Below are positions 1 through 64,000 of a DNA stretch of 64,000 nucleotides, piece after piece (positions within the stretch are counted from its first letter, which is position 1; the number at the start of each line of letters is the position of its first letter). Both the position numbers and the translations under genes were made by a program. Location: positions 960,001 through 1,024,000 of the forward strand of contig JAXHMG010000003.1 of assembly GCA_034521595.1 (NCBI GenBank), in the 5' to 3' direction. The DNA is from Gemmatimonadota bacterium. Its GTDB lineage: Bacteria > Gemmatimonadota > Gemmatimonadetes > Longimicrobiales > Gaopeijiaceae. The notes under the pieces are model-generated. The model was given only the letters and a program-made list of their open reading frames with translations, ran no database searches and was not told the origin of the DNA.

Positions 1-281
1 AGGGCGCACGCGAGGCCGGTGCGCTTGTTGCCGTCGTTGAAGCCCTGCGTGCGGGTGAATCCCACGAGGTACGCCGCCGCGAAGTCCGCGAGATCAGCGT
101 CCGGGTCGGAGGCCCACCGGTGCCTGGGCCGCGCCAGAGCGGACCCGATCACCGTGCCGTCGAGGACCCCGTGCGCTCCTCCGAACCGCTCGATCTGCTG
201 GGCGTGGCTGGCCAACAGCATGGGCTCGGTGAGCCATCGCGGTTCTTCGCCTATCCCCGCTCGCTCACTTGGCCAGTTCAC
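1..281 (-). CDS. Doc/Fic-family toxin (3' end runs off the window; start uncertain)
   Basis: Hand translation gives ...EPRWLTEPMLLASHAQQIERFGGAHGVLDGTVIGSALARPRHRWASDPDADLADFAAAYLVGFTRTQGFNDGNKRTGLACA. It has a Doc-type xxFxDGNKR motif and lies directly downstream of an AbrB-like gene. Confidence 0.8.
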   Translation of the reverse strand, partial: MNWPSERAGIGEEPRWLTEPMLLASHAQQIERFGGAHGVLDGTVIGSALARPRHRWASDPDADLADFAAAYLVGFTRTQGFNDGNKRTGLACA

Positions 282-498
282 GAAACACGCCATCGTACTC
301 GGACATGATCGCTTCATGTGCCTCCGTCGCCTCCGTGAGCTCGGGCGTGTGCGGCACCACACGGAACCCGCCTAGCCCATCCTCGATCCAGCTCAGCTCC
401 TGGCCGGCCGGGATGCCGAGCCGCCGCACGACCTCGGCGGGCAGCGTCGTCACAACGGAGGCGCCCTGAGCCCTGGTCCTGCTGGTCAGTGTCGTCAT
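265..498 (-). CDS. AbrB/MazE/SpoVT-family antitoxin
   Basis: 77 aa with the swapped-hairpin pattern QGASVVTTLPAEVVRRLGIPAGQEL and C-terminal YDGVFRELAK typical of Doc partners. RBS AAGGAAG upstream. Confidence 0.85.
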   Translation of the reverse strand: MTTLTSRTRAQGASVVTTLPAEVVRRLGIPAGQELSWIEDGLGGFRVVPHTPELTEATEAHEAIMSEYDGVFRELAK

Positions 499-569
499 GC
501 TTCCTTCTTCCCCCCTCAGGTGGTGCCACTAATGTTACACTACAGCATAGTCGAGTCGCCCGGCCACCG

Positions 570-1623
570 TCAACACGACCCGATCGGTGGCGGGACGAGG
601 TTCGCGGGAATGAGCGCCTGCGGCCTGCGGCCGGTTCGCTCCATGTACGCTCGGGTATAGACGCGGATCTGCTCGCCGCCGTCGTAGATCTCGACCAGGT
701 GGACCTCCTCCGGCGCATAGGTCGCCAACATGGATAGGCCACACGGGACCGGCATCTCGTCGATGAGAACTCTGGGCTGGACGGCGCTCGCCCGCGACCG
801 GATAGCAGTCGGCGCTCGCGGAGCGCCCCTCGCACGGGGTGAACGGGACCGACCCGTGGTTCCTGAGGAACTGCACGACGTCCGTAGCGCCGGAGCGACG
901 GAGGCGACCCTCGTCGAACGCCCGCACCGGCCCGAAGCCGTAGGCGTTCCGGCGCTGCTCGAACCTGCTGACCATGACCTCGATGCCTTCGAGCATGATC
1001 GGGTCCGGCTCGAGCTCCACGACGAGCGGCTCCACGTCTCCGCCGAGGGTCACCGGCACGTAGATGCTCTCGTAGCCCAGTCGCTCCACCAGGAGGAGGT
1101 GGGAGCCGGGCGAAGCGTCGTCGATCCGGAAGCTTCCTCGACCGTCCGCCGACTGCGGCCGTCGGTCGCCCAGGCGGAGCAGGGCCCACGGCAGACCTTC
1201 GCCGGTTCTCGCGTCGACCACCGCCCCGGCCAGCACGCTCTCGGAGCGGCCCGTCACCTCCATGCCCTCGAGAAGGAGGGGACGAGGCTGCAGGTAGAGC
1301 TCGAGCCGCTCGGGTTCGTCTCCGACGCGCACGGGCACCACCAGGTCGTCGTACCCGAACCGGCTGATCCGGAGCAACTGGGGCCCGTCGGGCGCGCCGT
1401 CGATCGAGAACGCCCCCGCGTCGTCGGTGAGCCCACGGAGGTCCGTGCCCTCCACCAGGACCGAGGCGTTCGAGACCGGAAGCTCCGTTAGCTCGTCGCG
1501 CACGACACCAACCAACGCACCGCCGCTCTCCGGTGGCTGCTGCGCCGGCAGGTCCGGAGCACACACGCATAGGACCACCACGGGGAATGCCAGGTGGGGC
1601 GCGTGTCGGGTATCGAGTCTCAC
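570..1623 (-). CDS. Exported protein with two carboxypeptidase-regulatory-like domains and a C-terminal TonB-plug-like segment (frameshift near 790)
   Basis: Signal peptide and two repeats of G-V-D--TG--L--A-V...G-F-I...RxGY. The reading frame continues as VLIDEMPVPCGLSMLATYAPEEVHLVEIY in ORF 570..755. Confidence 0.7.
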
Positions 1624-1638
1624 GTCGTGATCGCGGTC

Positions 1639-2781
1639 CTAAACATCCGGCGGCTTTGCGGTCTGCGTGTCTTCGAGACGAACGCTGATGACCTCCATGC
1701 GCGTATCGCCGTTCTCGGTTTCCGTGACGGTGTACATCGACTCACTTCCGCATACCGGTGCCAGCCAGTTGTCGTGCCGGCTCCTCGTGACCAGGGTGCT
1801 GCTCGCGATGTCGATCACCTCCACGACGGTGTCGAACGTGGCACGGGTCCATTCCGGCGTCGGACCGCCTTCGGGCTCCGCCCTCCAATCGTCGTCAGGG
1901 ACCGCGGAGTACACCCACAGCAGGCCGGACCGGCTCTCCCACACGTGTTGCACGGTCATCGGCGGGGGCTGCGTTACATAAGTCTCTTCGTCCCACTCGC
2001 CATAATCTTCGAACCACGGTCCGAAGTCGTCGGGCGTGGCCACGAGCCCCGTGTCACTCGTCCATCGGTGGAACCGGTAATCCCAGATGCTCGCCGCCCA
2101 GAAGCCGCCATCTCGGCCCTTCGACAACACCCAGTGATCGAGCTCGGCGAGTTCCGGTCGCGTCTGCCCGATGGATTCGATCACGTCTCCGTCGTGAAGG
2201 CTCAGGATGGAGAAGAGGGGCTCGCCGGAATTCCCGCTTGGACGCCGACTCAGGGCCATCAGGCTATCGTCGAGGACCGCCCATCGTCCCACCCTGAAAT
2301 TCAGGGGAACAGTACGAACGGGCGCCCCCGACCCATCCTCCAGCAATACGATGCGGCTGTTGGAGTGGTCGAGCACGTAGGCACCGACGCTACCGCTTCC
2401 TGGATGAATGCGAAGTCTGCGACCGAACTCTCGAGGTCCTTGGCCTTGACGCCCGATCACTCGGATTGCCGGACCTCCTTCGGCGCCATAGACAAGGATC
2501 TGTCCTCCACCAACGGGCGCGGCCATCCAGTACTCCCCGCTCGCGACCTTCGTGACCGCGCAGCCATCTTGAATGGCATCAGGACTCACCGACGCGGGAT
2601 CCGTAGATGCGCCGAGCGCCGCTACAGTCTCGAAGCGAATGCGGCATTCCGGGCAGCTGGGGTCCGAGTTCGAAGGATTCCCTGTAGCGCCATCCCGGGC
2701 GGCTTCGCAGCCCAGCGAACAACACATGGCCAAAGCCATGATGGACGTTCTGACTCGAGCAGTGCGGAAAGCCATGGCCAT
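1639..2781 (-). CDS. 6-bladed beta-propeller lipoprotein (paralogue 1)
   Basis: Lipobox-like CSLGC, motif GRQGQGPREF, RBS AAGGAG before ATG 2781. Confidence 0.7.
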   Translation of the reverse strand: MAMAFRTARVRTSIMALAMCCSLGCEAARDGATGNPSNSDPSCPECRIRFETVAALGASTDPASVSPDAIQDGCAVTKVASGEYWMAAPVGGGQILVYGAEGGPAIRVIGRQGQGPREFGRRLRIHPGSGSVGAYVLDHSNSRIVLLEDGSGAPVRTVPLNFRVGRWAVLDDSLMALSRRPSGNSGEPLFSILSLHDGDVIESIGQTRPELAELDHWVLSKGRDGGFWAASIWDYRFHRWTSDTGLVATPDDFGPWFEDYGEWDEETYVTQPPPMTVQHVWESRSGLLWVYSAVPDDDWRAEPEGGPTPEWTRATFDTVVEVIDIASSTLVTRSRHDNWLAPVCGSESMYTVTETENGDTRMEVISVRLEDTQTAKPPDV

Positions 2782-2921
2782 GCGTCTCCGCTCCTTCCAT
2801 CGCGGGGCGTCGTGCTCGTGCGACCGTAGATCGCGACCGAGCGGTCGGCAAGGGTTGCGGAACGCGTGCGGCTGCCGAAGACTCGGCTTAGTCGCTCCCC
2901 GAGAGAGGAGGTCGGATCGCA

Positions 2922-4199
2922 ATGACCAACAGGCCAACCTCAGCGCTCATCCTGGCCACCGCCGCCGCCGTCGCCGGGACCGCGACCCACGCCGGAGCGC
3001 AGGACCAGTGCGAGTGGACGCTTGAGGAGACGCTCCGCGTAGGCTCCATCGACGGGGATGACGCGCTCTCGGGTGTCCTCGACTTGGACATCGGACCGGA
3101 CGGAATGCTCTACGTCGCGGAGCAGTTCGTGCCCCACATCACCGTGTTTACACCGGACGGTCGCCCAAGCCACACGATCGGCCGTGCCGGCAGTGGACCG
3201 GGGGAATTCGACCTCAGTGCGGTCTCCCTCGGTTGGAGGCAGGACACCCTGTGGGCCACGGATCGCGCCACGACCCACTTCTTTCCGCCGGACGGCACGG
3301 ACCCGCGCCAGGTCGAGTTCAGGATCCCCCGTCCACACGAGGGCTCGCGGCTCATTCCGAGACGACCGCTCGCCGACGGCACGTTTCTGGCCCGACGATG
3401 TGCGATGACGGCCGGTGGGGGCAGCATGGAGGACTTCTTCGGTGCGGAGAGGCTACCGGTGCTTCGAGTTTCGGCTTCCGGCCGTATCGTCGATACCGTC
3501 GACACCATCGCTCTCGCTCGGCAGCAGATGTCCGTCGGGATCGATCACGGCAGTAGAAGAGGCATCGGCTACGCCGAGCATCCGCTGAACGGCTCATGGA
3601 AGGGCTTCGCACGGTTCACGCCGAGCATCGACGGCTCGTCGATCTTCATGATCGGCGAGATCCGCGACGAGGTCCGTCCCGCGAGCTTCGACCTCCTGCA
3701 GATCGATCTCTCGGGAGACACGCTCATGGAGCGCACGATCCAGTACGAGCCCAGGCCCGTGACCGACCGGGACCGGACCTGGTTGACCGAACGATTCGCG
3801 AGCAATCAAGCCGGCGACTACGATGACGACTCCCGCACGTCCCCTTTCCCCCCGCGGGACGAAGCCGCCCGCGAGCGGGACCGCCGGGCCGCGCGGGAAT
3901 CCATCACGTTTCCCGAGCATCATCCCCCGGTGCGGGACATCGTGGCGGGGGACGACGGCACGATCTGGATGCTTCGGGAACTGGACATCCCCGATCTGGT
4001 GGATCGCTGGGAGGTGTACGGTCCCACCGGCGAGCTCGAGGGCACCGTGCTCATCCGCGAGGGACGCTCGGCTCGCGCTCCCTGGTATCCCCGGCTGAAC
4101 GTGCTCCACGCTACGCGCGACGAGCTCTGGGGCACGACCTTGGGTGAGTTCGATGTGCCGTATATCCACCGGTATCGTGTCGATGCCGGTTGCCGGTGA
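2922..4199 (+). CDS. 6-bladed beta-propeller exported protein (paralogue 2)
   Basis: Signal peptide ending AGA-Q, motif GRAGSGPGEF, C-terminal EFDVPYIHRY, RBS GGAGG. Confidence 0.8.
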   Translation: MTNRPTSALILATAAAVAGTATHAGAQDQCEWTLEETLRVGSIDGDDALSGVLDLDIGPDGMLYVAEQFVPHITVFTPDGRPSHTIGRAGSGPGEFDLSAVSLGWRQDTLWATDRATTHFFPPDGTDPRQVEFRIPRPHEGSRLIPRRPLADGTFLARRCAMTAGGGSMEDFFGAERLPVLRVSASGRIVDTVDTIALARQQMSVGIDHGSRRGIGYAEHPLNGSWKGFARFTPSIDGSSIFMIGEIRDEVRPASFDLLQIDLSGDTLMERTIQYEPRPVTDRDRTWLTERFASNQAGDYDDDSRTSPFPPRDEAARERDRRAARESITFPEHHPPVRDIVAGDDGTIWMLRELDIPDLVDRWEVYGPTGELEGTVLIREGRSARAPWYPRLNVLHATRDELWGTTLGEFDVPYIHRYRVDAGCR

Positions 4200-4276
4200 G
4201 GGCCGCTCTCGATCGCTCGTGTAGCATCGCCGCCATGGCGTGGACGTTCTTCTCAGACTTCGTCATGGTGGGACAA

Positions 4277-5497
4277 ATGAGCTGGACCGCGACACGGATG
4301 GGCGGCGTGATCTTGGCTTCCGCTTCCATGCTTCTCACCTCCTGTGTGGCACCCGACGGGCCGGTGGGAGCCGCGATGTCCATGGTGGATTCGGCCGGCG
4401 TGAGAATCGTCACGACCCACCGTCTCGAGTGGGATACTGTGCGGATCCTCGAGGAACAGCCGGCGGCCGCCTTTCCGGGAGACCGGTCTTCGGCGGCTCT
4501 CTCCCGCGTGCGCGACGCGGCCGTCGTTGGAAATCGGGTCGCGGTCCTGGATAGCCAGGAGGAGCGGGTGTTCCTGTTCTCCGAAGCCGGGGAGCCGGAA
4601 GATACGGTCGGCGGTCCCGGCCAGGGCCCGGGAGAGTTCCGAGCTGCAGTCTCCATGACCGTGGCCGACGGCAACATTCACGTCTTCGATCGATCTCTTC
4701 GGCGGATCACTCAGTTCGCCCCGGATGGGACGATTCGCCGCCTTGTCTCGCTACAGGCTCCGGATTTCCCAGGGAAGCAGCATGTCTCCTACGCTTGGAT
4801 GGTGGATGCGGATCGAGTGCTCGTCTGGGAGTATGTCGAGAGTGAGCAGGCCCCTGTCTCGAGCTCGGGCGACGCGGAGCGATGGGTCACGCCCGGAAGG
4901 CTCCGCCTTGCCAATCTCGCGACGTCGGGGGTGGAGACCCTCTTTCGTGCTCCAGCCAGAGACTGGATCGTCGAGGGGAGCCGATGGTGGGTTGCCCCGT
5001 TCGGGCCGTACACGACGCTTTCGCACGCGAACGGTCGGCTATACATGTCCCCGGGTTCTTCCCACGCGGTGCATATCATCGATCCCGATTCGGGGTGGGT
5101 CGCCAGCTACCGGTATCCGGCTGCGGATCGGCCGTTCGATCTACGGGAGCTCGCGCGACTCGAGGATGAGGCCAGGGTGGAAGCGTCGGAGAGCGGGCAC
5201 CCCTTCATGGCGGAAGTGCTTTTCTCGCCGGACATCCAACCCCCCATGCAACCGGCGATCCAGCGGGTGCGGGTCACGGGGTGGGGAGCAGTGTGGGCCC
5301 AGGTGCATGCGCCGGCCCAGCATCACTCGCCCGACTGGTGGGTTCTCGGTGCCGACGGACGGTTTCGCGGCATCGTTCGCCTGCCTGGTCGGCGCGAGCT
5401 ACTCGGCTTCGACGGCGACTATGCTATCATGCGGTCACTCGATGAGTTCGACGTGCCGACGGTGGAACTGTGGAGACTACCCGCCGACCTCCGGTGA
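4277..5497 (+). CDS. 6-bladed beta-propeller lipoprotein (paralogue 3)
   Basis: Lipobox LLTSC, DSAGVRIV, GGPGQGPGEF, C-terminal DEFDVPTVELW. Start codon uncertain. Confidence 0.75.
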   Translation: MSWTATRMGGVILASASMLLTSCVAPDGPVGAAMSMVDSAGVRIVTTHRLEWDTVRILEEQPAAAFPGDRSSAALSRVRDAAVVGNRVAVLDSQEERVFLFSEAGEPEDTVGGPGQGPGEFRAAVSMTVADGNIHVFDRSLRRITQFAPDGTIRRLVSLQAPDFPGKQHVSYAWMVDADRVLVWEYVESEQAPVSSSGDAERWVTPGRLRLANLATSGVETLFRAPARDWIVEGSRWWVAPFGPYTTLSHANGRLYMSPGSSHAVHIIDPDSGWVASYRYPAADRPFDLRELARLEDEARVEASESGHPFMAEVLFSPDIQPPMQPAIQRVRVTGWGAVWAQVHAPAQHHSPDWWVLGADGRFRGIVRLPGRRELLGFDGDYAIMRSLDEFDVPTVELWRLPADLR

Positions 5498-5524
5498 AAC
5501 ACGAACCTCGGATGGCATTGTCTC

Positions 5525-6589
5525 TCACTGTTGATGCTTCTCCGGTGTCGACCGGACGAGGCGAACCTGCGGCCAAGGAAGATTCGAGCCGAACAACCGT
5601 GTTCCGGAAGCCGCATGGAGGAGGCGAGGCATGTCTTGGTTTCGTTCAATGATCGTCCCGGACTCGCGGTCCAGCACCCAAGTCGTAAGGTCTCCCTCGT
5701 CGATCTCGCGGTTCTCGAAGTCGAGCACGGCGTGTTGGACCACGAGCAGATTGTCATCGAAAGGGGACGTCGCGGCCAAGAAGTGCTGACTCTCCGTCTC
5801 CGGGTCCGGCACGATCGCCAACCCACCCCTGTCCGTGACCTGAAACCCGACTTCCCGGTAGTCGTCCAACTCGGTCGTCCACCGCTCTCTCCCGTCCACA
5901 GTGAAGGCGGTGACCCGGGGAGTGCTGCGGTGCACCTCGATGACCTGAGCGTTTTCGGCGTCGCAGACGAGTGCGGCATCGGAGCGGCTCTGTAGCGCCG
6001 ATTCGACGAGTCCAGGGGAGGCCCTGAGGTCCAGCTCCGGGAGGTCTCCGAACGACTGAACGAGCTCACCCGTTTCCAGCGAAAGCTCGTGGATCGTCAT
6101 CCCTTCGTGGATGCCCTGAAGGAACACCCGGCCGTCCATCGAGCAGAAATCCGAGAATAGGCCGGGGACGCTGAACTCTTCGACGAGCGAGAGGTCGTTG
6201 GAATAGAGCGACAATCGCCGATTCCCCTGGTCGAAGACCAGTGGCCTGTCCCCCTCGAGCAGGGTCACCGCGGCGAGCACGTAGAATTCGCCCGGCCCGC
6301 GTCCGGATCCCCCTGTGCCATGGAGGAGATTCCCTTGGAAGTCATAGAGTCGGAGCCGCTGCATCCGGGAATCCACCAAAGCGAAGACCTCCTCGCCCAC
6401 GTAGCCGTCCTCGACGAGCCCGATGATCTCGGTTTCATCACCCTGTCGCTCTCCGACCACGATGCTCGCATCGACCGTCGCGAGACGGTCCTCGGCGGTC
6501 TGAGCTGAAAGGGGTGCCGTGGAGAGAAGTACGGTCAGCAGCGTTGCTCGCGTCAAAAGCGTTGTCATGCGAGCCACGAGTTCGAGCAT
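5525..6589 (-). CDS. 6-bladed beta-propeller exported protein (paralogue 4)
   Basis: Signal peptide ending LSA-Q, motif GGSGRGPGEF. Confidence 0.75.
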   Translation of the reverse strand: MLELVARMTTLLTRATLLTVLLSTAPLSAQTAEDRLATVDASIVVGERQGDETEIIGLVEDGYVGEEVFALVDSRMQRLRLYDFQGNLLHGTGGSGRGPGEFYVLAAVTLLEGDRPLVFDQGNRRLSLYSNDLSLVEEFSVPGLFSDFCSMDGRVFLQGIHEGMTIHELSLETGELVQSFGDLPELDLRASPGLVESALQSRSDAALVCDAENAQVIEVHRSTPRVTAFTVDGRERWTTELDDYREVGFQVTDRGGLAIVPDPETESQHFLAATSPFDDNLLVVQHAVLDFENREIDEGDLTTWVLDRESGTIIERNQDMPRLLHAASGTRLFGSNLPWPQVRLVRSTPEKHQQ

Positions 6590-6692
6590 ATTTCCACCAC
6601 CGAGGAGAATGCTCACTAATACCAGATCCCCTTCTGTCTCATCGACGTGGATGGGTTCCGCCATCCGTCCGCAGTCTTGCTTCGGTCGTTCG

Positions 6693-7925
6693 TTAATTCT
6701 GGGCACCGACCTCCCATACCTCGACATACTCTTCGTCTAGGCGAGTGCGCCTGAGCAGAGCGATCCGATCCCGCCCCACAGCAAGTAGTTCTGTCCGCCC
6801 TGGCAGATAGCCGAACTGCTCGGTCGGCACCTTCAACTCCGCTTCTGGGATGCCGTCCGGAGAGAATATGACCCATCTTCGAAGTGCTTCTCCCGGGATA
6901 GTGGCCTCTCCGATCCATAGCGAGCCATCGGGATCAACCTGGAGGCCTTCGAAGCCCGGTAGGGTCTCGTGTATGGGCGCCTCGTTCCAAACCTTCCGGA
7001 TCCCCTCGTCGTCCAGAGGAACCATGGACGATCTCCTCTTCTCCCATGCCGATTCCTCACTTCTACCGACCTCTCCGTTTCGGCCCGGAGCTACGATGCG
7101 ACGCAGCGGGGCCATATCGGAGTCGTAGACCATGACATCCAAAGAGTCAGTGGAGCCTATAGCGACTCGCTCCCCTCCGGATGCGTGGAAGACCGTTCTT
7201 GCGAAACCGATCGGAACCAGGAAGGCGGTGCTCCTCTCCAGGCTACCGAAAGCGCGCTCCAGGCCTTTCCAGACACCGACCGTATCCGGTCCGTTGCCGT
7301 CGGCGTCCCACGTCAAAAGAGGTACCGTGTCCCTCCGTTCACCACTGCTCTGGAAATAGCGCTGCTCTCCGAGCACCGCGGCAACTCGACCGCTATCGGA
7401 AACCATGAGAGGTACGAGAGAAACCACTGGGTTCTCGTAGCCCAGCCGCACGACCTCCATGAACTCCGCGTCCGGGCTATACCTTGAAAAACGGTTATAA
7501 TCCCAAGCTGTGAAGCCGCCATCCGCGGCCGGGAGGAGCTTGGTCAACCGTTCGAACTCTCCGGGGCCCTGGCCCCGACGACCGATGCGGCGTGAGGAAG
7601 TCCCTTCGCTGCCCAAATGGATCAACTCTTGCGATCCGGTGTTGGCCAGCACCAGCGACCCGTCGGGTAGGAACAACCCGTCCAGCACCTCAAAGAGCTC
7701 AACCTCTCGCCCGTCAACATCCCGAGTACTGAACAGCCGTCTGGCTGAGAGCTCTGGCAGCGAAAACTCCTTCAGCGGTGGAATCTCCACCAGCTGCAGG
7801 CCCGCCGAATCGGAGACTGTGACCTCGGGACGGTCAAGGGTGGGAGCCCCATCACAGCCCATGGCGGTCAGCAGCATCAGCAGCGCGATCCATCCAGCGT
7901 CGGCATGTAGGTCCCGATCCGCCAT
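6693..7925 (-). CDS. 6-bladed beta-propeller lipoprotein (paralogue 5)
   Basis: Lipobox AMGC, DSAGLQLV, GRRGQGPGEF, RBS GAGG before ATG 7925. Confidence 0.8.
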   Translation of the reverse strand: MADRDLHADAGWIALLMLLTAMGCDGAPTLDRPEVTVSDSAGLQLVEIPPLKEFSLPELSARRLFSTRDVDGREVELFEVLDGLFLPDGSLVLANTGSQELIHLGSEGTSSRRIGRRGQGPGEFERLTKLLPAADGGFTAWDYNRFSRYSPDAEFMEVVRLGYENPVVSLVPLMVSDSGRVAAVLGEQRYFQSSGERRDTVPLLTWDADGNGPDTVGVWKGLERAFGSLERSTAFLVPIGFARTVFHASGGERVAIGSTDSLDVMVYDSDMAPLRRIVAPGRNGEVGRSEESAWEKRRSSMVPLDDEGIRKVWNEAPIHETLPGFEGLQVDPDGSLWIGEATIPGEALRRWVIFSPDGIPEAELKVPTEQFGYLPGRTELLAVGRDRIALLRRTRLDEEYVEVWEVGAQN

Positions 7926-7986
7926 GTTGCCTCGAGTTCGTTCAATTCGCCCGCTCGTCCCGATAGGGCCAGAAGCCTGCGATGTC

Positions 7987-8147
7987 AGTTGATGTTCAGA
8001 TGTTTCTGACGTGGCCACAGCATACACGCTCATGTTTCCTGGGCCTTCGGAATGCACCTGTCAGGATACGATTCCCGCACGCTCGATGCCATGTTGGTCG
8101 GAGCGAACGAGGTGAGCGGAGTGAGGACCTAAATGGGCTTGTCAGAT
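7987..8147 (-). repeat. Decayed attC-like site of the same ~160-bp family as 54370-54531 and 55674-55833
   Basis: Shares GTTCAGATGTTTC-GACGTGGCCAC and GCCATGT-GGTCGGAGCG with those sites and has the same length. Its minus-strand ATCTGAC end directly follows the stop codon at 8148. Confidence 0.65.
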
Positions 8148-8357
8148 TCATTCGGGGCAGTGGCCGAAAGAGCAGCAATAGAAACCCGTGCAGTCTTGGC
8201 TACCACAAAGCTCGCAGCAGCCAGTGCAACTGAAATTATAGCATTGGCAGACGCTTGCACTGGGACTGGCCACCAACGGAGATCCGGCGAGGAAATAGCC
8301 AGATGCGGCCATGAAGAGAAAAAGGCCGATCGCTCGAACGGAGGCGAACTGCTTCAT
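8148..8357 (-). CDS. Small secreted cysteine-rich peptide (69 aa, 10 Cys)
   Basis: RBS GAGGT 5 nt before ATG, then a Sec-type signal MKQFASVRAIGLFLFMAASGYFLAG, then VCQCYNFSCTGCCELCGSQDCTGFYCCSFGHCPE. Confidence 0.75.
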   Translation of the reverse strand: MKQFASVRAIGLFLFMAASGYFLAGSPLVASPSASVCQCYNFSCTGCCELCGSQDCTGFYCCSFGHCPE

Positions 8358-8434
8358 TTTGACCTCACTTTTCTAGGGTGTGAGCAACGAGCGGGGAGGC
8401 ATCGTGGAGAGACTCCCTCCTCGTAACGGACCAC

Positions 8435-8956
8435 TCATTGTGACTCTGAGAGAAAGGCGCTTATGTCGAGCAGATCGACGAACGAGGTTGTACGGACAAG
8501 GCTCGTCCTGTTGAGGTAGGACACGCCCGCGTATCGACCCGCACCATCGAGCATCACAACGGCCGGTGTGGTCGGCGTTGTCCCAAGAACTTTTTCGGGG
8601 TTCACTGGCTGTACGTCGCCAACGCGCAGCCTCTCCTCCCTAATGAACCGCTCGACGTCCCCGGAGGCGTCATCGTATCTCCACACGGTCAGTTCCAACC
8701 CGGCAGGTTCTACCTGGGTGCGGATGAGGTCTCGGACCTGGCGTCCGAGATCTTCGCATGAGAGAACGTCCACTCCACTTACGATGAGCACCACCTGCTC
8801 ACTGGCCTCCCTGGCTGGTAAGGCATCGGGGAGCTGACCCGAAAAATCTTCAAAAAGAGGGTCCTCAGTAACGGTGCCCGGAAGGGCCTGCACCGCGATG
8901 CGCCCCCCGAAGCCCGTGACCAACCCACACAGCGCAACAGCAAGCATTTTCCTCAT
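8435..8956 (-). CDS. Exported/membrane-anchored thioredoxin-fold protein with degenerate CXXC
   Basis: N-terminal hydrophobic stretch, VVLIVSGVDVLSCEDL (xXXC), and cis-Pro-like TTPAVVMLDGAG. Confidence 0.55.
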   Translation of the reverse strand: MRKMLAVALCGLVTGFGGRIAVQALPGTVTEDPLFEDFSGQLPDALPAREASEQVVLIVSGVDVLSCEDLGRQVRDLIRTQVEPAGLELTVWRYDDASGDVERFIREERLRVGDVQPVNPEKVLGTTPTTPAVVMLDGAGRYAGVSYLNRTSLVRTTSFVDLLDISAFLSESQ

Positions 8957-8960
8957 GGCC

Positions 8961-10010
8961 TCAGCTCCCAGTGTCGAGGATACGGAGAAGCACGAACGGA
9001 TCGTGGGCGTCGGACGGATTCCGAAGCACCAATCCGCGTCCCTCACGGTCGCGCCCCAACAGACCGGCGTCCGCGAGGCGAATCGATGCGATGCGATGAA
9101 GTAGGTTAGGCGGCGCTGGAGCGAAGAGTGCAATTTCCCCCCCCTCAAGGGGGTTCCACCGCACCGACTCTTGGTTACCCATCTCTGCCGTCCGCACTTG
9201 AACCAAGGCGCGGCAGCCTGGGAGCGCTACAACACTTCGAACGTGGGGGCGGTCCTCGGCGAGAGTCGACTGCCGGTTGGGGACGTCAGGCCATCGTTCG
9301 GAAGGGTCCCAAACTCCCGCCGCTAGCTGACGGCCCTCGTAGTCAAAAGCCCGCAGGCTATCCGAAAAGGTCGATGCGGCGAAGATGCATCCGTCGAAGG
9401 CGTCTGCGAGGATGCGCTCGGCGCTCTCGATGGCGGGATTGGTCCGATACCACTCGGAGAGGGCCATGAAGGACGCCTCCACGGAACCCTGGAAATCGAT
9501 GACCTCGAGGAGCCCCGCTCCATCTGTGGCCGACTGATAGACAGCAAGGAGCCGATCGGGGCCCAAATATCTAATCGCGATGGGCTGGCGTGCACGGCGA
9601 TCCTGGACCAGGGAAGTGCGCGATATCTCGGATCCGAGGTTGTCTAGAAGAACAAGCTGTGAGTCGAGGAAGTCATACGCTCCAACGCCGCGCTCCATTG
9701 GGAAGACAGAAAGGACCGTGCCAAACTGTCCGGGGCCGCGTCCAGCGGAGCCGATTGTCCTCAAACGGTGACCACCGTGCGAATACACCTTGATGTTGCG
9801 GTCCGAGAAGTCGACCACCCAGAACGAACTATCTAACCGCTCAACGACCTCCCATGGTCGTGCCAGAATGGATTCTGACCCGTCCCGGAGTTCCGCGACG
9901 CGTTCGATAACAAGCTCCGGCGAGCGAGAGACTGTGGGCTTCTCGATCGCGAGTGATGCAAGGCCGAGGCAACAGAAGACTGCCGTCAGTCCGGAACGTG
10001 TTCGATACAT
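8961..10010 (-). CDS. 6-bladed beta-propeller exported protein (paralogue 6)
   Basis: Signal peptide, WVVDFSDRNIKVY...GSAGRGPGQF, RBS GGAGG. Confidence 0.8.
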   Translation of the reverse strand: MYRTRSGLTAVFCCLGLASLAIEKPTVSRSPELVIERVAELRDGSESILARPWEVVERLDSSFWVVDFSDRNIKVYSHGGHRLRTIGSAGRGPGQFGTVLSVFPMERGVGAYDFLDSQLVLLDNLGSEISRTSLVQDRRARQPIAIRYLGPDRLLAVYQSATDGAGLLEVIDFQGSVEASFMALSEWYRTNPAIESAERILADAFDGCIFAASTFSDSLRAFDYEGRQLAAGVWDPSERWPDVPNRQSTLAEDRPHVRSVVALPGCRALVQVRTAEMGNQESVRWNPLEGGEIALFAPAPPNLLHRIASIRLADAGLLGRDREGRGLVLRNPSDAHDPFVLLRILDTGS

Positions 10011-10136
10011 CGACCAACCTCCGAGAATCGCTGCCTGGGTATGGGACCCACATTGAGGGGCTGAAACCGCTCCTACAAGACGTCGTCGTAAGCCCGACGG
10101 AATGACATATTTTCGACGGTCCGCCCCATCGGAGGC

Positions 10137-10442
10137 TCAGGCGTCTTCAAGCTCCCTTTCGAGCACCTGCAGGTACTCTGAGATGCGTGCTATAGCATCG
10201 ATGGATCTCGGCGAGGAGGGGCCAAGTCCATCGGGGGGAGGTGGGAGTAGTTCCCTGATATCGGTATTCAATGCCTCTGACACTCCGACGAGCACTTCCA
10301 CGCTGAGTTTTGACCTGGACATCTGGGACACCAATGTCGTTCGAGGAACGCCCGCCTCGTCGGCTAGCCATGTCCAAGACCTACTGCCAAGCCGACGTGT
10401 AATTTGTCTCCGGATGTACTCCTGAAGATTGCGCCCACGCAT
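10137..10442 (-). CDS. XRE/Cro-type HTH transcriptional regulator
   Basis: SWTWLADEAGVPRTTLVSQM...VSEALNTDIRELL, RBS GGGAGG. Confidence 0.7.
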   Translation of the reverse strand: MRGRNLQEYIRRQITRRLGSRSWTWLADEAGVPRTTLVSQMSRSKLSVEVLVGVSEALNTDIRELLPPPPDGLGPSSPRSIDAIARISEYLQVLERELEDA

Positions 10443-10713
10443 CGCAAACCTCCCGCCCTAACGAGCCAAACCTCAGACTCCACCTCCACCTCCTTTTCGG
10501 CTCTATGCCGGATAAGTGCACCGACCGAAGGACCTACGGGAGGGCATTTTCACCGAATCGCGAGCAATTTCACCAGAACGTGACACGCACGTCCTCGACG
10601 CCGATCGAGAACACCGCCGATACGCTGCTGTCCCGAACTTGCGAACCTCCTCCAAGGCGCGTAGGGTGCTTTCTGGGGCGATCCAGCCCTTGGGGCAGGA
10701 GGCGTTGTGGATC

Positions 10714-11578
10714 ATGGGCGACCCGTCTAGCGCTGTCCGGATTGAGGGATCCCGGCCTGGGTTCTCGAAGGAGCACTATGTCCCGGTCCTCTTGGAACGG
10801 CCCCGGACCGGAATGGACCGGCTCCTGGAGTCGCCGTACAGGCGATACGCGGATCGAGCGGAATTCGAGGCGGTCTTGACCGAGGTGCCCCTCGCTTTGG
10901 TGGTCGTCGATGACGCCGAGCCCGGATTCCGAGCTTGGTTCCGCACCCTCCGCCTCCGGCACCCGGCCACTCGGTTCGTTTGTCTCGCTCCCCTCCAGGG
11001 TCCGGTGGCGCGGGAAATCGTGCGAGCGCACCCCGACGACGTCGTGTGGTGGCCGGATGAGTTGGGGGGACTTCAACCGCCGTGTCGGACGGTTGGCGGA
11101 ATACAGCCCGCGCGGCTGTTTGGAGCGGATGCTCGAGGGGGCCGGGTCTTTCCACCTGACCACCGGCGTCGCCATCCGAAGGATGTGCGACTTGCGACAA
11201 CCGGCCGTGACGCAGGTGCAGGTGTTGGCGCGGGAGGTGGTGCACGCGAGCGAGACGAAGCTTCGGACGGATTGGCGAAAGGATTTCGGGCACTGGCCGG
11301 TCAAGTCCGTGATCCATTGGGTGCTCTGGTTGCGTGCCGCCTGCCTGTTCGATCCGGCCTGGACCACCGAGCGGAACAGACTGCGAATCGCGATGGAGCT
11401 CGGTATTCACGAATCGACGCTCGACCGGATCTCGAAGAAGGTCACCGGGCGGACGTTCGCCCGGAGCATGGCTGAGCCCCACCTCGGAAGGTCGCTCGAG
11501 GCGTTCGAAGCGCTCTGGAGAGCGGTTCCGTTCCCATCGCCCCATTCCGGCACCCATCCCCGCCACCCAACGTTTTGA
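10714..11578 (+). CDS. Pseudo-receiver plus AraC-like HTH regulator (frameshift at G-run ~11064-11069; start uncertain)
   Basis: ORF 10516 supplies LALVVVDD...RLRHPATRFVCL. ORF 10910 supplies LAREVVHASETKLRTDW...IAMELGIHESTLDRISKKVTG (HTH). Confidence 0.55.
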
Positions 11579-11635
11579 CCCACCTCACGCGTCACACTAA
11601 TGTCGCGGATATCGGGCGGTCCGGTCGCCGCCCGC
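11365..11635 (+). repeat. 271-bp direct repeat, copy 1
   Basis: Aligns by eye without gaps to 16497-16767, with about 6 mismatches. Confidence 0.95.
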
Positions 11636-11712
11636 ATCTGACGTCACCGGCTCGGCCCCGGGGCCGAGCCCGTTCTCGACCGACGTGCCCCAACCGGTCA
11701 CGGGTGCCGAGG

Positions 11713-11875
11713 ATGTGACGTTTCCCTGAACCTCGGTGACCTTGCGCGCCTTCTTGAGTTCGGGCTCGGCCCGCTTCCGGAGCTTCTCGGCCTCGCTCTC
11801 GGACGGGTGGCCCCGCTTGTGGCCCCGACGGCGGCCAAGTGCGTGCAGGGCGCCCTCGTCCCGCTGCTTGCGGAC
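11713..11875 (-). mobile_element. IS3-family OrfA transposase remnant
   Basis: RKQRDEGALHALGRRRGHKRGHP...EKLRKRAEPELKKARKVTEVQGNV resembles the C-terminal leucine-zipper part of IS3-type OrfA. Confidence 0.55.
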
Positions 11876-12039
11876 GGGATCAAGCCGGTGGTGACAGTAG
11901 CCGCTCTTTGGCTGTCCCAACTTGCGCCCTCCGCCGCCGCCAAAGAGGACCCCCGGCCCACTCTACTACCCCAGGTCCGTGAGAGTCGGCGATGTCCCGC
12001 AAGAAAAGGGTTGCGCATCCCCCACCGCTGCCCGTACTG

Positions 12040-12161
12040 TGATAAGAACTGCACTGCAGTTTTATTTTGGCCGTGGAGCCACGATGGATACGAGAGTTGA
12101 GCAGTTGGAGCTCGCGTGGCAGACCGGAAAAGACGTGGGCGCCGGTGTGGTTTACATGGGC
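12040..12161 (+). pseudogene. Internally deleted padR remnant with upstream inverted repeat
   Basis: EQL...AWQTGKDVGAGVVYMG matches EQL...ARQTGKDIAAGAVYTG of padR at 13363. The upstream ACTGCACTG and GTGGAG..ACGATG are also shared. Confidence 0.7.
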
Positions 12162-12230
12162 CAACGACGTGGCTCTTGGTACCCATCGGACCGTTCGTCG
12201 AGAGACGCTCCGTATCAGAAATTGAGGAAC

Positions 12231-13295
12231 ATGCGAAAGTCACACGATTTGTCGCTCCGCCCGGCGCTCGTCGGCCTAGCCCTTGTCCTCTTTATACTCG
12301 CCGGTGGAGGATGCGAACCGGGATCCGGAGAAACAGTAGCAAATGCTTCGCAGTCATCGCAATCAGGCCGCGACGCGGAAGGGTGGCTTGGGGAAGCGGA
12401 ATTCTCAATCGGTGTGCTTGAGGGTGATGACGATCAAGTTCTCGGCAAGATAGCAGCCGTGGCAGTCCCGGAGAGTGGCTCAATCATAGTCGCGGATTCC
12501 TGGGCGGGAGACCTTCGCCTCTTCGATGCCGGTGGTCGGCACGTGAAGACCGTAGGCAGGGCAGGCGCCGGGCCAGGTGAATATACGGCTATCGGGGCCG
12601 TATTATCTGAAGGGGATCGAGTGATCGCTATCGATCGCACGGGTAAGTTTACTGAGTACGACAACGATTTGAACATGAACCGAGAAGTGCGGCTTCCGTT
12701 TCTCCCAATGAAGCCCGGATGCCTTCTGGACGACAGGTTGGTATTGGGCGAGAGCATAGGGGAATCGCGACGACCTTTTCACATCGTCGAGTTGAACGGC
12801 ACTGTCATCGGATCCCTGGGGGTCTGGCAGGAGAGCGAATCAGGAGCCATGCGCAATCAAAAGGGAGAGGGTGACTTTGATTGTGCGGATGGGGTCTTGG
12901 TGCATGCGACGAGTGCCGACGGTGTCATCAGAGGGTGGGATCTCGTAAGTGGGAAGCTGAGGTGGGAGGAGGAGATTCCTGACTACATGGAGCTAGTATA
13001 TCGGCAACTCGACGGTGGAGCCGTGGAGGTTGGTCTGCCAGATGGTGTATCAGCATACGACCGAGTCGAGGGCCTCACTTCTACGGGAGACGGGCTCTTG
13101 CTGCAGGTTGGCAGACGAAGAGCGGAGGATCCAACAGTGGTGGTTGGTATGCGCTCTTGGTTAGTCGATTCAGAGACGGGAACGCTGACACCTCTGCCGT
13201 CCGATATCCCCCGGGTGACAGCTGCGAGTCACTCCCGGATTGTTACTCTGCAGGAGATACCATTTCCGCAGATTACAGTGTACGAAAGGCGGTAG
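12231..13295 (+). CDS. 6-bladed beta-propeller lipoprotein (paralogue 7)
   Basis: RBS GAGGA, lipobox AGGGC, motif GRAGAGPGEY. Confidence 0.8.
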   Translation: MRKSHDLSLRPALVGLALVLFILAGGGCEPGSGETVANASQSSQSGRDAEGWLGEAEFSIGVLEGDDDQVLGKIAAVAVPESGSIIVADSWAGDLRLFDAGGRHVKTVGRAGAGPGEYTAIGAVLSEGDRVIAIDRTGKFTEYDNDLNMNREVRLPFLPMKPGCLLDDRLVLGESIGESRRPFHIVELNGTVIGSLGVWQESESGAMRNQKGEGDFDCADGVLVHATSADGVIRGWDLVSGKLRWEEEIPDYMELVYRQLDGGAVEVGLPDGVSAYDRVEGLTSTGDGLLLQVGRRRAEDPTVVVGMRSWLVDSETGTLTPLPSDIPRVTAASHSRIVTLQEIPFPQITVYERR

Positions 13296-13362
13296 CTGGC
13301 CCGAGGTTGCTGCGACATTCTCTAAAAGGTGATACTGCACTGATTGTGGCTGTGGAGAGACG

Positions 13363-13717
13363 ATGAGCAGGGGGCTCGGAGAGTTTGAGCAGTTGCTGCT
13401 TTTCGCGGTGCTCCGGTTGGGGAAGGAGGCGTACGGTGTGCGGATCCGGCAGGAGATCGCGCGGCAGACCGGAAAAGACATCGCCGCCGGTGCGGGTCTA
13501 CACCGGCTTGGATCGGCTCCATAGCCGCGGCTACGTCACCTCTTACCAGGCAGAGGCGCCGCCGAGCCGGCGTGGCCGTCCGAGGAAGTACTATCGAGTC
13601 GAGCCTGAAGGAGCCCGTGCGCTCCAGTCGACCTACGGGAACGTCCGCCGCATGGCCGAAGGGGTGCTCGATGACCTGAATGCGCTGGCCGACGCTCCTG
13701 CCGGGGGCAGCACATGA
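13363..13717 (+). CDS. PadR-family regulator (+1 frameshift near 13495)
   Basis: MSRGLGEFEQLLLFAVLRLGKEAYGVRIRQEI...GA / VYTGLDRL...GRPRKYYRV. The stop overlaps the ATG of the ADOP gene. Confidence 0.85.
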
Positions 13718-16401
13718 CTCCCCGGCCACCGCTTCTGCCCAGGGCACTCTTGCGGCTAATCCCGAGACCGCATCGGGATGTTATCGCGGGCGACCTAGAG
13801 GAGGAGTATCTCGAGACCGTCCTCCCCGAACGGGGCGCCAGAGCGGCGAACAGATGGTACTGGGCACAGACGATCGGGTCGGTAGTAGCGTTCCTCAGGG
13901 TCCCCTCGGGCAGAAATGGACTATCGCGGTCGCCCCCACCGCTCTTCCGTGAGATGCGTCACGCCGCCGTAACGCTTCGGCGGCGTCCGGGATTCGCGTT
14001 GCTCGCCGTCCTCACCCTCGGGGCCGGCATCGGCGCCAGCGTTTCCGTCTATTCTGTCGCCCATTGGGTCCTCCTCAGGCCGGTCTCCGGTGTCGAGGAT
14101 CCCGATCGCCTTGTACGGGTGTCTCTGGAGACGGAGACGGGAAATTCCACCACGTTCAGCCTTCTGAACCTCCAGGACCTGGTGGCTTCGGCGCCCGCGA
14201 TCTCACGTGGGGCCGGCTCTATCGCGACGATTCTGCAGGTTTCTACAGGCACTAGAGGGAGTGCGAGGAGCATCCCCACGGAAATTGTCACCGGGGATTA
14301 CTTCAAGACTCTCGGAGTGGAGGCGCACTTCGGGCGTCTCTTGAGGAGGGACGAGGCCGAAGGGACGGTAGCCCCACGGGCCGCTGTTATCGGATACGGC
14401 CTCTCGACATCGCTTTTCGACGGTCAAGCCGGTGCCCTCGGGGAAACGATCCACGTCAACGGGCTGCAGTTCACGATTGTTGGTGTGGCGCCGCCGGGAT
14501 TCCACGGTACCGACCGCCTCACTCCCGTGGATCTGTGGCTCGGCGCAGCGGCCTATCCTGCACTCCGCCGCTTCCCGCCGTCGTCGGACCTGCACTTGGG
14601 GAACCGAGGCGCACGGTTCTTCAGCCTCATGGTCGGACGGCTGGCGCCGGGGGCCGGTTTGGAGGAGGCACAGGAGCAACTGCAGTCGGGGATGCTCCGC
14701 CTCATCCAGGCATATCCCGACGAGAACGGGATCCACGAAGAGTATCGGCCACGTGCCATCCGGGGCCTGGGTGCGGACGCACAGACGCGCGAGGCGTTAA
14801 GCACATCCCTCTATCGACTGTCGGGGATGGTACTATTCATTCTCATCATCGCATGCGCAAACGTGGCCAATCTCCTGGTGCTGCGAGGGATCCATCGCCG
14901 GGGTGAGGTCGCCGTTCGTCGAGCCCTGGGAGCGTCCAGAGGGCACATGCTGCTCCAGTCGCTATCCGAAAGTCTGATGTTGGCCTTACCGGCCGCGGGG
15001 GTTGGCGTGGCCCTCGCGCTCTACCTCAATCGACTGCTCTGGACATCCGGCTTCCTCTTCACGGGATCCCTTGAGGAGGTGCCCCTCCATGGTAGCGCGG
15101 TCCTCTTCGCAGTCGCGCTCAGTGTGGCCACTACGGTGATCTTCGGCACGATCCCAGGAGTCGCGGCGACCAAAGTTAAGGTTGGTGAGCAGCTCAAGGG
15201 GACGGCCCAAACCGTCACTTCAGGAGGATGGCTCCTCAAGAGTGGCCTCACGGTCCTGCAACTCTCGGCCTCGATTGCTATCCTTGCATCCGCGCTCCTC
15301 CTGGCTCGGTCCATGGCCCATCTCAGCAGCGTCGACATAGGCTTCGAGGCGCGGGGGCTGCACCAGTATGTATTCGATCCAGCTCCTCAAGGATACGACC
15401 GGGACGAGGTGGTCGATCTGCACCGCCAAGCGCTCGAGCGTGTGACGGCCCTCCCGAGTGTGGCCGCCGCCACCGGCTCGGTCCACCCTCCGTTCTCCGA
15501 CGTCGTTACCCGTTACAGCATCGGGCCGACGGGGGAGGAGGGTGCAAGGGAGATGGTTCACGTCGATTGGATTGCTGAGAACTTCTTCGACGTGCTGCGA
15601 ATCCCCGTCATCGAGGGGCGTGCCTTCCAGCGAGAGGAAGTGATATCGGGAGAGCTGGAGCCCGAAGTCGCCGTTATCGGGCACCGTGTCGCTCGAACGC
15701 TCTTTGGAGACGCTCCAGCCGTCGGCCGCACCTTCGCGCTCCAAACGTCCAGCGGCAGCTTCACCCCGACGATCGTGGGAGTCGTGAATGATGTCCGAGG
15801 CTTTGATGTGCGTGACGACGCTGAGCCGAAGATCTACCTACCGCTCTTATCCGGCCGAGGAGATCCGATCAAGATCCTGGTCCGCTCGCCCTTTCCGCCG
15901 GAGCAGATCGGCGATGAGGTGCGCTTCGCTGTGGGTTTCGTCGAGCCGCGAGTGCCGGTAGAGGGCCCGGTGTCCATGACTGAACGTTTGGATCGGCAGC
16001 TTGCGGAGCAACGGACACTCCTACGCCTCGTCGGTCTGCTCTCGGTCTTCGCCGTCGGCCTCAGCGTTGTCGGCATCTACACGATCGTTGCCTATTCGGT
16101 AACGGTGCGGAGGCGCGAGTTCGGGATTCGAATGGCGCTCGGAGCGGGGCGTCGTCGGATTCTCGCGAGCGTGCTGCGGCGAGCCCTCGCGCTCGGGGCG
16201 GTGGGAGCAGGGGTCGGGCTGGGCTTGACGTTTATGAGTAGCCGGCTCATCCGAGCGGTGCTCTTCGGCGTCGGCCCCGCCGACCCCATATCCGTTTTGG
16301 GGGCCGCTGGGATCATGCTTCTGGTTGTACTTCTGGCGACGGCTCTTCCAGCCGTCTCCGCTACTCGTACGGACCCAAGTGCGCCGATTCGCGCCGAATG
16401 A
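13714..16401 (+). CDS. ADOP-family duplicated ABC permease (MacB/FtsX-type)
   Basis: 895 aa with IAGDLEEEY N-terminus, IACANVANLL, RRGEVAVRRALGA and RRREFGIRMALGA. PadR-ADOP pairing is typical. Confidence 0.9.
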   Translation: MTPRPPLLPRALLRLIPRPHRDVIAGDLEEEYLETVLPERGARAANRWYWAQTIGSVVAFLRVPSGRNGLSRSPPPLFREMRHAAVTLRRRPGFALLAVLTLGAGIGASVSVYSVAHWVLLRPVSGVEDPDRLVRVSLETETGNSTTFSLLNLQDLVASAPAISRGAGSIATILQVSTGTRGSARSIPTEIVTGDYFKTLGVEAHFGRLLRRDEAEGTVAPRAAVIGYGLSTSLFDGQAGALGETIHVNGLQFTIVGVAPPGFHGTDRLTPVDLWLGAAAYPALRRFPPSSDLHLGNRGARFFSLMVGRLAPGAGLEEAQEQLQSGMLRLIQAYPDENGIHEEYRPRAIRGLGADAQTREALSTSLYRLSGMVLFILIIACANVANLLVLRGIHRRGEVAVRRALGASRGHMLLQSLSESLMLALPAAGVGVALALYLNRLLWTSGFLFTGSLEEVPLHGSAVLFAVALSVATTVIFGTIPGVAATKVKVGEQLKGTAQTVTSGGWLLKSGLTVLQLSASIAILASALLLARSMAHLSSVDIGFEARGLHQYVFDPAPQGYDRDEVVDLHRQALERVTALPSVAAATGSVHPPFSDVVTRYSIGPTGEEGAREMVHVDWIAENFFDVLRIPVIEGRAFQREEVISGELEPEVAVIGHRVARTLFGDAPAVGRTFALQTSSGSFTPTIVGVVNDVRGFDVRDDAEPKIYLPLLSGRGDPIKILVRSPFPPEQIGDEVRFAVGFVEPRVPVEGPVSMTERLDRQLAEQRTLLRLVGLLSVFAVGLSVVGIYTIVAYSVTVRRREFGIRMALGAGRRRILASVLRRALALGAVGAGVGLGLTFMSSRLIRAVLFGVGPADPISVLGAAGIMLLVVLLATALPAVSATRTDPSAPIRAE

Positions 16402-16496
16402 GGTGAACGTTCGACGCCGGTGTTCCGCTCAGTGCGCGCACAGCGGGCGGGGGTCCCCCCCGTGCCGGAAGCCTGTAGGTCCGATTGTTCCGACAG

Positions 16497-16767
16497 CACC
16501 GAGCGGAACAGACTGCGAATCGCGATGGAGCTCGGCGTTCACGAATCGACGCTCGACCGGATCTCGAAGAAGGTCACCGGGCAGACGTTCGCCCGGAGCA
16601 TGGCTGAGCCCCACCTCGGAAGGTCGCTCGAGGCGTTCGAAGCGCTCTGGAGAGCGGTTCCGTTCCCATCGCCCCATTCCGGCGCCCACCCCCGCCACCC
16701 AACGTTTTGACCCACCTCACGCGTCACACTAATGTCGCGGACATCGGGCGGTCCGGTCGCCGCCCGC
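16497..16767 (+). repeat. 271-bp direct repeat, copy 2 (3' fragment of the AraC-like gene plus RND upstream region)
   Basis: Near-identical to 11365-11635. Confidence 0.95.
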
Positions 16768-16786
16768 TCACCTACGAGGCCACGCG

Positions 16787-18001
16787 ATGAGCTTTTCGAG
16801 ACGGACCCTGAGCCTGGTCACCGTGCTCCTCATTCTGGGGACGTTGGGGGCCGGTGTGCTGTGGCGGCTTCAGGACGCCGAGCCCGGGGAGGAATCGGAC
16901 ACCGCGGGGAGCGTCGTGGAGGGCGCCGAGGAGGTGACGGGCGCCGTGGCGGGCGCGTCACAGTTCTCGACCGACGTGCCGCAGCCGGTGACGGGCGCCG
17001 AGGCGATCCGCGACACCCTCTGGATCCGCGTGACGGCGGCCGGGCAGGCGGAGGCGTTCCGTCGGGCGACGGTGACGGCCCAGGTGGAGGGCTGGGTCGA
17101 GGACGTGCCGGTGCGGGAGAACGATCCGGTGACGCGCGGTGCGGTGCTCACCGTGGTCGATTCCACCGAGTACGCGCTCCAGGTGGACCAGGCCAGAGCC
17201 GATCTGCTGACGGCCGAGGCGGACTTCCAGGAGATGGTCCTCTTCGAGGACGAGATCGAGGATCCCGAGGTGCGAGCGGAGCGGCGGCGGGTGGCTCGCT
17301 CCCGGAGCGGCCTCGACCAACGGGAGGTGGAGCTTCGCCGGGCCGAGCTGGAGTTGGAGCGGACGCGGGTTACCGCTCCGTTCGCCGGGCGCGTGGCCAA
17401 CCTTCGCGTGGTGGAAGGGCAGTACGTGACCCCGGGCACCGAGCTCGGCACGGTGGTGGAGCTCGATCCGATCAAGGTGGAGGTCCAGGTCCTCGAGTCC
17501 GAGCTCGCCTTCCTCTCGGAAGGTCGGAGCGCCCAGGTCACGTTCGCGGCCTATCCGGGCGAGCGGTTCACGGGCCGCATCGAGACCATCAACCCGGTGG
17601 TGGACCCGGAGAGCCGCACGGGGCGGGTGACGGTGCACCTTCCCAACCCGGAGGGGCGCATCAAGCCGGGCATGTACGCCGAGGTCTCGCTCGACGCCGA
17701 AGCGCTGCCGGACCGGGTGATGGTGCCCCGCTCGGCGATCCTCGAGCGCGGTGAAGGGCGCCGCCGCACGATGCTCTTCGTCTATGACGACAGCGGGGAC
17801 GTGGGGCTCGCGAAGTGGCGCTACGTGAACACGGGGCGGGAGAACGACACCCATGTGGAGCTGCTTCGCGAGGGGCCCGAGCAGGACTTCGTGGAGCCGG
17901 GCGAGGTCGTGCTGGTGGACGGGCACCACTACCTGGCGCACGACACACCGGTCCGCCTGGTCGAGGACGTCCAGGCCGAGGGAGGGCGTCCGGGTGCGTG
18001 A
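16787..18001 (+). CDS. RND efflux periplasmic adaptor (MFP)
   Basis: N-terminal TM, VTAPFAGRV, INPVVDPESRT, IKPGMYA. Confidence 0.92.
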   Translation: MSFSRRTLSLVTVLLILGTLGAGVLWRLQDAEPGEESDTAGSVVEGAEEVTGAVAGASQFSTDVPQPVTGAEAIRDTLWIRVTAAGQAEAFRRATVTAQVEGWVEDVPVRENDPVTRGAVLTVVDSTEYALQVDQARADLLTAEADFQEMVLFEDEIEDPEVRAERRRVARSRSGLDQREVELRRAELELERTRVTAPFAGRVANLRVVEGQYVTPGTELGTVVELDPIKVEVQVLESELAFLSEGRSAQVTFAAYPGERFTGRIETINPVVDPESRTGRVTVHLPNPEGRIKPGMYAEVSLDAEALPDRVMVPRSAILERGEGRRRTMLFVYDDSGDVGLAKWRYVNTGRENDTHVELLREGPEQDFVEPGEVVLVDGHHYLAHDTPVRLVEDVQAEGGRPGA

Positions 18002-19424
18002 GGCGCGGTGGGGGCTCCGGCTGCTCGTCGGGACGGCCGGGACGGCCGTCTTGCTCGCGCTGGCCGTGCCCGTGCACGCGTTCCAGGCCGACACGCTCCG
18101 GCTCTCGCTCGACGAGGCGATGCGGATGGCGGAGGGCGGCAACCCCGGCTTCCGGCAGGCACGGAACGCCGTGACGCTGAACGGCGTCGAGTCCCGCACC
18201 ACCTGGCTCGGCGAGATCGTGCCCGAAGTGAGCCTCTCGCTCTTCAGCACGGGATACACGGGCAATCTGCAGCGTCGCGCGACCGACAACTTCGGGAACC
18301 CGATCGAGAATCCGAGCGCGGACTGGGTCTACTTCTCCAACACCAATCAATCGCTCAACGTCACGTGGGCGTTCCAGGGCCCCTCGCTGTTCGACGCGCA
18401 CCGGAGGCAGACCCTGGTGAACCGTGGCCGGTCCCTCAGCCGGGAGGTGGCGCTGAGCGAGCTCCAGATGGAGGTGCGGCGTCTGTACATGGACGCGCTG
18501 GAGCAGCGCGCGCTCACGGGCGCCGAAGAGGAGCTGGTCGCGGCCCGCGAGGTCGACCTGGAGGTCGCGGAGCGGCTCTTCTCCCTCGCCATGCGGACCC
18601 GCGTGGACGTGCTGAACGCCGAGCTCGCGGTGGAGCAGCAGGCCCTCGCGCTCCAACGCCAGCGGGCGGCGCACCGCCGGGCCCTTCTCGCGCTCCGCAC
18701 GAGCCTGGGCACCGACGGTCCGACCGAGCTCGCCCTCGCGGACGAGCCGCTGCCCATCTTCGATCCGGCGGCGCTCGATCCGGACGCCCTGGTCCGTCGC
18801 GCACTCGACGCCAACCCGTCGCTCCGCCGCTCCCGAGTCGACGTGCGAAGCGCCGAGCTCGCGGTCTCGGAGCAACGGAACGTGTGGTGGCCCGAGGTCT
18901 CGATGGGCTTCAACCTCTACCGGCGCGCCCAGCGCCCGAACCAGGACGCGCTCTTCGACTTCTCGTTCGACGAGGGCCTCGAACGCCGGTTCTTCGTGCA
19001 GCTTTCGCTTCCGGCCTTCAACAACTTCTTCGAGAACCGCAGGTCGGCGGCGCAGGCCGCGGTCGAGCGCGACAACGAGCGGGAGGCCGACCGGGAGGCG
19101 CGTCTGGACGTGGAGGAGGCCGTGCGGGGGGCGCACCTGGAGCTGAACAACGAATGGCGGTCGCTCCGCCTCGCCGAGCGGTCGCACGAGATCGCGGAGG
19201 AGGCGCTCAGGCTCGCCCGCGAGGAGTACCGCCTCGGCACGCGCTCCTTCGAGGACCTGCAGGCCAGCTTCGAGCAGGAGGCGGAGACGCGCCGGCAGGT
19301 GATCACCGCCCGGTACGCCTTCGTCGACGCGCTGCTCGACCTCGAGGAGGCCGTGGGTGAGTCGGTGCGGCCGCCTGGTGACGGGACCGGGTCCGGGGCG
19401 GTAGGGCCCGGCGGAGGGCGCTGA
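17994..19424 (+). CDS. TolC-family outer membrane protein
   Basis: Signal peptide, LSLDEAMRMA...NP, two helical OEP repeats, YRLGTRS. Confidence 0.88.
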   Translation: MREARWGLRLLVGTAGTAVLLALAVPVHAFQADTLRLSLDEAMRMAEGGNPGFRQARNAVTLNGVESRTTWLGEIVPEVSLSLFSTGYTGNLQRRATDNFGNPIENPSADWVYFSNTNQSLNVTWAFQGPSLFDAHRRQTLVNRGRSLSREVALSELQMEVRRLYMDALEQRALTGAEEELVAAREVDLEVAERLFSLAMRTRVDVLNAELAVEQQALALQRQRAAHRRALLALRTSLGTDGPTELALADEPLPIFDPAALDPDALVRRALDANPSLRRSRVDVRSAELAVSEQRNVWWPEVSMGFNLYRRAQRPNQDALFDFSFDEGLERRFFVQLSLPAFNNFFENRRSAAQAAVERDNEREADREARLDVEEAVRGAHLELNNEWRSLRLAERSHEIAEEALRLAREEYRLGTRSFEDLQASFEQEAETRRQVITARYAFVDALLDLEEAVGESVRPPGDGTGSGAVGPGGGR

Positions 19425-19426
19425 AG

Positions 19427-22400
19427 GTGTCCATCCCGGGCGTGTCGACGCGGAGGCCGGTCGCGGTCTGGATGCTCTTCCTCGCGATCGTCCTGCTCGG
19501 CGCGATCTCGTACGTGCGGCTGCCGATCGACCTCCTGCCGGACGTGAGCTACCCGCGGTTGGTGGTCTATACGCTCTACCCGGAGGTCGCGCCGGCCGAG
19601 GTCGAGCGCCTCGTCACCGAGCGGGTGGAGGCGGCCGCGGCGGCGGTGCCGGGCGTGGAGAAGGTCACGTCCAGCTCGCGCTACGGCGTGAGCCTGGTGA
19701 CGCTCCGGTTCGCGTGGGGCACGGACATGGACTTCGCCATGCTCAACGTGCGCGAGCGCATGGACAACACGCGCGGCGCGTTACCCCAGAGCGCCACGCG
19801 GCCCGTGATCCTGCGCGTCGACCCCGAGTCCGAGCCGGTGATGACGCTCTCTGTCGTGGGCGGGGACGACCTCTGGGCGACCAAGGAGTTTGCGGAGACC
19901 GTCTTCCGCCGCCGCCTCGAGCAGCTCGACGGCGTCGCCCAGGCGTCGGTCGCGGGAGGGCTCGACCGCGAGATCCAGGTCGAGGTGAATCCGGATGCGG
20001 TCGACGCCTACGGGGTCACGCTCGAGGAGATCGCCACCGCGCTCGACCGGGCCAACGTCTCCGCGCCGGGCGGGACGATTCTGCAGGGGCGCTACCGATA
20101 CCCGCTCCGCACGCTCGGCGAGTTCCGGACCGTCGAGGAGATCGGCGACGTGGTGGTCGCCCGCCGGGCGGTCGGGGGAGGGGGGACGGAGTCGGGCGAT
20201 GGACGGGACGAGGCCGGTGGCGGCGCGGGCGGCGAGGGTCGGGCTTCGGGCTACCAGGTCGTGCGCCTCCGCGACATCGCCCGGGTGATCGACGGGTTCG
20301 CCGAGCGGGAGGCGATCGCGCGCTACGGGGGCACGGAGTCGGTGGGCGTGCTCGTCTTCAAGGAGTCGGGGGCCAACACGGTCGGGGTGGCCGAGCGCGT
20401 CGAAGCGGTCATCGGGCAGCTCGCCACGGAGTACCCCGATTTCGAGGTCGACGTGGCGGGCGACCAGGCGGAGTTCATCGCCGCCTCCATCTCGAACGTG
20501 GTGCAGGCGCTCGTGCTCGGAGGCGTGCTCGCGTTCCTCGTGCTCTTCCTCTTCCTGCGCGACTCCCGGTATCCGTTCGCCATCGCGCTCGCCATCCCGA
20601 TCTCGGTCGTCGCGACCTTCGCGCTCATGGACGCCGCGGGCGTCAGCCTGAACATCATGAGCCTCGGTGGGCTCGCGCTCGGTGTCGGCATGTTGGTCGA
20701 CAACTCGATCATCGTGCTCGAGAACATCTTCCGGCACGGCGAGGAGCTGGGACGGGACGCCGTCGAAGCCGCCGCCGCGGGCGCCGAGGAGGTGCAGGCG
20801 GCGATCACCGCTTCGACCCTCACCACCATCTCGGTGTTCGGCCCGATCATCTACGTGGAAGGGGTCGCGGGCGAGCTCTTCGAGGACCTCTCGCTCGCGG
20901 TGGCGTTCTCGCTGCTCGCGTCGCTCCTCGTGGCGCTGACGTTGCTTCCCTCGCTCGCCGCCCGGTTCGGGGGCGTGGCCGCGGCTCGGGGACGTGAGGG
21001 TGAAGCGGGCGAGGAGGAGGCGTCCGGGGCCGCGGGCGAGGCGGCCCCGGTCGGGCGCCTGGCCCGGATGGGTCGGGTCGTGCGGGGGGTGGGGCGCGCG
21101 CCCGCGCGCCTGCTCGGCTGGCTCGGCCGCCTGGGGCGCGAGCTCGTGGCCTTCTGGGCGGCGGGGATCGCGGGGGCGCTCGGTCGCTTGTTCGGGCCGC
21201 TCCTCCGCGCGTTCGACCGGGGGTTCGACCGGTTCGCCGCCGTCTACCACGGTGTCCTGGAGTCGGCGCTCGACCGCCCGGGGCGTGTCCTGGGGATCTC
21301 GGCGGGCGCGCTCGCCCTCACCGTCGCGGTCGGGTTCATGCTGCCCCGGGATCTGCTGCCGCACGTCGATCAGGGTGCGTTCACCGTGCGGCTCGAGCTC
21401 GAGGAAGGGACGTCGCTCGAGGCCACGTCCGAGGAGGCGGCCGGCATCGAGGAGGCGGCGCTCGAGGACCCGGACGTCGACGCGGTGTTCAGCCGGGTGG
21501 GCCGCGACGCGCGCGCCTACGCCACCGGTGCGCGCGCGGTGGGGCTCCACACCGCGACCATCCAGGTGCGCGTGAGGGCGGGCGGCGACACCGAGGCGGC
21601 CGTGGAGCGGTTGCGGGATCTCGAGGCGCGCTTCCCGGAAGGCGCCCTCACGATCGAGACCGGTCAGGCCACCGCGCTCGGGGCGATGTTGGGGGGTGGC
21701 GAGGCGGACGTCGCCGTGCGGGTGCGGAGCGAGGACCTCGATCTCGCGTTCGCGCGGGCCGACGAGATCGCCGGCCTGCTCGAAGGCGTGCCGGCGCTGG
21801 GCAACGTGCGCGTGGGCACCGAGCGGGGTCAGCCCCAGCTCCAGATCGAGATCGACCGGGCCGCGTGCGCGAGCTACGGGATCGAGCCGCGGGCCGTGGC
21901 GGACCAGATCGATCGGGCCATGCGCGGCACCGTGGCCACGGAATTCGTGGATTTCGACCGGAAGATCGACGTGGTGGTCCGCTACCCGGAGGACCTCCGT
22001 TACTCGCGCGAGACGCTCGACGCGCTGCGGGTCGAGGGCGTGCCGATCCGCCAGCTCATCCGGGTGCAGGAGACCCTCTCGCCGTCCGAGGTCCGGCGGG
22101 AGGACCAGGCGCGGGTGGTGCCGGTCTACGCGGACGTGCTCCGAGGCGGCCTCGACGCGGCCGTCCAGGAGGTCGAGGCTTCGCTCGCGTCCCTTCCGGC
22201 GTCGAGCGACGTCCGGTGGGAGGTCGGAGGCGAGAACGAGGAGATGCGGCGCTCCTTCCTGGATCTGGCTTTCGCGTTCGGGCTCGCGCTCCTGCTGGTC
22301 TACATGATCCTCGCGGCCCAGTTCGAGTCGTTCGTGCACCCGCTCACCATCCTGATCGCGGTGCCGCTCGCGCTCGTCGGAGCCATCCTGGCGCTCCTCC

Positions 22401-22777
22401 TGGCCGGTGAGGGACTCAACACGATGAGCCTGATCGGCATCGTCATCCTGGTCGGTATCGTCGTGAACGACGCCATCGTGAAGGTCGACTTCATCCGCCA
22501 GGGTCGGGAGCGGGGCGAGGCGCTCCGGCACGCGATCGTCGAGGCGGGACGGGTCCGGCTGCGGCCCATCGTCATGACGACGGCCACGACCGTGCTGGGG
22601 CTGGTTCCGATGGCGCTCGGGATCGGTCGGGGCGCCGACCTGCGCGCACCGCTCGCGGTGGCCGTCATCGGCGGGCTCCTGGTGGCGACCGCGCTCACGC
22701 TGATCGTCGTGCCGGTCGTCTACCAGACCATCGAGCGGCTCCGCCTGGGCGTGAAGGCGCCCGGAGCGTCGCCATGA
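19427..22777 (+). CDS. RND transporter permease subunit 1
   Basis: RRPVAV, GMLVDNSIIVLEN, RLRPIVMT. Confidence 0.93.
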   Translation: MSIPGVSTRRPVAVWMLFLAIVLLGAISYVRLPIDLLPDVSYPRLVVYTLYPEVAPAEVERLVTERVEAAAAAVPGVEKVTSSSRYGVSLVTLRFAWGTDMDFAMLNVRERMDNTRGALPQSATRPVILRVDPESEPVMTLSVVGGDDLWATKEFAETVFRRRLEQLDGVAQASVAGGLDREIQVEVNPDAVDAYGVTLEEIATALDRANVSAPGGTILQGRYRYPLRTLGEFRTVEEIGDVVVARRAVGGGGTESGDGRDEAGGGAGGEGRASGYQVVRLRDIARVIDGFAEREAIARYGGTESVGVLVFKESGANTVGVAERVEAVIGQLATEYPDFEVDVAGDQAEFIAASISNVVQALVLGGVLAFLVLFLFLRDSRYPFAIALAIPISVVATFALMDAAGVSLNIMSLGGLALGVGMLVDNSIIVLENIFRHGEELGRDAVEAAAAGAEEVQAAITASTLTTISVFGPIIYVEGVAGELFEDLSLAVAFSLLASLLVALTLLPSLAARFGGVAAARGREGEAGEEEASGAAGEAAPVGRLARMGRVVRGVGRAPARLLGWLGRLGRELVAFWAAGIAGALGRLFGPLLRAFDRGFDRFAAVYHGVLESALDRPGRVLGISAGALALTVAVGFMLPRDLLPHVDQGAFTVRLELEEGTSLEATSEEAAGIEEAALEDPDVDAVFSRVGRDARAYATGARAVGLHTATIQVRVRAGGDTEAAVERLRDLEARFPEGALTIETGQATALGAMLGGGEADVAVRVRSEDLDLAFARADEIAGLLEGVPALGNVRVGTERGQPQLQIEIDRAACASYGIEPRAVADQIDRAMRGTVATEFVDFDRKIDVVVRYPEDLRYSRETLDALRVEGVPIRQLIRVQETLSPSEVRREDQARVVPVYADVLRGGLDAAVQEVEASLASLPASSDVRWEVGGENEEMRRSFLDLAFAFGLALLLVYMILAAQFESFVHPLTILIAVPLALVGAILALLLAGEGLNTMSLIGIVILVGIVVNDAIVKVDFIRQGRERGEALRHAIVEAGRVRLRPIVMTTATTVLGLVPMALGIGRGADLRAPLAVAVIGGLLVATALTLIVVPVVYQTIERLRLGVKAPGASP

Positions 22778-25700
22778 TCCGGCAGAGCCTGCGCCGCCCG
22801 GTCGCGATCACCATGCTCTACGGGGCCGTGGCGCTCCTCGGCATCGCGGCGTGGCGCAACGTCCCGATCGAGATCCTTCCGGACACGGAGCTCCCGCAGC
22901 TCACCGTGACGGCGAGTTGGCCGGGGGCTTCGCCCGAGACGCTGGAGGCGTTCCTCACCGCGCCCCTCGAAGGCGCGATCCAACAGGTCCGGGGCGTCGA
23001 GCGCATCGTGTCGACCTCCTCGGAGCAGGACGGGAGGGGCATGGCCGAGATCCAGGTCGAGTTCGAGCGGGACATCGACATGGACTTCGCGCGGCTCGAC
23101 CTCTCGGAGCGCCTCGCGACCCTCGAGGAGTCGCTGCCTGCCGGAGCGGACCCGGTCCAGGTCGAGCAGTACGTGCCCGAGGAGTTCGAGGAGCAGAGCC
23201 GCCCGTTCCTCCAGTACACGTTCACCGGGCCCTATACGCTCGAGGCGCTCCGCCAGCATCTCGACGACGTCGTGGCCCCCGAGCTCGGGCAGGTCGACGG
23301 GGTCGCCCTCGTGAGCGTGTTCGGGGGCCGGGAGCGGCGTCTCGAGATCCGGCTCGACGAGGAAGCGATCGCGGCCCTCGACCTCGACGCCGCCGCGGTG
23401 CGCCAGGCCATCCTCGACCTCGACCTTGTGCGGGAGGCCGGCGTGGTGCGGGAAGGGGACTCCGAGCGCACCCTCACGATCGCGAACCGGCCACAGAACC
23501 CGGAGGACATACGGGGCGCGGTGCTCGGCGTGGCCGGTGGGACGCCGGTGCGCATCTCGGACGTGGCGACGGTGCACGACACGTACGAGGACGCCCGACG
23601 CCTCTCACGCGTCCAGGGCCGCCCCGCCGTCGGATTCCGGATCTTCAAGTCGGTCGGGGTCAACACGGTGGCGGTCGCCGATGCCGTGAAGGCCCGGATG
23701 GCCGAGCTCGAGCCGCTCGCGCCCTTCGGGGCCGACTACGTCCTGGAGTTCGACGAGAGCGAGGACATCCGTGGCCAGCTCTCCGACCTGCGCACGCGCG
23801 CGCTCGTCAGCGCCCTCGTCATCTTCCTCGTCCTCCTCGCGTTCCTGCGCTCGTTCCGCTCCGCCGGTCTCGTCTTCGCGACCATCGCGTTCAGCGTGCT
23901 CATCGCCCTGAACCTGATCTACTTCGGCGGGCTCACCCTCAACCTGCTCACACTCATGGGCCTGGCGATGGGGTTCGGCTTGATCGTGGACAACGCGATC
24001 GTCGTGCTCGAGAACATCTATCGGCGGAAGCAGCGCGGTGCGTCCGCGGCCGACGCGGCCGACCGGGGGGCGCGCGAGGTCGTCCTTCCGATCTTCGCGT
24101 CGACCGCGACCACCCTCATCGTCTTCGTGCCGTTCGTGTACCTCCAGGGCGAGGTCCGGGTCTTCTACGTGCCGCTCGCGATCGTCGTGGCGCTCACGCT
24201 CGGAGCCTCCCTCCTCGTCGCGTTCACGTTCATCCCCGCGCTCGCCGCCCGCATCCTCGGGGGCGGCCCGGACGGCGGGACCTCGTCCGGGGCGAGCCCA
24301 TCGGGGGACCCGGAGCCCGACGAAACCGCTTCGCGCCCGCCGTTCTACGCCCGCTTCTACGCGGACGTGGTCGGCTTCACGGTGCGTCACCCCGTGCCGG
24401 CCATCGTCGTCACGCTCGCCGCTTTCGCCGGCTCGTACCACCTCTTCGACCGGTACGTGAGCCGTTGGGCGATGTGGGGCGGGGGTTGGGGCGCCGAGAC
24501 CTACATCAGCGTGAACATCGAGCTCCCGAGGGGATCGAACCTCGAACGCACCGACCAGCTCGTCCGGTACTTCGAGGAACGGGTGGGCGCGATGCCCGAG
24601 GTCGAGCGCTACAGCGCGCAGATCCGGCCCAACCAGGCGTCCATGGAGATCACCTTTCCGGACTCGCTCGAGAGCACCTCGGTTCCGGTCGTGATCAAGG
24701 AGCAGATGGTCGCGTTCAGCCACACCTTCACCGGCGCGGACGTGCGCGTGTACGGGTACGGGCCCTCGTTCTACGGCGGGGGGGGAAGCCCGCCGAACTA
24801 CGGCATCCAGGTGCTCGGCTACAACTACGAGCGCGTGCGGGACATCGCCGAGGACATCGGCACCCGGCTCACGCGGCTGAGCCGCGTGGTGGAGGTCGAT
24901 ACCAACGCGTCGTCCAACCGCTTCGTGCGGGACCGGGCCTCGGAGTTCACGCTCGAGGTCGACCGGGACCGGCTCGCGCAGCACGCCCTCACGGTGGAGG
25001 AGCTCGTGGACGGGATCGGCGCGGCGGTGGCCGGCAACTCGCGCCTGAGCTACCTGAAGCTCGGCGGCGACGAGGTCCAGATCCAGGTCAAGCTCGAGCG
25101 CAATCAGGATCTCGACGTCGTGGCGCTGCGGGAGACGCTGATCCCCACCCCTTCCGGACGGCGCATCCGGCTCGGCGACGTGATCCGGGTCCAGCAACGG
25201 GAGGTGCTCGCCCAGATCCGCAGGGAGAACCAGCAGTACGAGCGCACGGTCGCCTACGAGTTCCGGGGGCCGACGCGGCTGGGGGACGTCGTCCACGAAG
25301 CGGTGATCGGCGGGACGGACGTGCCGCCGGGCTACACGGTCCAGGCGGGCCAGAACAACTGGTTCGTGAGCCAGGAGGACCGGGAGCAGATCTGGATGGT
25401 GCTCGCCGTGGCGCTCCTTCTCGTCTATATGGTGACGGCCGCGCTCTTCGAGTCGCTCCTGCGCCCCTTCTCGGTGATCCTCACCGTGCCGATGGCGCTG
25501 ATCGGGGTCTATCTGATCTTCTTCTATACCGGTGCGTCTTTCACGCGTGAAGCCTACATCGGCGTCATCATGATGTTGGGGGTGGTCGTCAACAACGCGA
25601 TCCTCCTCGTCGACCACGTGAACCGGGTGCGTGCCGAGGCACCGGAGCTCTCGTTGGAGGACGCGATCGTGCGGGGGACGGTCGAACGGGTCCGGCCCAT

Positions 25701-25965
25701 CCTGATGACCACCATCACCACCGTGCTCGGGCTCTTGCCGCTGGTGGTCTTCGGGAACGCGGCCGGGTCGAACATCTGGGACGCGCTCGCGCTCGTCCTG
25801 ATCGGCGGGCTGCTCTCATCGACGATCTTCGTGCTGACGATCACGCCGGCGGTGTACCGGCTGCTCGAACGCCTCCGTCCCGCGGGCGCGCCCGTGATGC
25901 CGGGGATCCCCGTCGGCGCGCGCGGTGGGGCATGGACCCCCGCGAGCGCGCCCGAGGTATCATAG
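22774..25965 (+). CDS. RND transporter permease subunit 2
   Basis: RRPVAI, GLIVDNAIVVLEN, RVRPILMT. Confidence 0.93.
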   Translation: MIRQSLRRPVAITMLYGAVALLGIAAWRNVPIEILPDTELPQLTVTASWPGASPETLEAFLTAPLEGAIQQVRGVERIVSTSSEQDGRGMAEIQVEFERDIDMDFARLDLSERLATLEESLPAGADPVQVEQYVPEEFEEQSRPFLQYTFTGPYTLEALRQHLDDVVAPELGQVDGVALVSVFGGRERRLEIRLDEEAIAALDLDAAAVRQAILDLDLVREAGVVREGDSERTLTIANRPQNPEDIRGAVLGVAGGTPVRISDVATVHDTYEDARRLSRVQGRPAVGFRIFKSVGVNTVAVADAVKARMAELEPLAPFGADYVLEFDESEDIRGQLSDLRTRALVSALVIFLVLLAFLRSFRSAGLVFATIAFSVLIALNLIYFGGLTLNLLTLMGLAMGFGLIVDNAIVVLENIYRRKQRGASAADAADRGAREVVLPIFASTATTLIVFVPFVYLQGEVRVFYVPLAIVVALTLGASLLVAFTFIPALAARILGGGPDGGTSSGASPSGDPEPDETASRPPFYARFYADVVGFTVRHPVPAIVVTLAAFAGSYHLFDRYVSRWAMWGGGWGAETYISVNIELPRGSNLERTDQLVRYFEERVGAMPEVERYSAQIRPNQASMEITFPDSLESTSVPVVIKEQMVAFSHTFTGADVRVYGYGPSFYGGGGSPPNYGIQVLGYNYERVRDIAEDIGTRLTRLSRVVEVDTNASSNRFVRDRASEFTLEVDRDRLAQHALTVEELVDGIGAAVAGNSRLSYLKLGGDEVQIQVKLERNQDLDVVALRETLIPTPSGRRIRLGDVIRVQQREVLAQIRRENQQYERTVAYEFRGPTRLGDVVHEAVIGGTDVPPGYTVQAGQNNWFVSQEDREQIWMVLAVALLLVYMVTAALFESLLRPFSVILTVPMALIGVYLIFFYTGASFTREAYIGVIMMLGVVVNNAILLVDHVNRVRAEAPELSLEDAIVRGTVERVRPILMTTITTVLGLLPLVVFGNAAGSNIWDALALVLIGGLLSSTIFVLTITPAVYRLLERLRPAGAPVMPGIPVGARGGAWTPASAPEVS

Positions 25966-25967
25966 GT

Positions 25968-26735
25968 ATGAACGATCTGATTCGAGGCGTGCGGATCGCG
26001 TCCGCCGCGGTAGTGGTCGGGGCCTCCGTGCTGGCGCTGGGGCCGGCGTCCGCGACCGCCCAGATGGGTGGTCAGGGCTTCGTGTTCCAGCACCCCAAGG
26101 TCTCGGTGGCCTTCCACGGGGGGTACGCCGTCCCGAGTGCGAACAGCGACCTGTTCGACCAGACGACCACCGATCTGAGGCTCGGACGCGACGATTTCCA
26201 CGCGCCCTACGTGGGCGGCGAGCTCGCCGTGTGGGTCTCGGAGCGTTGGGACGTGGCCCTCGACGTGGGCCATGCGTGGTCCACGACGCGGGCCGAGTGG
26301 GACGCCTACCTCGAGGACGGCCGGCCCATCTGGCAGGTCGTGGAGCTCGCCCGCACGCCTGTGACGGTGAGCGGGAAGTACTACCTCACGGATCGCGGCC
26401 GCACGATCGGCCGGTTCGTGTGGATTCCGGCCCGCGTGACCCCGTTCCTCGGCGGAGGCTTGGGCTTCATGCGCTACCGCTTTGCCCAGGACGGGGACTT
26501 CGTCGTCGAGGAGACGCTCGAGATCTTCACGGATCGAATCGAGCAGGTCGGCACGGCGTTCACCGCGCACGGGTTCGCCGGTGCGGACGTCCATCTGGCC
26601 AAGGCGCTGTATCTGAGCACGAAGGTGCGGTACATGTGGGCCAGGGACGGATTGGACCGGTCGTTGTATAACGAGTTCGAGCCCGTGGACCTCTCGGGTG
26701 TCCAGGTCACGCTCGGCCTCGGCGTTCGGTTCTGA
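25968..26735 (+). CDS. Outer membrane beta-barrel protein
   Basis: Signal peptide, PFLGGGLG strand, C-terminal VTLGLGVRF BAM motif. Confidence 0.8.
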   Translation: MNDLIRGVRIASAAVVVGASVLALGPASATAQMGGQGFVFQHPKVSVAFHGGYAVPSANSDLFDQTTTDLRLGRDDFHAPYVGGELAVWVSERWDVALDVGHAWSTTRAEWDAYLEDGRPIWQVVELARTPVTVSGKYYLTDRGRTIGRFVWIPARVTPFLGGGLGFMRYRFAQDGDFVVEETLEIFTDRIEQVGTAFTAHGFAGADVHLAKALYLSTKVRYMWARDGLDRSLYNEFEPVDLSGVQVTLGLGVRF

Positions 26736-26760
26736 GGTGACATCTACGATGGAGGACGAC

Positions 26761-28032
26761 ATGGCGAGGGGCGAAGGAAGCAGACCACTCGGGACGCCGA
26801 AGCGTGGGCACGCGACATCGGTGGGCGCGCTCGCGACGCTGATGGGCACCGCCCTGGTCCTCCCCATGGGCGCGACCGCCCAGGACGTACCGACCGCCGA
26901 ACGGGAGGCGGGACTCGACGACCCGCGCTGGACCGCGTTCGTCGGCTGCTGGGAGCCGACGGCGGGCGACCGCGAGGACGAAGCCGGGCTTCTGTGCGTG
27001 CGCCCGGCCGGTGAGGGCGTGGAGATGTTCACGATCCAGGACGGGGCGGTCCGCACCAGCGACCTTCTGGTGGGCGACGGCGAGCCGCGTGAGATCCGCG
27101 CCGAAGGGTGCGAAGGTTGGGAGGCGGTGTCCTTCTCCGACGACGGACGCCGTGCCTTCACCGAGACCGCGTACACGTGCGACGGGATCGAGCAGTCGGG
27201 GACGGGGGTGCTCGCCCTCGTCTCGCCGACCGAATGGGTCGACGTGCGGGCGCTCGAGGTGGACGGGGAGCAGACCTCCTGGGTGCAGCGTTACCGGCTG
27301 GTGGGTGTCGACCGCGCCGCGGCCGAGGGGGTGGACGCCCCGGGCTTCGGGATGGAGACGGCCGCGCGGACCGCTCGGTTCGTCGGCCATCGCGGCGTGG
27401 GGTTCGTCGAGGTCGAAGAGGCGGCCGAACGGGTCGATGCCGAAGCGGTTGAGGGGTGGTTGGCCAGTCGCCGAGAAGGGTTCTCCCCCACGGCCGAGGA
27501 CCTCGAAGGCCTCGCCGACGCCGGGGTCCCCGAATCGGTCATCGACGTTGTGGTCGCGAAGTCCTTCCCGGAGCGGTTCTCCGTCGACGCCGAAGGCGCG
27601 GCCGACCGCGCGAGTCGCGCTCGCGATGGAGCGCGGGCCTCGGGCGCAAGGCGCCCCGTCCGGTACGGGCCGCGCGTGCCGTTCAGGATGCGGGGGCTCG
27701 GATACGGATTCGGGTACGTTCCCGTGGGCCCCTACTTCTACGGCGCTCGCTCGGGCTACGGCTACGGGTATTCGGACGCGTGGCGATACCGTCCCGGCAC
27801 GGTGATCATCGAGCGACGCGAGCCCGAGCCGCGCGGACGGATCATCCGGGGCAGGGGCTACACCCGCCCGTCGGGTGACGAAGGGCGCTCGGCGACGCCG
27901 AGAAGCGGAAGCAGCGGCCAGGACCGGCCGCAGGCCGCGCCGGACCGGCGGTCCGGTGGCGACGCGGACACGGACCGGGACGACCCACCGCGCCGAAGGG
28001 CCGAGCCCCGGCCACCCGGCGGCGGGGGCTGA
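26761..28032 (+). CDS. Exported hypothetical protein with G/Y-rich and R/P-rich tail
   Basis: RBS GGAGG, signal peptide ending ATA-Q, high-GC3 codon pattern. Confidence 0.65.
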   Translation: MARGEGSRPLGTPKRGHATSVGALATLMGTALVLPMGATAQDVPTAEREAGLDDPRWTAFVGCWEPTAGDREDEAGLLCVRPAGEGVEMFTIQDGAVRTSDLLVGDGEPREIRAEGCEGWEAVSFSDDGRRAFTETAYTCDGIEQSGTGVLALVSPTEWVDVRALEVDGEQTSWVQRYRLVGVDRAAAEGVDAPGFGMETAARTARFVGHRGVGFVEVEEAAERVDAEAVEGWLASRREGFSPTAEDLEGLADAGVPESVIDVVVAKSFPERFSVDAEGAADRASRARDGARASGARRPVRYGPRVPFRMRGLGYGFGYVPVGPYFYGARSGYGYGYSDAWRYRPGTVIIERREPEPRGRIIRGRGYTRPSGDEGRSATPRSGSSGQDRPQAAPDRRSGGDADTDRDDPPRRRAEPRPPGGGG

Positions 28033-28085
28033 GCGGGAAGAAACACGCTCCACTCCGTCCAGGCCATGTGCTACCTTTCCCGGCT

Positions 28086-30470
28086 ATGGACGAGACCAAG
28101 GACGTAGCTTCCGGAGGGACCGACTTCATCCGCCAGATCGTGCGGGAGGATCTGGCGGACGGCACGTACGACACGGTCGTCACCCGGTTTCCTCCGGAGC
28201 CGAACGGGTACATGCACATCGGACACGCGAAATCCGTGTGTCTCAACTTCGGGATCGCCGAGGAGTTCGGAGGGCGGTGCCACCTCCGCTTCGACGACAC
28301 GAATCCGGAGAAGGAGAACGAGCACTTCGTCCGGCAGTTCCAGGACGACGTCCGATGGCTGGGCTTCGACTGGGGGGAGCATCTCTACTTCGCGTCGGAC
28401 TACTTCGAGCGGATGTACGAGTGCGCCGAAGTCCTGATCCGGAAGGGACTCGCGTACGTGGATTCTCAGCCGAACGAGGCCATCCGCGAGGGCCGCGGGA
28501 CGGTGACGGAGCCGGGGGTCGAGAGCCCCTACCGCGAGCGCACGGTCGACGTCAACCTCGACATGTTCCGGCGCATGCGCGCGGGAGAGTACGGCGACGG
28601 TGCGCACGTGCTCCGGGCCAAGATCGACATGGCCTCGCCGAACATGCTCCTGCGCGATCCGGTGCTGTACCGCATCCGCCACGCGAGCCACTACCGGCGC
28701 GGCGACGCATGGTGCATCTACCCGCTCTACGACTACGCGCACTGCCTCGAGGACGCCTTCGAGGGCATCACGCATTCGCTCTGCACCCTCGAGTTCGCGA
28801 ATAACCGCGAGCTCTACGATTGGGTGCTGGAGAACGTCGGCTTCGAGGAGCCCCGACCGCACCAGTACGAGTTCGCCCGCCTCGAGCTCGAGCACGCCGT
28901 GCTGTCGAAGCGCCGCATCGCTCCTCTCGTGGCCGCGGGCGTGGTGTCGGGGTGGGATGATCCGCGGCTGTCGACCGTGGCCGGCATCCGGCGGAGGGGC
29001 GTGCCTCCCGAAGCCGTTCGCTTCTTTTGCGACATGATCGGGGTCGCGCGAACGAGCTCCATCGTGGACGGCGACAAGTTCGCGTTCGCGGTCCGGGAGA
29101 CCTTGAACACCGTCGCGCCCCGGGTCATGGCGGTGCTCGACCCGGTCCGCGTCGTGATCACGGACTTTCCGGAGGATCGCGTCGATGTCCTGGACGCGCC
29201 GTACTTTCCGCCGGATGTGGCCAGGGAAGGGAGCCGCGACGTACCCTTCTGTCGCGAGGTATTGATCGAGCGGGAGGACTTCGCCGAGGACCCTCCGAAG
29301 GGCTTCCGGAGGCTCGTGCCCGGGGGGAAAGTCCGTCTCCGCCACGCATGCGTGATCCGGTGCGATGAGGTGATCAAGGATGACGAGGGGCGGATCGTCG
29401 AGCTCCGCTGCAGTCACGACCCGGCCACGATCGAGGGCGGGTCGACCGAGGGCGGCAAGGTGAAGGGTGCGATCCACTGGGTGTCCGCGAGGCACGCCCT
29501 CGAGGCCGAGGTCCGGCTCTACGGTCCCCTCTTTCGTGCGGCGAACCTCGAGCCGGACGACGACGTCGCGGTCCCCGAAGAAGAGCCGGACGAGGACGAC
29601 CTGCTCGCGCTGGTGGACCCCGAGTCCCTGAAGGTCCTGCGGGGCGCCCGCGTGGAGCCGTCGGTCACCTCCGACGCGCCGGACACCCGCTATCAGTTCG
29701 AGCGCACCGGTTACTTCTGGCGGGATCCGGTCGACGGACGGGGGGACGAGCTCGTCTTCAACCGCGTCGTCCCGCTCAAGTCGTCCTGGGGCCGGAAGCC
29801 CTCCGGCCGTGAGGAGAAGCGTGCGCAGACGCACGGGCGTGCGGCCCGGGACGCTTCGGAGCCGCAGCCGGGCTCGAAGCCGCGCATCAGCGAGCGGCGC
29901 GCCCAGCTCCGTGCCGAGGATCCGGAGCTCGCGGCTCACTTCGAGCGCTACCGCTCGGAGCTCGGCCTCGCTCCGGAGCAGGCGGACGTGCTCACGGGCT
30001 CCCACGCGGCCGTGCGCTTCTTCGAGGCGGCGCTCGCCGAGCACGACGACACGGCGGACGTGGCGGGGTGGATCGTGACCGAGCTCCGCGGGTTGCTCGA
30101 GGAGGACACCCCGGAGAGCCTTCCGTTCGAGGGAGAAGCCCTCGGCCGGCTGGCGGCCCTGGTCGACGGCGGTCGCGTCTCGCGCCGGGCGGCGAAGGAC
30201 GTTCTGGCTCGGATGGTCGAGCAGGGCGGCGCGCCGGAGGCCCTCATCGAGGAGATGGGGCTCACCAAGCTGAGCGATGCCGAGACACTCGAGCCGATCG
30301 TCGACCGGGTGATCGCGGAATGGCCCGAGAAGGTCGCCGAGTACCGGGCCGGAAACAAAAACCTACTCGGGCTCTTCATCGGCCAGGTGATGGAGGCCAC
30401 GCAGGGCGCGGCCGATCCCCGCCGAACCCGGGCCCTTCTCACCGAACGACTGGACGAATCCCCATCATGA
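28086..30470 (+). CDS. glnS: Glutamine--tRNA ligase with C-terminal YqeY/GatB-like domain
   Basis: TRFPPEPNGYMHIGH, LSKRR, YQFERTGYF, C-terminal YRAGNKNLLGLFIGQVM. Confidence 0.95.
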   Translation: MDETKDVASGGTDFIRQIVREDLADGTYDTVVTRFPPEPNGYMHIGHAKSVCLNFGIAEEFGGRCHLRFDDTNPEKENEHFVRQFQDDVRWLGFDWGEHLYFASDYFERMYECAEVLIRKGLAYVDSQPNEAIREGRGTVTEPGVESPYRERTVDVNLDMFRRMRAGEYGDGAHVLRAKIDMASPNMLLRDPVLYRIRHASHYRRGDAWCIYPLYDYAHCLEDAFEGITHSLCTLEFANNRELYDWVLENVGFEEPRPHQYEFARLELEHAVLSKRRIAPLVAAGVVSGWDDPRLSTVAGIRRRGVPPEAVRFFCDMIGVARTSSIVDGDKFAFAVRETLNTVAPRVMAVLDPVRVVITDFPEDRVDVLDAPYFPPDVAREGSRDVPFCREVLIEREDFAEDPPKGFRRLVPGGKVRLRHACVIRCDEVIKDDEGRIVELRCSHDPATIEGGSTEGGKVKGAIHWVSARHALEAEVRLYGPLFRAANLEPDDDVAVPEEEPDEDDLLALVDPESLKVLRGARVEPSVTSDAPDTRYQFERTGYFWRDPVDGRGDELVFNRVVPLKSSWGRKPSGREEKRAQTHGRAARDASEPQPGSKPRISERRAQLRAEDPELAAHFERYRSELGLAPEQADVLTGSHAAVRFFEAALAEHDDTADVAGWIVTELRGLLEEDTPESLPFEGEALGRLAALVDGGRVSRRAAKDVLARMVEQGGAPEALIEEMGLTKLSDAETLEPIVDRVIAEWPEKVAEYRAGNKNLLGLFIGQVMEATQGAADPRRTRALLTERLDESPS

Positions 30471-31900
30471 TGAGACTCCGCTTCGCGCCGTCGCCGACCG
30501 GGTACCTGCACGTGGGCGGCGCGCGCACGGCGATCTTCAACTGGCTTCTCGCCCGCAAGGAGGGCGGCGCCTTCGTGCTCCGCATCGAGGACACCGACCG
30601 GGATCGCTCGAAGGAGGAGCACGTCCGGGCCATCCTCGACGGTCTGGAGTGGCTCGGGCTGGACTGGGACGAAGGCCCCTTCTTCCAGAGCGAGGGGGTC
30701 GAGCGCCACCGGAAGGACGCGCTCCGGTTGCTCGAGGAGGGGAAAGCGTACCGGGACTTCTCCGATCCCGACGAAGTGCGCGAGGAGGCCAAGAGCCGCG
30801 ACATGTATCCGAGCCGCGTGGCGCGGGAGAAGGCCGAGGCGTTGGGCGCGGCCGAGGCGGAGCGGCGGGCGGAAGCCGGCGAGCCGCACGCCGTCCGCTT
30901 CCGGGTGCCCGACGGCGAGACCCGCATCGACGACATGGTGCACGGCGAGGTCCGCTTCGGCAACGACGACATCGACGACCTGGTCATCCTCCGGAGCGAC
31001 GGGAGCCCGGTCTACAACCTGGCCGTGGTCTCGGACGACGCCGCCATGGGCATCACGCACGTGATCCGTGGAGACGACCACCTCTCGAACACGCCCAAGC
31101 AGGTTCTGCTGTACCGTGCGCTGGGGATGTCCGAGCCGAGGTTCGGGCACGTGCCGCTCATCCTGGGGCCGGACGGCAAGCGGCTCTCGAAGCGGCACGG
31201 AGCCACCGCCGTGGGCGATTACGCCCACGAGGGGATCCTGCCCGATGCGATGCTCAACTTCCTGGCGCTTCTCGGGTGGAGCCCGGGGGACGACCGCGAG
31301 TTCATGACCAAGGAAGAGCTCGTCGAAGCGTTCTCCGTGGAGCGCATCCTCAAGAAGAGCGGGATCTTCGACGCCGAGAAGCTCTCCTGGCTGAACGGGA
31401 AGCATCTGGCCGCGGCGCCGCCGGAGGTGCTCGCGGACGAGGTCCGGGCCCGCCTTGCGGAGGAAGAGGGCCTCGACGCGGAGCTGTTGGGCGACGACGA
31501 GCTGATGGCCGCGGTCGTGGCGCTCCTCATTCCGCGCTCGCGCACCCTCGAAGAGATGGCGCGGCAGACGATTCCGTTCGTGCGCGAACCGGTCGTCTAC
31601 GACGAGCAGGCCGTCTCCAAGCACTGGGCCAAAGATCCGGCCATGACCCTCGACGTGCTCGCACGGTTACGGGAAGCTCTCGAGGCCGTGGAGCCGTGGA
31701 CGGCGGAGACGGTCGAGCCGGCGGTCCGAGGTGTCGCGGAGGCGCTCGGCGTGGGGGCGGGCAAGGTGATCCACCCACTGCGCGTCGCGCTCATGGGCCA
31801 AGCTTCCAGCCCGGGGATCTTCGACGTTCTGGCGGCGCTCGGCCGCGAGCACGTGCTGTCCCGGATCGACCGGGGCATCGACCACGTGCGCAGCTTGTGA
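30467..31900 (+). CDS. gltX: Glutamate--tRNA ligase
   Basis: RFAPSPTGYLHVGG, RIEDTD, LSKRHG. Confidence 0.95.
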   Translation: MMRLRFAPSPTGYLHVGGARTAIFNWLLARKEGGAFVLRIEDTDRDRSKEEHVRAILDGLEWLGLDWDEGPFFQSEGVERHRKDALRLLEEGKAYRDFSDPDEVREEAKSRDMYPSRVAREKAEALGAAEAERRAEAGEPHAVRFRVPDGETRIDDMVHGEVRFGNDDIDDLVILRSDGSPVYNLAVVSDDAAMGITHVIRGDDHLSNTPKQVLLYRALGMSEPRFGHVPLILGPDGKRLSKRHGATAVGDYAHEGILPDAMLNFLALLGWSPGDDREFMTKEELVEAFSVERILKKSGIFDAEKLSWLNGKHLAAAPPEVLADEVRARLAEEEGLDAELLGDDELMAAVVALLIPRSRTLEEMARQTIPFVREPVVYDEQAVSKHWAKDPAMTLDVLARLREALEAVEPWTAETVEPAVRGVAEALGVGAGKVIHPLRVALMGQASSPGIFDVLAALGREHVLSRIDRGIDHVRSL

Positions 31901-31913
31901 AAAAAGTGCTTTC

Positions 31914-31943
31914 TTGACGCCGTCGAAGAGGCCACATTAGGAT
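31914..31943 (+). promoter_or_regulatory. Putative sigma70 promoter of the lexA-like gene
   Basis: TTGACG-N18-TAGGAT in the intergenic region. Confidence 0.45.
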
Positions 31944-31993
31944 AGCTCGCCTCACGAAGGCGGGTCCCCGACAATCCCCCCCAAGGGTCGAAC

Positions 31994-32695
31994 TTGGCAC
32001 GCTCCGAGCCCACCTCCACAGGCCTGAGTCCGGCAACAGCGCCCCAGGCCGAATCCCTCACCGATATCGAGCGGAAGATCCTGGACTTCATGGTCCAGTA
32101 CCTCCGAGCGAACACCTATCAGCCCTCGATCCGCGAGATCGGGCGCCGGTTCGGGATCAAGAGCACCAAGACCGTCTCGGAGCATCTTCACGTGTTGGCC
32201 GAGAAAGGGTACCTGGAGCGGGACTCGTCCCGGTCCCGAGGGGTCAGGATCCTCGGGGTGGACTTGAGCACGGAAACGGTGTCCGTGCCGTGCTTCAGCG
32301 AGATGCCGGACGATCCGGCCACGGCGGCGGAAGCGAGCGGGCTGGAACGGATGTCGATCGATCGCCGGCTCGGGGGGACCGAAGGCTCGTTCTTCCTGCG
32401 CGCCAGCGGCGCCGACCTGGCCCTGCTCGGTGTCGAGGAAGGGGACCTCGTGCTCGTCTCGCCCGTGACGGCGACCTTGGTCGAGGACGGCGCGGTGGTG
32501 CTGGCTCGGACCGGTGCGGGAACCGTTTTCCACCGTCTGCGTCGTAACGGCCGCGGCGTCGTGCTCGAGTCGCTCGGTTCCGAGAGTGAGCGGGTGGGGG
32601 TCGACGACCCGGAGCAGCTCGAGCTTCTCGGCCGTGTGGCCGGCTTCTATCGCAGGATGGACGAGAGCGTCCTGCCCGCGCCCACGCGGCACTGA
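31994..32695 (+). CDS. lexA: LexA-like repressor with degenerate S24 peptidase domain
   Basis: LTDIERKILDF...PSIREIGRRFGIKSTKTVSEHL...KGYLER..SRSRGV winged HTH. A C-terminal S24-like fold is present. Confidence 0.8.
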   Translation: MARSEPTSTGLSPATAPQAESLTDIERKILDFMVQYLRANTYQPSIREIGRRFGIKSTKTVSEHLHVLAEKGYLERDSSRSRGVRILGVDLSTETVSVPCFSEMPDDPATAAEASGLERMSIDRRLGGTEGSFFLRASGADLALLGVEEGDLVLVSPVTATLVEDGAVVLARTGAGTVFHRLRRNGRGVVLESLGSESERVGVDDPEQLELLGRVAGFYRRMDESVLPAPTRH

Positions 32696-32709
32696 TCCCC
32701 GGGGATCCG

Positions 32710-33201
32710 GTGGATGAGCCGGTACCGGACGGGCGGTCCGGTGCAGGGGGGTCCGCCGCCGACGAGGGCTGGATGCGCCACGCCCTCGCCCTCGCCCGCG
32801 CGGCCGCCGCCGAAGGGGAAGTGCCGGTCGGTGCCGTGTTGGTTCGGGACGGAGCGATCCTGGCTGAGGGGCAGAACCGGACGGTGCGCGACACGGATCC
32901 CACCGCCCACGCGGAGGTGGTGGCCTTGCGTGCCGCCGGACGGAAGCAGGGAGACTGGAGGATCCTGCGTGCCACGTTGTATGTTACGCTCGAGCCGTGC
33001 GCCATGTGCGCCGGAGCTATCGTGTTGGGACGGGTCCCCCGGGTCGTGTACGCGGCCCCCGATCCGAAGGCGGGTATGGCCGGATCGCTCGGCAACCTGT
33101 TGCAGGACCGTCGCTTGAACCACTGGTGTGACGTGCACGCCGGCGTCTTGTCGGAGGAGTCCTCCCTTATGCTGCAGTCGTTCTTTCGAGCTCGCCGATG
33201 A
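32710..33201 (+). CDS. tadA: tRNA adenosine(34) deaminase
   Basis: GEVPVGAV, HAE, TLEPCAMC. Confidence 0.93.
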   Translation: MDEPVPDGRSGAGGSAADEGWMRHALALARAAAAEGEVPVGAVLVRDGAILAEGQNRTVRDTDPTAHAEVVALRAAGRKQGDWRILRATLYVTLEPCAMCAGAIVLGRVPRVVYAAPDPKAGMAGSLGNLLQDRRLNHWCDVHAGVLSEESSLMLQSFFRARR

Positions 33202-34586
33202 GACTTCGCGGTCTGTTGCCCCTGTGCGCCGCGGCCCTCGCCACCGGGTGCACGGTCGTGGGCGCGCCCGTCCCGATCGCCACCCCGTCGGCCGGAGGCG
33301 ATCCCGACGAGCGGCCCGAGGGTCCCGCCGCCGAGGCTCCGGCCGTCGCCGATGAGGGCCCGGCCCGGGATCGGGCGCCGGAGCCGACGTTCACCGGCCT
33401 GCAGCCGGTCCGGACGTTCGAGGAGGTGCGCGCCCTCTGGGTGGTGCGGTCGACGATGACGAGCGAGGCGGAGGTCCGGACCATGGTGGACCGCGCCGCG
33501 TCCGCGGGCTTCAACACCGTGGTGGTGCAGGTGCGGGGGCGCGCGGACGCCTTTTACCGCTCCTCGCTCGAGCCCCGGGCGGAAACCATCACCGAGCCGG
33601 AGGGGTTCGATCCGCTGGCTCTCGCCATCGAGGAAGGACATCGGCGCGGGCTCGCGGTGCACGCCTGGGTGAACACCCATCTGGTCTGGGGGCCGGCCTC
33701 GCCACCCCGGAGCCCGGATCACATCCTGAACGCGAGACCCGACTGGCTGGCGGTGCCCAGAGCCCTCGCCGAGGAGCTCTACACGCTGGCGCCGAACGAC
33801 CCCCGGTACGTCGAGGCCCTCCGGCGCTACGCCGACCGAAACCGGAACACGGTCGAGGGGATCTACACGAGCCCCTCACATCCCGAGGTCCACGCCCGGG
33901 TCCATGCCGTCTGGATGGAGCTCCTCGAGCGCTATGACGTGGACGGCATCCACTTCGACTATGTCCGGTTTCCCTCGGGAGCGTTCGATTACTCGCGTGG
34001 CGCGTTGGAGCGGTTCCGAACGTGGGTCGCGGAGCGTGAAGGGCTCGGGAACGGGGTCGGGCGAAGCGCGGGTGCGGGCTTCACGTCGGCACGGGAAGCG
34101 TTGGCGTTCGTCGATGCCCGCCCCGACGCGTGGGCGGAGTTCAGGCGGGCTCAGGTGACCGGGCTCGTGCGCCGGATCTACCGTGACGTGAAGGCACGAC
34201 GGCCGGAAGTGGTCGTGTCGGCGGCGGTGATCGCGAATGCCGAGGACGCGTACCATCACCGCTTTCAGGATTGGAAGGGCTGGCTCGCCGAGGGAATCCT
34301 CGACATCGCGGTGCCCATGGCCTACACGACCGACGACGCGCGCTTCGAGCGGCAGGTCACCGAGGTGCGGCGCGCGGCCGGCGCCCGCGAGCGCGCGTGG
34401 GCGGGGATCGGCGCGTACCTCAACGGGCTGCAGGGCACGCTCGACAAGATCGACCTCGCGCGCGCGAGGGACGCCGGCGGGATCGTCCTGTTCTCCTACG
34501 ACTGGGCGGTCTCGACCGGGATGGAGGACGACACCCCGTTTCTGGAGCGGATCGGCCGGGAACGCTTCCGCGGGTCCGGGCCTTAA
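33198..34586 (+). CDS. GHL10/DUF187 (YddW/DigH-like) glycoside hydrolase lipoprotein
   Basis: Lipobox ATGC, EVRALWV, FNTVVVQVR, VHAW, YDVDGIHFDYVRFP. Confidence 0.85.
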   Translation: MRLRGLLPLCAAALATGCTVVGAPVPIATPSAGGDPDERPEGPAAEAPAVADEGPARDRAPEPTFTGLQPVRTFEEVRALWVVRSTMTSEAEVRTMVDRAASAGFNTVVVQVRGRADAFYRSSLEPRAETITEPEGFDPLALAIEEGHRRGLAVHAWVNTHLVWGPASPPRSPDHILNARPDWLAVPRALAEELYTLAPNDPRYVEALRRYADRNRNTVEGIYTSPSHPEVHARVHAVWMELLERYDVDGIHFDYVRFPSGAFDYSRGALERFRTWVAEREGLGNGVGRSAGAGFTSAREALAFVDARPDAWAEFRRAQVTGLVRRIYRDVKARRPEVVVSAAVIANAEDAYHHRFQDWKGWLAEGILDIAVPMAYTTDDARFERQVTEVRRAAGARERAWAGIGAYLNGLQGTLDKIDLARARDAGGIVLFSYDWAVSTGMEDDTPFLERIGRERFRGSGP

Positions 34587-34590
34587 AGCA

Positions 34591-36528
34591 CTACGTCTCG
34601 TCCTCCACGCGGCTTCCGGCCAGCCTCAGGAAGACGAAGAGCAGCACGGCGCCCCCTCCGAGCGCCACCCAGATCGGGAGACCGTACGCCGTACCGATGT
34701 CCCCGAGCAGCATGCCCACCACACCGACGAGCAGGGCGTAGGGGAGCTGCGTGCGGACGTGGTCGATGTGGTCACACCCCGAAGCCATCGACGAAAGGAC
34801 CGTGGTGTCCGAGATCGGCGAGCAGTGATCGCCGAAGATCGCCCCCGCGAGCACCGAGCTGATCGATCCGAGCAGGATCGAGTACGCCGCCGTCTCCCCG
34901 AAGCCCTCCTGGTAGCCCCCGAGCGCCACGGTGAGGGGGATCACCAGGGGAAGAAGAATCGCCATGGTGCCCCAGGAGGTGCCGGTGGCGAACGACATGG
35001 CGGCCGCCGTCGCGAAGACGGTCACCGGCACGAGCGCGAGCGGGAGCCGCTCGTTCAGGAGCTGGGCGAGGTACTGGGAGGTGCCCAGCTCCTCGGTGAC
35101 CAGCCCCAGCGACCAGGCGAGCACCAGAATGATCATGGCGGTCATCATGGCGCGCATGCCGCCCACCATCGCGTCGACGCCTTCGCCGATGGTGAGGATC
35201 TTCTGGCCGGCCGAAAGCAGGATGGCCACGACGCAGCCCGCGAGCGAGCCCCAGAGCAGGGTGGCGAACGGATCGGCGGCGCCGAAAACGTCGCGTAGAG
35301 GCGCGTCGGGCCCGGCGCTCGCCCGTCCGGTGGCGTAGAGCCCCCAGAGCACGACCACGATGACCGTCAGCACCGGGATGCCGGCGTTCCACCAGCGCGC
35401 CTCGACGCCCTCCTTGGCCTGCATGCTTTCGGACTCCGTGGCCGCCGCGAGCTGGGCGCCGGGGCGGTAGAGGCCTCCGCCGGACGCCGCGCGCTTTTCC
35501 GCGGCGGCCATGGTGCCGAAGTCGAGGCGGGAGAAGGCGGTGAGCGCCGCGAAGTAGAGGGCCAGAAGCGGATAGAAACGGTACGGAATGGTCTCGATGA
35601 AGACGGAAAACGGGTTGGCGGCCAGGAGCGCCTCGGCGGCGGCCGGATTCTGCTCCGCCGCGATGCGGAGACCGTCCGCGATCAGGCTGATCTCGTAGCC
35701 CACCCAGGTCGAGAGCGGGACGATGGCTGCGAGGGGGGCGGCCGTCGAGTCCACCAGATAGGCCAGCTTCTCGCGGGAGATCTTCAGGCGATCCGTGATC
35801 GCCCGCATGGTGTTGCCCACGATGAGGGTGTTGGCGTAGTCGTCGAAGAAGATGGTCATCCCCGCGAGCCAGGTGGCGATCTTGCCGCGTCGCCGGGTGC
35901 GCGCGAACGGCGTCGCCGCCGCCACGATCCCCAGCGTGCCCCCGTTTCGGGAGATGATCCCGACCATCCCGCCCAGCAGGAGCGAGAAGACCACGATCTG
36001 AGGGTGCCCGCCGTCCAGGTCGCCCAGCGTGGGTACGACGAAGCGGTCGATGACCCGCCACGTGCCGGTGATCGGATTGAAGCCCGCGATGGCCCAGGCG
36101 CCGATCCAGACCCCGACGAACAACGCGGCCACGGCTTCCCGGAGCAGGAGCGCCAGCCCGATCGCGATGAGCGGGGGGATCACCGAGAACCACGCGGGCG
36201 TGTACGTCGGATCGATCTCGAGGCTCGCTCCCCCGAGGGAGATCGTGAGGGGAAGCAGGTCCCCGCTCGTGACGACCAGGTCCTCGATCGCGGTGTCTCC
36301 GGATGCGGTGCCCTCGGCCAAGACGCCCCCCGCCCGGTCGCGCACCACGTAGGCGGCCTCGCCGTCCAGCTCGACGGCGACGGTGAACGGCACCCCGCCG
36401 AGCACCACGTCCGGCACGTCGGTAACCCTCTGTGCCGAGAGCTCGGCGGGTCCGAGGAGTCCGAGTAGGGTGAGGAGTGCGCCGAGGAAGGCGGAACGCG
36501 AGCACGGCCGGAGCAAGCGCATGGGCAT
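34591..36528 (-). CDS. Na+/H+ antiporter NhaC-family protein
   Basis: IFFDDYAN, DSTAAP, ATGTSWGT, GDHCSPISDTT. Confidence 0.9.
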   Translation of the reverse strand: MPMRLLRPCSRSAFLGALLTLLGLLGPAELSAQRVTDVPDVVLGGVPFTVAVELDGEAAYVVRDRAGGVLAEGTASGDTAIEDLVVTSGDLLPLTISLGGASLEIDPTYTPAWFSVIPPLIAIGLALLLREAVAALFVGVWIGAWAIAGFNPITGTWRVIDRFVVPTLGDLDGGHPQIVVFSLLLGGMVGIISRNGGTLGIVAAATPFARTRRRGKIATWLAGMTIFFDDYANTLIVGNTMRAITDRLKISREKLAYLVDSTAAPLAAIVPLSTWVGYEISLIADGLRIAAEQNPAAAEALLAANPFSVFIETIPYRFYPLLALYFAALTAFSRLDFGTMAAAEKRAASGGGLYRPGAQLAAATESESMQAKEGVEARWWNAGIPVLTVIVVVLWGLYATGRASAGPDAPLRDVFGAADPFATLLWGSLAGCVVAILLSAGQKILTIGEGVDAMVGGMRAMMTAMIILVLAWSLGLVTEELGTSQYLAQLLNERLPLALVPVTVFATAAAMSFATGTSWGTMAILLPLVIPLTVALGGYQEGFGETAAYSILLGSISSVLAGAIFGDHCSPISDTTVLSSMASGCDHIDHVRTQLPYALLVGVVGMLLGDIGTAYGLPIWVALGGGAVLLFVFLRLAGSRVEDET

Positions 36529-36691
36529 GGACCGTCGTGGGTAAGGAGGACCGAACGAAGCTCGGGGGCTGGGAACCGCGCTATCATGGGGCGCCCCGTG
36601 GGGCGGTGACAACCCCGGCGCGACCATCGTTGACCCCGACGCGAGGAAGCCCGAACTTTCCGCCGCTTCGCTCCCGTCCCCGACCGAGCCC

Positions 36692-37252
36692 ATGCCCGAC
36701 GAACAGCGCACCCCCCTGATGGACGAGTCCGACGTGCGGCGAGCGATCGCCCGCATGGCCCGGGAGATCGTGGAGCGGAGCGGCGGAACGGATCACCTCG
36801 TGCTCATGGGCATCCACCGCCGCGGCACGCACATCGCCGAGTGGCTCCGCGGCGAGATCGAGGCGGCCGAGGAAGCGTCGCCCGCCACGGGCTCCATCGA
36901 CATCACCCTCTACCGCGACGACCTGGCCGAGATCGGGCCCCGACCCGTCGTGGGAGGTTCGGAGCTCCCGCCGGACGGCATCGACGACCGCACCGTGGTC
37001 ATCGTCGACGACGTGGCCTTCACGGGCCGGACCGGCAGGGCCGCGCTCAACGAGCTGAACGACTGGGGTCGGCCCCGGCGTGTGCTCTTCTGCGTCCTCG
37101 TGGACCGCGGGGGACGGGAGCTCCCGATCCAGCCCGACATCGTCGGCCGGGCGTTTCAGGTGCTGCCTCACCAACGCGTGGAGGTGATGGTGCCCGAGCT
37201 CGACGACGGTGTCGGCGTGTATCTGGTGGATCCGGAGGCGGGTGACCGGTGA
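36692..37252 (+). CDS. pyrR: Pyrimidine operon regulator / uracil PRTase
   Basis: [27 protein letters not shown]. Confidence 0.93.
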
Positions 37253-38220
37253 GCCGGCTCAGCGTCTCTCTCGGAAAGGATCTGATCGGCCTCGAGGATC
37301 TTTCCCGTGAGGACATCCTGGGCATTCTGGATACGGCCGAGCCCTTCAAGGAGATCTCCGAGCGGCGGATCAAGAAGGTGCCGGTGCTCCGTGGCAAGAC
37401 CATCGTGAACCTCTTCTTCGAGGCTTCGACGCGGACGCGGATCTCCTTCGAGTTCGCCGAGAAGCGGTTGAGCGCCGACACGGTGAACATCTCGGAGACC
37501 GGATCCTCGGTGGCGAAGGGCGAAACGCTCGTCGACACGGCCCGCAACCTCGAGGCCATGAGCATCGACATGGTCGTGATGCGGCACGGCGCCTCGGGAG
37601 CGGCCCGGTTCCTCGCCGACCGCATCCCTTCGAACGTCGTCAACGCGGGGGATGGCCAGCACGAGCATCCGACCCAGGCGCTCCTCGACCTGTTGACGAT
37701 TCGGGACCATCTCGGCCCGCTCGACGGATTGAAGGTCTGCATCGTGGGCGACATCCTGCACTCTAGGGTGGCGCGCTCGAACATCTACGGACTCCAGAAG
37801 CTCGGCGCCGAGGTCGCGGTGTGTGGCCCTCCCACGCTCCTGCCCGTCGCCCCGTCGGAGCTGGGGGTGGAGGTCTTCACGCGGATCGAGGAGGCCATCG
37901 AATGGGCCGACGCGCTCAACGTGCTCCGGCTGCAGCTCGAGCGCATGAAGAGCGGCTACGTGCCGAGCCTGCGTGAGTACAACCGGCTGTGGGGCGTCTC
38001 GAGCGCGCGGCTCGACGCGGCGAAGCGTGACGTCTTGGTGCTCCACCCGGGGCCGATGAACCGCGGAGTCGAAATCGACTCCGACGTCGCCGACGGGCCG
38101 CATTCCGTGATTCTGCACCAGGTCACCAACGGCGTGGCCGTGCGCATGGCGGTCCTCTACCTGCTCGCGGGTGGCCGTCCGGACAAGGCGGAAGCCGCCA
38201 AGCAGGGAGACGAAGCATGA
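37249..38220 (+). CDS. pyrB: Aspartate carbamoyltransferase catalytic subunit
   Basis: [20 protein letters not shown]. Confidence 0.95.
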
Positions 38221-39500
38221 GCGGGAAGACGTTGTTGCGGGGAGGACGGGTCGTCGACCCCAGCCAGGAGCTCGACGGCGTGAGGGACGTGCTCCTCGAG
38301 AGCGGGAAGGTCGTCTCCGTCGAGGCGGACACCACCGCCCCGGAGGACGCGGAGGTGGTGGACTGTACCGGCCTGGTCGTCACCCCGGGTCTGATCGACG
38401 TGCATGTGCACCTGCGTGAGCCGGGCGAAGAGCACAAGGAGACGATCGCCTCCGGTGCCGCGGCCGCTGCCGCGGGAGGGTTCACGGCCGTCTGTGCCAT
38501 GCCCAACACGGATCCTCCGATCGATGACCCGGCGGGCGTGGGCTTCGTGGCCGCGGAAGGACGGCGGGCCGGCAAGGCCCGGGTCTACCCGGTCGGCTGC
38601 ATCTCGGTCGGACGCGCGGGTGAGCGCCTCGCGCTCGTCGGCGAGATGGTGCAGGCGGGAGCGGTTGCGATCACCGACGACGGAAGCCCGGTCATGGACT
38701 CGGGGCTCATGCGCATGGCGCTCGAATACGCGCGGGCCTTCGACATCCCGGTCGCGGATCATCCGGAAGACATCGGCCTCTCACGTGACGGACACATGAA
38801 CGAAGGGCTCGTGTCGACCAGGCTCGGGCTCGTGGGGAAGCCGAACGCCTCCGAGGACGTCCACATCGTGCGGGACCTGCTCGTGGCGGAGCTGACCGGA
38901 GGCCACATCCACCTCCAGCACGTCTCCACCCGCTTCGGCGTCGAGTCCATCCGTCAAGCGAAGGCCCGCGGCGTGCGGGTCACGGCGGAAGCTTCGCCCC
39001 ACCACCTGGTCCTGACCCACGAAGCCGTCGAAGGCTACCGGACGGAGGCGAAGATGAACCCGCCCCTGCGGAGCGAAGAGGACCGGGCCGCGGTCCGGGC
39101 GGGACTCGCCGACGGGACGCTGGACACGATCGCCACCGACCACGCGCCCCACCACTACGACGAGAAGGAGGCCGCGTTCTCCGACGCCCCGAACGGGATC
39201 GTCGGGCTCGAAACGGCGCTCGGGGTCGTGCTCACCGAGGTCGTGGCGGAGGGCGTCATCGACCTGAGCACAATGGTGGAGCGGATGAGCTGCGCGCCGG
39301 CGCGCGCGTTCGAGCTACCGGGAGGGACCTTGGAGCCGGGTCATCCGGCCGACGTGACCGTGTTCGATCCCGAGGCCACGTGGACGGTCGAGCCCGCCCG
39401 GTTCGTGTCCAAGAGCCGGAACACGCCCTTCGTGGACTGGGAGCTGCGGGGGCGTGCCGTGCGGACCATCGTCGACGGGCGCACCGTCTGGTCGCGCTGA
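38217..39500 (+). CDS. pyrC: Dihydroorotase
   Basis: [30 protein letters not shown]. Confidence 0.95.
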
Positions 39501-39515
39501 CTCTCGCACACACGA

Positions 39516-39549
39516 AAGACCCGGGCCGCCGTTCGGTGGCCCGGGTCTT
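39516..39549. terminator. Stem-loop between convergent pyrC and rpsT
   Basis: AAGACCCGGGCCGCC-GTTC-GGTGGCCCGGGTCTT. Confidence 0.75.
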
Positions 39550-39601
39550 CGGCTCTTTGACGAAGCGGGGAGCGTTCAAGCGCTCCCGGAGTCGATCGGG
39601 A

Positions 39602-39853
39602 TTACAGCGTGTTCACGTGCCGGGTGAGGCTGCTCTTGATGCGCGCGACCCGATTCGGATGCACCAACCGACGTGTGGCGGCGCGGTCGAGCAGGGCGAA
39701 AGCCTCACGGAGGAGCGTCGTGGCTTCCTCTTGGGAAGTGGATTCACGCACCCTCTTGACCGCAGTGCGCACACGTGCGCGCTCGGCCCGGTTCTTGGTC
39801 CGGGCGCGGGCACTGAGATTCATGCGCTTCTTCGCGCTCTTGATGTTCGGCAT
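39602..39853 (-). CDS. rpsT: 30S ribosomal protein S20
   Basis: MPNIKSAKKR...VHPNRVARIKSSL. Confidence 0.95.
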   Translation of the reverse strand: MPNIKSAKKRMNLSARARTKNRAERARVRTAVKRVRESTSQEEATTLLREAFALLDRAATRRLVHPNRVARIKSSLTRHVNTL

Positions 39854-39967
39854 GGGTCGCTCGTGGACCGGTTTTTCGACAACTTGTGAGCCACGTAAGC
39901 TAGATCCGACCGGCAATGCGATCAACCGCCTCTTTTCCACCCCTTCGAGAGACTCGCTGACACCCGT

Positions 39968-40621
39968 ATGGACGCACTCGTGCTCATCGTCGTGCTCCTC
40001 TTCTCGATCGTCGTCCACGAAGTGGCGCACGCCTGGCAGGCGCGCAGGGAGGGGGACGACCTGGCGGAGCGCCTTGGCCGCATCACCTTGAACCCGATTC
40101 CCCACCTCGATCCCTTCGGATCCGTCCTGGTGCCGTTTCTGTTGTACGTCTCGGGCACGGGCATCCTGTTCGGATGGGCCAAGCCCGTGCCGGTCGACCC
40201 GTCTCGCTACCGCGATCCCGTATGGGGTGACGTGCGGGTCTCGATGGCCGGGATCGTGTCGAACCTGGGGCTCGTGGTGCTCGCCACGCTCGGCGCGGTC
40301 GCCCTGCTCGTCGCCGAGGGTTGGGTGGGCCCGCTAGGGACCGTGGGAGACGTGTGGCTGCGGGCCATGGAGTACGGGATCCTGATCAACCTGCTCCTCG
40401 CCTTCTTCAACCTCTTGCCCATTCCGCCCCTCGACGGATCGCACGTGGTCTTCCACATGCTGCCGGAGGGGCTTCGTTACCGGTACCGGGAGCTCGGACG
40501 CTACGGGCTGCTGATCCTCATCGGTCTGCTCTTCCTGATCCCCGGGCTGTTCCGCATCGTCCTCTGGCCCGTTTTCTTCTTCCGAGGGCTGGCCGACAGC
40601 TTCATCCGCCTGTGGATCTGA
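39968..40621 (+). CDS. Site-2 protease (M50) family
   Basis: HEVAH and FNLLPIPPLDG. Confidence 0.92.
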   Translation: MDALVLIVVLLFSIVVHEVAHAWQARREGDDLAERLGRITLNPIPHLDPFGSVLVPFLLYVSGTGILFGWAKPVPVDPSRYRDPVWGDVRVSMAGIVSNLGLVVLATLGAVALLVAEGWVGPLGTVGDVWLRAMEYGILINLLLAFFNLLPIPPLDGSHVVFHMLPEGLRYRYRELGRYGLLILIGLLFLIPGLFRIVLWPVFFFRGLADSFIRLWI

Positions 40622-41418
40622 CCGTCGGCGAAGGCGCGCCCGAGCGCGGAGGCTTCTTTCTCGTCGACATCGAGCGGTTCCAGGGGCCGCTCGATCTCCT
40701 GCTGCATTTGATCCGCACGCAGGATATCGACATCCTCGACATCCCGATCGCGCGGATCACCGATCAGTTTCTCGTCGCCATCCAAGAGCTGGCCGTCGAC
40801 GACCTGGACGGGGCGGGCGAGTTCCTCGAGATGGCGGCGACGCTGGTGCGCATCAAGGCCCAGATGCTGTTGCCGCGGCCCGCCGAGGAGGAGGAAGAAG
40901 ACCCTCGTGCCGAGCTCGTGCGCCGTCTCCTGGAATACGAGCAGATCCGTGAGGTGACGCACCGCATGCGGGTCGCGGAGGCCGAGCGGGGCCGCCGGTT
41001 CGCGAAGGGGTACGTCCCGGTGCGGCCGAAGAAGCCGGAGGTGCAGTCCCCGTTGGAGACGACGTGGGAGGAGGTGTACGAAGCCGCCCTGGGCGTGGAG
41101 CTTCCGCACGCGAACGAGCGCACGCACCGCGTGACACCGCGAACGGTTTCGATGGAAGAGAAGTCGGTCCTCATCCTCGATGCGCTCAAGGAGAGCCCCC
41201 GTGTGGAGTTTTCCGGGCTGGTGTCGGGCTTCGGGGAGCGCATGCACGGGGTGATGACGCTGCTCGCCGGCCTCGAGCTGGGCCGCCGCCGCTTGCTCAT
41301 TCTGAGACAGACGCGGCCGTTCGCCGACCTCTGGCTCTACCGCCGTGAAGGGACGGACGACGAGTCCGAGCCGGTCGAGGCCCCCGACGACCCCGAGGCC
41401 GAAGGAGCTCACCCGTGA
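40612..41418 (+). CDS. scpA: Segregation and condensation protein A
   Basis: FQGPLDLLLHLI, EFLEMAATL, DPRAELVRRL. Start approximate. Confidence 0.9.
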   Translation: MDLTVGEGAPERGGFFLVDIERFQGPLDLLLHLIRTQDIDILDIPIARITDQFLVAIQELAVDDLDGAGEFLEMAATLVRIKAQMLLPRPAEEEEEDPRAELVRRLLEYEQIREVTHRMRVAEAERGRRFAKGYVPVRPKKPEVQSPLETTWEEVYEAALGVELPHANERTHRVTPRTVSMEEKSVLILDALKESPRVEFSGLVSGFGERMHGVMTLLAGLELGRRRLLILRQTRPFADLWLYRREGTDDESEPVEAPDDPEAEGAHP

Positions 41419-42041
41419 ATCCGCATCAGATCGTCGAAGCAGTCCTGTTCGCCTCCGACGCGCCGCTCACCGCGGACGAGATCACGCGGGCGGACGAAAC
41501 CCTGGATGAGGACGCGGTGGAAGCGGCGATCGAAGCTCTGAACGCGGAGTACGATGACGCCCAACGGGCGTTCGAGATCGTGGAGCTGGCCGAAGGCTAC
41601 CAGATCCTCACCCGTCCCGAGTTCTCGACCTACCTCGAGCGGTTCGACAACGTACCCCGACCGTCACGCCTCTCGGGGCCGGCGTTGGAAACGCTGGCCA
41701 TCATCGCGTACCGGCAGCCCATCGGCCGGCTCGAGGTGGAGTACATCCGCGGGGTGGGCGCGTCGGGGGTCATCCGCACGCTCCAGGAACGGCGCCTGAT
41801 CGAGGTCGTGGGGCGCGCCGAGAGCCTGGGACGGCCCCTTCTGTACGGCACGACCGGGCACTTCCTCGAACACTTCGGCTTCCGCTCGTTGGAGGACCTG
41901 CCGCGACCGGAGGAGTTGCCCGTGGTGCTCCGCGACCGCCCCGCGCTGGGCGTGGAGGACGAGGTCGAGGGAGCGGAAGACGAGACGAGCGACGCCGAGA
42001 AGGACGGAGGCGCTACCGCGCCGGAGGGCAGCCGCTCGTGA
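41415..42041 (+). CDS. scpB: SMC-Scp complex subunit ScpB
   Basis: EAVLFAS, LETLAIIAYRQP, GRPLLYGTT. Confidence 0.93.
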   Translation: MNPHQIVEAVLFASDAPLTADEITRADETLDEDAVEAAIEALNAEYDDAQRAFEIVELAEGYQILTRPEFSTYLERFDNVPRPSRLSGPALETLAIIAYRQPIGRLEVEYIRGVGASGVIRTLQERRLIEVVGRAESLGRPLLYGTTGHFLEHFGFRSLEDLPRPEELPVVLRDRPALGVEDEVEGAEDETSDAEKDGGATAPEGSRS

Positions 42042-42799
42042 GCGACGGGATGCGCATCCAGAAGTTTCTCTCTCGGGCGGGCAAGGCGTCTCGCCGCGAA
42101 GCCGAGCGCCTCATGCAGGAGGGGCGGGTACGAGTCAACGGCGAGGTGGTCACGGAGCTCGGCACCCGAGTCGACGCGGACCGCGACGCCGTGGAGCTCG
42201 ACGGGGAGCGCGTCACGCAAGAGGCGAAGCGTTGGGTGGCGTTTCACAAGCCACCGGGCGTGCTCACGACACGCTCCGACCCGCATGGCGGCACCACGGT
42301 CTACGACGTGCTTCCCGAAGCGCTGGCGAGCCTCAACTACGTCGGGCGGCTCGATCGGGACGCCGAAGGCCTCCTGCTCATGACCAACGACGGAGACCTG
42401 GCCAACCGCGTTCAGCACCCGAGCGGCGAGGTGGAGCGAGAGTACTGGGTGGAGGCGGCCGGGGTCGTGGATGCGGGGGTGGTGCGCCGACTCACCTCCG
42501 GGGTCCGGCTCGAGGACGGGACGGCGCGGGCTCGCCGGGTTCGGGTGCTCGACGCGGGACCGACCGTCTCCCACCTCAGGCTCGTGCTCACCGAAGGACG
42601 GAAGCGCGAGGTGCGGAGGATGATGAGCGAAGTCGGCCATGGCGTGCTCCGGTTGAAGCGGCTCCGCTTCGGGCCCGTCAGGCTCGACGAGCTACCGCGA
42701 GGAGAGTGGCGCTCGTTGACGCCTCGGGAGCTCGACGGGCTCCGAAAGGTCCGGGCTCGGCCCCGCCGGTCGCGCGGGAAAGGGCGAGCGGACCGGTGA
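42038..42799 (+). CDS. rluB: RsuA/RluB-family pseudouridine synthase
   Basis: S4 domain, GRLD, EGRKREVRRM. Follows scpAB. Confidence 0.85.
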   Translation: MSDGMRIQKFLSRAGKASRREAERLMQEGRVRVNGEVVTELGTRVDADRDAVELDGERVTQEAKRWVAFHKPPGVLTTRSDPHGGTTVYDVLPEALASLNYVGRLDRDAEGLLLMTNDGDLANRVQHPSGEVEREYWVEAAGVVDAGVVRRLTSGVRLEDGTARARRVRVLDAGPTVSHLRLVLTEGRKREVRRMMSEVGHGVLRLKRLRFGPVRLDELPRGEWRSLTPRELDGLRKVRARPRRSRGKGRADR

Positions 42800-42829
42800 C
42801 GCGGCCCGCCGGACTTCTGCCGCCGCCTG

Positions 42830-44290
42830 CTAGTGGTACGACCGGCGCGCCTTCCACGTCTCGCGGTGGAACAGCACCAGAACGGTGTAGATCTCCAGGC
42901 GGCCGACCAGCATGAGGAACGAGAGAATCGCGAGCGCGGGCTCCGACATCCAGCCGTAGTTGTCCGTGGCACCCACGGCGCCGAACCCGGGGCCGACGTT
43001 GCCCACCGTGGCGATGCTCGCGCCGATCGCCGTGAGCGGATCCATCCCCAGCAGGCCCATCACGAGCGCGCCGGACAGACAGAGCAGCAGGTAGAGCACG
43101 ACGAATCCGATCACATGGGCGAGCACGTCTTCCTTGATAGGCTTTCGGCCGATGCGCGCGACGAGGATCGCTCGCGGGTGGAGCGTCTTCCGGATCTCGT
43201 TGAGCGTGTGCTTGAGCAGGAGCAGCACCCGGACCGCCTTGATGCCTCCCCCGGTCGATCCCGCCATGCCACCGACGAAGAAGAGGGTGAAGAGGACCAT
43301 CTGCGCGCCGGGCACCCATGACTCGTAGTCGGCGCTCACGAACCCCGTGGTGGTGATGATCGCGGCGCTCTGGAAGAGGCCGTGTCGGATGGCCGGCTCG
43401 ATCGCGTCGTAGCTCCCCGCGGTCAGGTTCAGCGCGGCTATGACGGCGGCCGCGCCGAGGAGAAGGAGGGTGAAGAAGCGCCATTCCTGATCGCGGACGT
43501 ACATCGGCCGGCCGGTGGCGGCTTTGAAGTGGAGCGCGAAATTCACCCCGGCCAGGTACATGAACGCGATCGTGACCCAGTGGATGTAGGGGGATTCGAA
43601 GGCCGCGAGCGACGCGTCCCTGGTGCTGAATCCCCCTGTCGCGAGCGTCGAGAAGCTGTGGTTGACGGCGTCGAACCATCCGACTCCGCCCGCCACGTAG
43701 AGGAGCGTCTGGACCAGCGTCAGGCCGACGTACACCAGCCACAGGAGCTTGGCGGTCTGCGTGATCCGGGGCCGCAGCCGCTCGGGCGTCGGTCCGGGGA
43801 CCTCGGCCTGGAAGAGCTGCATGCCACCGACGCCGAGGTAGGGCAGGATCGCGATCACCAACACGATGATCCCCATGCCCCCGAGCCAGTGCGTGAGCGA
43901 CCTCCAGAAGAGCATGCCGTGGGACAGCCCTTCGATCTCGGAAAACACGGTGGCGCCCGTCGTGGTGAAGCCGGACATCGCTTCGAAGACGGCGGCGACC
44001 GGCGAACCCAGGGTGCCGGTGAGGAGGTAGGGCAGGGCCCCGAAGATGGCGGTCGCCGCCCACGCGAGGGTCACGATGGCGAAGCCTTCCCGGGTCGTGA
44101 CGTCGCCCTCGAACGTGGTCGTCTTGTAGACCGCACCGCCGACGGTGAAGGTGATCGCGGCGGCCGCGAGGATCGCCAGGGCGGACTCGGCCTCTCCGTA
44201 AATGGCGGCGACGCCCGCCGCCGATGCCATGAAGAGCGCCACGAAGACCTGCAGGAGCCCGACGACGTTCGCGACTTTGCGGAGTGACAT
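42830..44290 (-). CDS. trkH: Trk potassium uptake membrane protein
   Basis: SGFTTTG, WLGGMG, GSTGGG, GRLE. Confidence 0.93.
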   Translation of the reverse strand: MSLRKVANVVGLLQVFVALFMASAAGVAAIYGEAESALAILAAAAITFTVGGAVYKTTTFEGDVTTREGFAIVTLAWAATAIFGALPYLLTGTLGSPVAAVFEAMSGFTTTGATVFSEIEGLSHGMLFWRSLTHWLGGMGIIVLVIAILPYLGVGGMQLFQAEVPGPTPERLRPRITQTAKLLWLVYVGLTLVQTLLYVAGGVGWFDAVNHSFSTLATGGFSTRDASLAAFESPYIHWVTIAFMYLAGVNFALHFKAATGRPMYVRDQEWRFFTLLLLGAAAVIAALNLTAGSYDAIEPAIRHGLFQSAAIITTTGFVSADYESWVPGAQMVLFTLFFVGGMAGSTGGGIKAVRVLLLLKHTLNEIRKTLHPRAILVARIGRKPIKEDVLAHVIGFVVLYLLLCLSGALVMGLLGMDPLTAIGASIATVGNVGPGFGAVGATDNYGWMSEPALAILSFLMLVGRLEIYTVLVLFHRETWKARRSYH

Positions 44291-45633
44291 CAGGAAAACA
44301 TCTGTTCGACGTCGTGGATCGCTGCAGGGAGCGCGAAGACGATGACGTCGTCATCCACGAGGATGCGGTCGTCGCCGCGCGGGACGATGATCTCGTCCCC
44401 GCGAAGGATCGCGCCCACGACTGCGTCCTTGGGGAAGCCCACGTCGCGCAGGGCCTTGCCCGCGATGGGCGCGCCCTCCTCGACCTGAAACTCGATGGCC
44501 TCGGCTTCGATGCCGGCCAGGCTCGCGACCGTGATGACCCGCCCGCGGCGCACGTAGCGGAGGATCGCGTTGACCGTCGAGACCCGTGGTGAGACGCTCG
44601 CGTCGATACCGACCCGTGGAACGATCCCGAGGTACTCGAACTTGTCGATCAGGCTCACCACCTTCCGGGCGCCGATCGACTTGGCCAGCAGGCTCGAGAG
44701 CAGGTTGGTCTCGTCGTTTCCCGTCGCCGCCACGAACCCGTCGATGCCGCTCACCCCTTCCATCTCCAGGAGCTCGAGGTCGGTGGCGTCCGCGTTCAGC
44801 ACGAGCGAGCGCGGGAGCTCTTCGGCCATCTCCACGCAGCGGCGTCGCTCCCGGTCGAGGATCGTACACTCGATCCCGTGCTGTTCCAGGACCTTCGCCA
44901 GGTAGAGTCCTTCGGTGCTCCCTCCCGCGATCATCACGCGACGGAGCGCGAACCGTGGGTGGCCCGCGAGGGGCGGGATGTCCTTCACCTCGTCGGTGGG
45001 AGCGATCAAGTAGATCTGATCGCCAACCTCGACGGTCGAGTTCGGGCCGGGCACTTCCGTGACCCCGTCGCGCACGATCGCGGCGGTGACGTAGTGACGG
45101 TCCTCGAGCTCCTCGCCGAGGGTGAGAAGCGTGCGCCCCGCGATCGGCGCGCCTTCGAGCACTTTGAGCCCGATGAGCTGAAGCCTTCCTTCCGCGAAGT
45201 GCGCGACATCGGTGGCGGCGGAGCTCTGGAGGAGCTGATACGTCTCCCAGGCGCACTCCCGTTCCGGGTTGACCATCAGGTCGATGCCCATCTGTTCGCG
45301 CGAAAGCACCGAAGAACGGTTGTAGTACTCCGGGTTCGAGATCCTCGCGACGGTGTACTCGACCCCGAGCTTTCTCGCCGTCAGGCAGGAGATGAGGTTG
45401 ACTTCGTCGCGACTGGTCACCGCCATGATGACGCGCGCGTTCCGCACCTCCGCCTCCTCGAGGACCGACATCGACGCACCGTTGCCGACGATGGTGAGCA
45501 CGTCGAGCTGTTGCTGCGCGAACTCCGCGCGGTCCGGATCGGTCTCGATCAGGACCACGTCATGATCTTCCTCGGAGAGGCGCTGGGCGAGATGAAATCC
45601 CACCTCTCCCGCGCCCACGATGACCACTCTCAC
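44290..45633 (-). CDS. trkA: Trk potassium uptake NAD-binding protein
   Basis: VVIVGAGEVG and two RCK repeats. Confidence 0.93.
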   Translation of the reverse strand: MRVVIVGAGEVGFHLAQRLSEEDHDVVLIETDPDRAEFAQQQLDVLTIVGNGASMSVLEEAEVRNARVIMAVTSRDEVNLISCLTARKLGVEYTVARISNPEYYNRSSVLSREQMGIDLMVNPERECAWETYQLLQSSAATDVAHFAEGRLQLIGLKVLEGAPIAGRTLLTLGEELEDRHYVTAAIVRDGVTEVPGPNSTVEVGDQIYLIAPTDEVKDIPPLAGHPRFALRRVMIAGGSTEGLYLAKVLEQHGIECTILDRERRRCVEMAEELPRSLVLNADATDLELLEMEGVSGIDGFVAATGNDETNLLSSLLAKSIGARKVVSLIDKFEYLGIVPRVGIDASVSPRVSTVNAILRYVRRGRVITVASLAGIEAEAIEFQVEEGAPIAGKALRDVGFPKDAVVGAILRGDEIIVPRGDDRILVDDDVIVFALPAAIHDVEQMFS

Positions 45634-45765
45634 TGCGAGGGGTCTCCCGTTTGAGAAAAAAGGCACCGCATCGGCGTACGACCCGTCGGAAAGTAGCGCG
45701 ATCGCGCGTGTTTCGTAGGCGCCCCGTGGTGTCGTGGAAGGAGGTCGCTATCTTTTCGGTCCTTC

Positions 45766-45839
45766 GGGCCCGTAGCTCAGTTGGTCAGAGCAGCCGACTC
45801 ATAATCGGTAGGTCGCAGGTTCAAGTCCTGCCGGGCCCA
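45766..45839 (+). tRNA. tRNA-Ile2 (anticodon CAT, lysidine type); CCA not encoded
   Basis: GGGCCCG acceptor stem, TAGCTCAGTTGG D arm, GCCGA-CTCATAA-TCGGT anticodon arm, GGTTCAAGTCC T arm. The anticodon arm resembles ileX-type rather than Met tRNAs. Confidence 0.9.
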
Positions 45840-45852
45840 CTGGCAGACCTCC

Positions 45853-46530
45853 TCAATCCCCCTCCGGGTCGGGCGGTAGGCGGACTCTTGAACCCCGGTG
45901 GCTACCTGCTCCATCGTATCGATGTCGGGCTGCTGGTAGATGTTTGCCAGCACGTGCGCGCCCTTTCCAGCCGCCGAGGTGAGCGACGTCGCGCAAGGGC
46001 AGGTCGTTGCGGGCGGCGGCGATGCTCCGGAGGCAGTGCCACCCCTGGCCCTTCCGTCGCGGCACGCCCGCCGCCTTCTCGGTCCGCTTCCACCACTTCG
46101 TCGCCAGGCAGACGTCGATCGAGCCCTCGCTCGCGGGGGCGGGGAACATCGGGGCGTCACCGATCCCCGGTCGCTGTCGCATCATGCGCTGAAGCTCCGC
46201 ACGCAACCGCGGCGTGACCGGCGCCACCCACTCCCGCCCGAGCTTGTCGCTCTCGGCCCTCCAGCGAAGAGCGCCGTAGCTTGCCATTGGGGAGCCAGCT
46301 CCGAATACCTGAGGGCGACGATGGCCCCGATGCGACGACCGGCTCCGCCGGCGATCACCAGTAGCGAACTATGAAGGGATGGACCTGGTCTCCCGCCTCG
46401 ACCATGGCCTCGAACTCGGCGTCATCGAGCCATTCCCTCTTAGGGTTCTTCTCGGACGGGACCTTGAGGCCGCGGGTCGGGTCCTGGCTGAGTATGAACG
46501 ACCCGTTCGGACGCCGGGATGCGGCAGCCC
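45853..46530 (-). pseudogene. Tyrosine recombinase/integrase, truncated and frameshifted
   Basis: Fragments PTRGLKVPSEKNPKREWL, GRRIGAIVALRY, GWHCLR, VAHLGGWK and IYQQPD, lying immediately 3' of the tRNA. Confidence 0.75.
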
Positions 46531-46749
46531 ATCGCAGACCTGCGCCACCGCCGGGATTGTCGGAGGGCTCCAGTCCATGAGGATGGCGTCGGCTGCGTTG
46601 AAGAAAATCGAAAAAGGGGCCGACGAACACCGTTGCGCCCCAAGATCCGTGCTCACCATTGACCGGGTCCTTCTCAACGATGTCATCCGCCGTGTGGCTC
46701 ACTGGCAGTCCCATCGACTCCCTGCAGTGGCGCAAAATCCCGCATTCAT

Positions 46750-47802
46750 TCAATCAGTGCCCACTTTCCTCCGGTCCCATTCAGGAGCCATCGTCAGTAG
46801 CGCATCTTCAGCCCCTCCGCAATCGTACACTGGATATCCGGACCTGAGACGGCGGAGATTTAGATACGCATGTAGCTCAAAGCCCCTTTCAGGGGCGCAC
46901 ATACTCAGCGCACGCCATCAGTTACGATGAGCCGATCGCAGTCTGGACGGTCCTCTGCGTATGCTTGTGCTGGAGAGAGCGGACAAACAGGAGTTGCCCA
47001 TCTTTTTTGCCTCGACGACGACGCGGAGGGAACCGTCGGAGCGAGGGAGCCTATCGAACAACGCGACATCGACCCGGTTCCACTCCACTGCCATCCGCTG
47101 GGGTGTCCACCCGAGCGCCCGGAGAAGTGGCGTCACCAGATAAGCAACGGTTTCATGCTCCACGGCCGGCTCAGCGTCGTAATCATTTCGCGATCCGCAT
47201 CAACTCACCTATCTGGCTCACGAGGAATTGATAGACGAATGGCTACACCTCGGTCAAGAGGAACTCGGAAATAGCATCAATGCCGGTCTCGATGCCCGTC
47301 ACCGTCGACAGGCAGGTCGACGAGTTCCCGTTCCCACGCGTGCTGCGGGACCTCGAGTTCCTCAAGCCACTTCTCTACCGCCGGGCTGTCCAGCTCTTGG
47401 GGTATCACCGAGCTTCATGGCGTAGGTTTCAAATTCCCTAGCGCCGTTCTCCGCTCACAACCAGCGCACTCGCCGAACGTGTTGTAGATCCCAACCATCA
47501 ACATCGCCGAATTCGTCGCTCCAGAGATATTCACCGACGACCTCACCCACCCCGAGGACACGAGCAGTTCCCGTGCGCAGAACCACAATTTCGCCACTCT
47601 TCATCTCGTCGCAGAAGCGTCGAAGGTCCGTGAGCTTCCGCGCTGAGCGGCCGGCCCGGCGGAGGTCATCTTCGCACCCTGGCCAAGGGCCGGCAGACCC
47701 GGGTCCATTGAGAATGACATCCCACCTTAGGCATAGGCGGGCATAGTTTCGGTCTGTATCACCTGCTGCTTGCTGCCAAACTGTCTTGCCCGTGATGTCC
47801 AT
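46750..47802 (-). CDS. PUA/EVE-like N-domain fused to HsdR_N-like PD-(D/E)XK nuclease (frameshifted)
   Basis: N-part MKSGEIVVLRTG...GVGEVVGEY...HVRRVRWL. C-part PLLRALGW...VDVAL...VVEAKK...IVTDG. Confidence 0.6.
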
Positions 47803-47833
47803 GTCTGCTCAGACGGATTGCGAGGTGAAGGGT

Positions 47834-47857
47834 GAAGAACGTTCAGGCTTGTTATGT
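47834..47857 (-). repeat. Collapsed attC remnant
   Basis: GAAC-GTTCAG left end joined directly to CTT-GTTATGTGA right end of the other sites. Confidence 0.45.
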
Positions 47858-47909
47858 GAGGTTCTGGGCCACCACTACCGCTGCTGGCTCTTCCCTCCAG
47901 GCGCAGCTC

Positions 47910-48750
47910 CTACACGGAGAAGAGGTCGATCCGAAAGTCCTCAACTCTTCGCTGCCCCGAAGGGTCGTCCCAACTGACAACTACCTCGAACTCAGTCGGC
48001 GAACCCATTGTGGGGGCCGCCAAGACGGAGACTGATTCACCCGGACGCAGCTTCGGAGCCGGGAACTTCCTTTCTCGTTCGTCCCCGACCAAGATCTTCT
48101 CATGACCACCGTTCAATGGAATGAGCTCCTGAAGATCAACATTCGTCGCTTCTGCGTTGCCAGTATTGATGAACTCAACTCGGCGGGTGCTTCCCGATCC
48201 GTGGCGTATCACCTGGACCGAAACGAACGCTTCGGCGTCGTCCGGTTGATGAGAAGCCGAATCCTCCATGGGCTCGACTGAAGGTGGATCCTCCTCAAGC
48301 ACTTCCGCAATGACGTCGTCCAACGCAAGAACGTGATGCGCCAGCTGAACAGCGGTCGTCTCAACTAGCATGTTTGCCACTGTGCTCAACAGCAAGGAGT
48401 TCGAGACGAAGCGCTCCATTGCTGGCGCAGCTCGGGGTTGTCGTCGTGAAATACCGAGCCGTAGAGCCAAGCTTCGAAGACGTCTGCGTGGGTCAGCCCA
48501 TCGAGCTCGACGTCTTTGCTCCTCAGCACGTCTAGATAACTGGCGCGTAAGCGTGAGAGGTGAGGGCGACGGTCCTCGCAGGACTTGGCTAAGATGTTGA
48601 GCGCGGTCAGAAAAAGCGCGCTCTTGTTGCATCTCCGCTAGCATACGTCCGACGGAGTGCGATCATGAAGGAAATGCAAGCGCTCGCTATCGTGACCCCT
48701 CCGGGAAACCGATAGCTGACTTCCGGAACGCGCGGATATGGAGACGCCGA
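47910..48750 (-). CDS. Hypothetical protein with C-terminal Ig-like beta domain (cassette gene; 5' end uncertain)
   Basis: ORF 47910..48644 with INTGNAEATNV...LRPGESV...VSWDD pattern. Confidence 0.45.
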
Positions 48751-48903
48751 CATCGCCTCCAGACCGAATGATGGTCGACTCCAGGATATCTCGGCCGCAG
48801 CGCGGCGGACCGCCCGGAGTCGCGCTAGTTCATCCGCTTCAAACAAGGGCTCCCACGCCTCCGACGTTCCCGTTCAGGATTCCCGCACGTTCAGAACCGA
48901 ACG

Positions 48904-49022
48904 TCACAACGTCTCGCGCTTCCGCCGCACGCCCAACATGGTCGACTCACAGCGCAAGCTGCAAGGCGAGCGCTGCGGACCCATCTACCCTGTCCGCGAC
49001 AGCAGCAAACGCATTATTCAGC
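48904..49022 (-). repeat. Probable attC site (119 bp)
   Basis: Minus strand GCTGAAT-AATGCGTTTGCTGC ... GCGGCGGAAGCGCGAGAC-GTTGTGA. Confidence 0.5.
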
Positions 49023-49304
49023 CGATACCGTCGAGACAGGGGATCGTACTGGCGATTGAGAAACGCCGAGACCGACTGCTCCCGTGGGGGCATTTGAGGT
49101 TGTACTGCACTTGCCTCACAGGCAGGTGCGGATCCGCGGCGCCTGAGGCGACTCACGGACTGGCGGGCCAGAAACTGAGCGAAAACCATGACCGGTCTAC
49201 GCGGGCCAAGTGAGTCCCGGTCAGCGGCTACGCCGGGCGCTCGAAATCCGGAACGGCTTCTTATAAGTTTGACTATGCACCGAAGAACTCGGAGAGGTCC
49301 CCGT

Positions 49305-49932
49305 TTACCGAGGCACATCTTCTCCGGCTCTCTCCTGTGCCTTGCTGAGGATAGAGCGTCTATGCGCTGCCCCGATCAAGAAGACGCCTACCGTGAAATG
49401 TCGATGCCGGGAATAGTCATCGATTCCCTGTAGCATCGCTTCTTCACGACGTTCATTCATGGTCGTCCAGGGACCGCAATCCATGACGCGACGATGGTCA
49501 ACGGCTTTGCGACCGGCGAGCCATTCGACCGTGTCCGGACTTTTGGACTCCGGACCAAGCCTGACTGGACCGTTCGCTATTCAGATAGGCGAATCCGGAT
49601 CTCTCGATCCACGACGCGTTCTCGTCGATCAAGCGGCAGTACTTGCGGCTGGTGCGTTCAATCTTCTGAACTAAGAAGCGTTTTGCTCGAAAGAACCCTT
49701 CGTCCGGCTGGGGCAGGTCTACCGGAACAATCGGCACCTTTTCGGTTTCTCGGTAGCGCCTTATGGCGATCGATCTGAGGTTGCTGCGGGTGCCGTCTAG
49801 GAAGTCGCCGAGAGCTGCTGGCGGGAGTTCAAGGAAATTATCTGGTCGGATCCGTTCGAGAATCGCAACGAGGCGGGGAACGGCGACGAGCCCTTCCTCA
49901 TGAGAGTCCCGACGAACTAGCACACGGGTCAT
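49305..49932 (-). CDS. TraB/GumN/ChaN-superfamily-like protein (frameshifted cassette gene)
   Basis: HEEG, ERIRPDNFLE, RREEAM and FLIGAAH motifs spread over two frames. Confidence 0.5.
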
Positions 49933-49970
49933 TCCGCATCCCTCACTGACCTAGGCGGCATGTCTGAGGT

Positions 49971-50023
49971 TACGTAGGTCGAACCGGACGAAGTGAGCCG
50001 AGCGGGAAACATGCTCGTTAGGC
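49971..50023 (-). repeat. Half attC site (R'' side)
   Basis: Minus strand GCCTAAC-GAGCATGTTTCC..., similar to the matching half of 54370-54531. Confidence 0.6.
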
Positions 50024-50057
50024 GGCGTTGGGCCGTGTTCGGCCAGAGCGATCGCGA

Positions 50058-51025
50058 TCAGGTCACCAGTTCCAAGAGGTCGGTTTCAGTAATCTCTCTC
50101 ACCTCCAATCGACCGCGCTGCGATGCCGTGGTGGAATGCGGGAAGATGTCGATGACCAGGATGAAGAGAGACTTGTTGTTGTGCGAAAGCACGGGAAGAC
50201 CCGAAACCGTATCGCTCACGGCAAGCCCGAGATCTGCCTCGGACGTCTTGAAGACCACCAGATATCCGACGGGTTCAGTTGTAGTCCTGGGAGTAGATGT
50301 AGAGCTGATTGACCCCTCTTGCGAGGTAGGGGACGTCCTTGCCTGAGTCCGGATCGAAGATCTTGGCGTCCGCAATCAGTCGTTCCTCTCCGGTCTGCGC
50401 TTCGACCAGATCCGCCTCGCCGGACGCAGAAGCCGGTTCGATCGCAAAGTCGAGCCCCTGATCGAAGAGATATTGGTACATATCTAAGGCCAGCACCTTC
50501 TCGCCCCGCTTCTCCGCTGACTGCCACGTCTCAAAAAGTCTCGACCTGGAGAACCACTCGCAGCGGTGCTTGTAGCGAAGAAGGAGGCCGAGCACCGCCC
50601 GCCCGGTGTCCAGCTTCTCGTCGATGTACTCGTAGAGTGGCTCGGTCGAGAGCTCGTGTGAATTGCTCACCCCAACCCGACACGTGTGTCCCGTCTACCC
50701 GACCGAGCCGGTAGGAGACTGAGTACACTGGAGACCTCCCTCGTCGGACAGACTGGTGTTCGATGAGAGCGAGGGCGAGCGAAGCATGCTCTTCCTCCGT
50801 GGTCGGCTCGAAGAACCCCCCGGCCGTCAAGGAGCGGCTCAATCCGCTGGTTGGCATCTGGCACTTCTAGACGAAGGTCATCCAAAACACCCCAGAGTAA
50901 TGAGTGGCTCGAACGCCAATACTGCCTGAGCCCTAAGACGTAGTGGCCTCGGAGCGGGTCGAGTTAAGCCGACGCACTCGCTTCTGCAAACCGTATCGAA
51001 GTGCCTGCAAGACGTCGCTATTCAT
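50058..51025 (-). CDS. PD-(D/E)XK nuclease-like protein (frameshifted)
   Basis: GEKVL...SGEADLV...IADAKIF...QLYIY in ORF 50275..50670. Flanking frames continue the protein. Confidence 0.55.
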
Positions 51026-51254
51026 ATCCAGAACTCGATCTCGCCGAACGAGCGAAGGTGGTACTGAGTTCATCGACCGCACGACTACTTGCGCTCAGCT
51101 TTGCGGGCGCTGTTCATGTGATCGTCGAGTTGAAGGTTCCGCTTACATTCGGCGGCAGATGACTAGGTTCGAGTCCGGATTTCACGATCATCGCCGGGTT
51201 AAGGAAACCACACTTCGGGCATGGAACATCGATCTCCGCGTGATCGATGCCAAA

Positions 51255-51720
51255 CACGGCATCAGGCATTTCCCTCCTTCTCTTCGAACCCGGCGGCGTA
51301 GAGCGCGACGAGGCCACTCGTGAGATCTAGGATATGCACGACGCGCCCATCCGCGAGGTGGATGCCGATCTGCACTTCGCCTATGCCAAAAGCACCCTTG
51401 CCGTAATGCCCTCGGCCCACAGCCTTGCTGGGCCGACGTGGAGACCGCACCAGGCGTCCCACGCCGAACAGGATCGAGCTCGAAGTGCTTCGATGCGTTC
51501 GCTAGGTCCGGCATGCCCGAGAATCTGATGCTACCAACTCACGAAGGCGATCCGGAGGGAAGTCACAGGTATCATCCCGTTCGATCCACTCCCGCAGGCG
51601 GTATCCGTAACCACGAAGTTGAAGGCCCCATCAGACGTCACCTCGTCGTCCAGAGCAGCCAGATCCCGCTTCAATTTCTTGAAGAGGTCCTCCGCCCCGC
51701 TAGGCCGTAGCGTAACGTTC
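51255..51720 (-). CDS. Hypothetical protein (frameshifted), possibly HEPN-related
   Basis: Hand translation AEDLFKKLKRD...AFNFVVT...EWI...DLANASKHFEL...GRGHYGKGAFGIGE. Confidence 0.4.
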
Positions 51721-51787
51721 CTTCTCCCCTTGTTATCTAGGACGCCCGCTCACCAGTCTGGACCCTCCTACCTGAAGGCTCAATGCC

Positions 51788-51881
51788 GCCTAACGTTCAA
51801 AGTTGCGGTCGTGGCTCGCGAACACGAGGCATGATCGTCGTAGTGAGCGTACCGAACGAAGCCGGCAACTGATTGTTATGT
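51788..51881 (-). repeat. attC site (94 bp)
   Basis: Minus strand ACATAAC-AATC-AGTTGCCGG ... GACCGCAACT-TTGAAC-GTTAGGC, with a near-consensus inverse core, a canonical GTTRRRY core and paired L boxes. Confidence 0.8.
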
Positions 51882-51979
51882 GTCGTATGTCGACGTCGAT
51901 CACCCCATCTGTGACAACCCTGCGCAACTGTTGCACCCGTCGGTTCGTGCCGGGCCTGGGCGCGCGCCGCCCTCGTACT

Positions 51980-53134
51980 GCGATGAGAGCGCGAGGATTC
52001 GTTCGGAAGAACCCCTCCGCCGCGGATACAGTGATGTCGGTGCGGGTCGGTGATCAACTCCCTATCGCCTTCCCCTCGAACTGGGAAACACGATGACCGC
52101 GGCCGGCCCAATGCTTCAAGAGGATCGTTGAGTTCAGGAGGTCGGTCTGAAACATCGAAACTAGCGCTGTATCTACAATGCGTTGGGTCCACGCCCACGA
52201 AGTAGAACATGAATACTGACTTTTCGTGCGAAAGAAACTCCAGGGCCTTGTCTAAGTTGTAAGCCTTAGGGTTGCAGTCAGGACCACGATCTTGGTCTTC
52301 ACGTCCGTCTCCAGTCAGGAAACCGTCGAACGCCCTCCGATAGTCCCCAGCGTGTTCTCAGTCTTGAATGCAGGGATGCCCTGGCTCGCCCCATGGGACT
52401 GAAGTGCCTGTATGATCTCCTGTCGCAACGTGTCGTCTTCCCCAGCGATCAGGTATTCATTACCTTGCCGCGCACGTTTACTTTTCTCATTAAGGCTGTA
52501 AGCACGATTTCGTTGCGGAACCGATCAACTCTTTATCAAGGCTCTGCTTCAGAGTCACGGCGTGTTGCGATTTCACAAACCGGACCGCCCTGTTCAGGAG
52601 CCGCCACGATCGAACGCCTGGCGAGGTCATTTACGACATATTTGTGACCAGTCGGCGAAATGTTGTTCGTCGCCTCGACAAGCCGAACGAGGTTGTCATC
52701 GAATCCCACAGATGCATGGATATTGAAGAGGCGCTCAATGTTGGCCGGGACATTTTGGATGCCCTGGAATTCCGTCAGGATATCCGAGCCGTTGAAGCTG
52801 CCCTTGATATTATCTACCGGTAGTCACGCGAACTATGACTGATTTTTCGGAGAAGAAGTGGTGTTCGCAAGAAGGACGAAATTCTCAGAAGGTGTCACGA
52901 GACAGACCAGAAACGGGAAGACGTTGACCTCTCGAGATTGGAGAGGGACAGGACCGTATTTGAGAAGCGCTTCTCTGCGGCGGAACTGAACCTTATGGCG
53001 AAATCCTCGCAGTAGAACACTGAGCGGTCTTTCGTTAGGCCAAACTGGGCCGTGACTATACTCGCCAGTCGCGCCTTGTCGTTGATCCCATGGTGGCCAG
53101 CGATCACTTCTAAGAGCTGATTGAGCTTGCTCAT
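51980..53134 (-). CDS. Putative type II restriction endonuclease (frameshifted; 3' end approximate)
   Basis: MSKLNQLLEV...FAIRFSS...FSNTVLSLS...NIKGSFNGSDI.... Its ATG adjoins the 3' end of the MTase gene. Confidence 0.5.
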
Positions 53135-54115
53135 TTGACGAGCTTGAGGTCGCCTTCGGAATCGACCGTGCCGCCACCTCCATCCCTCGCTCTTGGCCCT
53201 TGCGGCTGTTCCGCTCCCAGAAGACTCCATCCGCATAGCCTTGGATAGACGGGTTGAGCGAAGCCGTGTCCAAGCGTTTGAGAGCCCAGCAGCAATATTC
53301 CGCCACCTGCTCAACGCCTAGGAACTTGCGGCCCAGTTTCTTGGACACTACCGCCATCGTGCCGCTCCCCAAGACCGGGGATCCAAATACAAAACCACTT
53401 CGATCCGTGCTGGCGAGGATCAGCTTGGCGAGGAGCTTCTCCGGCTTCCTAGTCGGATGGTCCGGTCCGGCATCGACCAAAAAGGAACCGTAATGTCGCT
53501 CCAGATATTCGATGGGTGCGTAAGACGGAAATTCCCGTCTTCACTTTCGTCCCAGTCTTTGGGATGTCCGGCCTCATCCCGGTACGGAGCGATCACCCGG
53601 CGCTTCACCTTTATGGTATTAATGTTGAAGTAGTAGGCATTGGACGCGGTGCAGAACCAGATATCCTCTAGTGTCCTCTTCCAGTTGGACTTCGCTCCCC
53701 GGCCTCTTCTCTCGCTCCCACGTGATCCGATTCACGACCAACTTGTCCTCCAGAATCGGCGCTATGAGCATTGATGTCCTCCAGTCGGAGCACACCAACC
53801 GTGCCCTGCGGTTTCAGCGCGGGAATCAGAACGTCGAGAACGGACCCAAACCACGACCGATATTCGTCCTTTTGTTTCTGCTTGAACAAACGCCCGTTGG
53901 GTTCTTTGTGATGTTGTAGGGAGGATCAACTACGATCAAATCGGCGAAATTGGTGGAAACGGTGCGACCTCAAAGAGGTCCTGGTTTACAACTTCCCCTT
54001 CCAAAGCATCCGCGGAAGTAGGCTCACTTAGGCGCTTGAGCCTCTTGGATAGACTCCTGATCTCGTCCTCGTCACATGACAACGTTCGATTTCGAGGGGC
54101 TCGGCTTTTGAGCAG
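53131..54115 (-). CDS. Beta-class N4/N6 DNA methyltransferase (frameshifted)
   Basis: DLIVVDPPYN precedes HPTxKPEKL and LGSGT (motif IV before motif I). Confidence 0.85.
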
Positions 54116-54369
54116 TTCCTTCGGAATACAATGCCGGATGTGGAAAGTTTCGAGTTCCTGAGCCATCTGCTGGGCCTGTACAGCAGCGCCAGCGGGTTCT
54201 TGGATCGGAGCGTGTGGACCCTCAGCGCCAGCTGCCAAGTTCAGTGCGGCTCGGCCCCGGACTGAACGGCGTCTCTGGGCTCTAACGTGGCGATGTCAAC
54301 CGTGGCACCGTAGTGGCTCTGGTGCCGAACATGAGCTTCTGAGGGTCGCGCCCCCGAGGACGCATGTCG

Positions 54370-54531
54370 CCATGACGTTCAGATGTTTCCGACGTGGCCA
54401 CCGCCGAGCTGCTTACATGCGAACAGAAGCGGAAGCCAAGTTCACTGCACCCAGTCTACGGACCCAAGGCGCTCGAGGCCATGTAGGTGGAGCGGGCGAA
54501 GCCCGCGGAACCGGAAACATTCTTGTCATCA
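54370..54531 (-). repeat. attC site (162 bp) with GAC/GTC variant ends
   Basis: Minus strand TGATGAC-AAGA-ATGTTTCCG ... CGGAAACAT-CTGAAC-GTCATGG. Confidence 0.7.
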
Positions 54532-54579
54532 CACGTCGCACACACCCCTGATGTCCGACACCCACCTGCGACTGCTATC

Positions 54580-55658
54580 GCCCCTCTCGAAGGGATTGAG
54601 CATGGAGGTGAAGGTACCTCTTCGAGAGGCTCTGGACTGGTCCGACTGGTAGATCTCCTCGGGAGCATCTTGGCCATGAAAAACGTCGTCCCGGTTCTTC
54701 TTGGCCTCAGCAAACGTCTCTAGGTCTGCGTCCGCCTGCTCTGGTGCCAGGCTGGAGGCGATCGGCGAACTTCTCCGTGAGCCGATACTTGTCCTTCATG
54801 ACATCCTGAACTCGACTGATGTAATGGCCGTGCGCCTCAGCAGGGACCTCACGTCGAAGCGCCTCGAAGAACCGCTTCTCGTCGTATCCAAACACCTTGT
54901 TGGTGAACATTTCCAAGGCTGCCCATCCCGCTCTGAAATGACCGGAGTCGGTCGGATGAGTTCTCCAGCGACGCTAGGAAGAGATTGAAGACTGGATCGA
55001 GCTTCCGGAGTACGTCAAGATCCATGAAGGTCTTCAGGACATCGTCCTTCAGTGTCGTAGGAAATGACTTCCAGTCCGGTAGCGGTCGCTGAGCCCCCCA
55101 TCTGTTTGGCGAAAACCTTCTTCCATCGCCGCGATCGTACCATAGAGCTGTTGTGTACGGCTTCAGGGTAGCCGAGTGCTCGGACTCCACCGATACCGCG
55201 AGCATAATAGCTGCCGTGGATCGTTTGGTATCACCACCTATATCGGCCCCAGAGGCTCCGTTCAGCCGGACAACAACCTCCCCGATCTGACGCTCTCGCT
55301 CCGAATCGGGAAAGTCGGCCACCTCCCCGATTCGCCGTACGACTAGGTAGGCCCTGGCCCGGCCAAGGTCTTGGCGATGAGATCGAGCGATCTCGACCTC
55401 CTGCTCAAGGCGCTCTTCCGGCGTCCCTTCCGGTCCGCCTCCACTCAGCGCGCGGAGCAGCATGTTGCCTACTGCCACGCTCAAGTCAGCATCGGCGCAA
55501 TGGGGATCAGGGTCCGGAGTGATGCATGCCCACAGACCGTCCTGATCCACGAGGACCACTTCCCCTTCAGCCGGTGCCGCGAGTCCGGATAGCTCCTGAA
55601 CGACGGTATGGACGAACTTGAAGACGGTATCCGGGATCACGTATACGGGAAGGCACAC
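54580..55658 (-). CDS. HEPN-domain protein, ApeA-like layout (frameshifted; 3' end approximate)
   Basis: C-terminal LEMFTNKVF...AKKNRDDVFHG with an RxxxxH motif at ~54676-54693. Confidence 0.6.
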
Positions 55659-55673
55659 CGCTCACGCGATGTC

Positions 55674-55833
55674 AGATAACGTTCTTGTGTTACCGACGTG
55701 GCCCACCACCGGAGCGCTCAGAGTTGACCGCCCGAGAGTAGGCGCCACTCCGCTTCCGCGCCACGAAAGCCTCGGGCCATGTAGGTCGGAGCGGACGCGA
55801 AGCGGCCGCGGAGCCGGCAACACTTTGTTATGT
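55674..55833 (-). repeat. attC site (160 bp)
   Basis: Minus strand ACATAAC-AAA-GTGTTGCCG ... CGGTAACAC-AAGAAC-GTTATCT. Confidence 0.8.
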
Positions 55834-56197
55834 GAAGTCGCGATCACGAATGGTCAGGCAACCGACACGTAGGCTACGACCAGTACCGTTCCCAATCCCG
55901 CCGCAGGGTTTCCAACAGACGTCGGGCTGCCTCTACCTCACCAGCACTTAGTTCCCACCGGGCGTTCAGCACGCGATTGCTAAAGCCGGACGGGAACGCA
56001 TTTCGGTCGAAGTTTCGTACCCCTCGCAGGAGTCGATCCAAGGCCTCCAGAGCACGCTGGAACTCCGACCGGTTGTCCCTCGTCGGCTCGGTGTCCCGCA
56101 GTATTTGGATCGCCCCGTCGAGGTAGCCTACGAGGACCGCCGATGGCGGTGGCGCCCCTGGCGGGGCGTTTGGTCGCTACAGCTTCCGCGTGCGTTT

Positions 56198-56416
56198 CTA
56201 GCTCCTCGGCCAGTTGGTGCAGGTCCGCGATCCGGCTTCGAACCAGTCGGGCAAGACCAGTTTCCCACCCCTCGGGGAGGAGGCGCGATAGTTGGCGGCC
56301 GAACTGCTCATCCGTGCCTGCCGCACCGACTGCACGGACGTCATCCCGAGTGCCTCAGCGAGGTCTTGATGCTTCGGACATTCCGTGAGCCGGTCCGTCG
56401 CCTCGATGAAGTCCAT
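56198..56416 (-). CDS. Small HTH DNA-binding protein
   Basis: MDFIEATDRL...HQDLAEALGMTSVQSVRQAR, RBS GGGAGG. Confidence 0.55.
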   Translation of the reverse strand: MDFIEATDRLTECPKHQDLAEALGMTSVQSVRQARMSSSAANYRASSPRGGKLVLPDWFEAGSRTCTNWPRS

Positions 56417-56437
56417 CCTTCGAAACCTCCCATGTGG

Positions 56438-56476
56438 GTCTATGGTAGCATAGACTGCCACGAGGGTCTATGTCAA
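56438..56476 (-). promoter_or_regulatory. Sigma70 promoter overlapped by three CATAGAC operator half-sites
   Basis: Minus strand TTGACA-N18-TATGCT. GTCTATG at 56438, CATAGAC at 56449, GTCTATG at 56466. Confidence 0.65.
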
Positions 56477-56727
56477 GATAGAACGGCCACCGCATAGCGC
56501 CCAGGCGTCTCTCACCGATAAGGCACAGGCGATTTCGTGCGTGCCTCCGCGCTCTGGCATTCAGCGAAGCCCGCTACGAGGCTTCCTCATCCTCTGGCGG
56601 CGGCATCTCTACATGGAACTCCTCCTGTGCCTCTTCAGTGCGGGTCGGCAAATAAGTTCCCGAAGGCCTCGCATACTCGCTCGCACTGCTCGCCTTTGAA
56701 CATCGAGCGGCAGTTCGAGAGAGGCCT

Positions 56728-57514
56728 TCACGGTGCCATCGAGACCGCCAATGCCTGCTTCACTTCTTCTGAGGACGGCTCGGCATCTCCATGTACTGAT
56801 CTATTCCGGAGCCGGTAGACATCCGGCAGGGCAGCTATGAGTGCTTGGTCAGGCTCAGGTGCGTTGGACAACGCCTTCATGGAAAAATCGAGAGTCGACC
56901 CAGTAAACCGTTGACCTTCATCCAAGAACGCGGCCATCAAGGCTCGAATGCCGCGCTCGAAACGAGCGAACCCGTCAACGAAATCCAGCACAGCGCTTCG
57001 TTCGGGGCTGACCGCGCCGCTGGGCTCGTCCGACTGAGCGGGTGCGGGCGGCGTAACGAATCGCACCTTTGTCCAAACTTCCCGACTAACCGTGTCGGTG
57101 ATCCAGCCATTTAGGTCGGTGTCGAACTCCGTCTCGAGAATCTGACCGAGTGCGTCGAACGCGGTTTCCATGTGATAGTCCAGACTGACGTCATCCACAT
57201 TCCCGTAGCGGTGTTGGATGGCGTTCCGCTCATCGACCAGCAGTTCGACCCGCGCGTGAAAATCCAGCTCGGTCGAGGCTCCATAGCTTGGCCAGGCTCG
57301 TGAGGGCTTCGTGGGTGTTAATAGTGCGGCTGCCGTTCTTCTCGTAGATCGGGACGTTGCGTTCTATCAGAGCGGCCTTGATCGCCAACTCCACTGCCTG
57401 AGCAAGATGCAGAACGGCCACCTTACGGTGGCGCGGCGTGTCACTGGCGTAGTTCTCAAGCCCATGCTGCAGGATTTCCAGGGCGAAGCGGAGGATCGGT
57501 GAAGTCTGTGCCAC
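56728..57514 (-). CDS. Protein with two HEPN motifs (frameshift near 57270)
   Basis: AVELAIKA...ERNAIQH in the N-half and FERGIR...LRNRSVH in the C-half. Confidence 0.65.
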
Positions 57515-57559
57515 TTCCGCGCCTTCCTTTGCCTAAGGTGTGGCTACCAGATCGGCCAA

Positions 57560-57600
57560 GCGATTTCACATAACTATCGGTAAGCGACACGGTAAGGCAA
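57560..57600 (-). other. attI-like site at the head of the cassette array
   Basis: Minus strand CTTACCG-N5-CTTACCG-ATA-GTTATGTG. There is a GTT core with no upstream attC hairpin. Confidence 0.5.
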
Positions 57601-57739
57601 TTATCCGCAACTGCGCACTCCAACAATCAGTACGAGGAGCGCTCTAACCGCCTGCTCCATAGCAGGTGAGCCGCGTTGCAACTAGAGGGATTACGGACAA
57701 GCCGTGCCAAATGTGGCCGCTTTGACTCCGATCCCCGCC

Positions 57740-58466
57740 TCCAGAAGTCCCAGTCTTCATGTGCGAGCGGAGCTCGGTTCGCTCGTCCCGATGAAAGCGC
57801 CAGTTGGGCAGAACCGAGTTCCATCAACGCTTTGAACCGCTCGGTACGGTGTCGTTCGAGACAGTGTCATCGTGGACGAGGATGTATTCGAGGCATTTCG
57901 GAGGTTTCTCAGCCAGCTCCGTGTTGAGCCAGATGCGGCCCACTTCCGCGTTGCAGGTTCCACCGGGTCTTCATCCGCCGGACCCGTAGGTCGCTCGCCT
58001 TGACACGGACCCTCGCCTCCCATGTTTCCAGCAGATCTGCAGCGGCATCGCGAACCTGTGAACGGTACCAACACTCGAGGACGGCATCCCTCTTCTCCCG
58101 ATCCGAGCCCCTGCGGACCAGCAGCTCCATCCGGGTCTTCCCGACGAGGCGCACCGAGGGTGGGCCATCATGCTCCACGACGTCCAGTCGATACCGCCGG
58201 CCCCGGAAGTAGTGGCTTTCTCCCGTCACGAGCTCGCGCCTCGATTGCCTCTCCTGGCCCTCGAAACTCCTTGCGACGACGCCGGATCCAAGCCAGGCGC
58301 GTCACAGATCGCCAGACGGACGGCATCATCGTCCAGGTGGAAGGAGCGGCGACACCTCACGCGGCCAGCCGGCGGGTAGACACCCCACATGGAGGTTCTT
58401 GATCTGCTTGCGCACGACGTCAACAGCGATGCCGCCGACCTCGATCTCGTGACGTTCAGTACTCAC
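57740..58466 (-). CDS. M48/DUF45 (YgjP-like) metallopeptidase/hydrolase associated with type I RM (frameshifted)
   Basis: VRKQIKNLH, GESHYFRGRRYRL, RRMKTRW, RAPLAHEDW. Confidence 0.75.
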
Positions 58467-61400
58467 GTTGGGCCTTCACGATCTCGAACAGGGCCTCTGC
58501 CAGGATGTCGTCTCCTCCGACCTCGGCCTTGATCGCATTGCGAACTTCGCGCTCCTTGAACCGGTTTCCGCGCCAGTCTGCCTTCTTGACCTGGCGGATG
58601 GCCCGATCGATGGCGATGGCCGTCTCGCTGCGGCACGCCTCGGGGCGACGGCTCTCGCAGGCCGTATCGGGCGCCGAGCTCCATCGAGATTGTCGTAGAG
58701 GGCGCGGAGTGGAGGTGTCTCGATTTCGGCTGGGTAGGTGGAGCCGGTGTGTGGTTGACTCACCTTCCACGTCAGGTCCACAATCCCAGCCAGGTACGCC
58801 TTGTAGTCCAGCGCTTCTTGGCGGCGTTGTGTGATGAGTGCGTCCAGCAGCATCCGACATGTGCTCGTAGTACTTCGGGTTGACGGCCATCTCGTCGATG
58901 ATCAGGCGGCGGACGTTGTTCTCGATCGTCTCTGCCATCGCCTCCCGGTCGCTCGGCGCAGCGTCTGCGGCAGGGCATCCAGACCGCCTGCTTCGCCACG
59001 CTCGACGATCAGTTCGACAAGTGTCAGGTCGTCGAAGGCTGAGAGCTTTTCGCTGTCCTCTGCGCGGATGTAAGTGTCGAGCAGGTGACGCATGGCCGGC
59101 TCGTACATCTTCATGTCGATGTAGTCGCCGCTGGCGAGCTTCACCTCCTCGCGGACCTTTTCGTAGTGGGTGACCTCCCCCCTGACCGCCTCCGCCTCTG
59201 CATCGGAATAGCCCGCCTGGCCCATCTCGTTCGCGAGATTCGCATAGGCCCGCACGTACGCGCCCAACCAGCTTATAGAGTGCGATGCGCTTGGGCTCGT
59301 TGTTCTTCAGTTGTTCGCCGTTTCCGCTCTCGGCGGCGCAGAAGTAGCGCAAGTGGGCCGACGTGTCTCGCGGCGGCTCCACGGGCTCGCACAGCGCCTT
59401 CACCGCCTCGCGCGCCTCCTCCAGCCGCTCGTGGCCCTGCTTCGAGCCGATCCTTTGAGCAGTCCCGCCACATCCTCTTGGTCGTACCCGCCGAAGGCCT
59501 CGCCGGTGTAGTCCTTGATGGACTGCTCGAGCGACCGGAACAGGTCCTTGTAGTCGACGATATAGCCGTACTCCTTGTCCTCGCCGTCGAGCCGGTTGAC
59601 GCGGCAGATGGCCTGGAACAGGCCGTGGTCCTGCATCTGCTTGTCGATGTAGAGGTAGGTGGCCGGCAGCGCGTCGAACCCGGTGAGGAGTTTGTCGACC
59701 ACGATCAGGAGCTTCATCTGGCCGGGCTGCTCGACGAAGCGCTTCTTCACCTCCTCCTCGAACTGCTCGACCTTGTACATGGCCTTGCTTTCCGGCTCAT
59801 CGAAGTGGGCCGCGAGCATCTTCCGGTAGATGTCGTACTGGTGAAGCTTTTCAGTCAACCCCTCTCCGGTATCTCTCGCCCTTGATGTCGGCCGGCGACG
59901 GCTGGTACAGAGGTGACGATCGCGCACTTGCCCGGCGAGATCCGGTCTGCTGGAACATCTCGAAGAAGCGGCAGGCCGAGTAAATGCTGCCCGACACGAG
60001 AATCGCGTTGCCGTGACCGCTCTTGAGCCGGTCGCGCGTCGCCATGTCCATCATGATGTCCGCGACGATGGTTTCCAGCCGATCACGCGCCGATAGCACC
60101 TTTTTCATGGTGCCCCAGCGTTGCTTGAGCTGGGCCTTGGCGATGTCCGTGAGTCCCTTGGTCTTCAGCTCGAACCACCGATCGACCTTCTCCTGCGAGG
60201 TGATGCGCTGGTCGATGTCGCGAGCTTCGTACGCGAAGATCCAGCACCACACCGTCGTGCACCGCCTCGTCGTACTTGTAGGTGTGGATGTAGGGGCCGA
60301 ACGTCTCGATGCTGCGCCGTTTGTCACTCTTGAGCAGCGGCGTGCCGGTGAAGCCCATCAGCGTCGCATCGGGCAGTAAAGCCTTCATTGCCTCATGCAG
60401 CTTACCGGACTGAGTCCGGTGGCACTCATCGACGAAGACGAAGAGCTCGCCCTTGGGCGCGGAAGTCCCTGGGGACGTGCTTCTTGATGTCGTCGAGGAA
60501 GGCGGCAACGTCACCTTCCTCTGAGGCGCCGAACTTGTGGATCAGCGAGCAAATCAGCCATTCCTCGCTGGCGTTCAGCACCTGTGCGAGGTCGGCGCCG
60601 CTCGTCGTGCGGTAGATCTCCTCGCTGACGCCCTTGAAGACCTTCTCGATCTGGTCGTCCAGCTCGGTGCGGTCGGTGATGATCAGCACCCGGCTGTCCG
60701 GCACGTGCTCTCGGATCCACTTTGCGCAGCCACACCATGATCAGGCTCTTGCCGCTCCCCTGGGTGTGCCAGAGGATGCCGCCCTCCCGCTGAAGCGCAT
60801 GCGTCTGAGCGGCCCGCACCCCGAAGTACTGGTTGTGACGGCAGGTCTTCTTGATGCCGGCATCGAAGACCATGAAGTCGTGGATGATCTCGAGCAGCCG
60901 CTCCTTGCGGCAGAGCTGGCCCAACTCCCGAAGTAGCGGATTGTCCCCGGCCTCCGGATCGACCTCGGCTTCCTTCCAGCGGAGCCAGTACTTCTCCGGT
61001 GTCTCGATGACGCCGTAGCGCAGCCCCTCGGTGTCGTTCCCCGCCATCACCAGCTGCACCGTCGCGTAGAAGGGCCGGATGAAGGTCTTCTTCTGGCTGT
61101 CGAGGTTCTGGCGGATCCCTTCGCTCACGGACACGGTCGACCGCTTCAGCTCCAGCACGCCGAGCGCGACGCCGTTCACATAGAGCACGACGTCAGGGCG
61201 TTTGGTATGCTCGCCGGCGACGGTCACTTCCTCGGCGACAGCGAAGTCGTTGTTGTCGGGGTCCTCCCAGTCGATCAGCCACACCGTCTCGGTCTGCTCG
61301 CCGACATCAGGCCGAACCTTCACGCCGTAGCGCAGGAGGCCGTAGACCTCGCGGTTGGCGTCGTAAGCGTCTTGCTGCCCGACAGTCCGGCGGCCTTGGC

Positions 61401-61599
61401 CAGTGCGAACAGCACTTTGCCGATGATCTTGTCGCCGTGGCCTTGCCCGTCTGAGCCAGTCCGTCAGAAGGGCCTTCTCGACGTTTCCACTGCCCTCGCG
61501 GTCCTTCCAATACCCGAGGTGATCGTAGCCGAGGGCATCCCGGAAGAAGTCGATCACTCGCTTCTGGGTGAGGGCTTCGCGTTGACCGACGTTGCTCAT
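58456..61599 (-). CDS. hsdR: Type I restriction endonuclease subunit R (multiple frameshifts)
   Basis: RPDVVLYVNG..LELK, WHTQGSGKS, VDECHR, GFTGTP, LLTGFD, QAICRVNR. Confidence 0.9.
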
Positions 61600-62470
61600 A
61601 CCCCCGCCTCCGCGCGCGCATTCTGGAGCTGCTTCAGGGTGACGCCGTGTGCATCCTTCCACGCGTTCCTGCCGTTTGCGGCGCCGCCAACGAGGACTCC
61701 GGCCGCCAGTGGACGGTGACGCGAAGCCGGAAGTCCTGGGTGAACACGAGATGGACACCCTCTTCCACGAGCACCGCGCGGTCCCGCGAGTTGTCGGCGG
61801 AGGTCGCGAATGATAGTCATGGACCGATTTTCGTCTCGGAGGCACGGCCCTTCGACCCCTGAAGCACAACGAAGCCATCCGCCAACTTCGCGCCCTCTCG
61901 CCTCACTTCCCCTTTCCGAGAGATATAGCACCCCGTCGGCTACCGAGGCAGGCTCGTCGGTGGCCGCTGCCTCGAAGGCATCCACGCCTAGCAGAGGGTA
62001 GATGACGAGCATCTCCGCCAGGAACCACTCGGCGTCGGCCCGGTCAGCCTCGGACAGGGGTGGCTCTCCGGCACGCTGCCGTTGTCGAGCTCCCACTGGT
62101 TTGCGGATCATCGCCAGGGCGAGCAGCCTTGCTTCCAGGAAACGTACGACGGCCTTGTTGAGGCTCTCGTCGGTGCTGGTGAAGGCGACGAAACGGGTTC
62201 CAGAAGTCCTTGCGGCTCGCGTGTTGTTTGCATCCGTTCGCGCAGCACATCGGCCTCACCGACGTAGAGGCGGTCGCTACCGCCGTCGCCCGGCCCAAGG
62301 AGCAGGTATACGCCTGGCCTGCCCATCTCCTCCCGCTCTAACGCGCGACCCAGCTGTGAACGACTCGCCACCACGGCTCGCCCGACCCAGTTGGACTTGT
62401 CGACAAGGCGGATCCCGTCCGGAGAGCCGTCTGCGAGGAAGATCCGAATGGAGGTGGGACGAAGGTCGCG
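61596..62470 (-). CDS. GIY-YIG nuclease / DUF4357 protein (frameshifted)
   Basis: IRIFLADG, PGVYLLLG...LYVGEAD, AANGRNAWK. Located between hsdS and hsdR. Confidence 0.75.
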
Positions 62471-62474
62471 ACCC

Positions 62475-62966
62475 GTCTCCCGTTTCGGAGTCTGCGGGTT
62501 CGACCAACCGGATGCGGCCCGTGAGTAGCTGCTGCATCATGCCCTGCTTGATGGCGCGGATCTTGTCACGGCGGCGCTCCAGCGCGGCAATTTCCGCGTC
62601 CATGTCGGAGAGGACGGTGGCGATGGCAACCTGTTCCTCCTCCGTCGGCGGCAGGGCTACTCGGAAAGCCTGGAACGTGGGGAGACGAAGCGAATCGACC
62701 GTTGCCTTGACCGTGTTCTGCATCGCCCAAGCGCCGAATCTGATCGCCATGAAGGAATGGACGAACCTGGTCGACACCCCCGGCGACATTTGGGTGATTG
62801 CATAGACCCTCTGATGTACATCGAACCGACCACTGACGTAATGGAAGATCTCTCCGATGCAGGCCTTCCCCGGGGACGAGTATGGCTTCATCGGTGAGGG
62901 AGTAGCTGTCAATTCGTTCCACTACGTCGGAGCGTACGAAGAAGGCGTATTCGCCGTCCGGAACCT
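62475..62966 (-). pseudogene. hsdS: Type I RM specificity subunit, 3' part, interrupted by IS3
   Basis: LPPTEEEQVAIATVLSDMDAEI...KQGMMQQLLTGRIRL. The frame runs up to the IS end at 62967. Confidence 0.85.

Positions 62967-64000
<1,034 letters not shown>

What the first reader, a model, noticed from the sequence alone, without database searches (positions are those of the whole stretch)
1639..13295. Candidate secreted disulfide-peptide system: 10-Cys peptide, thioredoxin-fold protein and seven beta-propellers
Seen: a co-oriented minus-strand run of HTH (10137), propeller (8961), thioredoxin-fold protein (8435), signal-peptide Cys-rich peptide (8148) and two more propellers. Four further propeller paralogues lie nearby, and ADOP and RND/TolC exporters are downstream. 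Known: 6-bladed propeller lipoproteins of the DUF5128/BF3164 type often neighbour small exported peptides in Bacteroidota, with no assigned function. Inference: this is a peptide toxin or signal module in which the Trx-like protein helps oxidative folding and the divergent propellers act as immunity, receptor or binding proteins. No radical SAM, lanthipeptide or YcaO enzyme is present, so it does not fit a named RiPP class.
Basis: partly seen in the sequence, partly recalled or inferred. Interest (0 to 1): 0.85.

Follow-up and report, generated by a model that had tools for sequence, protein, structure and literature searches.

The report
Propeller, thioredoxin-like protein, cysteine-rich peptide cassette
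A small exported 10-cysteine peptide is encoded right after a thioredoxin-shaped protein and a propeller-shaped protein, and this three-gene set, of unknown function and in no protein-family library searched, recurs in related bacteria.

Summary
Window 8148-10010 (minus strand) encodes a six-bladed NHL-type propeller, then a TlpA-like thioredoxin-fold protein, then a 69-aa signal-peptide ORF with 10 Cys. The genome is high-GC Gemmatimonadota, not Bacteroidota.

- **Recurrence:** A propeller lies directly upstream of every thioredoxin-like homologue I could assess (17 of 17 loci). A signal-peptide Cys-rich ORF ending in "CC" lies directly downstream in 15 of 17.
- **Peptide:** Six Cys are invariant across seven aligned peptides. 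The ORF is a real, conserved gene.
- **Thioredoxin-like protein:** This family (201 representatives) matches no Pfam or NCBIfam model. One Cys is invariant. It sits at the second position of CxxC, and the window's copy reads VLSC, so it cannot be a classical oxidase. The genome has DsbA and DsbB.
- **Scope:** Only one of the seven propellers belongs to the conserved trio. The HTH and the exporters are not conserved partners.
- **Mobility:** The peptide gene is followed by a decayed copy of the genome's integron attC-like repeat. This fits the patchy distribution (8 of 401 phylum genomes, 0 of 6 same-genus genomes).

My best reading is a split NHLRC2/SOQ1-like pair that handles a dedicated disulfide-rich mini-protein. 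The toxin/immunity reading is untested and gains little support. This scan has noted similar cassettes on other DNA before.

The parts
8961..10010 (-). Cassette propeller (349 aa), an exported six-bladed NHL-type beta-propeller and the first gene of the conserved trio
   Evidence: The AF2 model has pLDDT 84.1. VIA-align gives Z 22.1 to the Brat NHL domain, Z 21.3 to Bacteroides DUF4221 3s9j (308 residues aligned) and Z 17.8 to SOQ1 7djl. A propeller of this type lies directly upstream of the Trx-like gene in 17 of 17 assessable loci. Pfam DUF5128 gives only 12.8 bits against a cut-off of 22.9.
8435..8956 (-). Divergent TlpA-like thioredoxin-fold protein (173 aa, P0003) with an N-terminal hydrophobic anchor or signal and the invariant motif C-E-D-L-G-R-Q-x-R. 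The active-site position reads VLSC, not CxxC
   Evidence: hhalign to this genome's own Redoxin paralogues gives 92.5% probability, E 5e-7. Exhaustive HMMER finds 201 representatives. C67 is invariant in 149 of 149, and position 64 is Cys in 25 of 152. No Pfam or NCBIfam family matches.
8148..8357 (-). Gene for a 69-aa precursor (P0001): a Sec-type signal followed by a mature part of about 33-35 aa with 10 Cys
   Evidence: Alignment A2 of 7 peptides has six invariant Cys (C39, C44, C47, C51, C61, C62). A profile search finds 19 further peptides, all labelled hypothetical. No Pfam or NCBIfam family matches.
7982..8121 (+). Decayed copy of the genome's ~165-nt integron attC-like repeat, lying between the peptide's stop codon and the next propeller gene
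   Evidence: nhmmer gives E 1.5e-33 over model positions 19-159 of 184, and there are 31 copies in the genome. Both terminal boxes have diverged in this copy. Full copies separate cassettes next to an IntI-like recombinase.
10137..10442 (-). Small HTH protein (101 aa), co-oriented upstream of the trio and specific to this window
   Evidence: Pfam Phage_CI_repr 28 bits, HTH_3 19 bits. No HTH is found upstream of the trio in the other loci I annotated.
6693..8057 (-). Propeller paralogue p5, a lipoprotein whose likely start is ATG 7925, so it begins after the attC-like remnant
   Evidence: A lipobox (TAMGC) is visible in the translation.
5525..6727 (-). Propeller paralogue p4
   Evidence: (DUF5128 15.6 bits, below cut-off).
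4190..5497 (+). Propeller paralogue p3
   Evidence: (DUF5128 31.8 bits, above cut-off).
2922..4199 (+). Propeller paralogue p2
   Evidence: (16.2 bits, below cut-off).
1639..2937 (-). Propeller paralogue p1, a lipoprotein
   Evidence: No Pfam hit.
11922..13295 (+). Propeller paralogue p7, a lipoprotein
   Evidence: (DUF5128 39.8 bits).
13714..25965 (+). Exporter block: MacB/FtsX permease 13714-16401, HlyD-type adaptor 16787-18001, OEP/TolC-like 17853-19424, and AcrB-type pumps 19427-22777 and 22774-25965. Its link to the trio is not established
   Evidence: Pfam hits. Exporters of these types adjoin the trio in some other loci only (L016, L022, L026, L036).

Best explanation
Window 8148-10010 is a self-contained, Sec-exported envelope module of three genes that are inherited together.

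- **Parts:** a six-bladed NHL-type propeller (a lipoprotein in many loci), a divergent TlpA-like thioredoxin-fold protein, and a small disulfide-rich mini-protein.
- **Proposed mechanism:** The propeller and the thioredoxin-like protein work as a pair, a split bacterial counterpart of the fused Trx-like plus NHL proteins NHLRC2 and SOQ1. The propeller would dock the co-encoded mini-protein. The thioredoxin-like protein would act on its cysteines.
- **Chemistry by subtype:** In family members that keep CxxC, this could be ordinary thiol-disulfide exchange. In most members, including this window's VLSC form, it would be a one-cysteine reaction: disulfide shuffling, or holding by a mixed disulfide. 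The housekeeping DsbA/DsbB would supply the oxidation.
- **Product:** a compact mature peptide of about 35 aa with 2 to 5 disulfides and a C-terminal Cys-Cys pair. Its final role is not known.
- **Origin in this genome:** The trio is an accessory unit that probably arrived as an integron gene cassette. A decayed attC-like repeat follows the peptide gene.

**Shown:** the genes, their folds, their conserved order and coupling, the invariant cysteines, and the attC-like remnant.

**Inferred:** export, disulfide bonding, physical association, the chemistry, and cassette capture.
For: - **Conserved order:** The order propeller, Trx-like, peptide on one strand holds in the window and in L015, L016, L017, L020, L021, L022, L027, L028, L029, L030, L034, L035 and L036. 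In L032 the Trx-like to peptide order holds, but only 136 bases lie upstream, so no propeller can be seen there.
- **Propeller upstream:** 17 of 17 assessable loci.
- **Peptide downstream:** 15 of 17 assessable loci, against 5 such ORFs in the whole 3.49-Mb genome.
- **Coupling:** Start and stop codons overlap (ATGA) between propeller and Trx-like in L015, L016, L020 and L021, and between Trx-like and peptide in L020, L021 and L022.
- **Fusion:** One natural propeller plus Trx-like fusion, P0103 of 505 aa, occurs among the 150 listed of 201 representatives.
- **Co-divergence:** The three parts diverge in step. L021 against L022 gives 70/69/78% identity, with 91% in the last 36 residues of the peptide. 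L015 against L020 gives 52/43/44%.
- **Folds:** The Trx-like model matches DsbF, ResA, CcmG and TlpA, and also NHLRC2 6gc1. The propeller matches NHL domains at Z 21-22 and SOQ1 at Z 17-18.
- **Invariant Cys:** C67 is invariant in 149 of 149. A full CxxC is present in 25 of 152.
- **Host oxidative folding:** DsbA family 5 hits, DsbB 1 hit.
- **NHLRC2 precedent:** Its active-site motif faces the propeller's cup (PMC6107167, passages read).
- **SOQ1 precedent:** Its Trx-like domain is a redox-active disulfide reductase (bioRxiv 10.1101/2024.11.01.621559, abstract read).
- **Dedicated oxidoreductase precedent:** A thiol oxidoreductase encoded beside the peptide gene is needed for full activity of a disulfide-bonded peptide, bacteroidetocin (PMC6671954, passages read).
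- **attC-like remnant and integron:**
- **Patchy spread:** 8 of 401 phylum genomes and 0 of 6 same-genus genomes.
Against: - No experiment or transcript data exist for any of the genes.
- Two of 17 assessable loci (L025, L026) have the propeller and the Trx-like gene but no detectable peptide ORF downstream.
- The window's Trx-like protein lacks the first Cys, which classical thioredoxin chemistry needs. The retained Cys is the one that is normally buried, so a redox role is not assured.
- The cassette propellers have no invariant Cys or His, and conservation is mostly in blade-structural motifs. This says nothing specific about peptide binding.
- P0103 could be a frameshift artefact of two overlapping genes.
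- The window's attC-like copy has lost both ends and no upstream cassette boundary was found. Capture as a cassette is therefore an inference.
- In Longimicrobium the trio sits between ferritin-like and prfA genes with no integron signs.
Confidence: 0.55

Rival explanations
1. Bacteriocin-like toxin or signal module. The peptide is a secreted antagonistic or signalling molecule, and the propellers act as immunity, receptor or binding proteins.
For: - The peptide is small, has a signal and is disulfide-rich.
- The unit has a patchy, accessory distribution.
- It sits in mobile contexts: an attC-like remnant here and IS transposases beside L021.
- L028 has two tandem peptide genes.
- MacB, RND or TolC-type exporters adjoin the trio in the window and in L016, L022, L026 and L036.
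- Bacteroidetocins show that a co-encoded thiol oxidoreductase can serve a peptide toxin (PMC6671954).
Against: - The mature peptide is at least as conserved as its partners (91% against 70% and 69% for L021 and L022), which is unlike arms-race diversification.
- No recurrent small membrane immunity gene, GG leader or dedicated ABC peptidase-exporter is present.
- Exporters are not conserved neighbours and are very common in these genomes.
- L015 and L020 carry the trio alone between housekeeping genes.
Confidence: 0.17
2. The mini-protein is a permanent small subunit or cofactor-like partner of the propeller, held together by disulfides. The thioredoxin-like protein is its assembly factor. 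This is loosely like the methylamine dehydrogenase genes mauB (propeller), mauD (Trx-like) and mauA (Cys-rich light chain), which I recall and did not look up.
For: - There is tight translational coupling, a fixed gene order and parallel divergence of all three parts.
- The mature peptide is under strong constraint.
- An aromatic residue after the first core Cys and a Tyr before the CC pair recur in most of the peptides I aligned or read.
Against: - The propeller has six NHL-type blades, not the seven-bladed heavy-chain type as I recall it.
- The peptides are about 35 aa and have no conserved Trp pair. P0001 has no Trp at all.
- L025 and L026 lack a detectable peptide.
- No cofactor-maturation gene recurs.
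Confidence: 0.15
3. Soft-metal handling. The Cys-rich peptide, with its terminal Cys-Cys, binds copper, mercury, cadmium or similar metals in the periplasm, assisted by a Sco/TlpA-like protein and exported by neighbouring efflux pumps.
For: - The Trx-like model also matches Sco and TlpA-Sco structures, more weakly (1xzo, 4txo).
- RND, MFP or MacB pumps adjoin several loci.
- The L021 and L022 peptides carry a CHHNC stretch.
Against: - Cys counts are even in 14 of the 16 peptides seen in the 15 loci that have one (4, 6, 8 or 10). That fits disulfides in an oxidising periplasm that has DsbA/DsbB.
- His and Met are not conserved in the peptides.
- The Sco-type CxxxC plus His motif is absent from the Trx-like family.
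- No metal-sensor or metal-resistance gene recurs.
Confidence: 0.06
4. The peptide ORF is a chance open frame and the gene adjacency is accidental.
For: High-GC DNA throws up many spurious Cys- and Arg-rich ORFs. The single-sequence searches found no homologue of P0001.
Against: - Six invariant Cys align across 7 peptides.
- The peptide profile finds 19 further peptides at E 2e-9 to 5e-25.
- An ORF of this type is in the expected position in 15 of 17 loci, against a genome background of 5 per 3.49 Mb.
- A Shine-Dalgarno-like motif precedes the start.
Confidence: 0.01

Closest known systems
NHLRC2 (animals, some bacteria) and SOQ1 (plant thylakoid lumen): a TlpA/DipZ-like Trx domain fused to a six-bladed NHL propeller
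   Same: The same two folds are paired outside the cytoplasm. The Trx-like model hits NHLRC2 6gc1. The propeller model hits NHL domains at Z 21-22 and SOQ1 lumenal domains at Z 17-18. In NHLRC2 the active-site motif faces the propeller cup (PMC6107167).
   Different: Here the two are separate genes with the propeller first. Only 1 fused form (P0103) was seen among the 150 listed of 201 representatives. The motif is [V/L/I/C]xxC-EDLGRQ, not CC(I/V)NC. A dedicated Cys-rich peptide gene follows, whereas the NHLRC2 paper found no conserved neighbours in 7 bacterial genomes. There is no sequence-level family match.
Bacteroidales exported six-bladed propellers of unknown function (Pfam DUF5128 and DUF4221; PDB 3s9j BVU_1028, 4raa BF0058)
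   Same: These are the best full-length structural matches to the cassette propeller: 3s9j at Z 21.3 with 308 residues aligned and 4raa at Z 20.8 with 285 aligned. Like them, this family is exported and expanded into paralogues. Two of the 7 window paralogues pass the DUF5128 cut-off.
   Different: The cassette propeller itself scores 12.8 bits, below the cut-off. The phylum is different. The claimed neighbouring small peptides in Bacteroidota (the NVEALA type) are recalled or come from earlier scan notes and were not tested here. Searches for 'DUF5128' and 'NVEALA' found 0 papers.
Bacteroidetocin gene clusters (PMC6671954)
   Same: A small Cys-containing secreted peptide is encoded beside its own thiol oxidoreductase. 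Deleting that gene attenuates activity (passages read).
   Different: Bacteroidetocins have a double-glycine leader, an ABC transporter/peptidase and a five-transmembrane protein, and no propeller. Here there is a Sec-type signal, no such transporter, a propeller, and a Trx-like protein that mostly lacks CxxC.
TlpA / ResA / CcmG / DsbE / DsbF extracytoplasmic thiol-disulfide oxidoreductases
   Same: Same fold: Foldseek E 1e-5 to 1e-3, hhalign to this genome's own Redoxin paralogues at 92.5% probability, and ESM Atlas structure rows. A cis-Pro-like TPA motif is present.
   Different: No Pfam Redoxin, AhpC-TSA or Thioredoxin family hit even at E up to 1. The first Cys of CxxC is absent in 127 of 152 representatives, including the window's copy. 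The family has its own invariant CEDLGRQxR motif.
Chromosomal integron gene cassettes (attC sites plus IntI)
   Same: The repeat after the peptide gene belongs to a 31-copy family. Its full copies have terminal inverted AAC...GTT cores with bulges. They separate toxin-antitoxin and other small cassettes beside a tyrosine recombinase that is the genome's best IntI match.
   Different: The recombinase scores below the IntI model cut-off: two stretches of 109.5 and 102.5 bits against 265. It points the same way as the cassettes. The window's copy has lost both end boxes and stands alone, 0.9 Mb from the array.

Membership tests
Pfam DUF5128 (PF17170, 6-bladed beta-propeller) | Whole-protein score at or above the gathering cut-off of 22.9 bits | tested here: not met
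   The cassette propeller 8961-10010 scores 12.8 bits. Among all seven window paralogues, 2 pass (31.8 and 39.8 bits), 3 score below the cut-off and 2 have no hit.
NHL-repeat six-bladed propeller (fold level) | Six four-stranded blades that superpose on solved NHL domains | tested here: met
   AF2 model pLDDT 84.1. Z 22.1, rmsd 3.6, 260 residues aligned to Brat NHL 5ex7; Z 21.3 to 3s9j.
TlpA/ResA/DsbE-type thiol-disulfide oxidoreductase | Thioredoxin fold of the TlpA/Redoxin type | tested here: met
   Foldseek to 4pq1, 3lwa, 2f9s, 1kng and 4txv at E 1e-5 to 7e-4. hhalign 92.5% probability. ESM Atlas structure rows with TM 0.56-0.62.
TlpA/ResA/DsbE-type thiol-disulfide oxidoreductase | CxxC active-site motif | tested here: not met
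   The window protein reads V64-L-S-C67. Family-wide, Cys at position 64 occurs in 25 of 152, while C67 is invariant in 149 of 149.
TlpA/ResA/DsbE-type thiol-disulfide oxidoreductase | Match to the Pfam Redoxin, AhpC-TSA or Thioredoxin_8 models | tested here: not met
   None of the 9 members of A3 matches any of these at E up to 1. P0003 has no hit.
NHLRC2 / SOQ1 | Trx-like domain and NHL propeller in one polypeptide, Trx-like first | tested here: not met
   The genes are separate and the propeller comes first. The only fused form seen (P0103) among the 150 listed of 201 representatives also has the propeller first.
NHLRC2 / SOQ1 | CC(I/V)NC motif at the CxxC position (PMC6107167) | tested here: not met
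   The motif here is [V/L/I/C]-x-[T/S]-C-E-D-L-G-R-Q.
Bacteroidetocin cluster (PMC6671954) | Double-glycine leader, ABC transporter/peptidase and five-TM protein next to the peptide gene | tested here: not met
   The peptides have Sec-type hydrophobic signals. No ABC peptidase-exporter was found among the flanking ORFs I scanned in 8 loci and the window.
Named RiPP classes (radical SAM, YcaO, lanthipeptide synthetase) | A class-defining maturase encoded in the cluster | tested here: not met
   No such Pfam domain was found among the ORFs scanned in the window or in 34 flanking ORFs of other loci. Only the ORFs I selected were scanned.
Methylamine dehydrogenase mau cluster (features recalled) | Seven-bladed heavy chain and a Cys-rich light chain carrying the Trp pair of the TTQ cofactor | tested here: not met
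   The propeller is a six-bladed NHL-type. P0001 has no Trp and Trp is not conserved in A2. The defining features come from memory, not from a call.
Heat-stable enterotoxin family (resemblance recalled) | Match to the family model and its full set of six Cys | tested here: not met
   No Pfam family matches P0001 at E up to 0.1. At E up to 1, only an unrelated weak hit appears. The short CCELC and CTG stretch of P0001 recalls that toxin's core. The other family members lack it, so I take it as coincidence.
Integron gene cassette | attC site with paired terminal core sites at the 3' end of the cassette | tested here: inconclusive
   The repeat lies 3' of the peptide gene and matches the repeat family at E 1.5e-33. 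In this copy both terminal boxes have diverged and no upstream boundary was found.
Integron (whole genome) | Integron integrase scoring over the TIGR02249 cut-off beside an attC array | tested here: inconclusive
   C3:34259-35458 is the genome's best match, in two stretches of 109.5 and 102.5 bits. Each stretch, and their simple sum of about 212, is under the cut-off of 265. Pfam finds Phage_integrase plus Phage_int_SAM_4. Seventeen repeats lie within 33 kb of it.

The most novel reading that the evidence does not exclude
The trio would be a previously undescribed and widespread class of bacterial envelope module. In it, a split NHLRC2/SOQ1-type pair (NHL propeller plus thioredoxin-like protein) has its own genetically encoded client, a Cys-rich mini-protein with a terminal Cys-Cys. 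That would give the first natural substrate clue for a protein family whose biochemical job in animals is still unclear. Here the module also travels as an integron gene cassette. Most family members keep only the second Cys of CxxC, which would point to an unusual one-cysteine chemistry on the client.
Probability: 0.3. Interest if true: 0.8.

Novelty: new variant of a known kind. Interest (0 to 1): 0.62.

Why it matters
- **A tractable entry point.** Pairs of a thioredoxin-like domain and an NHL propeller are conserved from bacteria to humans. NHLRC2 mutations cause FINCA disease, and SOQ1 controls photoprotection in plants. What the pair recognises is poorly understood. A bacterial version that carries its own small client gene beside it would be experimentally tractable.
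- **Uncatalogued families.** The thioredoxin-like family (about 200 representative clusters) and the peptide family are both absent from Pfam and NCBIfam.
- **A one-cysteine active site.** The invariant single Cys at the second CxxC position is unusual for this fold.
- **Integron context.** The decayed attC-like repeat, and the cassette array elsewhere in this genome, suggest that exported propeller modules are part of the integron cassette pool in Gemmatimonadota.

Tried and rejected
- **Complex prediction:** Complex prediction (propeller plus Trx-like plus mature peptide) was not available. Nothing was folded, so binding is untested.
- **Expression:** No RNA holder was listed for window 7900-10500.
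- **Single-sequence peptide searches:** The word-based search found nothing. Among 60 relatives the best E was 0.03. Homologues appeared only through synteny and then through a profile.
- **Rfam:** No match in window 1-20000 at E up to 1.
- **Literature:** 'DUF5128' found 0 papers and 'NVEALA' found 0. From the title and abstract listings, none of the 10 listed papers for '6-bladed beta-propeller' + Bacteroid + peptide describes this cassette, nor do the 10 listed for Gemmatimonad / cysteine-rich peptide / propeller. The search for NHL / thioredoxin-like / periplasm / cysteine-rich listed only the NHLRC2 and SOQ1 papers as relevant.
- **Sequence search of solved structures:** The Trx-like profile gave only chance-level hits.
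- **Conserved accessory genes:** None recur beyond extra propellers. Flanks differ between loci: ferritin-like and prfA, RND pumps, IS elements, MacB-like permease, VIT/vWA.
- **HTH as part of the system:** Rejected. It was not seen upstream of the trio in the other loci annotated.
- **Enterotoxin-like reading of the CCELC stretch:** Rejected.
- **Methylamine-dehydrogenase-like reading:** Rejected as membership and kept only as a loose analogy.
- **Peroxiredoxin-like reading of the single Cys:** The Cys aligns with the peroxidatic Cys of a BCP-like paralogue. However, the Thr three residues before the Cys and the Pro seven before it are absent (the motif is recalled).
- **Earlier scan notes by sequence:** No look-alikes of P0003 or the propeller.

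Full report
**What is there**

The window is about 65% GC. It lies in a 3.49-Mb, 3-contig genome that is 93% complete. The relatives that share the genes discussed here are Longimicrobium and Gemmatimonas MAGs. The organism is therefore a member of Gemmatimonadota, not Bacteroidota.

On the minus strand, in order, lie these genes:
- a 101-aa HTH protein (10137-10442);
- a 349-aa propeller (8961-10010);
- a thioredoxin-like gene that most plausibly starts at ATG 8956, four bases after the propeller's stop codon, giving 173 aa (8435-8956, P0003);
- a 69-aa ORF (8148-8357, P0001) that starts 77 bases after the thioredoxin-like stop codon.

P0001 has a Shine-Dalgarno-like GTGAGG, a hydrophobic signal-like N-terminus and 10 Cys in its last 33 residues.

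Six more propeller paralogues surround these genes. A profile made from the seven finds 20 such ORFs in the genome, 7 of them in this 11.7-kb stretch. They are old paralogues, 23-30% identical over alignments longer than 120 residues. Pfam DUF5128 passes its cut-off for only 2 of the 7. Downstream lie a MacB/FtsX permease, a HlyD-type adaptor, an OEP/TolC-like protein and two AcrB-type pumps.

**Is the peptide gene real, and is the grouping more than chance?**

Searched alone, P0001 has no homologue. The word-indexed search of 5.8 billion clusters found none. Among 60 relatives the best E was 0.03.

The thioredoxin-like protein does have homologues:
- two at 70% and 68% identity;
- three Longimicrobium-genus genomes at E 1e-12 to 1e-14;
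- none in the 6 same-genus genomes.

In all three of those Longimicrobium loci the order is propeller, then thioredoxin-like gene, then a small signal-peptide ORF with six Cys, all on one strand. I then collected further loci with a family alignment:
- 5 from the species-genome collection, of which 3 were new;
- 8 of 401 genomes sampled across the phylum, counting this one;
- 6 metagenome contigs.

L018 and L019 are the same places as L017 and L016. L023 and L033 are the same as, or nearly identical to, L022. Counting each of these once gives 18 distinct loci.

*Propeller.* A propeller of the cassette type lies immediately upstream of the thioredoxin-like gene in 17 of 17 loci where upstream sequence exists. 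L032 has only 136 bases upstream and cannot be judged.

*Peptide.* I used fixed criteria:
- 30-130 aa;
- a basic residue in the first 15 residues;
- a hydrophobic 12-residue window in the first 40;
- at least 4 Cys in the last 45 residues;
- CC in the last 12;
- at most 12% Arg.

An ORF meeting these criteria starts between 150 bases before and 500 bases after the thioredoxin-like stop codon, on the same strand, in 15 of 17 assessable loci. L031 ends 78 bases after the gene and cannot be judged. L025 and L026 have none. Elsewhere in these loci, one further ORF passes on the same strand and none on the opposite strand. In the whole 3.49-Mb genome, both strands, five ORFs pass, one of which is P0001. 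I set the criteria after seeing examples, so the counts describe the pattern rather than test it blind. The contrast is very large all the same.

Seven of the peptides align with six invariant Cys, at P0001 positions 39, 44, 47, 51, 61 and 62. A profile of that alignment finds 19 more peptides at E 2e-9 to 5e-25. Where a source names them, they are annotated 'hypothetical protein'. The core pattern is C-x(4-10)-C-x2-C-x3-C-x(5-9)-CC followed by 0 to 11 residues (7 in P0001), often hydrophobic. The more distant loci (L027-L030) have shorter peptides of 4 or 5 Cys that also end in CC.

**The parts**

*Thioredoxin-like protein.*
- The AF2 model (pLDDT 76.3, with residues 1-31 disordered) matches extracytoplasmic thiol-disulfide oxidoreductases: DsbF, ResA, CcmG, DsbE and TlpA, at Foldseek E 1e-5 to 1e-3. 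It also matches the Trx-like part of human NHLRC2.
- The ESM Atlas's own model gives the same fold families.
- A profile-profile comparison with six of this genome's Redoxin-family paralogues gives 92.5% probability, E 5e-7.
- No Pfam or NCBIfam model matches any member, even at E up to 1.
- An exhaustive HMMER search of 1.84 billion representatives finds 201 family members at E up to 1e-3, and 152 at E up to 1e-10.
- In an alignment of the 150 listed plus P0003 and P0004, C67 is invariant in 149 of 149. The three sequences that do not cover the column are fragments. The following residues, E-D-L-G-R-Q-x-R, are nearly invariant.
- Three residues before C67, 25 of 152 have Cys, giving a full CxxC. 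The rest have V, L, I, W or other residues there.
- The invariant Cys therefore sits at the second position of the ancestral CxxC. The window's protein (VLSC) has lost the first, nucleophilic Cys.
- Both CxxC forms (L021, L022, L032, L035) and single-Cys forms (the window, L015, L016, L017, L020, L034, L036) are followed by a peptide gene. L025 and L026, which lack a detectable peptide, are also CxxC forms.
- The genome has DsbA-family genes (5 hits) and one DsbB. No VKOR was found, in a genome that is 93% complete. A general oxidative folding system therefore exists.

*Cassette propeller.*
- The model (pLDDT 84.1) is a six-bladed NHL-type propeller.
- It gives Z 21-22 to the Brat, TRIM71, TRIM2 and TRIM3 NHL domains.
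- It gives Z 21.3 with the longest alignment (308 residues) to Bacteroides DUF4221 3s9j, and Z 20.8 to BF0058 4raa.
- It gives Z 18.3 to peptidyl-hydroxyglycine amidating lyase and Z 17.3-17.8 to the SOQ1 lumenal domains.
- In 13 aligned cassette propellers, the invariant residues are mostly Gly, Pro and Asp of blade motifs. There is no invariant Cys or His.
- Many carry lipoboxes, which I read by eye in the translations.

**Linkage**
- Start and stop codons overlap (ATGA) between propeller and Trx-like gene in L015, L016, L020 and L021. They overlap between Trx-like gene and peptide in L020, L021 and L022.
- One representative, P0103 of 505 aa, is a propeller fused to the Trx-like domain. It could also be a frameshift artefact.
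- The three proteins diverge in step. L021 against L022 gives 70, 69 and 78% identity, with 91% in the last 36 residues of the peptide. L015 against L020 gives 52, 43 and 44%. The peptide is not hypervariable.
- Beyond extra propellers, which occur in L016, L021, L022, L034 and the window, no neighbour recurs:
  - L015 and L020 sit between a ferritin-like gene and prfA/prmC;
  - L016 sits between RND pumps;
  - L021 sits between IS transposases;
  - L022 and L036 lie near MacB-like permeases;
  - L026 lies before a HlyD adaptor;
  - L017 lies beside a VIT/vWA protein.
- The HTH of this window is not conserved upstream of the trio in the loci I annotated.

**Mobile context, found in passing**

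A DNA search of same-genus genomes matched little of the 17-kb stretch except flanking genes, and one 140-base piece many times. That piece, window 7982-8121, lies between the peptide's stop codon and the likely start of the next propeller (ATG 7925).

It belongs to a repeat of about 165 nt with 31 copies in this genome. Seventeen copies lie in one orientation at C3:609-32697, spaced 0.4 to 12.6 kb apart (most 0.4-3.7 kb). They separate HigB/HigA, ParE/Phd, HepT/nucleotidyltransferase, SnoaL, DUF6932 and propeller-lipoprotein genes.

Next to this array is a tyrosine recombinase (C3:34259-35458). It is the genome's best match to the integron-integrase model, with two stretches of 109.5 and 102.5 bits against a cut-off of 265. 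Pfam finds Phage_integrase and Phage_int_SAM_4 in it.

Full copies begin ATAAC-GTTCAGATGTTTCCG and end CCGGAAACATTCTTGTTAT. The two ends pair, with bulges, in the predicted fold. This is the anatomy of attC sites in a chromosomal integron.

The window's copy keeps the centre (E 1.5e-33) but both end boxes have diverged. Reading the minus strand, it sits where a cassette's attC would be, just 3' of the peptide gene. Codon third-position GC is lower in the trio, the HTH, p5 and p7 (0.58-0.67) than in neighbouring genes (0.72-0.81).

I infer that the trio, or a larger piece containing it, entered as an integron cassette and was then fixed. This fits its absence from the 6 same-genus genomes searched. 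No upstream cassette boundary was found, so this remains an inference.

**How it most likely works**
- All three proteins carry signals or lipoboxes, so they should meet outside the cytoplasm. This is an inference from sequence.
- The closest known arrangement is NHLRC2/SOQ1, in which a TlpA/DipZ-like domain is fused to an NHL propeller.
- In NHLRC2 the active-site motif faces the propeller's cup (PMC6107167, abstract and passages read).
- In SOQ1 the Trx-like domain is a redox-active disulfide reductase (bioRxiv 10.1101/2024.11.01.621559, abstract read).
- By analogy, I read the propeller as the docking platform and the Trx-like protein as the part that touches the client's cysteines. The co-encoded mini-protein would be the client.
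- Most members keep only the second Cys, and DsbA/DsbB are present. The Trx-like protein is therefore unlikely to be the oxidant. One-cysteine shuffling of disulfides, or holding by a mixed disulfide, is more plausible.
- A precedent for a thioredoxin domain with SxxC in place of CxxC, in a protein that forms mixed disulfides with targets through another Cys (Cys63), is E. coli YbbN/CnoX (PMC10998233, abstract seen in the search listing).
- That a thiol oxidoreductase encoded beside a peptide gene can be needed for a disulfide-bonded secreted peptide is shown for bacteroidetocins (PMC6671954, passages read).
- What the finished mini-protein does is open. Its strong conservation speaks for a fixed molecular partner rather than an arms race.

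**Comparison, novelty and earlier notes**

The trio is not a member of any family I could test:
- NHLRC2/SOQ1: the genes are separate, the domain order is opposite and the motif differs.
- TlpA-type enzymes: there is no model hit and mostly no CxxC.
- DUF5128: the cassette propeller scores below the cut-off.
- Bacteroidetocin clusters and named RiPP classes: their defining genes are absent.

My literature searches found no description of it.

This scan's earlier AI notes report the same theme, a Cys-rich peptide with a thioredoxin-like protein and a six-bladed propeller, on other DNA in Bacteroidota, Rhodothermales, Acidobacteriota and Gemmatimonadota. P0003 and the propeller here are not sequence look-alikes of those windows. 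The kind has therefore been seen by the scan before, and this is a further, divergent family of it.

New here are the single-Cys majority of the Trx-like family, the C-terminal CC signature of the peptides, and the integron context.

**Limits**
- No RNA data were listed.
- Signal peptides and lipoboxes were judged by eye and by a hydropathy rule, not by a dedicated predictor.
- Taxonomy beyond the names is not known for the 201 representatives.
- G037 and G056, which are unpublished genomes, were among the relatives searched. They contribute only to the negative counts.

Noticed in passing
G000:C3:609-35458 (outside the window); window 49958-50025, 54355-54529, 55658-55835; C3:1025064-1025245: A chromosomal integron-like array lies outside the window. 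Seventeen co-oriented ~165-nt attC-like repeats separate HigBA, ParE/Phd, HepT/MNT, SnoaL, DUF6932 and propeller cassettes beside an IntI-like tyrosine recombinase. Three more copies, one of them partial, lie later in this window and one lies just past its end. The same-genus genome G003 has at least 40 matches, in arrays at C1:983-1017 kb and C2:765-774 kb.
   Followed up: partly
G000:C3:1517111-1518722: A propeller fragment (1517950-1518345, minus strand) is bracketed by two attC-like repeats. It looks like a cassette of about 1.3 kb. The first cassette next to the recombinase is also a propeller lipoprotein (C3:32771-33961).
   Followed up: no
window 10516-11578 (+): Two overlapping plus-strand frames run divergently from the trio. 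The first has a receiver-like 'LALVVVDD' stretch. The second ends in a weak AraC/Fis-type HTH (Pfam E 0.03). Together they may be one frameshifted regulator gene. No family hit is significant.
   Followed up: partly
P0103 (protein collection, 505 aa): A single polypeptide joins a cassette-type propeller (N-terminal) to the Trx-like domain (C-terminal, motif VCENLGHQ). It is either a natural fusion or a frameshift across the usual 4-base gene overlap.
   Followed up: partly
window 6693-13295: Third-position GC is 0.58-0.67 in p5, the peptide, the Trx-like gene, the cassette propeller, the HTH and p7. It is 0.72-0.81 in p1-p4 and the MacB-like gene. This suggests that a separately acquired block is larger than the trio.
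   Followed up: no
L028:1970-2364: Two different Cys-rich signal-peptide ORFs (4 and 5 Cys, both ending in CC) lie in tandem after one Trx-like gene.
   Followed up: no
L021:973-1875 and 6898-8401: In a Gemmatimonas MAG the trio is flanked by IS-type transposase genes (rve integrase; DUF4096; HTH_38). This is a second kind of mobile context.
   Followed up: no
window 535-1623 (-): An ORF with two CarboxypepD_reg-like domains and a weak SusC/RagA N-terminal match lies next to the propeller cluster. It is probably the start of a TonB-dependent receptor.
   Followed up: no
G000:C3:318344-323640: Four Redoxin-family (TlpA-like) matches lie within 5.3 kb, two of them with an in-frame TGA. I used two of the four (318344 and 322034) among the six comparison sequences for the active-site alignment.
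   Followed up: no

Follow-up and report, generated by a model that had tools for sequence, protein, structure and literature searches.

The stretch at 47.8-57.6 kb of the window, the 64,000-nucleotide DNA segment analysed here, is a real integron cassette array, partly decayed and with no recombinase adjoining it (Table 1). We read it, with a probability of about 0.85, as a satellite array of at least four recognisable minus-strand cassettes in recombinase-free surroundings, i.e., a CALIN pattern, putatively linked in trans to the recombinase of a larger array in the same genome. An earlier note, made from the sequence alone, had described an integron-type array without an adjoining integrase, and this CALIN-type interpretation stands, as does most of the observation behind it. 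Each cassette is closed by an attC-type site of the genus's own ~160-nt family and was formed by recombination at G|TT; its maker, possibly still mobilising it in trans, was most likely the recombinase of the main array, 925 kb away. As a CALIN the array is ordinary, and it is unusual through the integron system to which it belongs.

Identification of attC sites

Sites were identified with a family-specific covariance model (R1), as opposed to the general attC model of IntegronFinder. R1 was built from 18 repeat-family sites of the same genome (alignment A1, which includes sites A and B) and run over the whole 64-kb window with filters off. Of the cells in A1, 96.5% are paired, and compensatory change is seen in 8 of the 30 pairs; these values were not attained by any of 500 shuffles, and slid controls gave a pairing of only 30-40%. 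Since A, B and C all match R1, C without having been part of the training set, and since the pairing of A1 exceeds that of the shuffles, we regard these sites as real. The best match outside the repeat family in all 64 kb has an E-value of 0.11.

Six attC-shaped sites had been claimed. Searches with R1 and blastn indicate that A, B and C are genuine, that D and F are remnants only, and that the sixth, E (48904-49022), is unsupported, with neither an R1 match at E ≤ 10 nor a blastn relative. The array holds at least three attC-type sites, all on the same strand and spaced at 1.3-2.6 kb; they are 76-81% identical to their nearest relatives in the main array (80-81% for A, to C3:28873 and C3:25145). 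Among the window sites, A and C alone retain the two arms together with the GTT/AAC triplets. Site C has R'' ACATAAC and the canonical R' GTTAGGC, and on reading the sequence its L'' contains one extra C; this is the one extrahelical base found, no classical one being evident in the L box of the family consensus. In site B both core triplets are altered, with ...GAC in R'' and GTC... in R', where the remaining 17 sites of the alignment have AAC/GTT; at columns 7/169 of A1 it forms the single G-C among 16 A-T pairs. Remnant D keeps R'', L'' and the side-hairpin region and has lost L' and R'; its 49907-50008(-) segment scores 8.8 bits (E 0.22), alone not significant, but four other sites share 87% identity with its 5' half across 39 nt. 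F was aptly called collapsed (47834-47857): it reads ACATAAC, 10 nt and GTTCTTC, and R1 aligns the R''-spacer-R' part alone.

The array is decaying: the core of B is doubly changed, D and F are stumps, and cassette 1 lacks an upstream site. At most, the segment from A to C (cassettes 2 and 3) would thus seem excisable. As CALINs are outlined in their 2016 description (PMC4889954), they resemble the window array in having same-strand attC-type sites, neither an integrase nor an integrase pseudogene nearby, and mostly unknown cargo. Compared with that outline, the window sites are long (~160 nt), lineage-specific and found by R1 instead of the class-defining IntegronFinder model, and the array differs in its decay, with two stumps and one core-changed site.

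Table 1. Features of the cassette array and its flanks, in window coordinates
Feature	Position	Strand	Description
IS3-family element	62967 to past 64000	+	same low-GC island; ALIL pseudoknot 63299-63417
Upstream neighbours	57912-64000	-	YgjP-like, hsdR (five frame pieces), PDC-S14 candidate, hsdS, then IS3
Upstream boundary	57567-57574	-	lone GTTATGTG (R'-type) core; cassette 1 begins after G|TT
Cassette 1	55681-57573	-	1,893 bp; two genes; closed by attC A
Double-HEPN gene	~56728-57514	-	cassette 1; one frame break
28-nt tandem direct repeat	56427-56482		between the two cassette 1 genes; direct-repeat search
Second gene of cassette 1	~55874-56420	-	~190 aa; translation reading only
attC A	55672-55835	-	full length; R'' ACATAAC, R' GTTATCT; R1 122.6 bits, in training set
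Cassette 2	54376-55680	-	1,305 bp; ORFan gene; closed by attC B
ORFan gene	54849-55658 as assembled	-	cassette 2
attC B	54368-54533	-	full length; R1 137.8 bits, in training set
Cassette 3	51794-54375	-	2,582 bp; type II RM pair; closed by attC C
MTase	~52836-53731	-	cassette 3; N6_N4_Mtase 1.8e-12, MTase_II 1.9e-19; frame pieces
REase	~51800-53317	-	cassette 3; REase_II PDLC03461, five pieces, profile 1-358 of 384
attC C	51786-51883	-	short form, 98 nt; R1 37.4 bits, E 1.3e-10, outside training set
Cassette 4	50024-51793	-	1,770 bp; nuclease-fold gene (putative) and small upstream ORFs
Small ORFs	51117-51749	-	cassette 4, upstream of main gene
Cassette 4 gene	~50058-51040	-	~325 aa; several frame pieces; widespread unnamed family
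attC remnant D	~49907-50023	-	R'' GCCTAAC at 50017-50023
Cassette remains	47860-49950	-	no intact sites; ORFs 49498-49932, 48947-49318, 47910-48644; contains claimed site E
Collapsed attC F	47832-47859	-	R1 13.6 bits, E 0.006; final site of array
Flank, last site to tRNA-Met	45841-47831		two fragments
PDC-S02-like fragment	47458-47808		flank; PADLOC E 7e-6
Fragment with D...EAK nuclease-like motif	46921-47199		flank; by eye, without tool support
tRNA-Met	45766-45840	+	island edge

Cassette ends and the upstream boundary

In arrays, the start of a cassette is the inverse complement of the attC end of the same cassette, a footprint that indicates recombination at G|TT. The first cassette of the main array begins at GTTATGGGACATGTGTTG, which is inverse to the R'' region of the same cassette (13/15 beyond the core). 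When 15 positions past the shared 5-nt core are scored, cognate start/end pairs have a mean of 10.6 matches (n = 18) and non-cognate pairs a mean of 6.0 (n = 321), 3.1% of the latter reaching at least 10/15. Four window cassettes were testable in this way. The pairwise end matching reported earlier is borne out for C to D, which is clear (12/15), and for 57574 to A (9/15), which is clear over the first 15 nt, whereas A to B is weak and inside the non-cognate range (7/15) and B to C, i.e., cassette 3, fails (1/15). Both correspondences quoted at the time are exact: 57560-57574 against the inverse of 55827-55841 (14/15) and 51779-51794 against the inverse of 50017-50032 (14/16).

At the upstream boundary, the minus strand reads GTTATGTGAAATCGC, the inverse of the R'' region of site A (14/15). 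This end had been taken as attI-like; it is a bare core that resembles neither the attI of the main array nor an attC, and R1 has no match upstream of 57574 in the window at E ≤ 10. The array goes on upstream, with a further full attC ~1.1 kb beyond the window end (window-equivalent 65082-65243).

This attC, which lies just beyond the IS3 element, is one of the observations that make it conceivable that the window array was once part of the main integron, was moved by rearrangement between IS3 copies or by other recombination, and did not arise by off-target cassette insertion in place. The IS3 element adjoins the island described below, copies of it 81-90% identical lie inside the main array (C3:7167-8189 and C1:5888-6423), and a review (PMC8618304) lists rearrangement among the routes to CALINs. 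We nevertheless consider displacement a doubtful, minority possibility: the divergence of the IS copies, and that of the attC sites from the main array, would make any such move old, and an end at 57574 made of a bare GTT core without attC body is more in keeping with secondary-site insertion.

The main array and its recombinase

R1 finds 30 matches to the ~160-nt repeat family in the 3.49 Mb Gemmatimonadales genome, 16 of them in one array at C3:1.5-32.7 kb and 2 in C1, the remainder being spread over six small groups. The family is thus clustered, not dispersed; all 28 matches in C3 share one strand, and 18/30 constitute one co-oriented array that begins at a recombinase gene. Long imperfect palindromes that recur, a few of them standing alone (window 7985-8149, C3:332425 and C3:1449689), might also be REP- or MITE-type elements unrelated to integrons. 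This is highly improbable in view of the co-oriented array that starts at the recombinase gene, of cassette-specific unit flanks whose pairing spans the gene instead of lying inside the repeat, of the crossover at GTT, and of a layout repeated in three other genomes. In the congener G003 the recombinase is followed directly by 14 sites on the same strand, and the recombinase-then-array order is also found in G038 and G028, two genomes of another family.

In sedentary chromosomal integrons, e.g., those with the Vibrio cholerae repeats, large arrays have uniform attC sites, and attI is followed by the cassettes. The main array, ~925 kb from the window array, is similarly large and chromosomal, with long and highly similar attC sites, an exact attI junction 230 bp past the recombinase stop codon followed by cassettes, chimeric cassette ends at G|TT, and satellite arrays elsewhere in the genome. 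In contrast to the Vibrio cholerae type, its attC family is marked by private stems of ~15-20 bp and by a side hairpin conserved on the R''/L'' arm, and its tyrosine recombinase lacks the IntI-specific insertion (25 residues vs 67 in VchIntIA), carries an additional N-terminal domain of ~120 residues and has the same orientation as the cassettes. With 213 bits against a TIGR02249 cut-off of 265, and without the insertion, this enzyme is not a canonical IntI; a small tree, weakly resolved, places it between canonical IntI and Xer and not inside IntI. The main integron of this genome seems to depend on a recombinase of unusual type.

The absence of an integrase had been noted earlier, and this is correct for the surroundings of the window array: a six-frame genome search with TIGR02249 and PF00589 gave no match in the window. 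For the genome it needs amending, as the search, while returning no canonical IntI, did recover the tyrosine recombinase that heads the main array. PF00589 has four matches (two Xer-like, one array-adjacent and one partial) in the assembled sequence, 7% of the genome being unassembled. The array-adjacent enzyme, as the only non-Xer full-length tyrosine recombinase found, is the candidate maker of the window cassettes.

Genomic context

The array shares a low-GC variable island of 21 kb, adjacent to tRNA-Met, with an IS3 element and a type I RM operon, the latter located beyond the upstream end of the array as previously described (Pfam, PADLOC and NCBIfam searches). GC content is 53-64% in the island (53-61% in one reading) vs ~67-70% around it, and synteny with G003, which has the same locus without the island, stops exactly at the tRNA end and resumes at ~66.8 kb in window terms. 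These features, and the fact that the HEPN and cassette 4 genes are found in none of the 40 relatives searched, could suggest that the whole island was acquired horizontally as one defence island at tRNA-Met, its cassettes being unrelated to the genome's own recombinase. We judge this unlikely, because the attC family is common to the genome's own main array and to that of G003, which would call for a closely related donor possessing this system, and because the island has neither an integrase gene nor a repeat of the tRNA end that would mark an integrative element. Relatives of the HEPN and cassette 4 genes at 65-85% identity exist elsewhere.

Cargo of the cassettes

Integron cassettes can encode anti-phage systems, according to 'Mobile Integrons Encode Phage Defense Systems' (bioRxiv 10.1101/2024.07.02.601719), and the window cassettes similarly carry compact candidate defence genes (RM, HEPN and nuclease fold), a cargo of a kind frequent in cassettes. 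They differ from those systems in that the RM pair alone can be assigned to a named defence family, the others being predicted from sequence, and in their host, an uncultured Gemmatimonadales. The MTase-REase pair is indeed a type II RM system (PADLOC MTase_II and REase_II); apart from it, PADLOC gives weak candidate-family matches only, and a defence role of the cargo is predicted from family membership. Nearly all genes of the array are frame-broken in the assembly, which makes their function putative; many of these breaks appear to be assembly indels.

The cargo list was overstated, and comes down to one double-HEPN protein, one putative nuclease and one ORFan beside the RM pair. The supposed two HEPN proteins are a single protein of ~312 aa, a putative RNase, with two Rx4H motifs (Pfam E 0.0024; PADLOC PDC-S19 2e-5). 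It has 47 relatives, mostly of 280-320 aa and some called HEPN/DUF86 by JGI, and both RNxxxH motifs are invariant across 22 aligned relatives. As 18 metagenome loci with HEPN relatives contain no site of the attC family (best E 0.12), travel of this gene as a cassette elsewhere is unsupported. Among 5.8 billion clustered proteins, the cassette 2 ORFan matches the window's own protein alone, and its PADLOC match to HEC-01B is marginal (E 0.004); in a short-read contig, one base added behind 55122 would end its frame at ~215 aa. The three ORFs among the cassette remains are blank in Pfam, NCBIfam and PADLOC.

Of the two PD-(D/E)XK nucleases proposed, one is a motif seen by eye in the flank, and the other is the cassette 4 protein, whose N-terminal domain is helical and whose C-terminal domain is PD-(D/E)XK-like. 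Its 139 relatives are ~320-330 aa long and without Pfam domain, with the exception of one 577-aa fusion, and across 35 of them E198, D207, D221, K223 and Q242 do not vary. A relative with 65% identity has an AF2 model of pLDDT 87, for which Foldseek returned nothing at E ≤ 0.001. The C-terminal domain of this model aligns with BamHI (Z 6.8), McrC (6.6), BstYI (6.4) and BglII (6.1), which points, with middling support, to a PD-(D/E)XK-like fold.

The window array is a true CALIN of an ordinary kind that is in decay, and its interest lies in the non-canonical integron system to which it belongs and in a few candidate nuclease-type cassettes. Positions are those of the window, which corresponds to C3:960001-1024000, unless contig C1 or C3 is named.

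An attC-type site family with a conserved side hairpin

The earlier note had claimed six attC-type sites in the array (A to F), all read on the minus strand, on which the local genes are encoded. Sites A and B form imperfect palindromes, each some 160 nt long, that start with ...ATAAC-AAGAA-TGTTTCCGG (GAC in B) and end with CGGAAACA-TCTGAAC-GTTAT (GTC in B), and C is a 98-nt form with the canonical end GTTAGGC. Comparison of the six sites with the genome by blastn with short words finds many relatives for A, B and D, mostly within C3:0.6-32.7 kb and on one strand. Eighteen sites of this repeat family were aligned (A1), and a family-specific covariance model (R1) was derived from the alignment. 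The family has the R''-L''...L'-R' imperfect palindrome with AAC/GTT that is typical of attC boxes: the ...AAC and GTT... triplets are present in 17 of the 18 aligned sites, the exception being B with GAC/GTC, while the full RYYYAAC/GTTRRRY consensus is found in R' of C and R'' of D, and ATAAC/GTTAT in most other sites.

The RNAalifold consensus of A1 consists of an 8-bp L box (98.9% of cells paired), a small hairpin to the side of the R''/L'' arm (columns 22-53) and a distal stem ACATGGCC/GGCCACGT. With the R box included, 96.5% of cells pair and compensatory changes occur in 8 of 30 pairs; 500 shuffles never give figures as high, and pairing in slid controls is 30-40%. On the extrahelical bases that set strand choice on the folded bottom strand of attC sites, the evidence is mixed: the consensus L box is without a bulge and the family has the side hairpin instead, an extra base in L'' occurs in site C alone, and the minimum-free-energy DNA folds computed for A, B and C do not consistently favor either strand. 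Position 11 of the R stem holds a constant A/G difference, read as G-T on the bottom strand and as A-C on the top one, which might, judging from the sequence, act as a strand marker. Counted after GTT, this position is A at the cassette start and G in the inverse of R'' in 13 of 18 cognate pairs, and 3 others have a shifted variant (for example, 55836-55841 compared with 57560-57566).

Sites A, B and C are recognized by the family-specific R1; a search of the window with Rfam at gathering thresholds returns only the tRNA and an IS3 ALIL pseudoknot, with no attC family match. Run over the whole window with filters off, R1 finds C at 37.4 bits (E 1.3e-10) although this site is outside the training set, F as a collapsed R''-R' pair at 13.6 bits (E 0.006) and D at 8.8 bits (E 0.22), the next unrelated match being at E 0.11. 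Half of the claimed sites (A, B and C) are thereby upheld, and F and D are retained as remnants with these scores. Site E, for which neither R1 (at E<=10) nor blastn returned any match, was dropped.

Cassette ends pair with each other

In the main array, a large cassette array about 925 kb from the window, the sequence that follows the closing G|TT of one site is inversely complementary to the sequence preceding the AAC that opens the next, and so the two ends of each cassette pair with each other. Over the 15 positions beyond the common core, 18 cognate pairs have a mean of 10.6 matches, as opposed to 6.0 in 321 non-cognate pairs, of which 3.1% have 10 or more matches (one site pair was left out because its core could not be located). 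This is the pattern of a crossover at G|TT, with a chimeric R' and a cassette start that pairs with its own R''. In the window the footprint is clear in two of the four pairs (57574 to A, 9 of 15 matches; C to D, 12), weak in one (A to B, 7) and lacking in one (B to C, 1). The end matches counted earlier as 14/15 and 14/16 are correct, the core being included in both.

The same repeats could in principle be read as a REP or MITE family found independently of gene boundaries, the alternative that the earlier note had itself named. Such an element would bring its own ends and would have no private pairing across a gene, whereas the matches here are clustered and co-oriented, their flanks are cassette-specific and the private pairing spans a gene; a REP/MITE origin was therefore set aside in favor of attC-type sites bounding cassettes.

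Anatomy of the array and its island

No match to TIGR02249 or PF00589 is found anywhere in the window in six frames read through stops. With three sites (A, B and C) and no integron integrase nearby, the array falls under the definition of a CALIN (at least two attC sites in such a setting), in agreement with the earlier classification and with the statement that no intI is adjacent. It opens with a bare core and continues through four cassettes into a stretch with stumps and fragments that extends to a tRNA-Met gene (see table).

Coordinates and content of the features discussed (cassettes are listed from 57.6 kb downward)
Feature	Location	Strand	Size	Content or remark
Bare GTTATGTG core	57567-57574			Opening of the window array
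Cassette 1			1.9 kb	Double-HEPN gene and second gene; closed by A
Tandem direct repeat	56427-56482		28 nt	75% identical; between the two cassette 1 genes
Cassette 2			1.3 kb	ORFan; closed by B
Cassette 3			2.6 kb	Type II RM pair; closed by C
Cassette 4			1.8 kb	Unnamed family of ~325 aa; closed by stump D
Unassigned			~2.1 kb	Three ORFs without family, including claimed site E (48904-49022); stump F
Flank			~2 kb	PDC-S02-like and nuclease-motif fragments; no site; extends to tRNA
tRNA-Met	45766-45840			Start of the low-GC stretch directly behind it
PDC-S14 candidate defence gene	61599-62536	-		E 1e-28; flanked by hsdS and hsdR within the type I RM operon
IS3-family element	62967-64000	+		ALIL frameshift pseudoknot; interrupts the hsdS region
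IS3 copies	C3:7167-8189; C3:1978709-1979458; C1:5888-6423			81-90% identical; those at C3:7167-8189 and C1:5888-6423 within the main cassette array
Full attC	C3:1025082-1025243 (L011:1082-1243)			R1 149 bits; 1.1 kb beyond the window end, upstream of IS3 and type I RM genes
Lone degenerate site	7985-8149	-		R1 69.4 bits, E 7e-21; in a second patch of lower GC (6-13 kb); overlapping the beginning of a 454-aa ORF (6693-8057) without Pfam family
Main array	C3:1.5-32.7 kb			16 R1 matches
attI junction	~C3:34028			230 bp past the recombinase stop codon, same strand
Array-side recombinase	C3:34262-35455		399 aa	
R1 matches at C1 start	start of C1	opposite		2 matches
R1 matches, small groups	near 0.33, 1.45 and 1.50-1.52 Mb			
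R1 match, partial	1.96 Mb			
Second array of congener G003	G003:C1:983747-1018088		~34 kb	At least 35 sites

The array lies in a low-GC island (GC 53-64% at 45.8-63 kb versus 67-73% over the preceding 30 kb) of a genome of three contigs and 3.49 Mb, with a GC content of 67% and a completeness estimated at 93%. The low-GC stretch ends at about 66 kb in window terms, and synteny with the congener G003 is lost at the tRNA end and regained at about 66.8 kb, leaving a gap of 21 kb in this genome and of 10 kb in G003, where no attC-family site was found in it. A copy of the tRNA-Met 3' end, as a mark of an integrative island, was not found within 55 kb downstream. Of all components of the island, the attC sites and the IS alone have paralogues elsewhere in the genome. 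Upstream of 57574 follow a YgjP-like gene, hsdR, the PDC-S14 candidate gene, hsdS, the IS3 element and then, outside the window, the full attC, which means that the type I RM operon is flanked by attC-type sites and that the array is longer than the range first noted.

An insertion-less recombinase heads the main array

A search of the 93% complete genome with TIGR02249 gives nothing above cut-off, an intI in the unassembled part being a possibility. A tyrosine recombinase next to an attI junction does head the main array. It is one of four genome matches to PF00589, the others being two Xer-like proteins and one partial match. This array-side recombinase scores 213 bits on TIGR02249 (cut-off 265); the archaeal XerA model gives 210 bits (cut-off 220), and XerC and XerD give about 190 bits. 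Its closest solved structure is the Vibrio integron integrase VchIntIA (2a3v), to which it aligns in two pieces, VchIntIA residues 173-239 being skipped against 25 query residues; the skipped stretch is the site of the IntI-specific insertion (near patch III), which is present in canonical IntI of the same order. By this insertion, the main array does not qualify as an IntI-defined complete integron. It does have an attI junction, with the first cassette starting at GTTATGGGACATGTGTTG, the inverse of its own R'' region, and the window has none.

Orthologues of the array-side recombinase occur in five of six congeners (59-75% identity) and in other genera (44-55%). Fourteen sites lie directly downstream of the recombinase in G003, sites on the same strand follow it in two genomes of another family (G038 and G028), and G002 has one site, at a contig end; no site was found in G022. 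The second array of G003 lies on a contig other than that of the one array-side recombinase orthologue found in this genome. Of 151 genomes of the order, 28 have a canonical IntI (a tally that includes the unpublished G025 and G116), showing that both kinds of enzyme occur in it. A small recombinase tree, distorted by two junk rows, places the group lacking the domain between canonical IntI and Xer, but not firmly. When eight N-terminal domains are combined into a profile, the SMARCAL1 HARP structure 4o66 is the top match in the PDB, only at E 0.017, and Pfam gives no HARP match on the array-side recombinase at E<=0.01.

Dispersal of the sites and proposed working

R1 matches 30 places in the genome, window sites A, B and C among them, and the two at the start of C1 fit a continuation of the array running off C3. 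All 28 matches on C3 are on the minus strand. Cumulative GC skew on C3 places the terminus at about 1.16 Mb and the origin at about 2.9 Mb, and the same-strand sites consequently lie in both replichores; the bottom strands of the main and window arrays would be on the lagging-strand template.

The direct observations on the working of the window array are its cassette structure, the site family that it shares and the lack of a recombinase beside it. The array-side recombinase would have made the window cassettes and could act on them in trans, and the array would either have inserted at a secondary GTT site of an earlier RM island or been displaced from the main array. As the core of B is changed on both arms and D and F are truncated, recombination of A with C, freeing cassettes 2 and 3 together, would be the only event still plausible. 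Expression would depend on cassette-borne promoters.

We give roughly even odds (about 0.5) to the view that an undescribed kind of integron, conserved in at least two Gemmatimonadales families, has several satellites, of which the window array is one. Its integrase would be Xer-like, the IntI insertion having never been present or having been lost, with a small N-terminal domain weakly like the fork-binding HARP domain, and in its attC sites a conserved side hairpin, together with a long private stem, would stand in for extrahelical bases. If this is so, satellite cassettes remain substrates in trans, and the ORFan, double-HEPN and helical-plus-nuclease proteins form a store of candidate defence genes.

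Integron surveys identify integrases through the IntI-specific insertion and, to our knowledge, class every array without such an integrase as a CALIN. In four genomes examined here, arrays with at least 14-16 sites, footprints and an exact attI junction adjoin a recombinase without the insertion; if this enzyme is an integrase, some CALINs of environmental phyla may belong to unrecognized integron classes. A 2016 survey concluded that recombinases near attC sites that lack the IntI-specific region are not integron integrases (PMC4889954), and one review only lists the phylum among integron carriers (PMC8618304). The literature searched on integron integrases without the additional domain and on integrons of Gemmatimonadota/Gemmatimonadetes yielded no description of the system. 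The window array shows that its sites have spread to other genome loci and decay there, and carries nuclease-type genes that are candidates for phage defence.

Cargo and reading frames

The claimed MTase-REase pair is solid at the family level: the two genes are adjacent and match MTase_II (1.9e-19) and REase_II PDLC03461 (pieces at 1e-22 to 1.8e-8, covering 1-358 of 384 profile positions), both being frame-broken in the assembly. The product of the cassette 1 HEPN gene is one of a family of proteins about 312 aa long, and two RNxxxH motifs, of the Rx4-6H type that is conserved in the helical HEPN domain, are invariant in 22 relatives. HEPN/DUF86 is the name given to some relatives by their source; the Pfam HEPN score of the protein itself is 18.4 bits, below the cut-off of 22. 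A metagenome scan with the HEPN fragment found nothing, and one with the family alignment found 18 loci, none with a site of the family-specific R1 (best E 0.12). No relative was found for the cassette 2 gene.

The cassette 4 protein family counts at least 139 members, spread over many phyla and lacking any Pfam domain, with D207 and D221-x-K223 invariant. A confident model (pLDDT 87) has a helical N-domain and a C-domain which VIA-align matches to BamHI, McrC, BstYI and BglII at Z 6.1-6.8, under the tool's "safe" Z of 8, and Foldseek returns nothing for the model at E<=0.001. The modeled fold is suggestive of a PD-(D/E)XK-like C-domain, to which the invariant D...DxK adds some weight. The HEPN and cassette 4 genes were found in none of 40 relatives.

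Island genes are split into frame pieces every 100-150 codons, and long open frames are seen in the rest of the window. Only one public run has any coverage of the stretch; it holds 0.26 of the sampled words, as contigs with a depth of about 1-4, and the parts that it leaves uncovered carry no weight. These short contigs match the island without substitutions but with single- or few-base indels (one in 55084-55609, one in 50248-50622 and seven in 46616-46965), so that many of the frame breaks are likely assembly errors, at a contig depth (about 3) too low to settle each frame. The tandem direct repeat between the two genes of cassette 1 is, from its sequence, a possible operator or promoter region.
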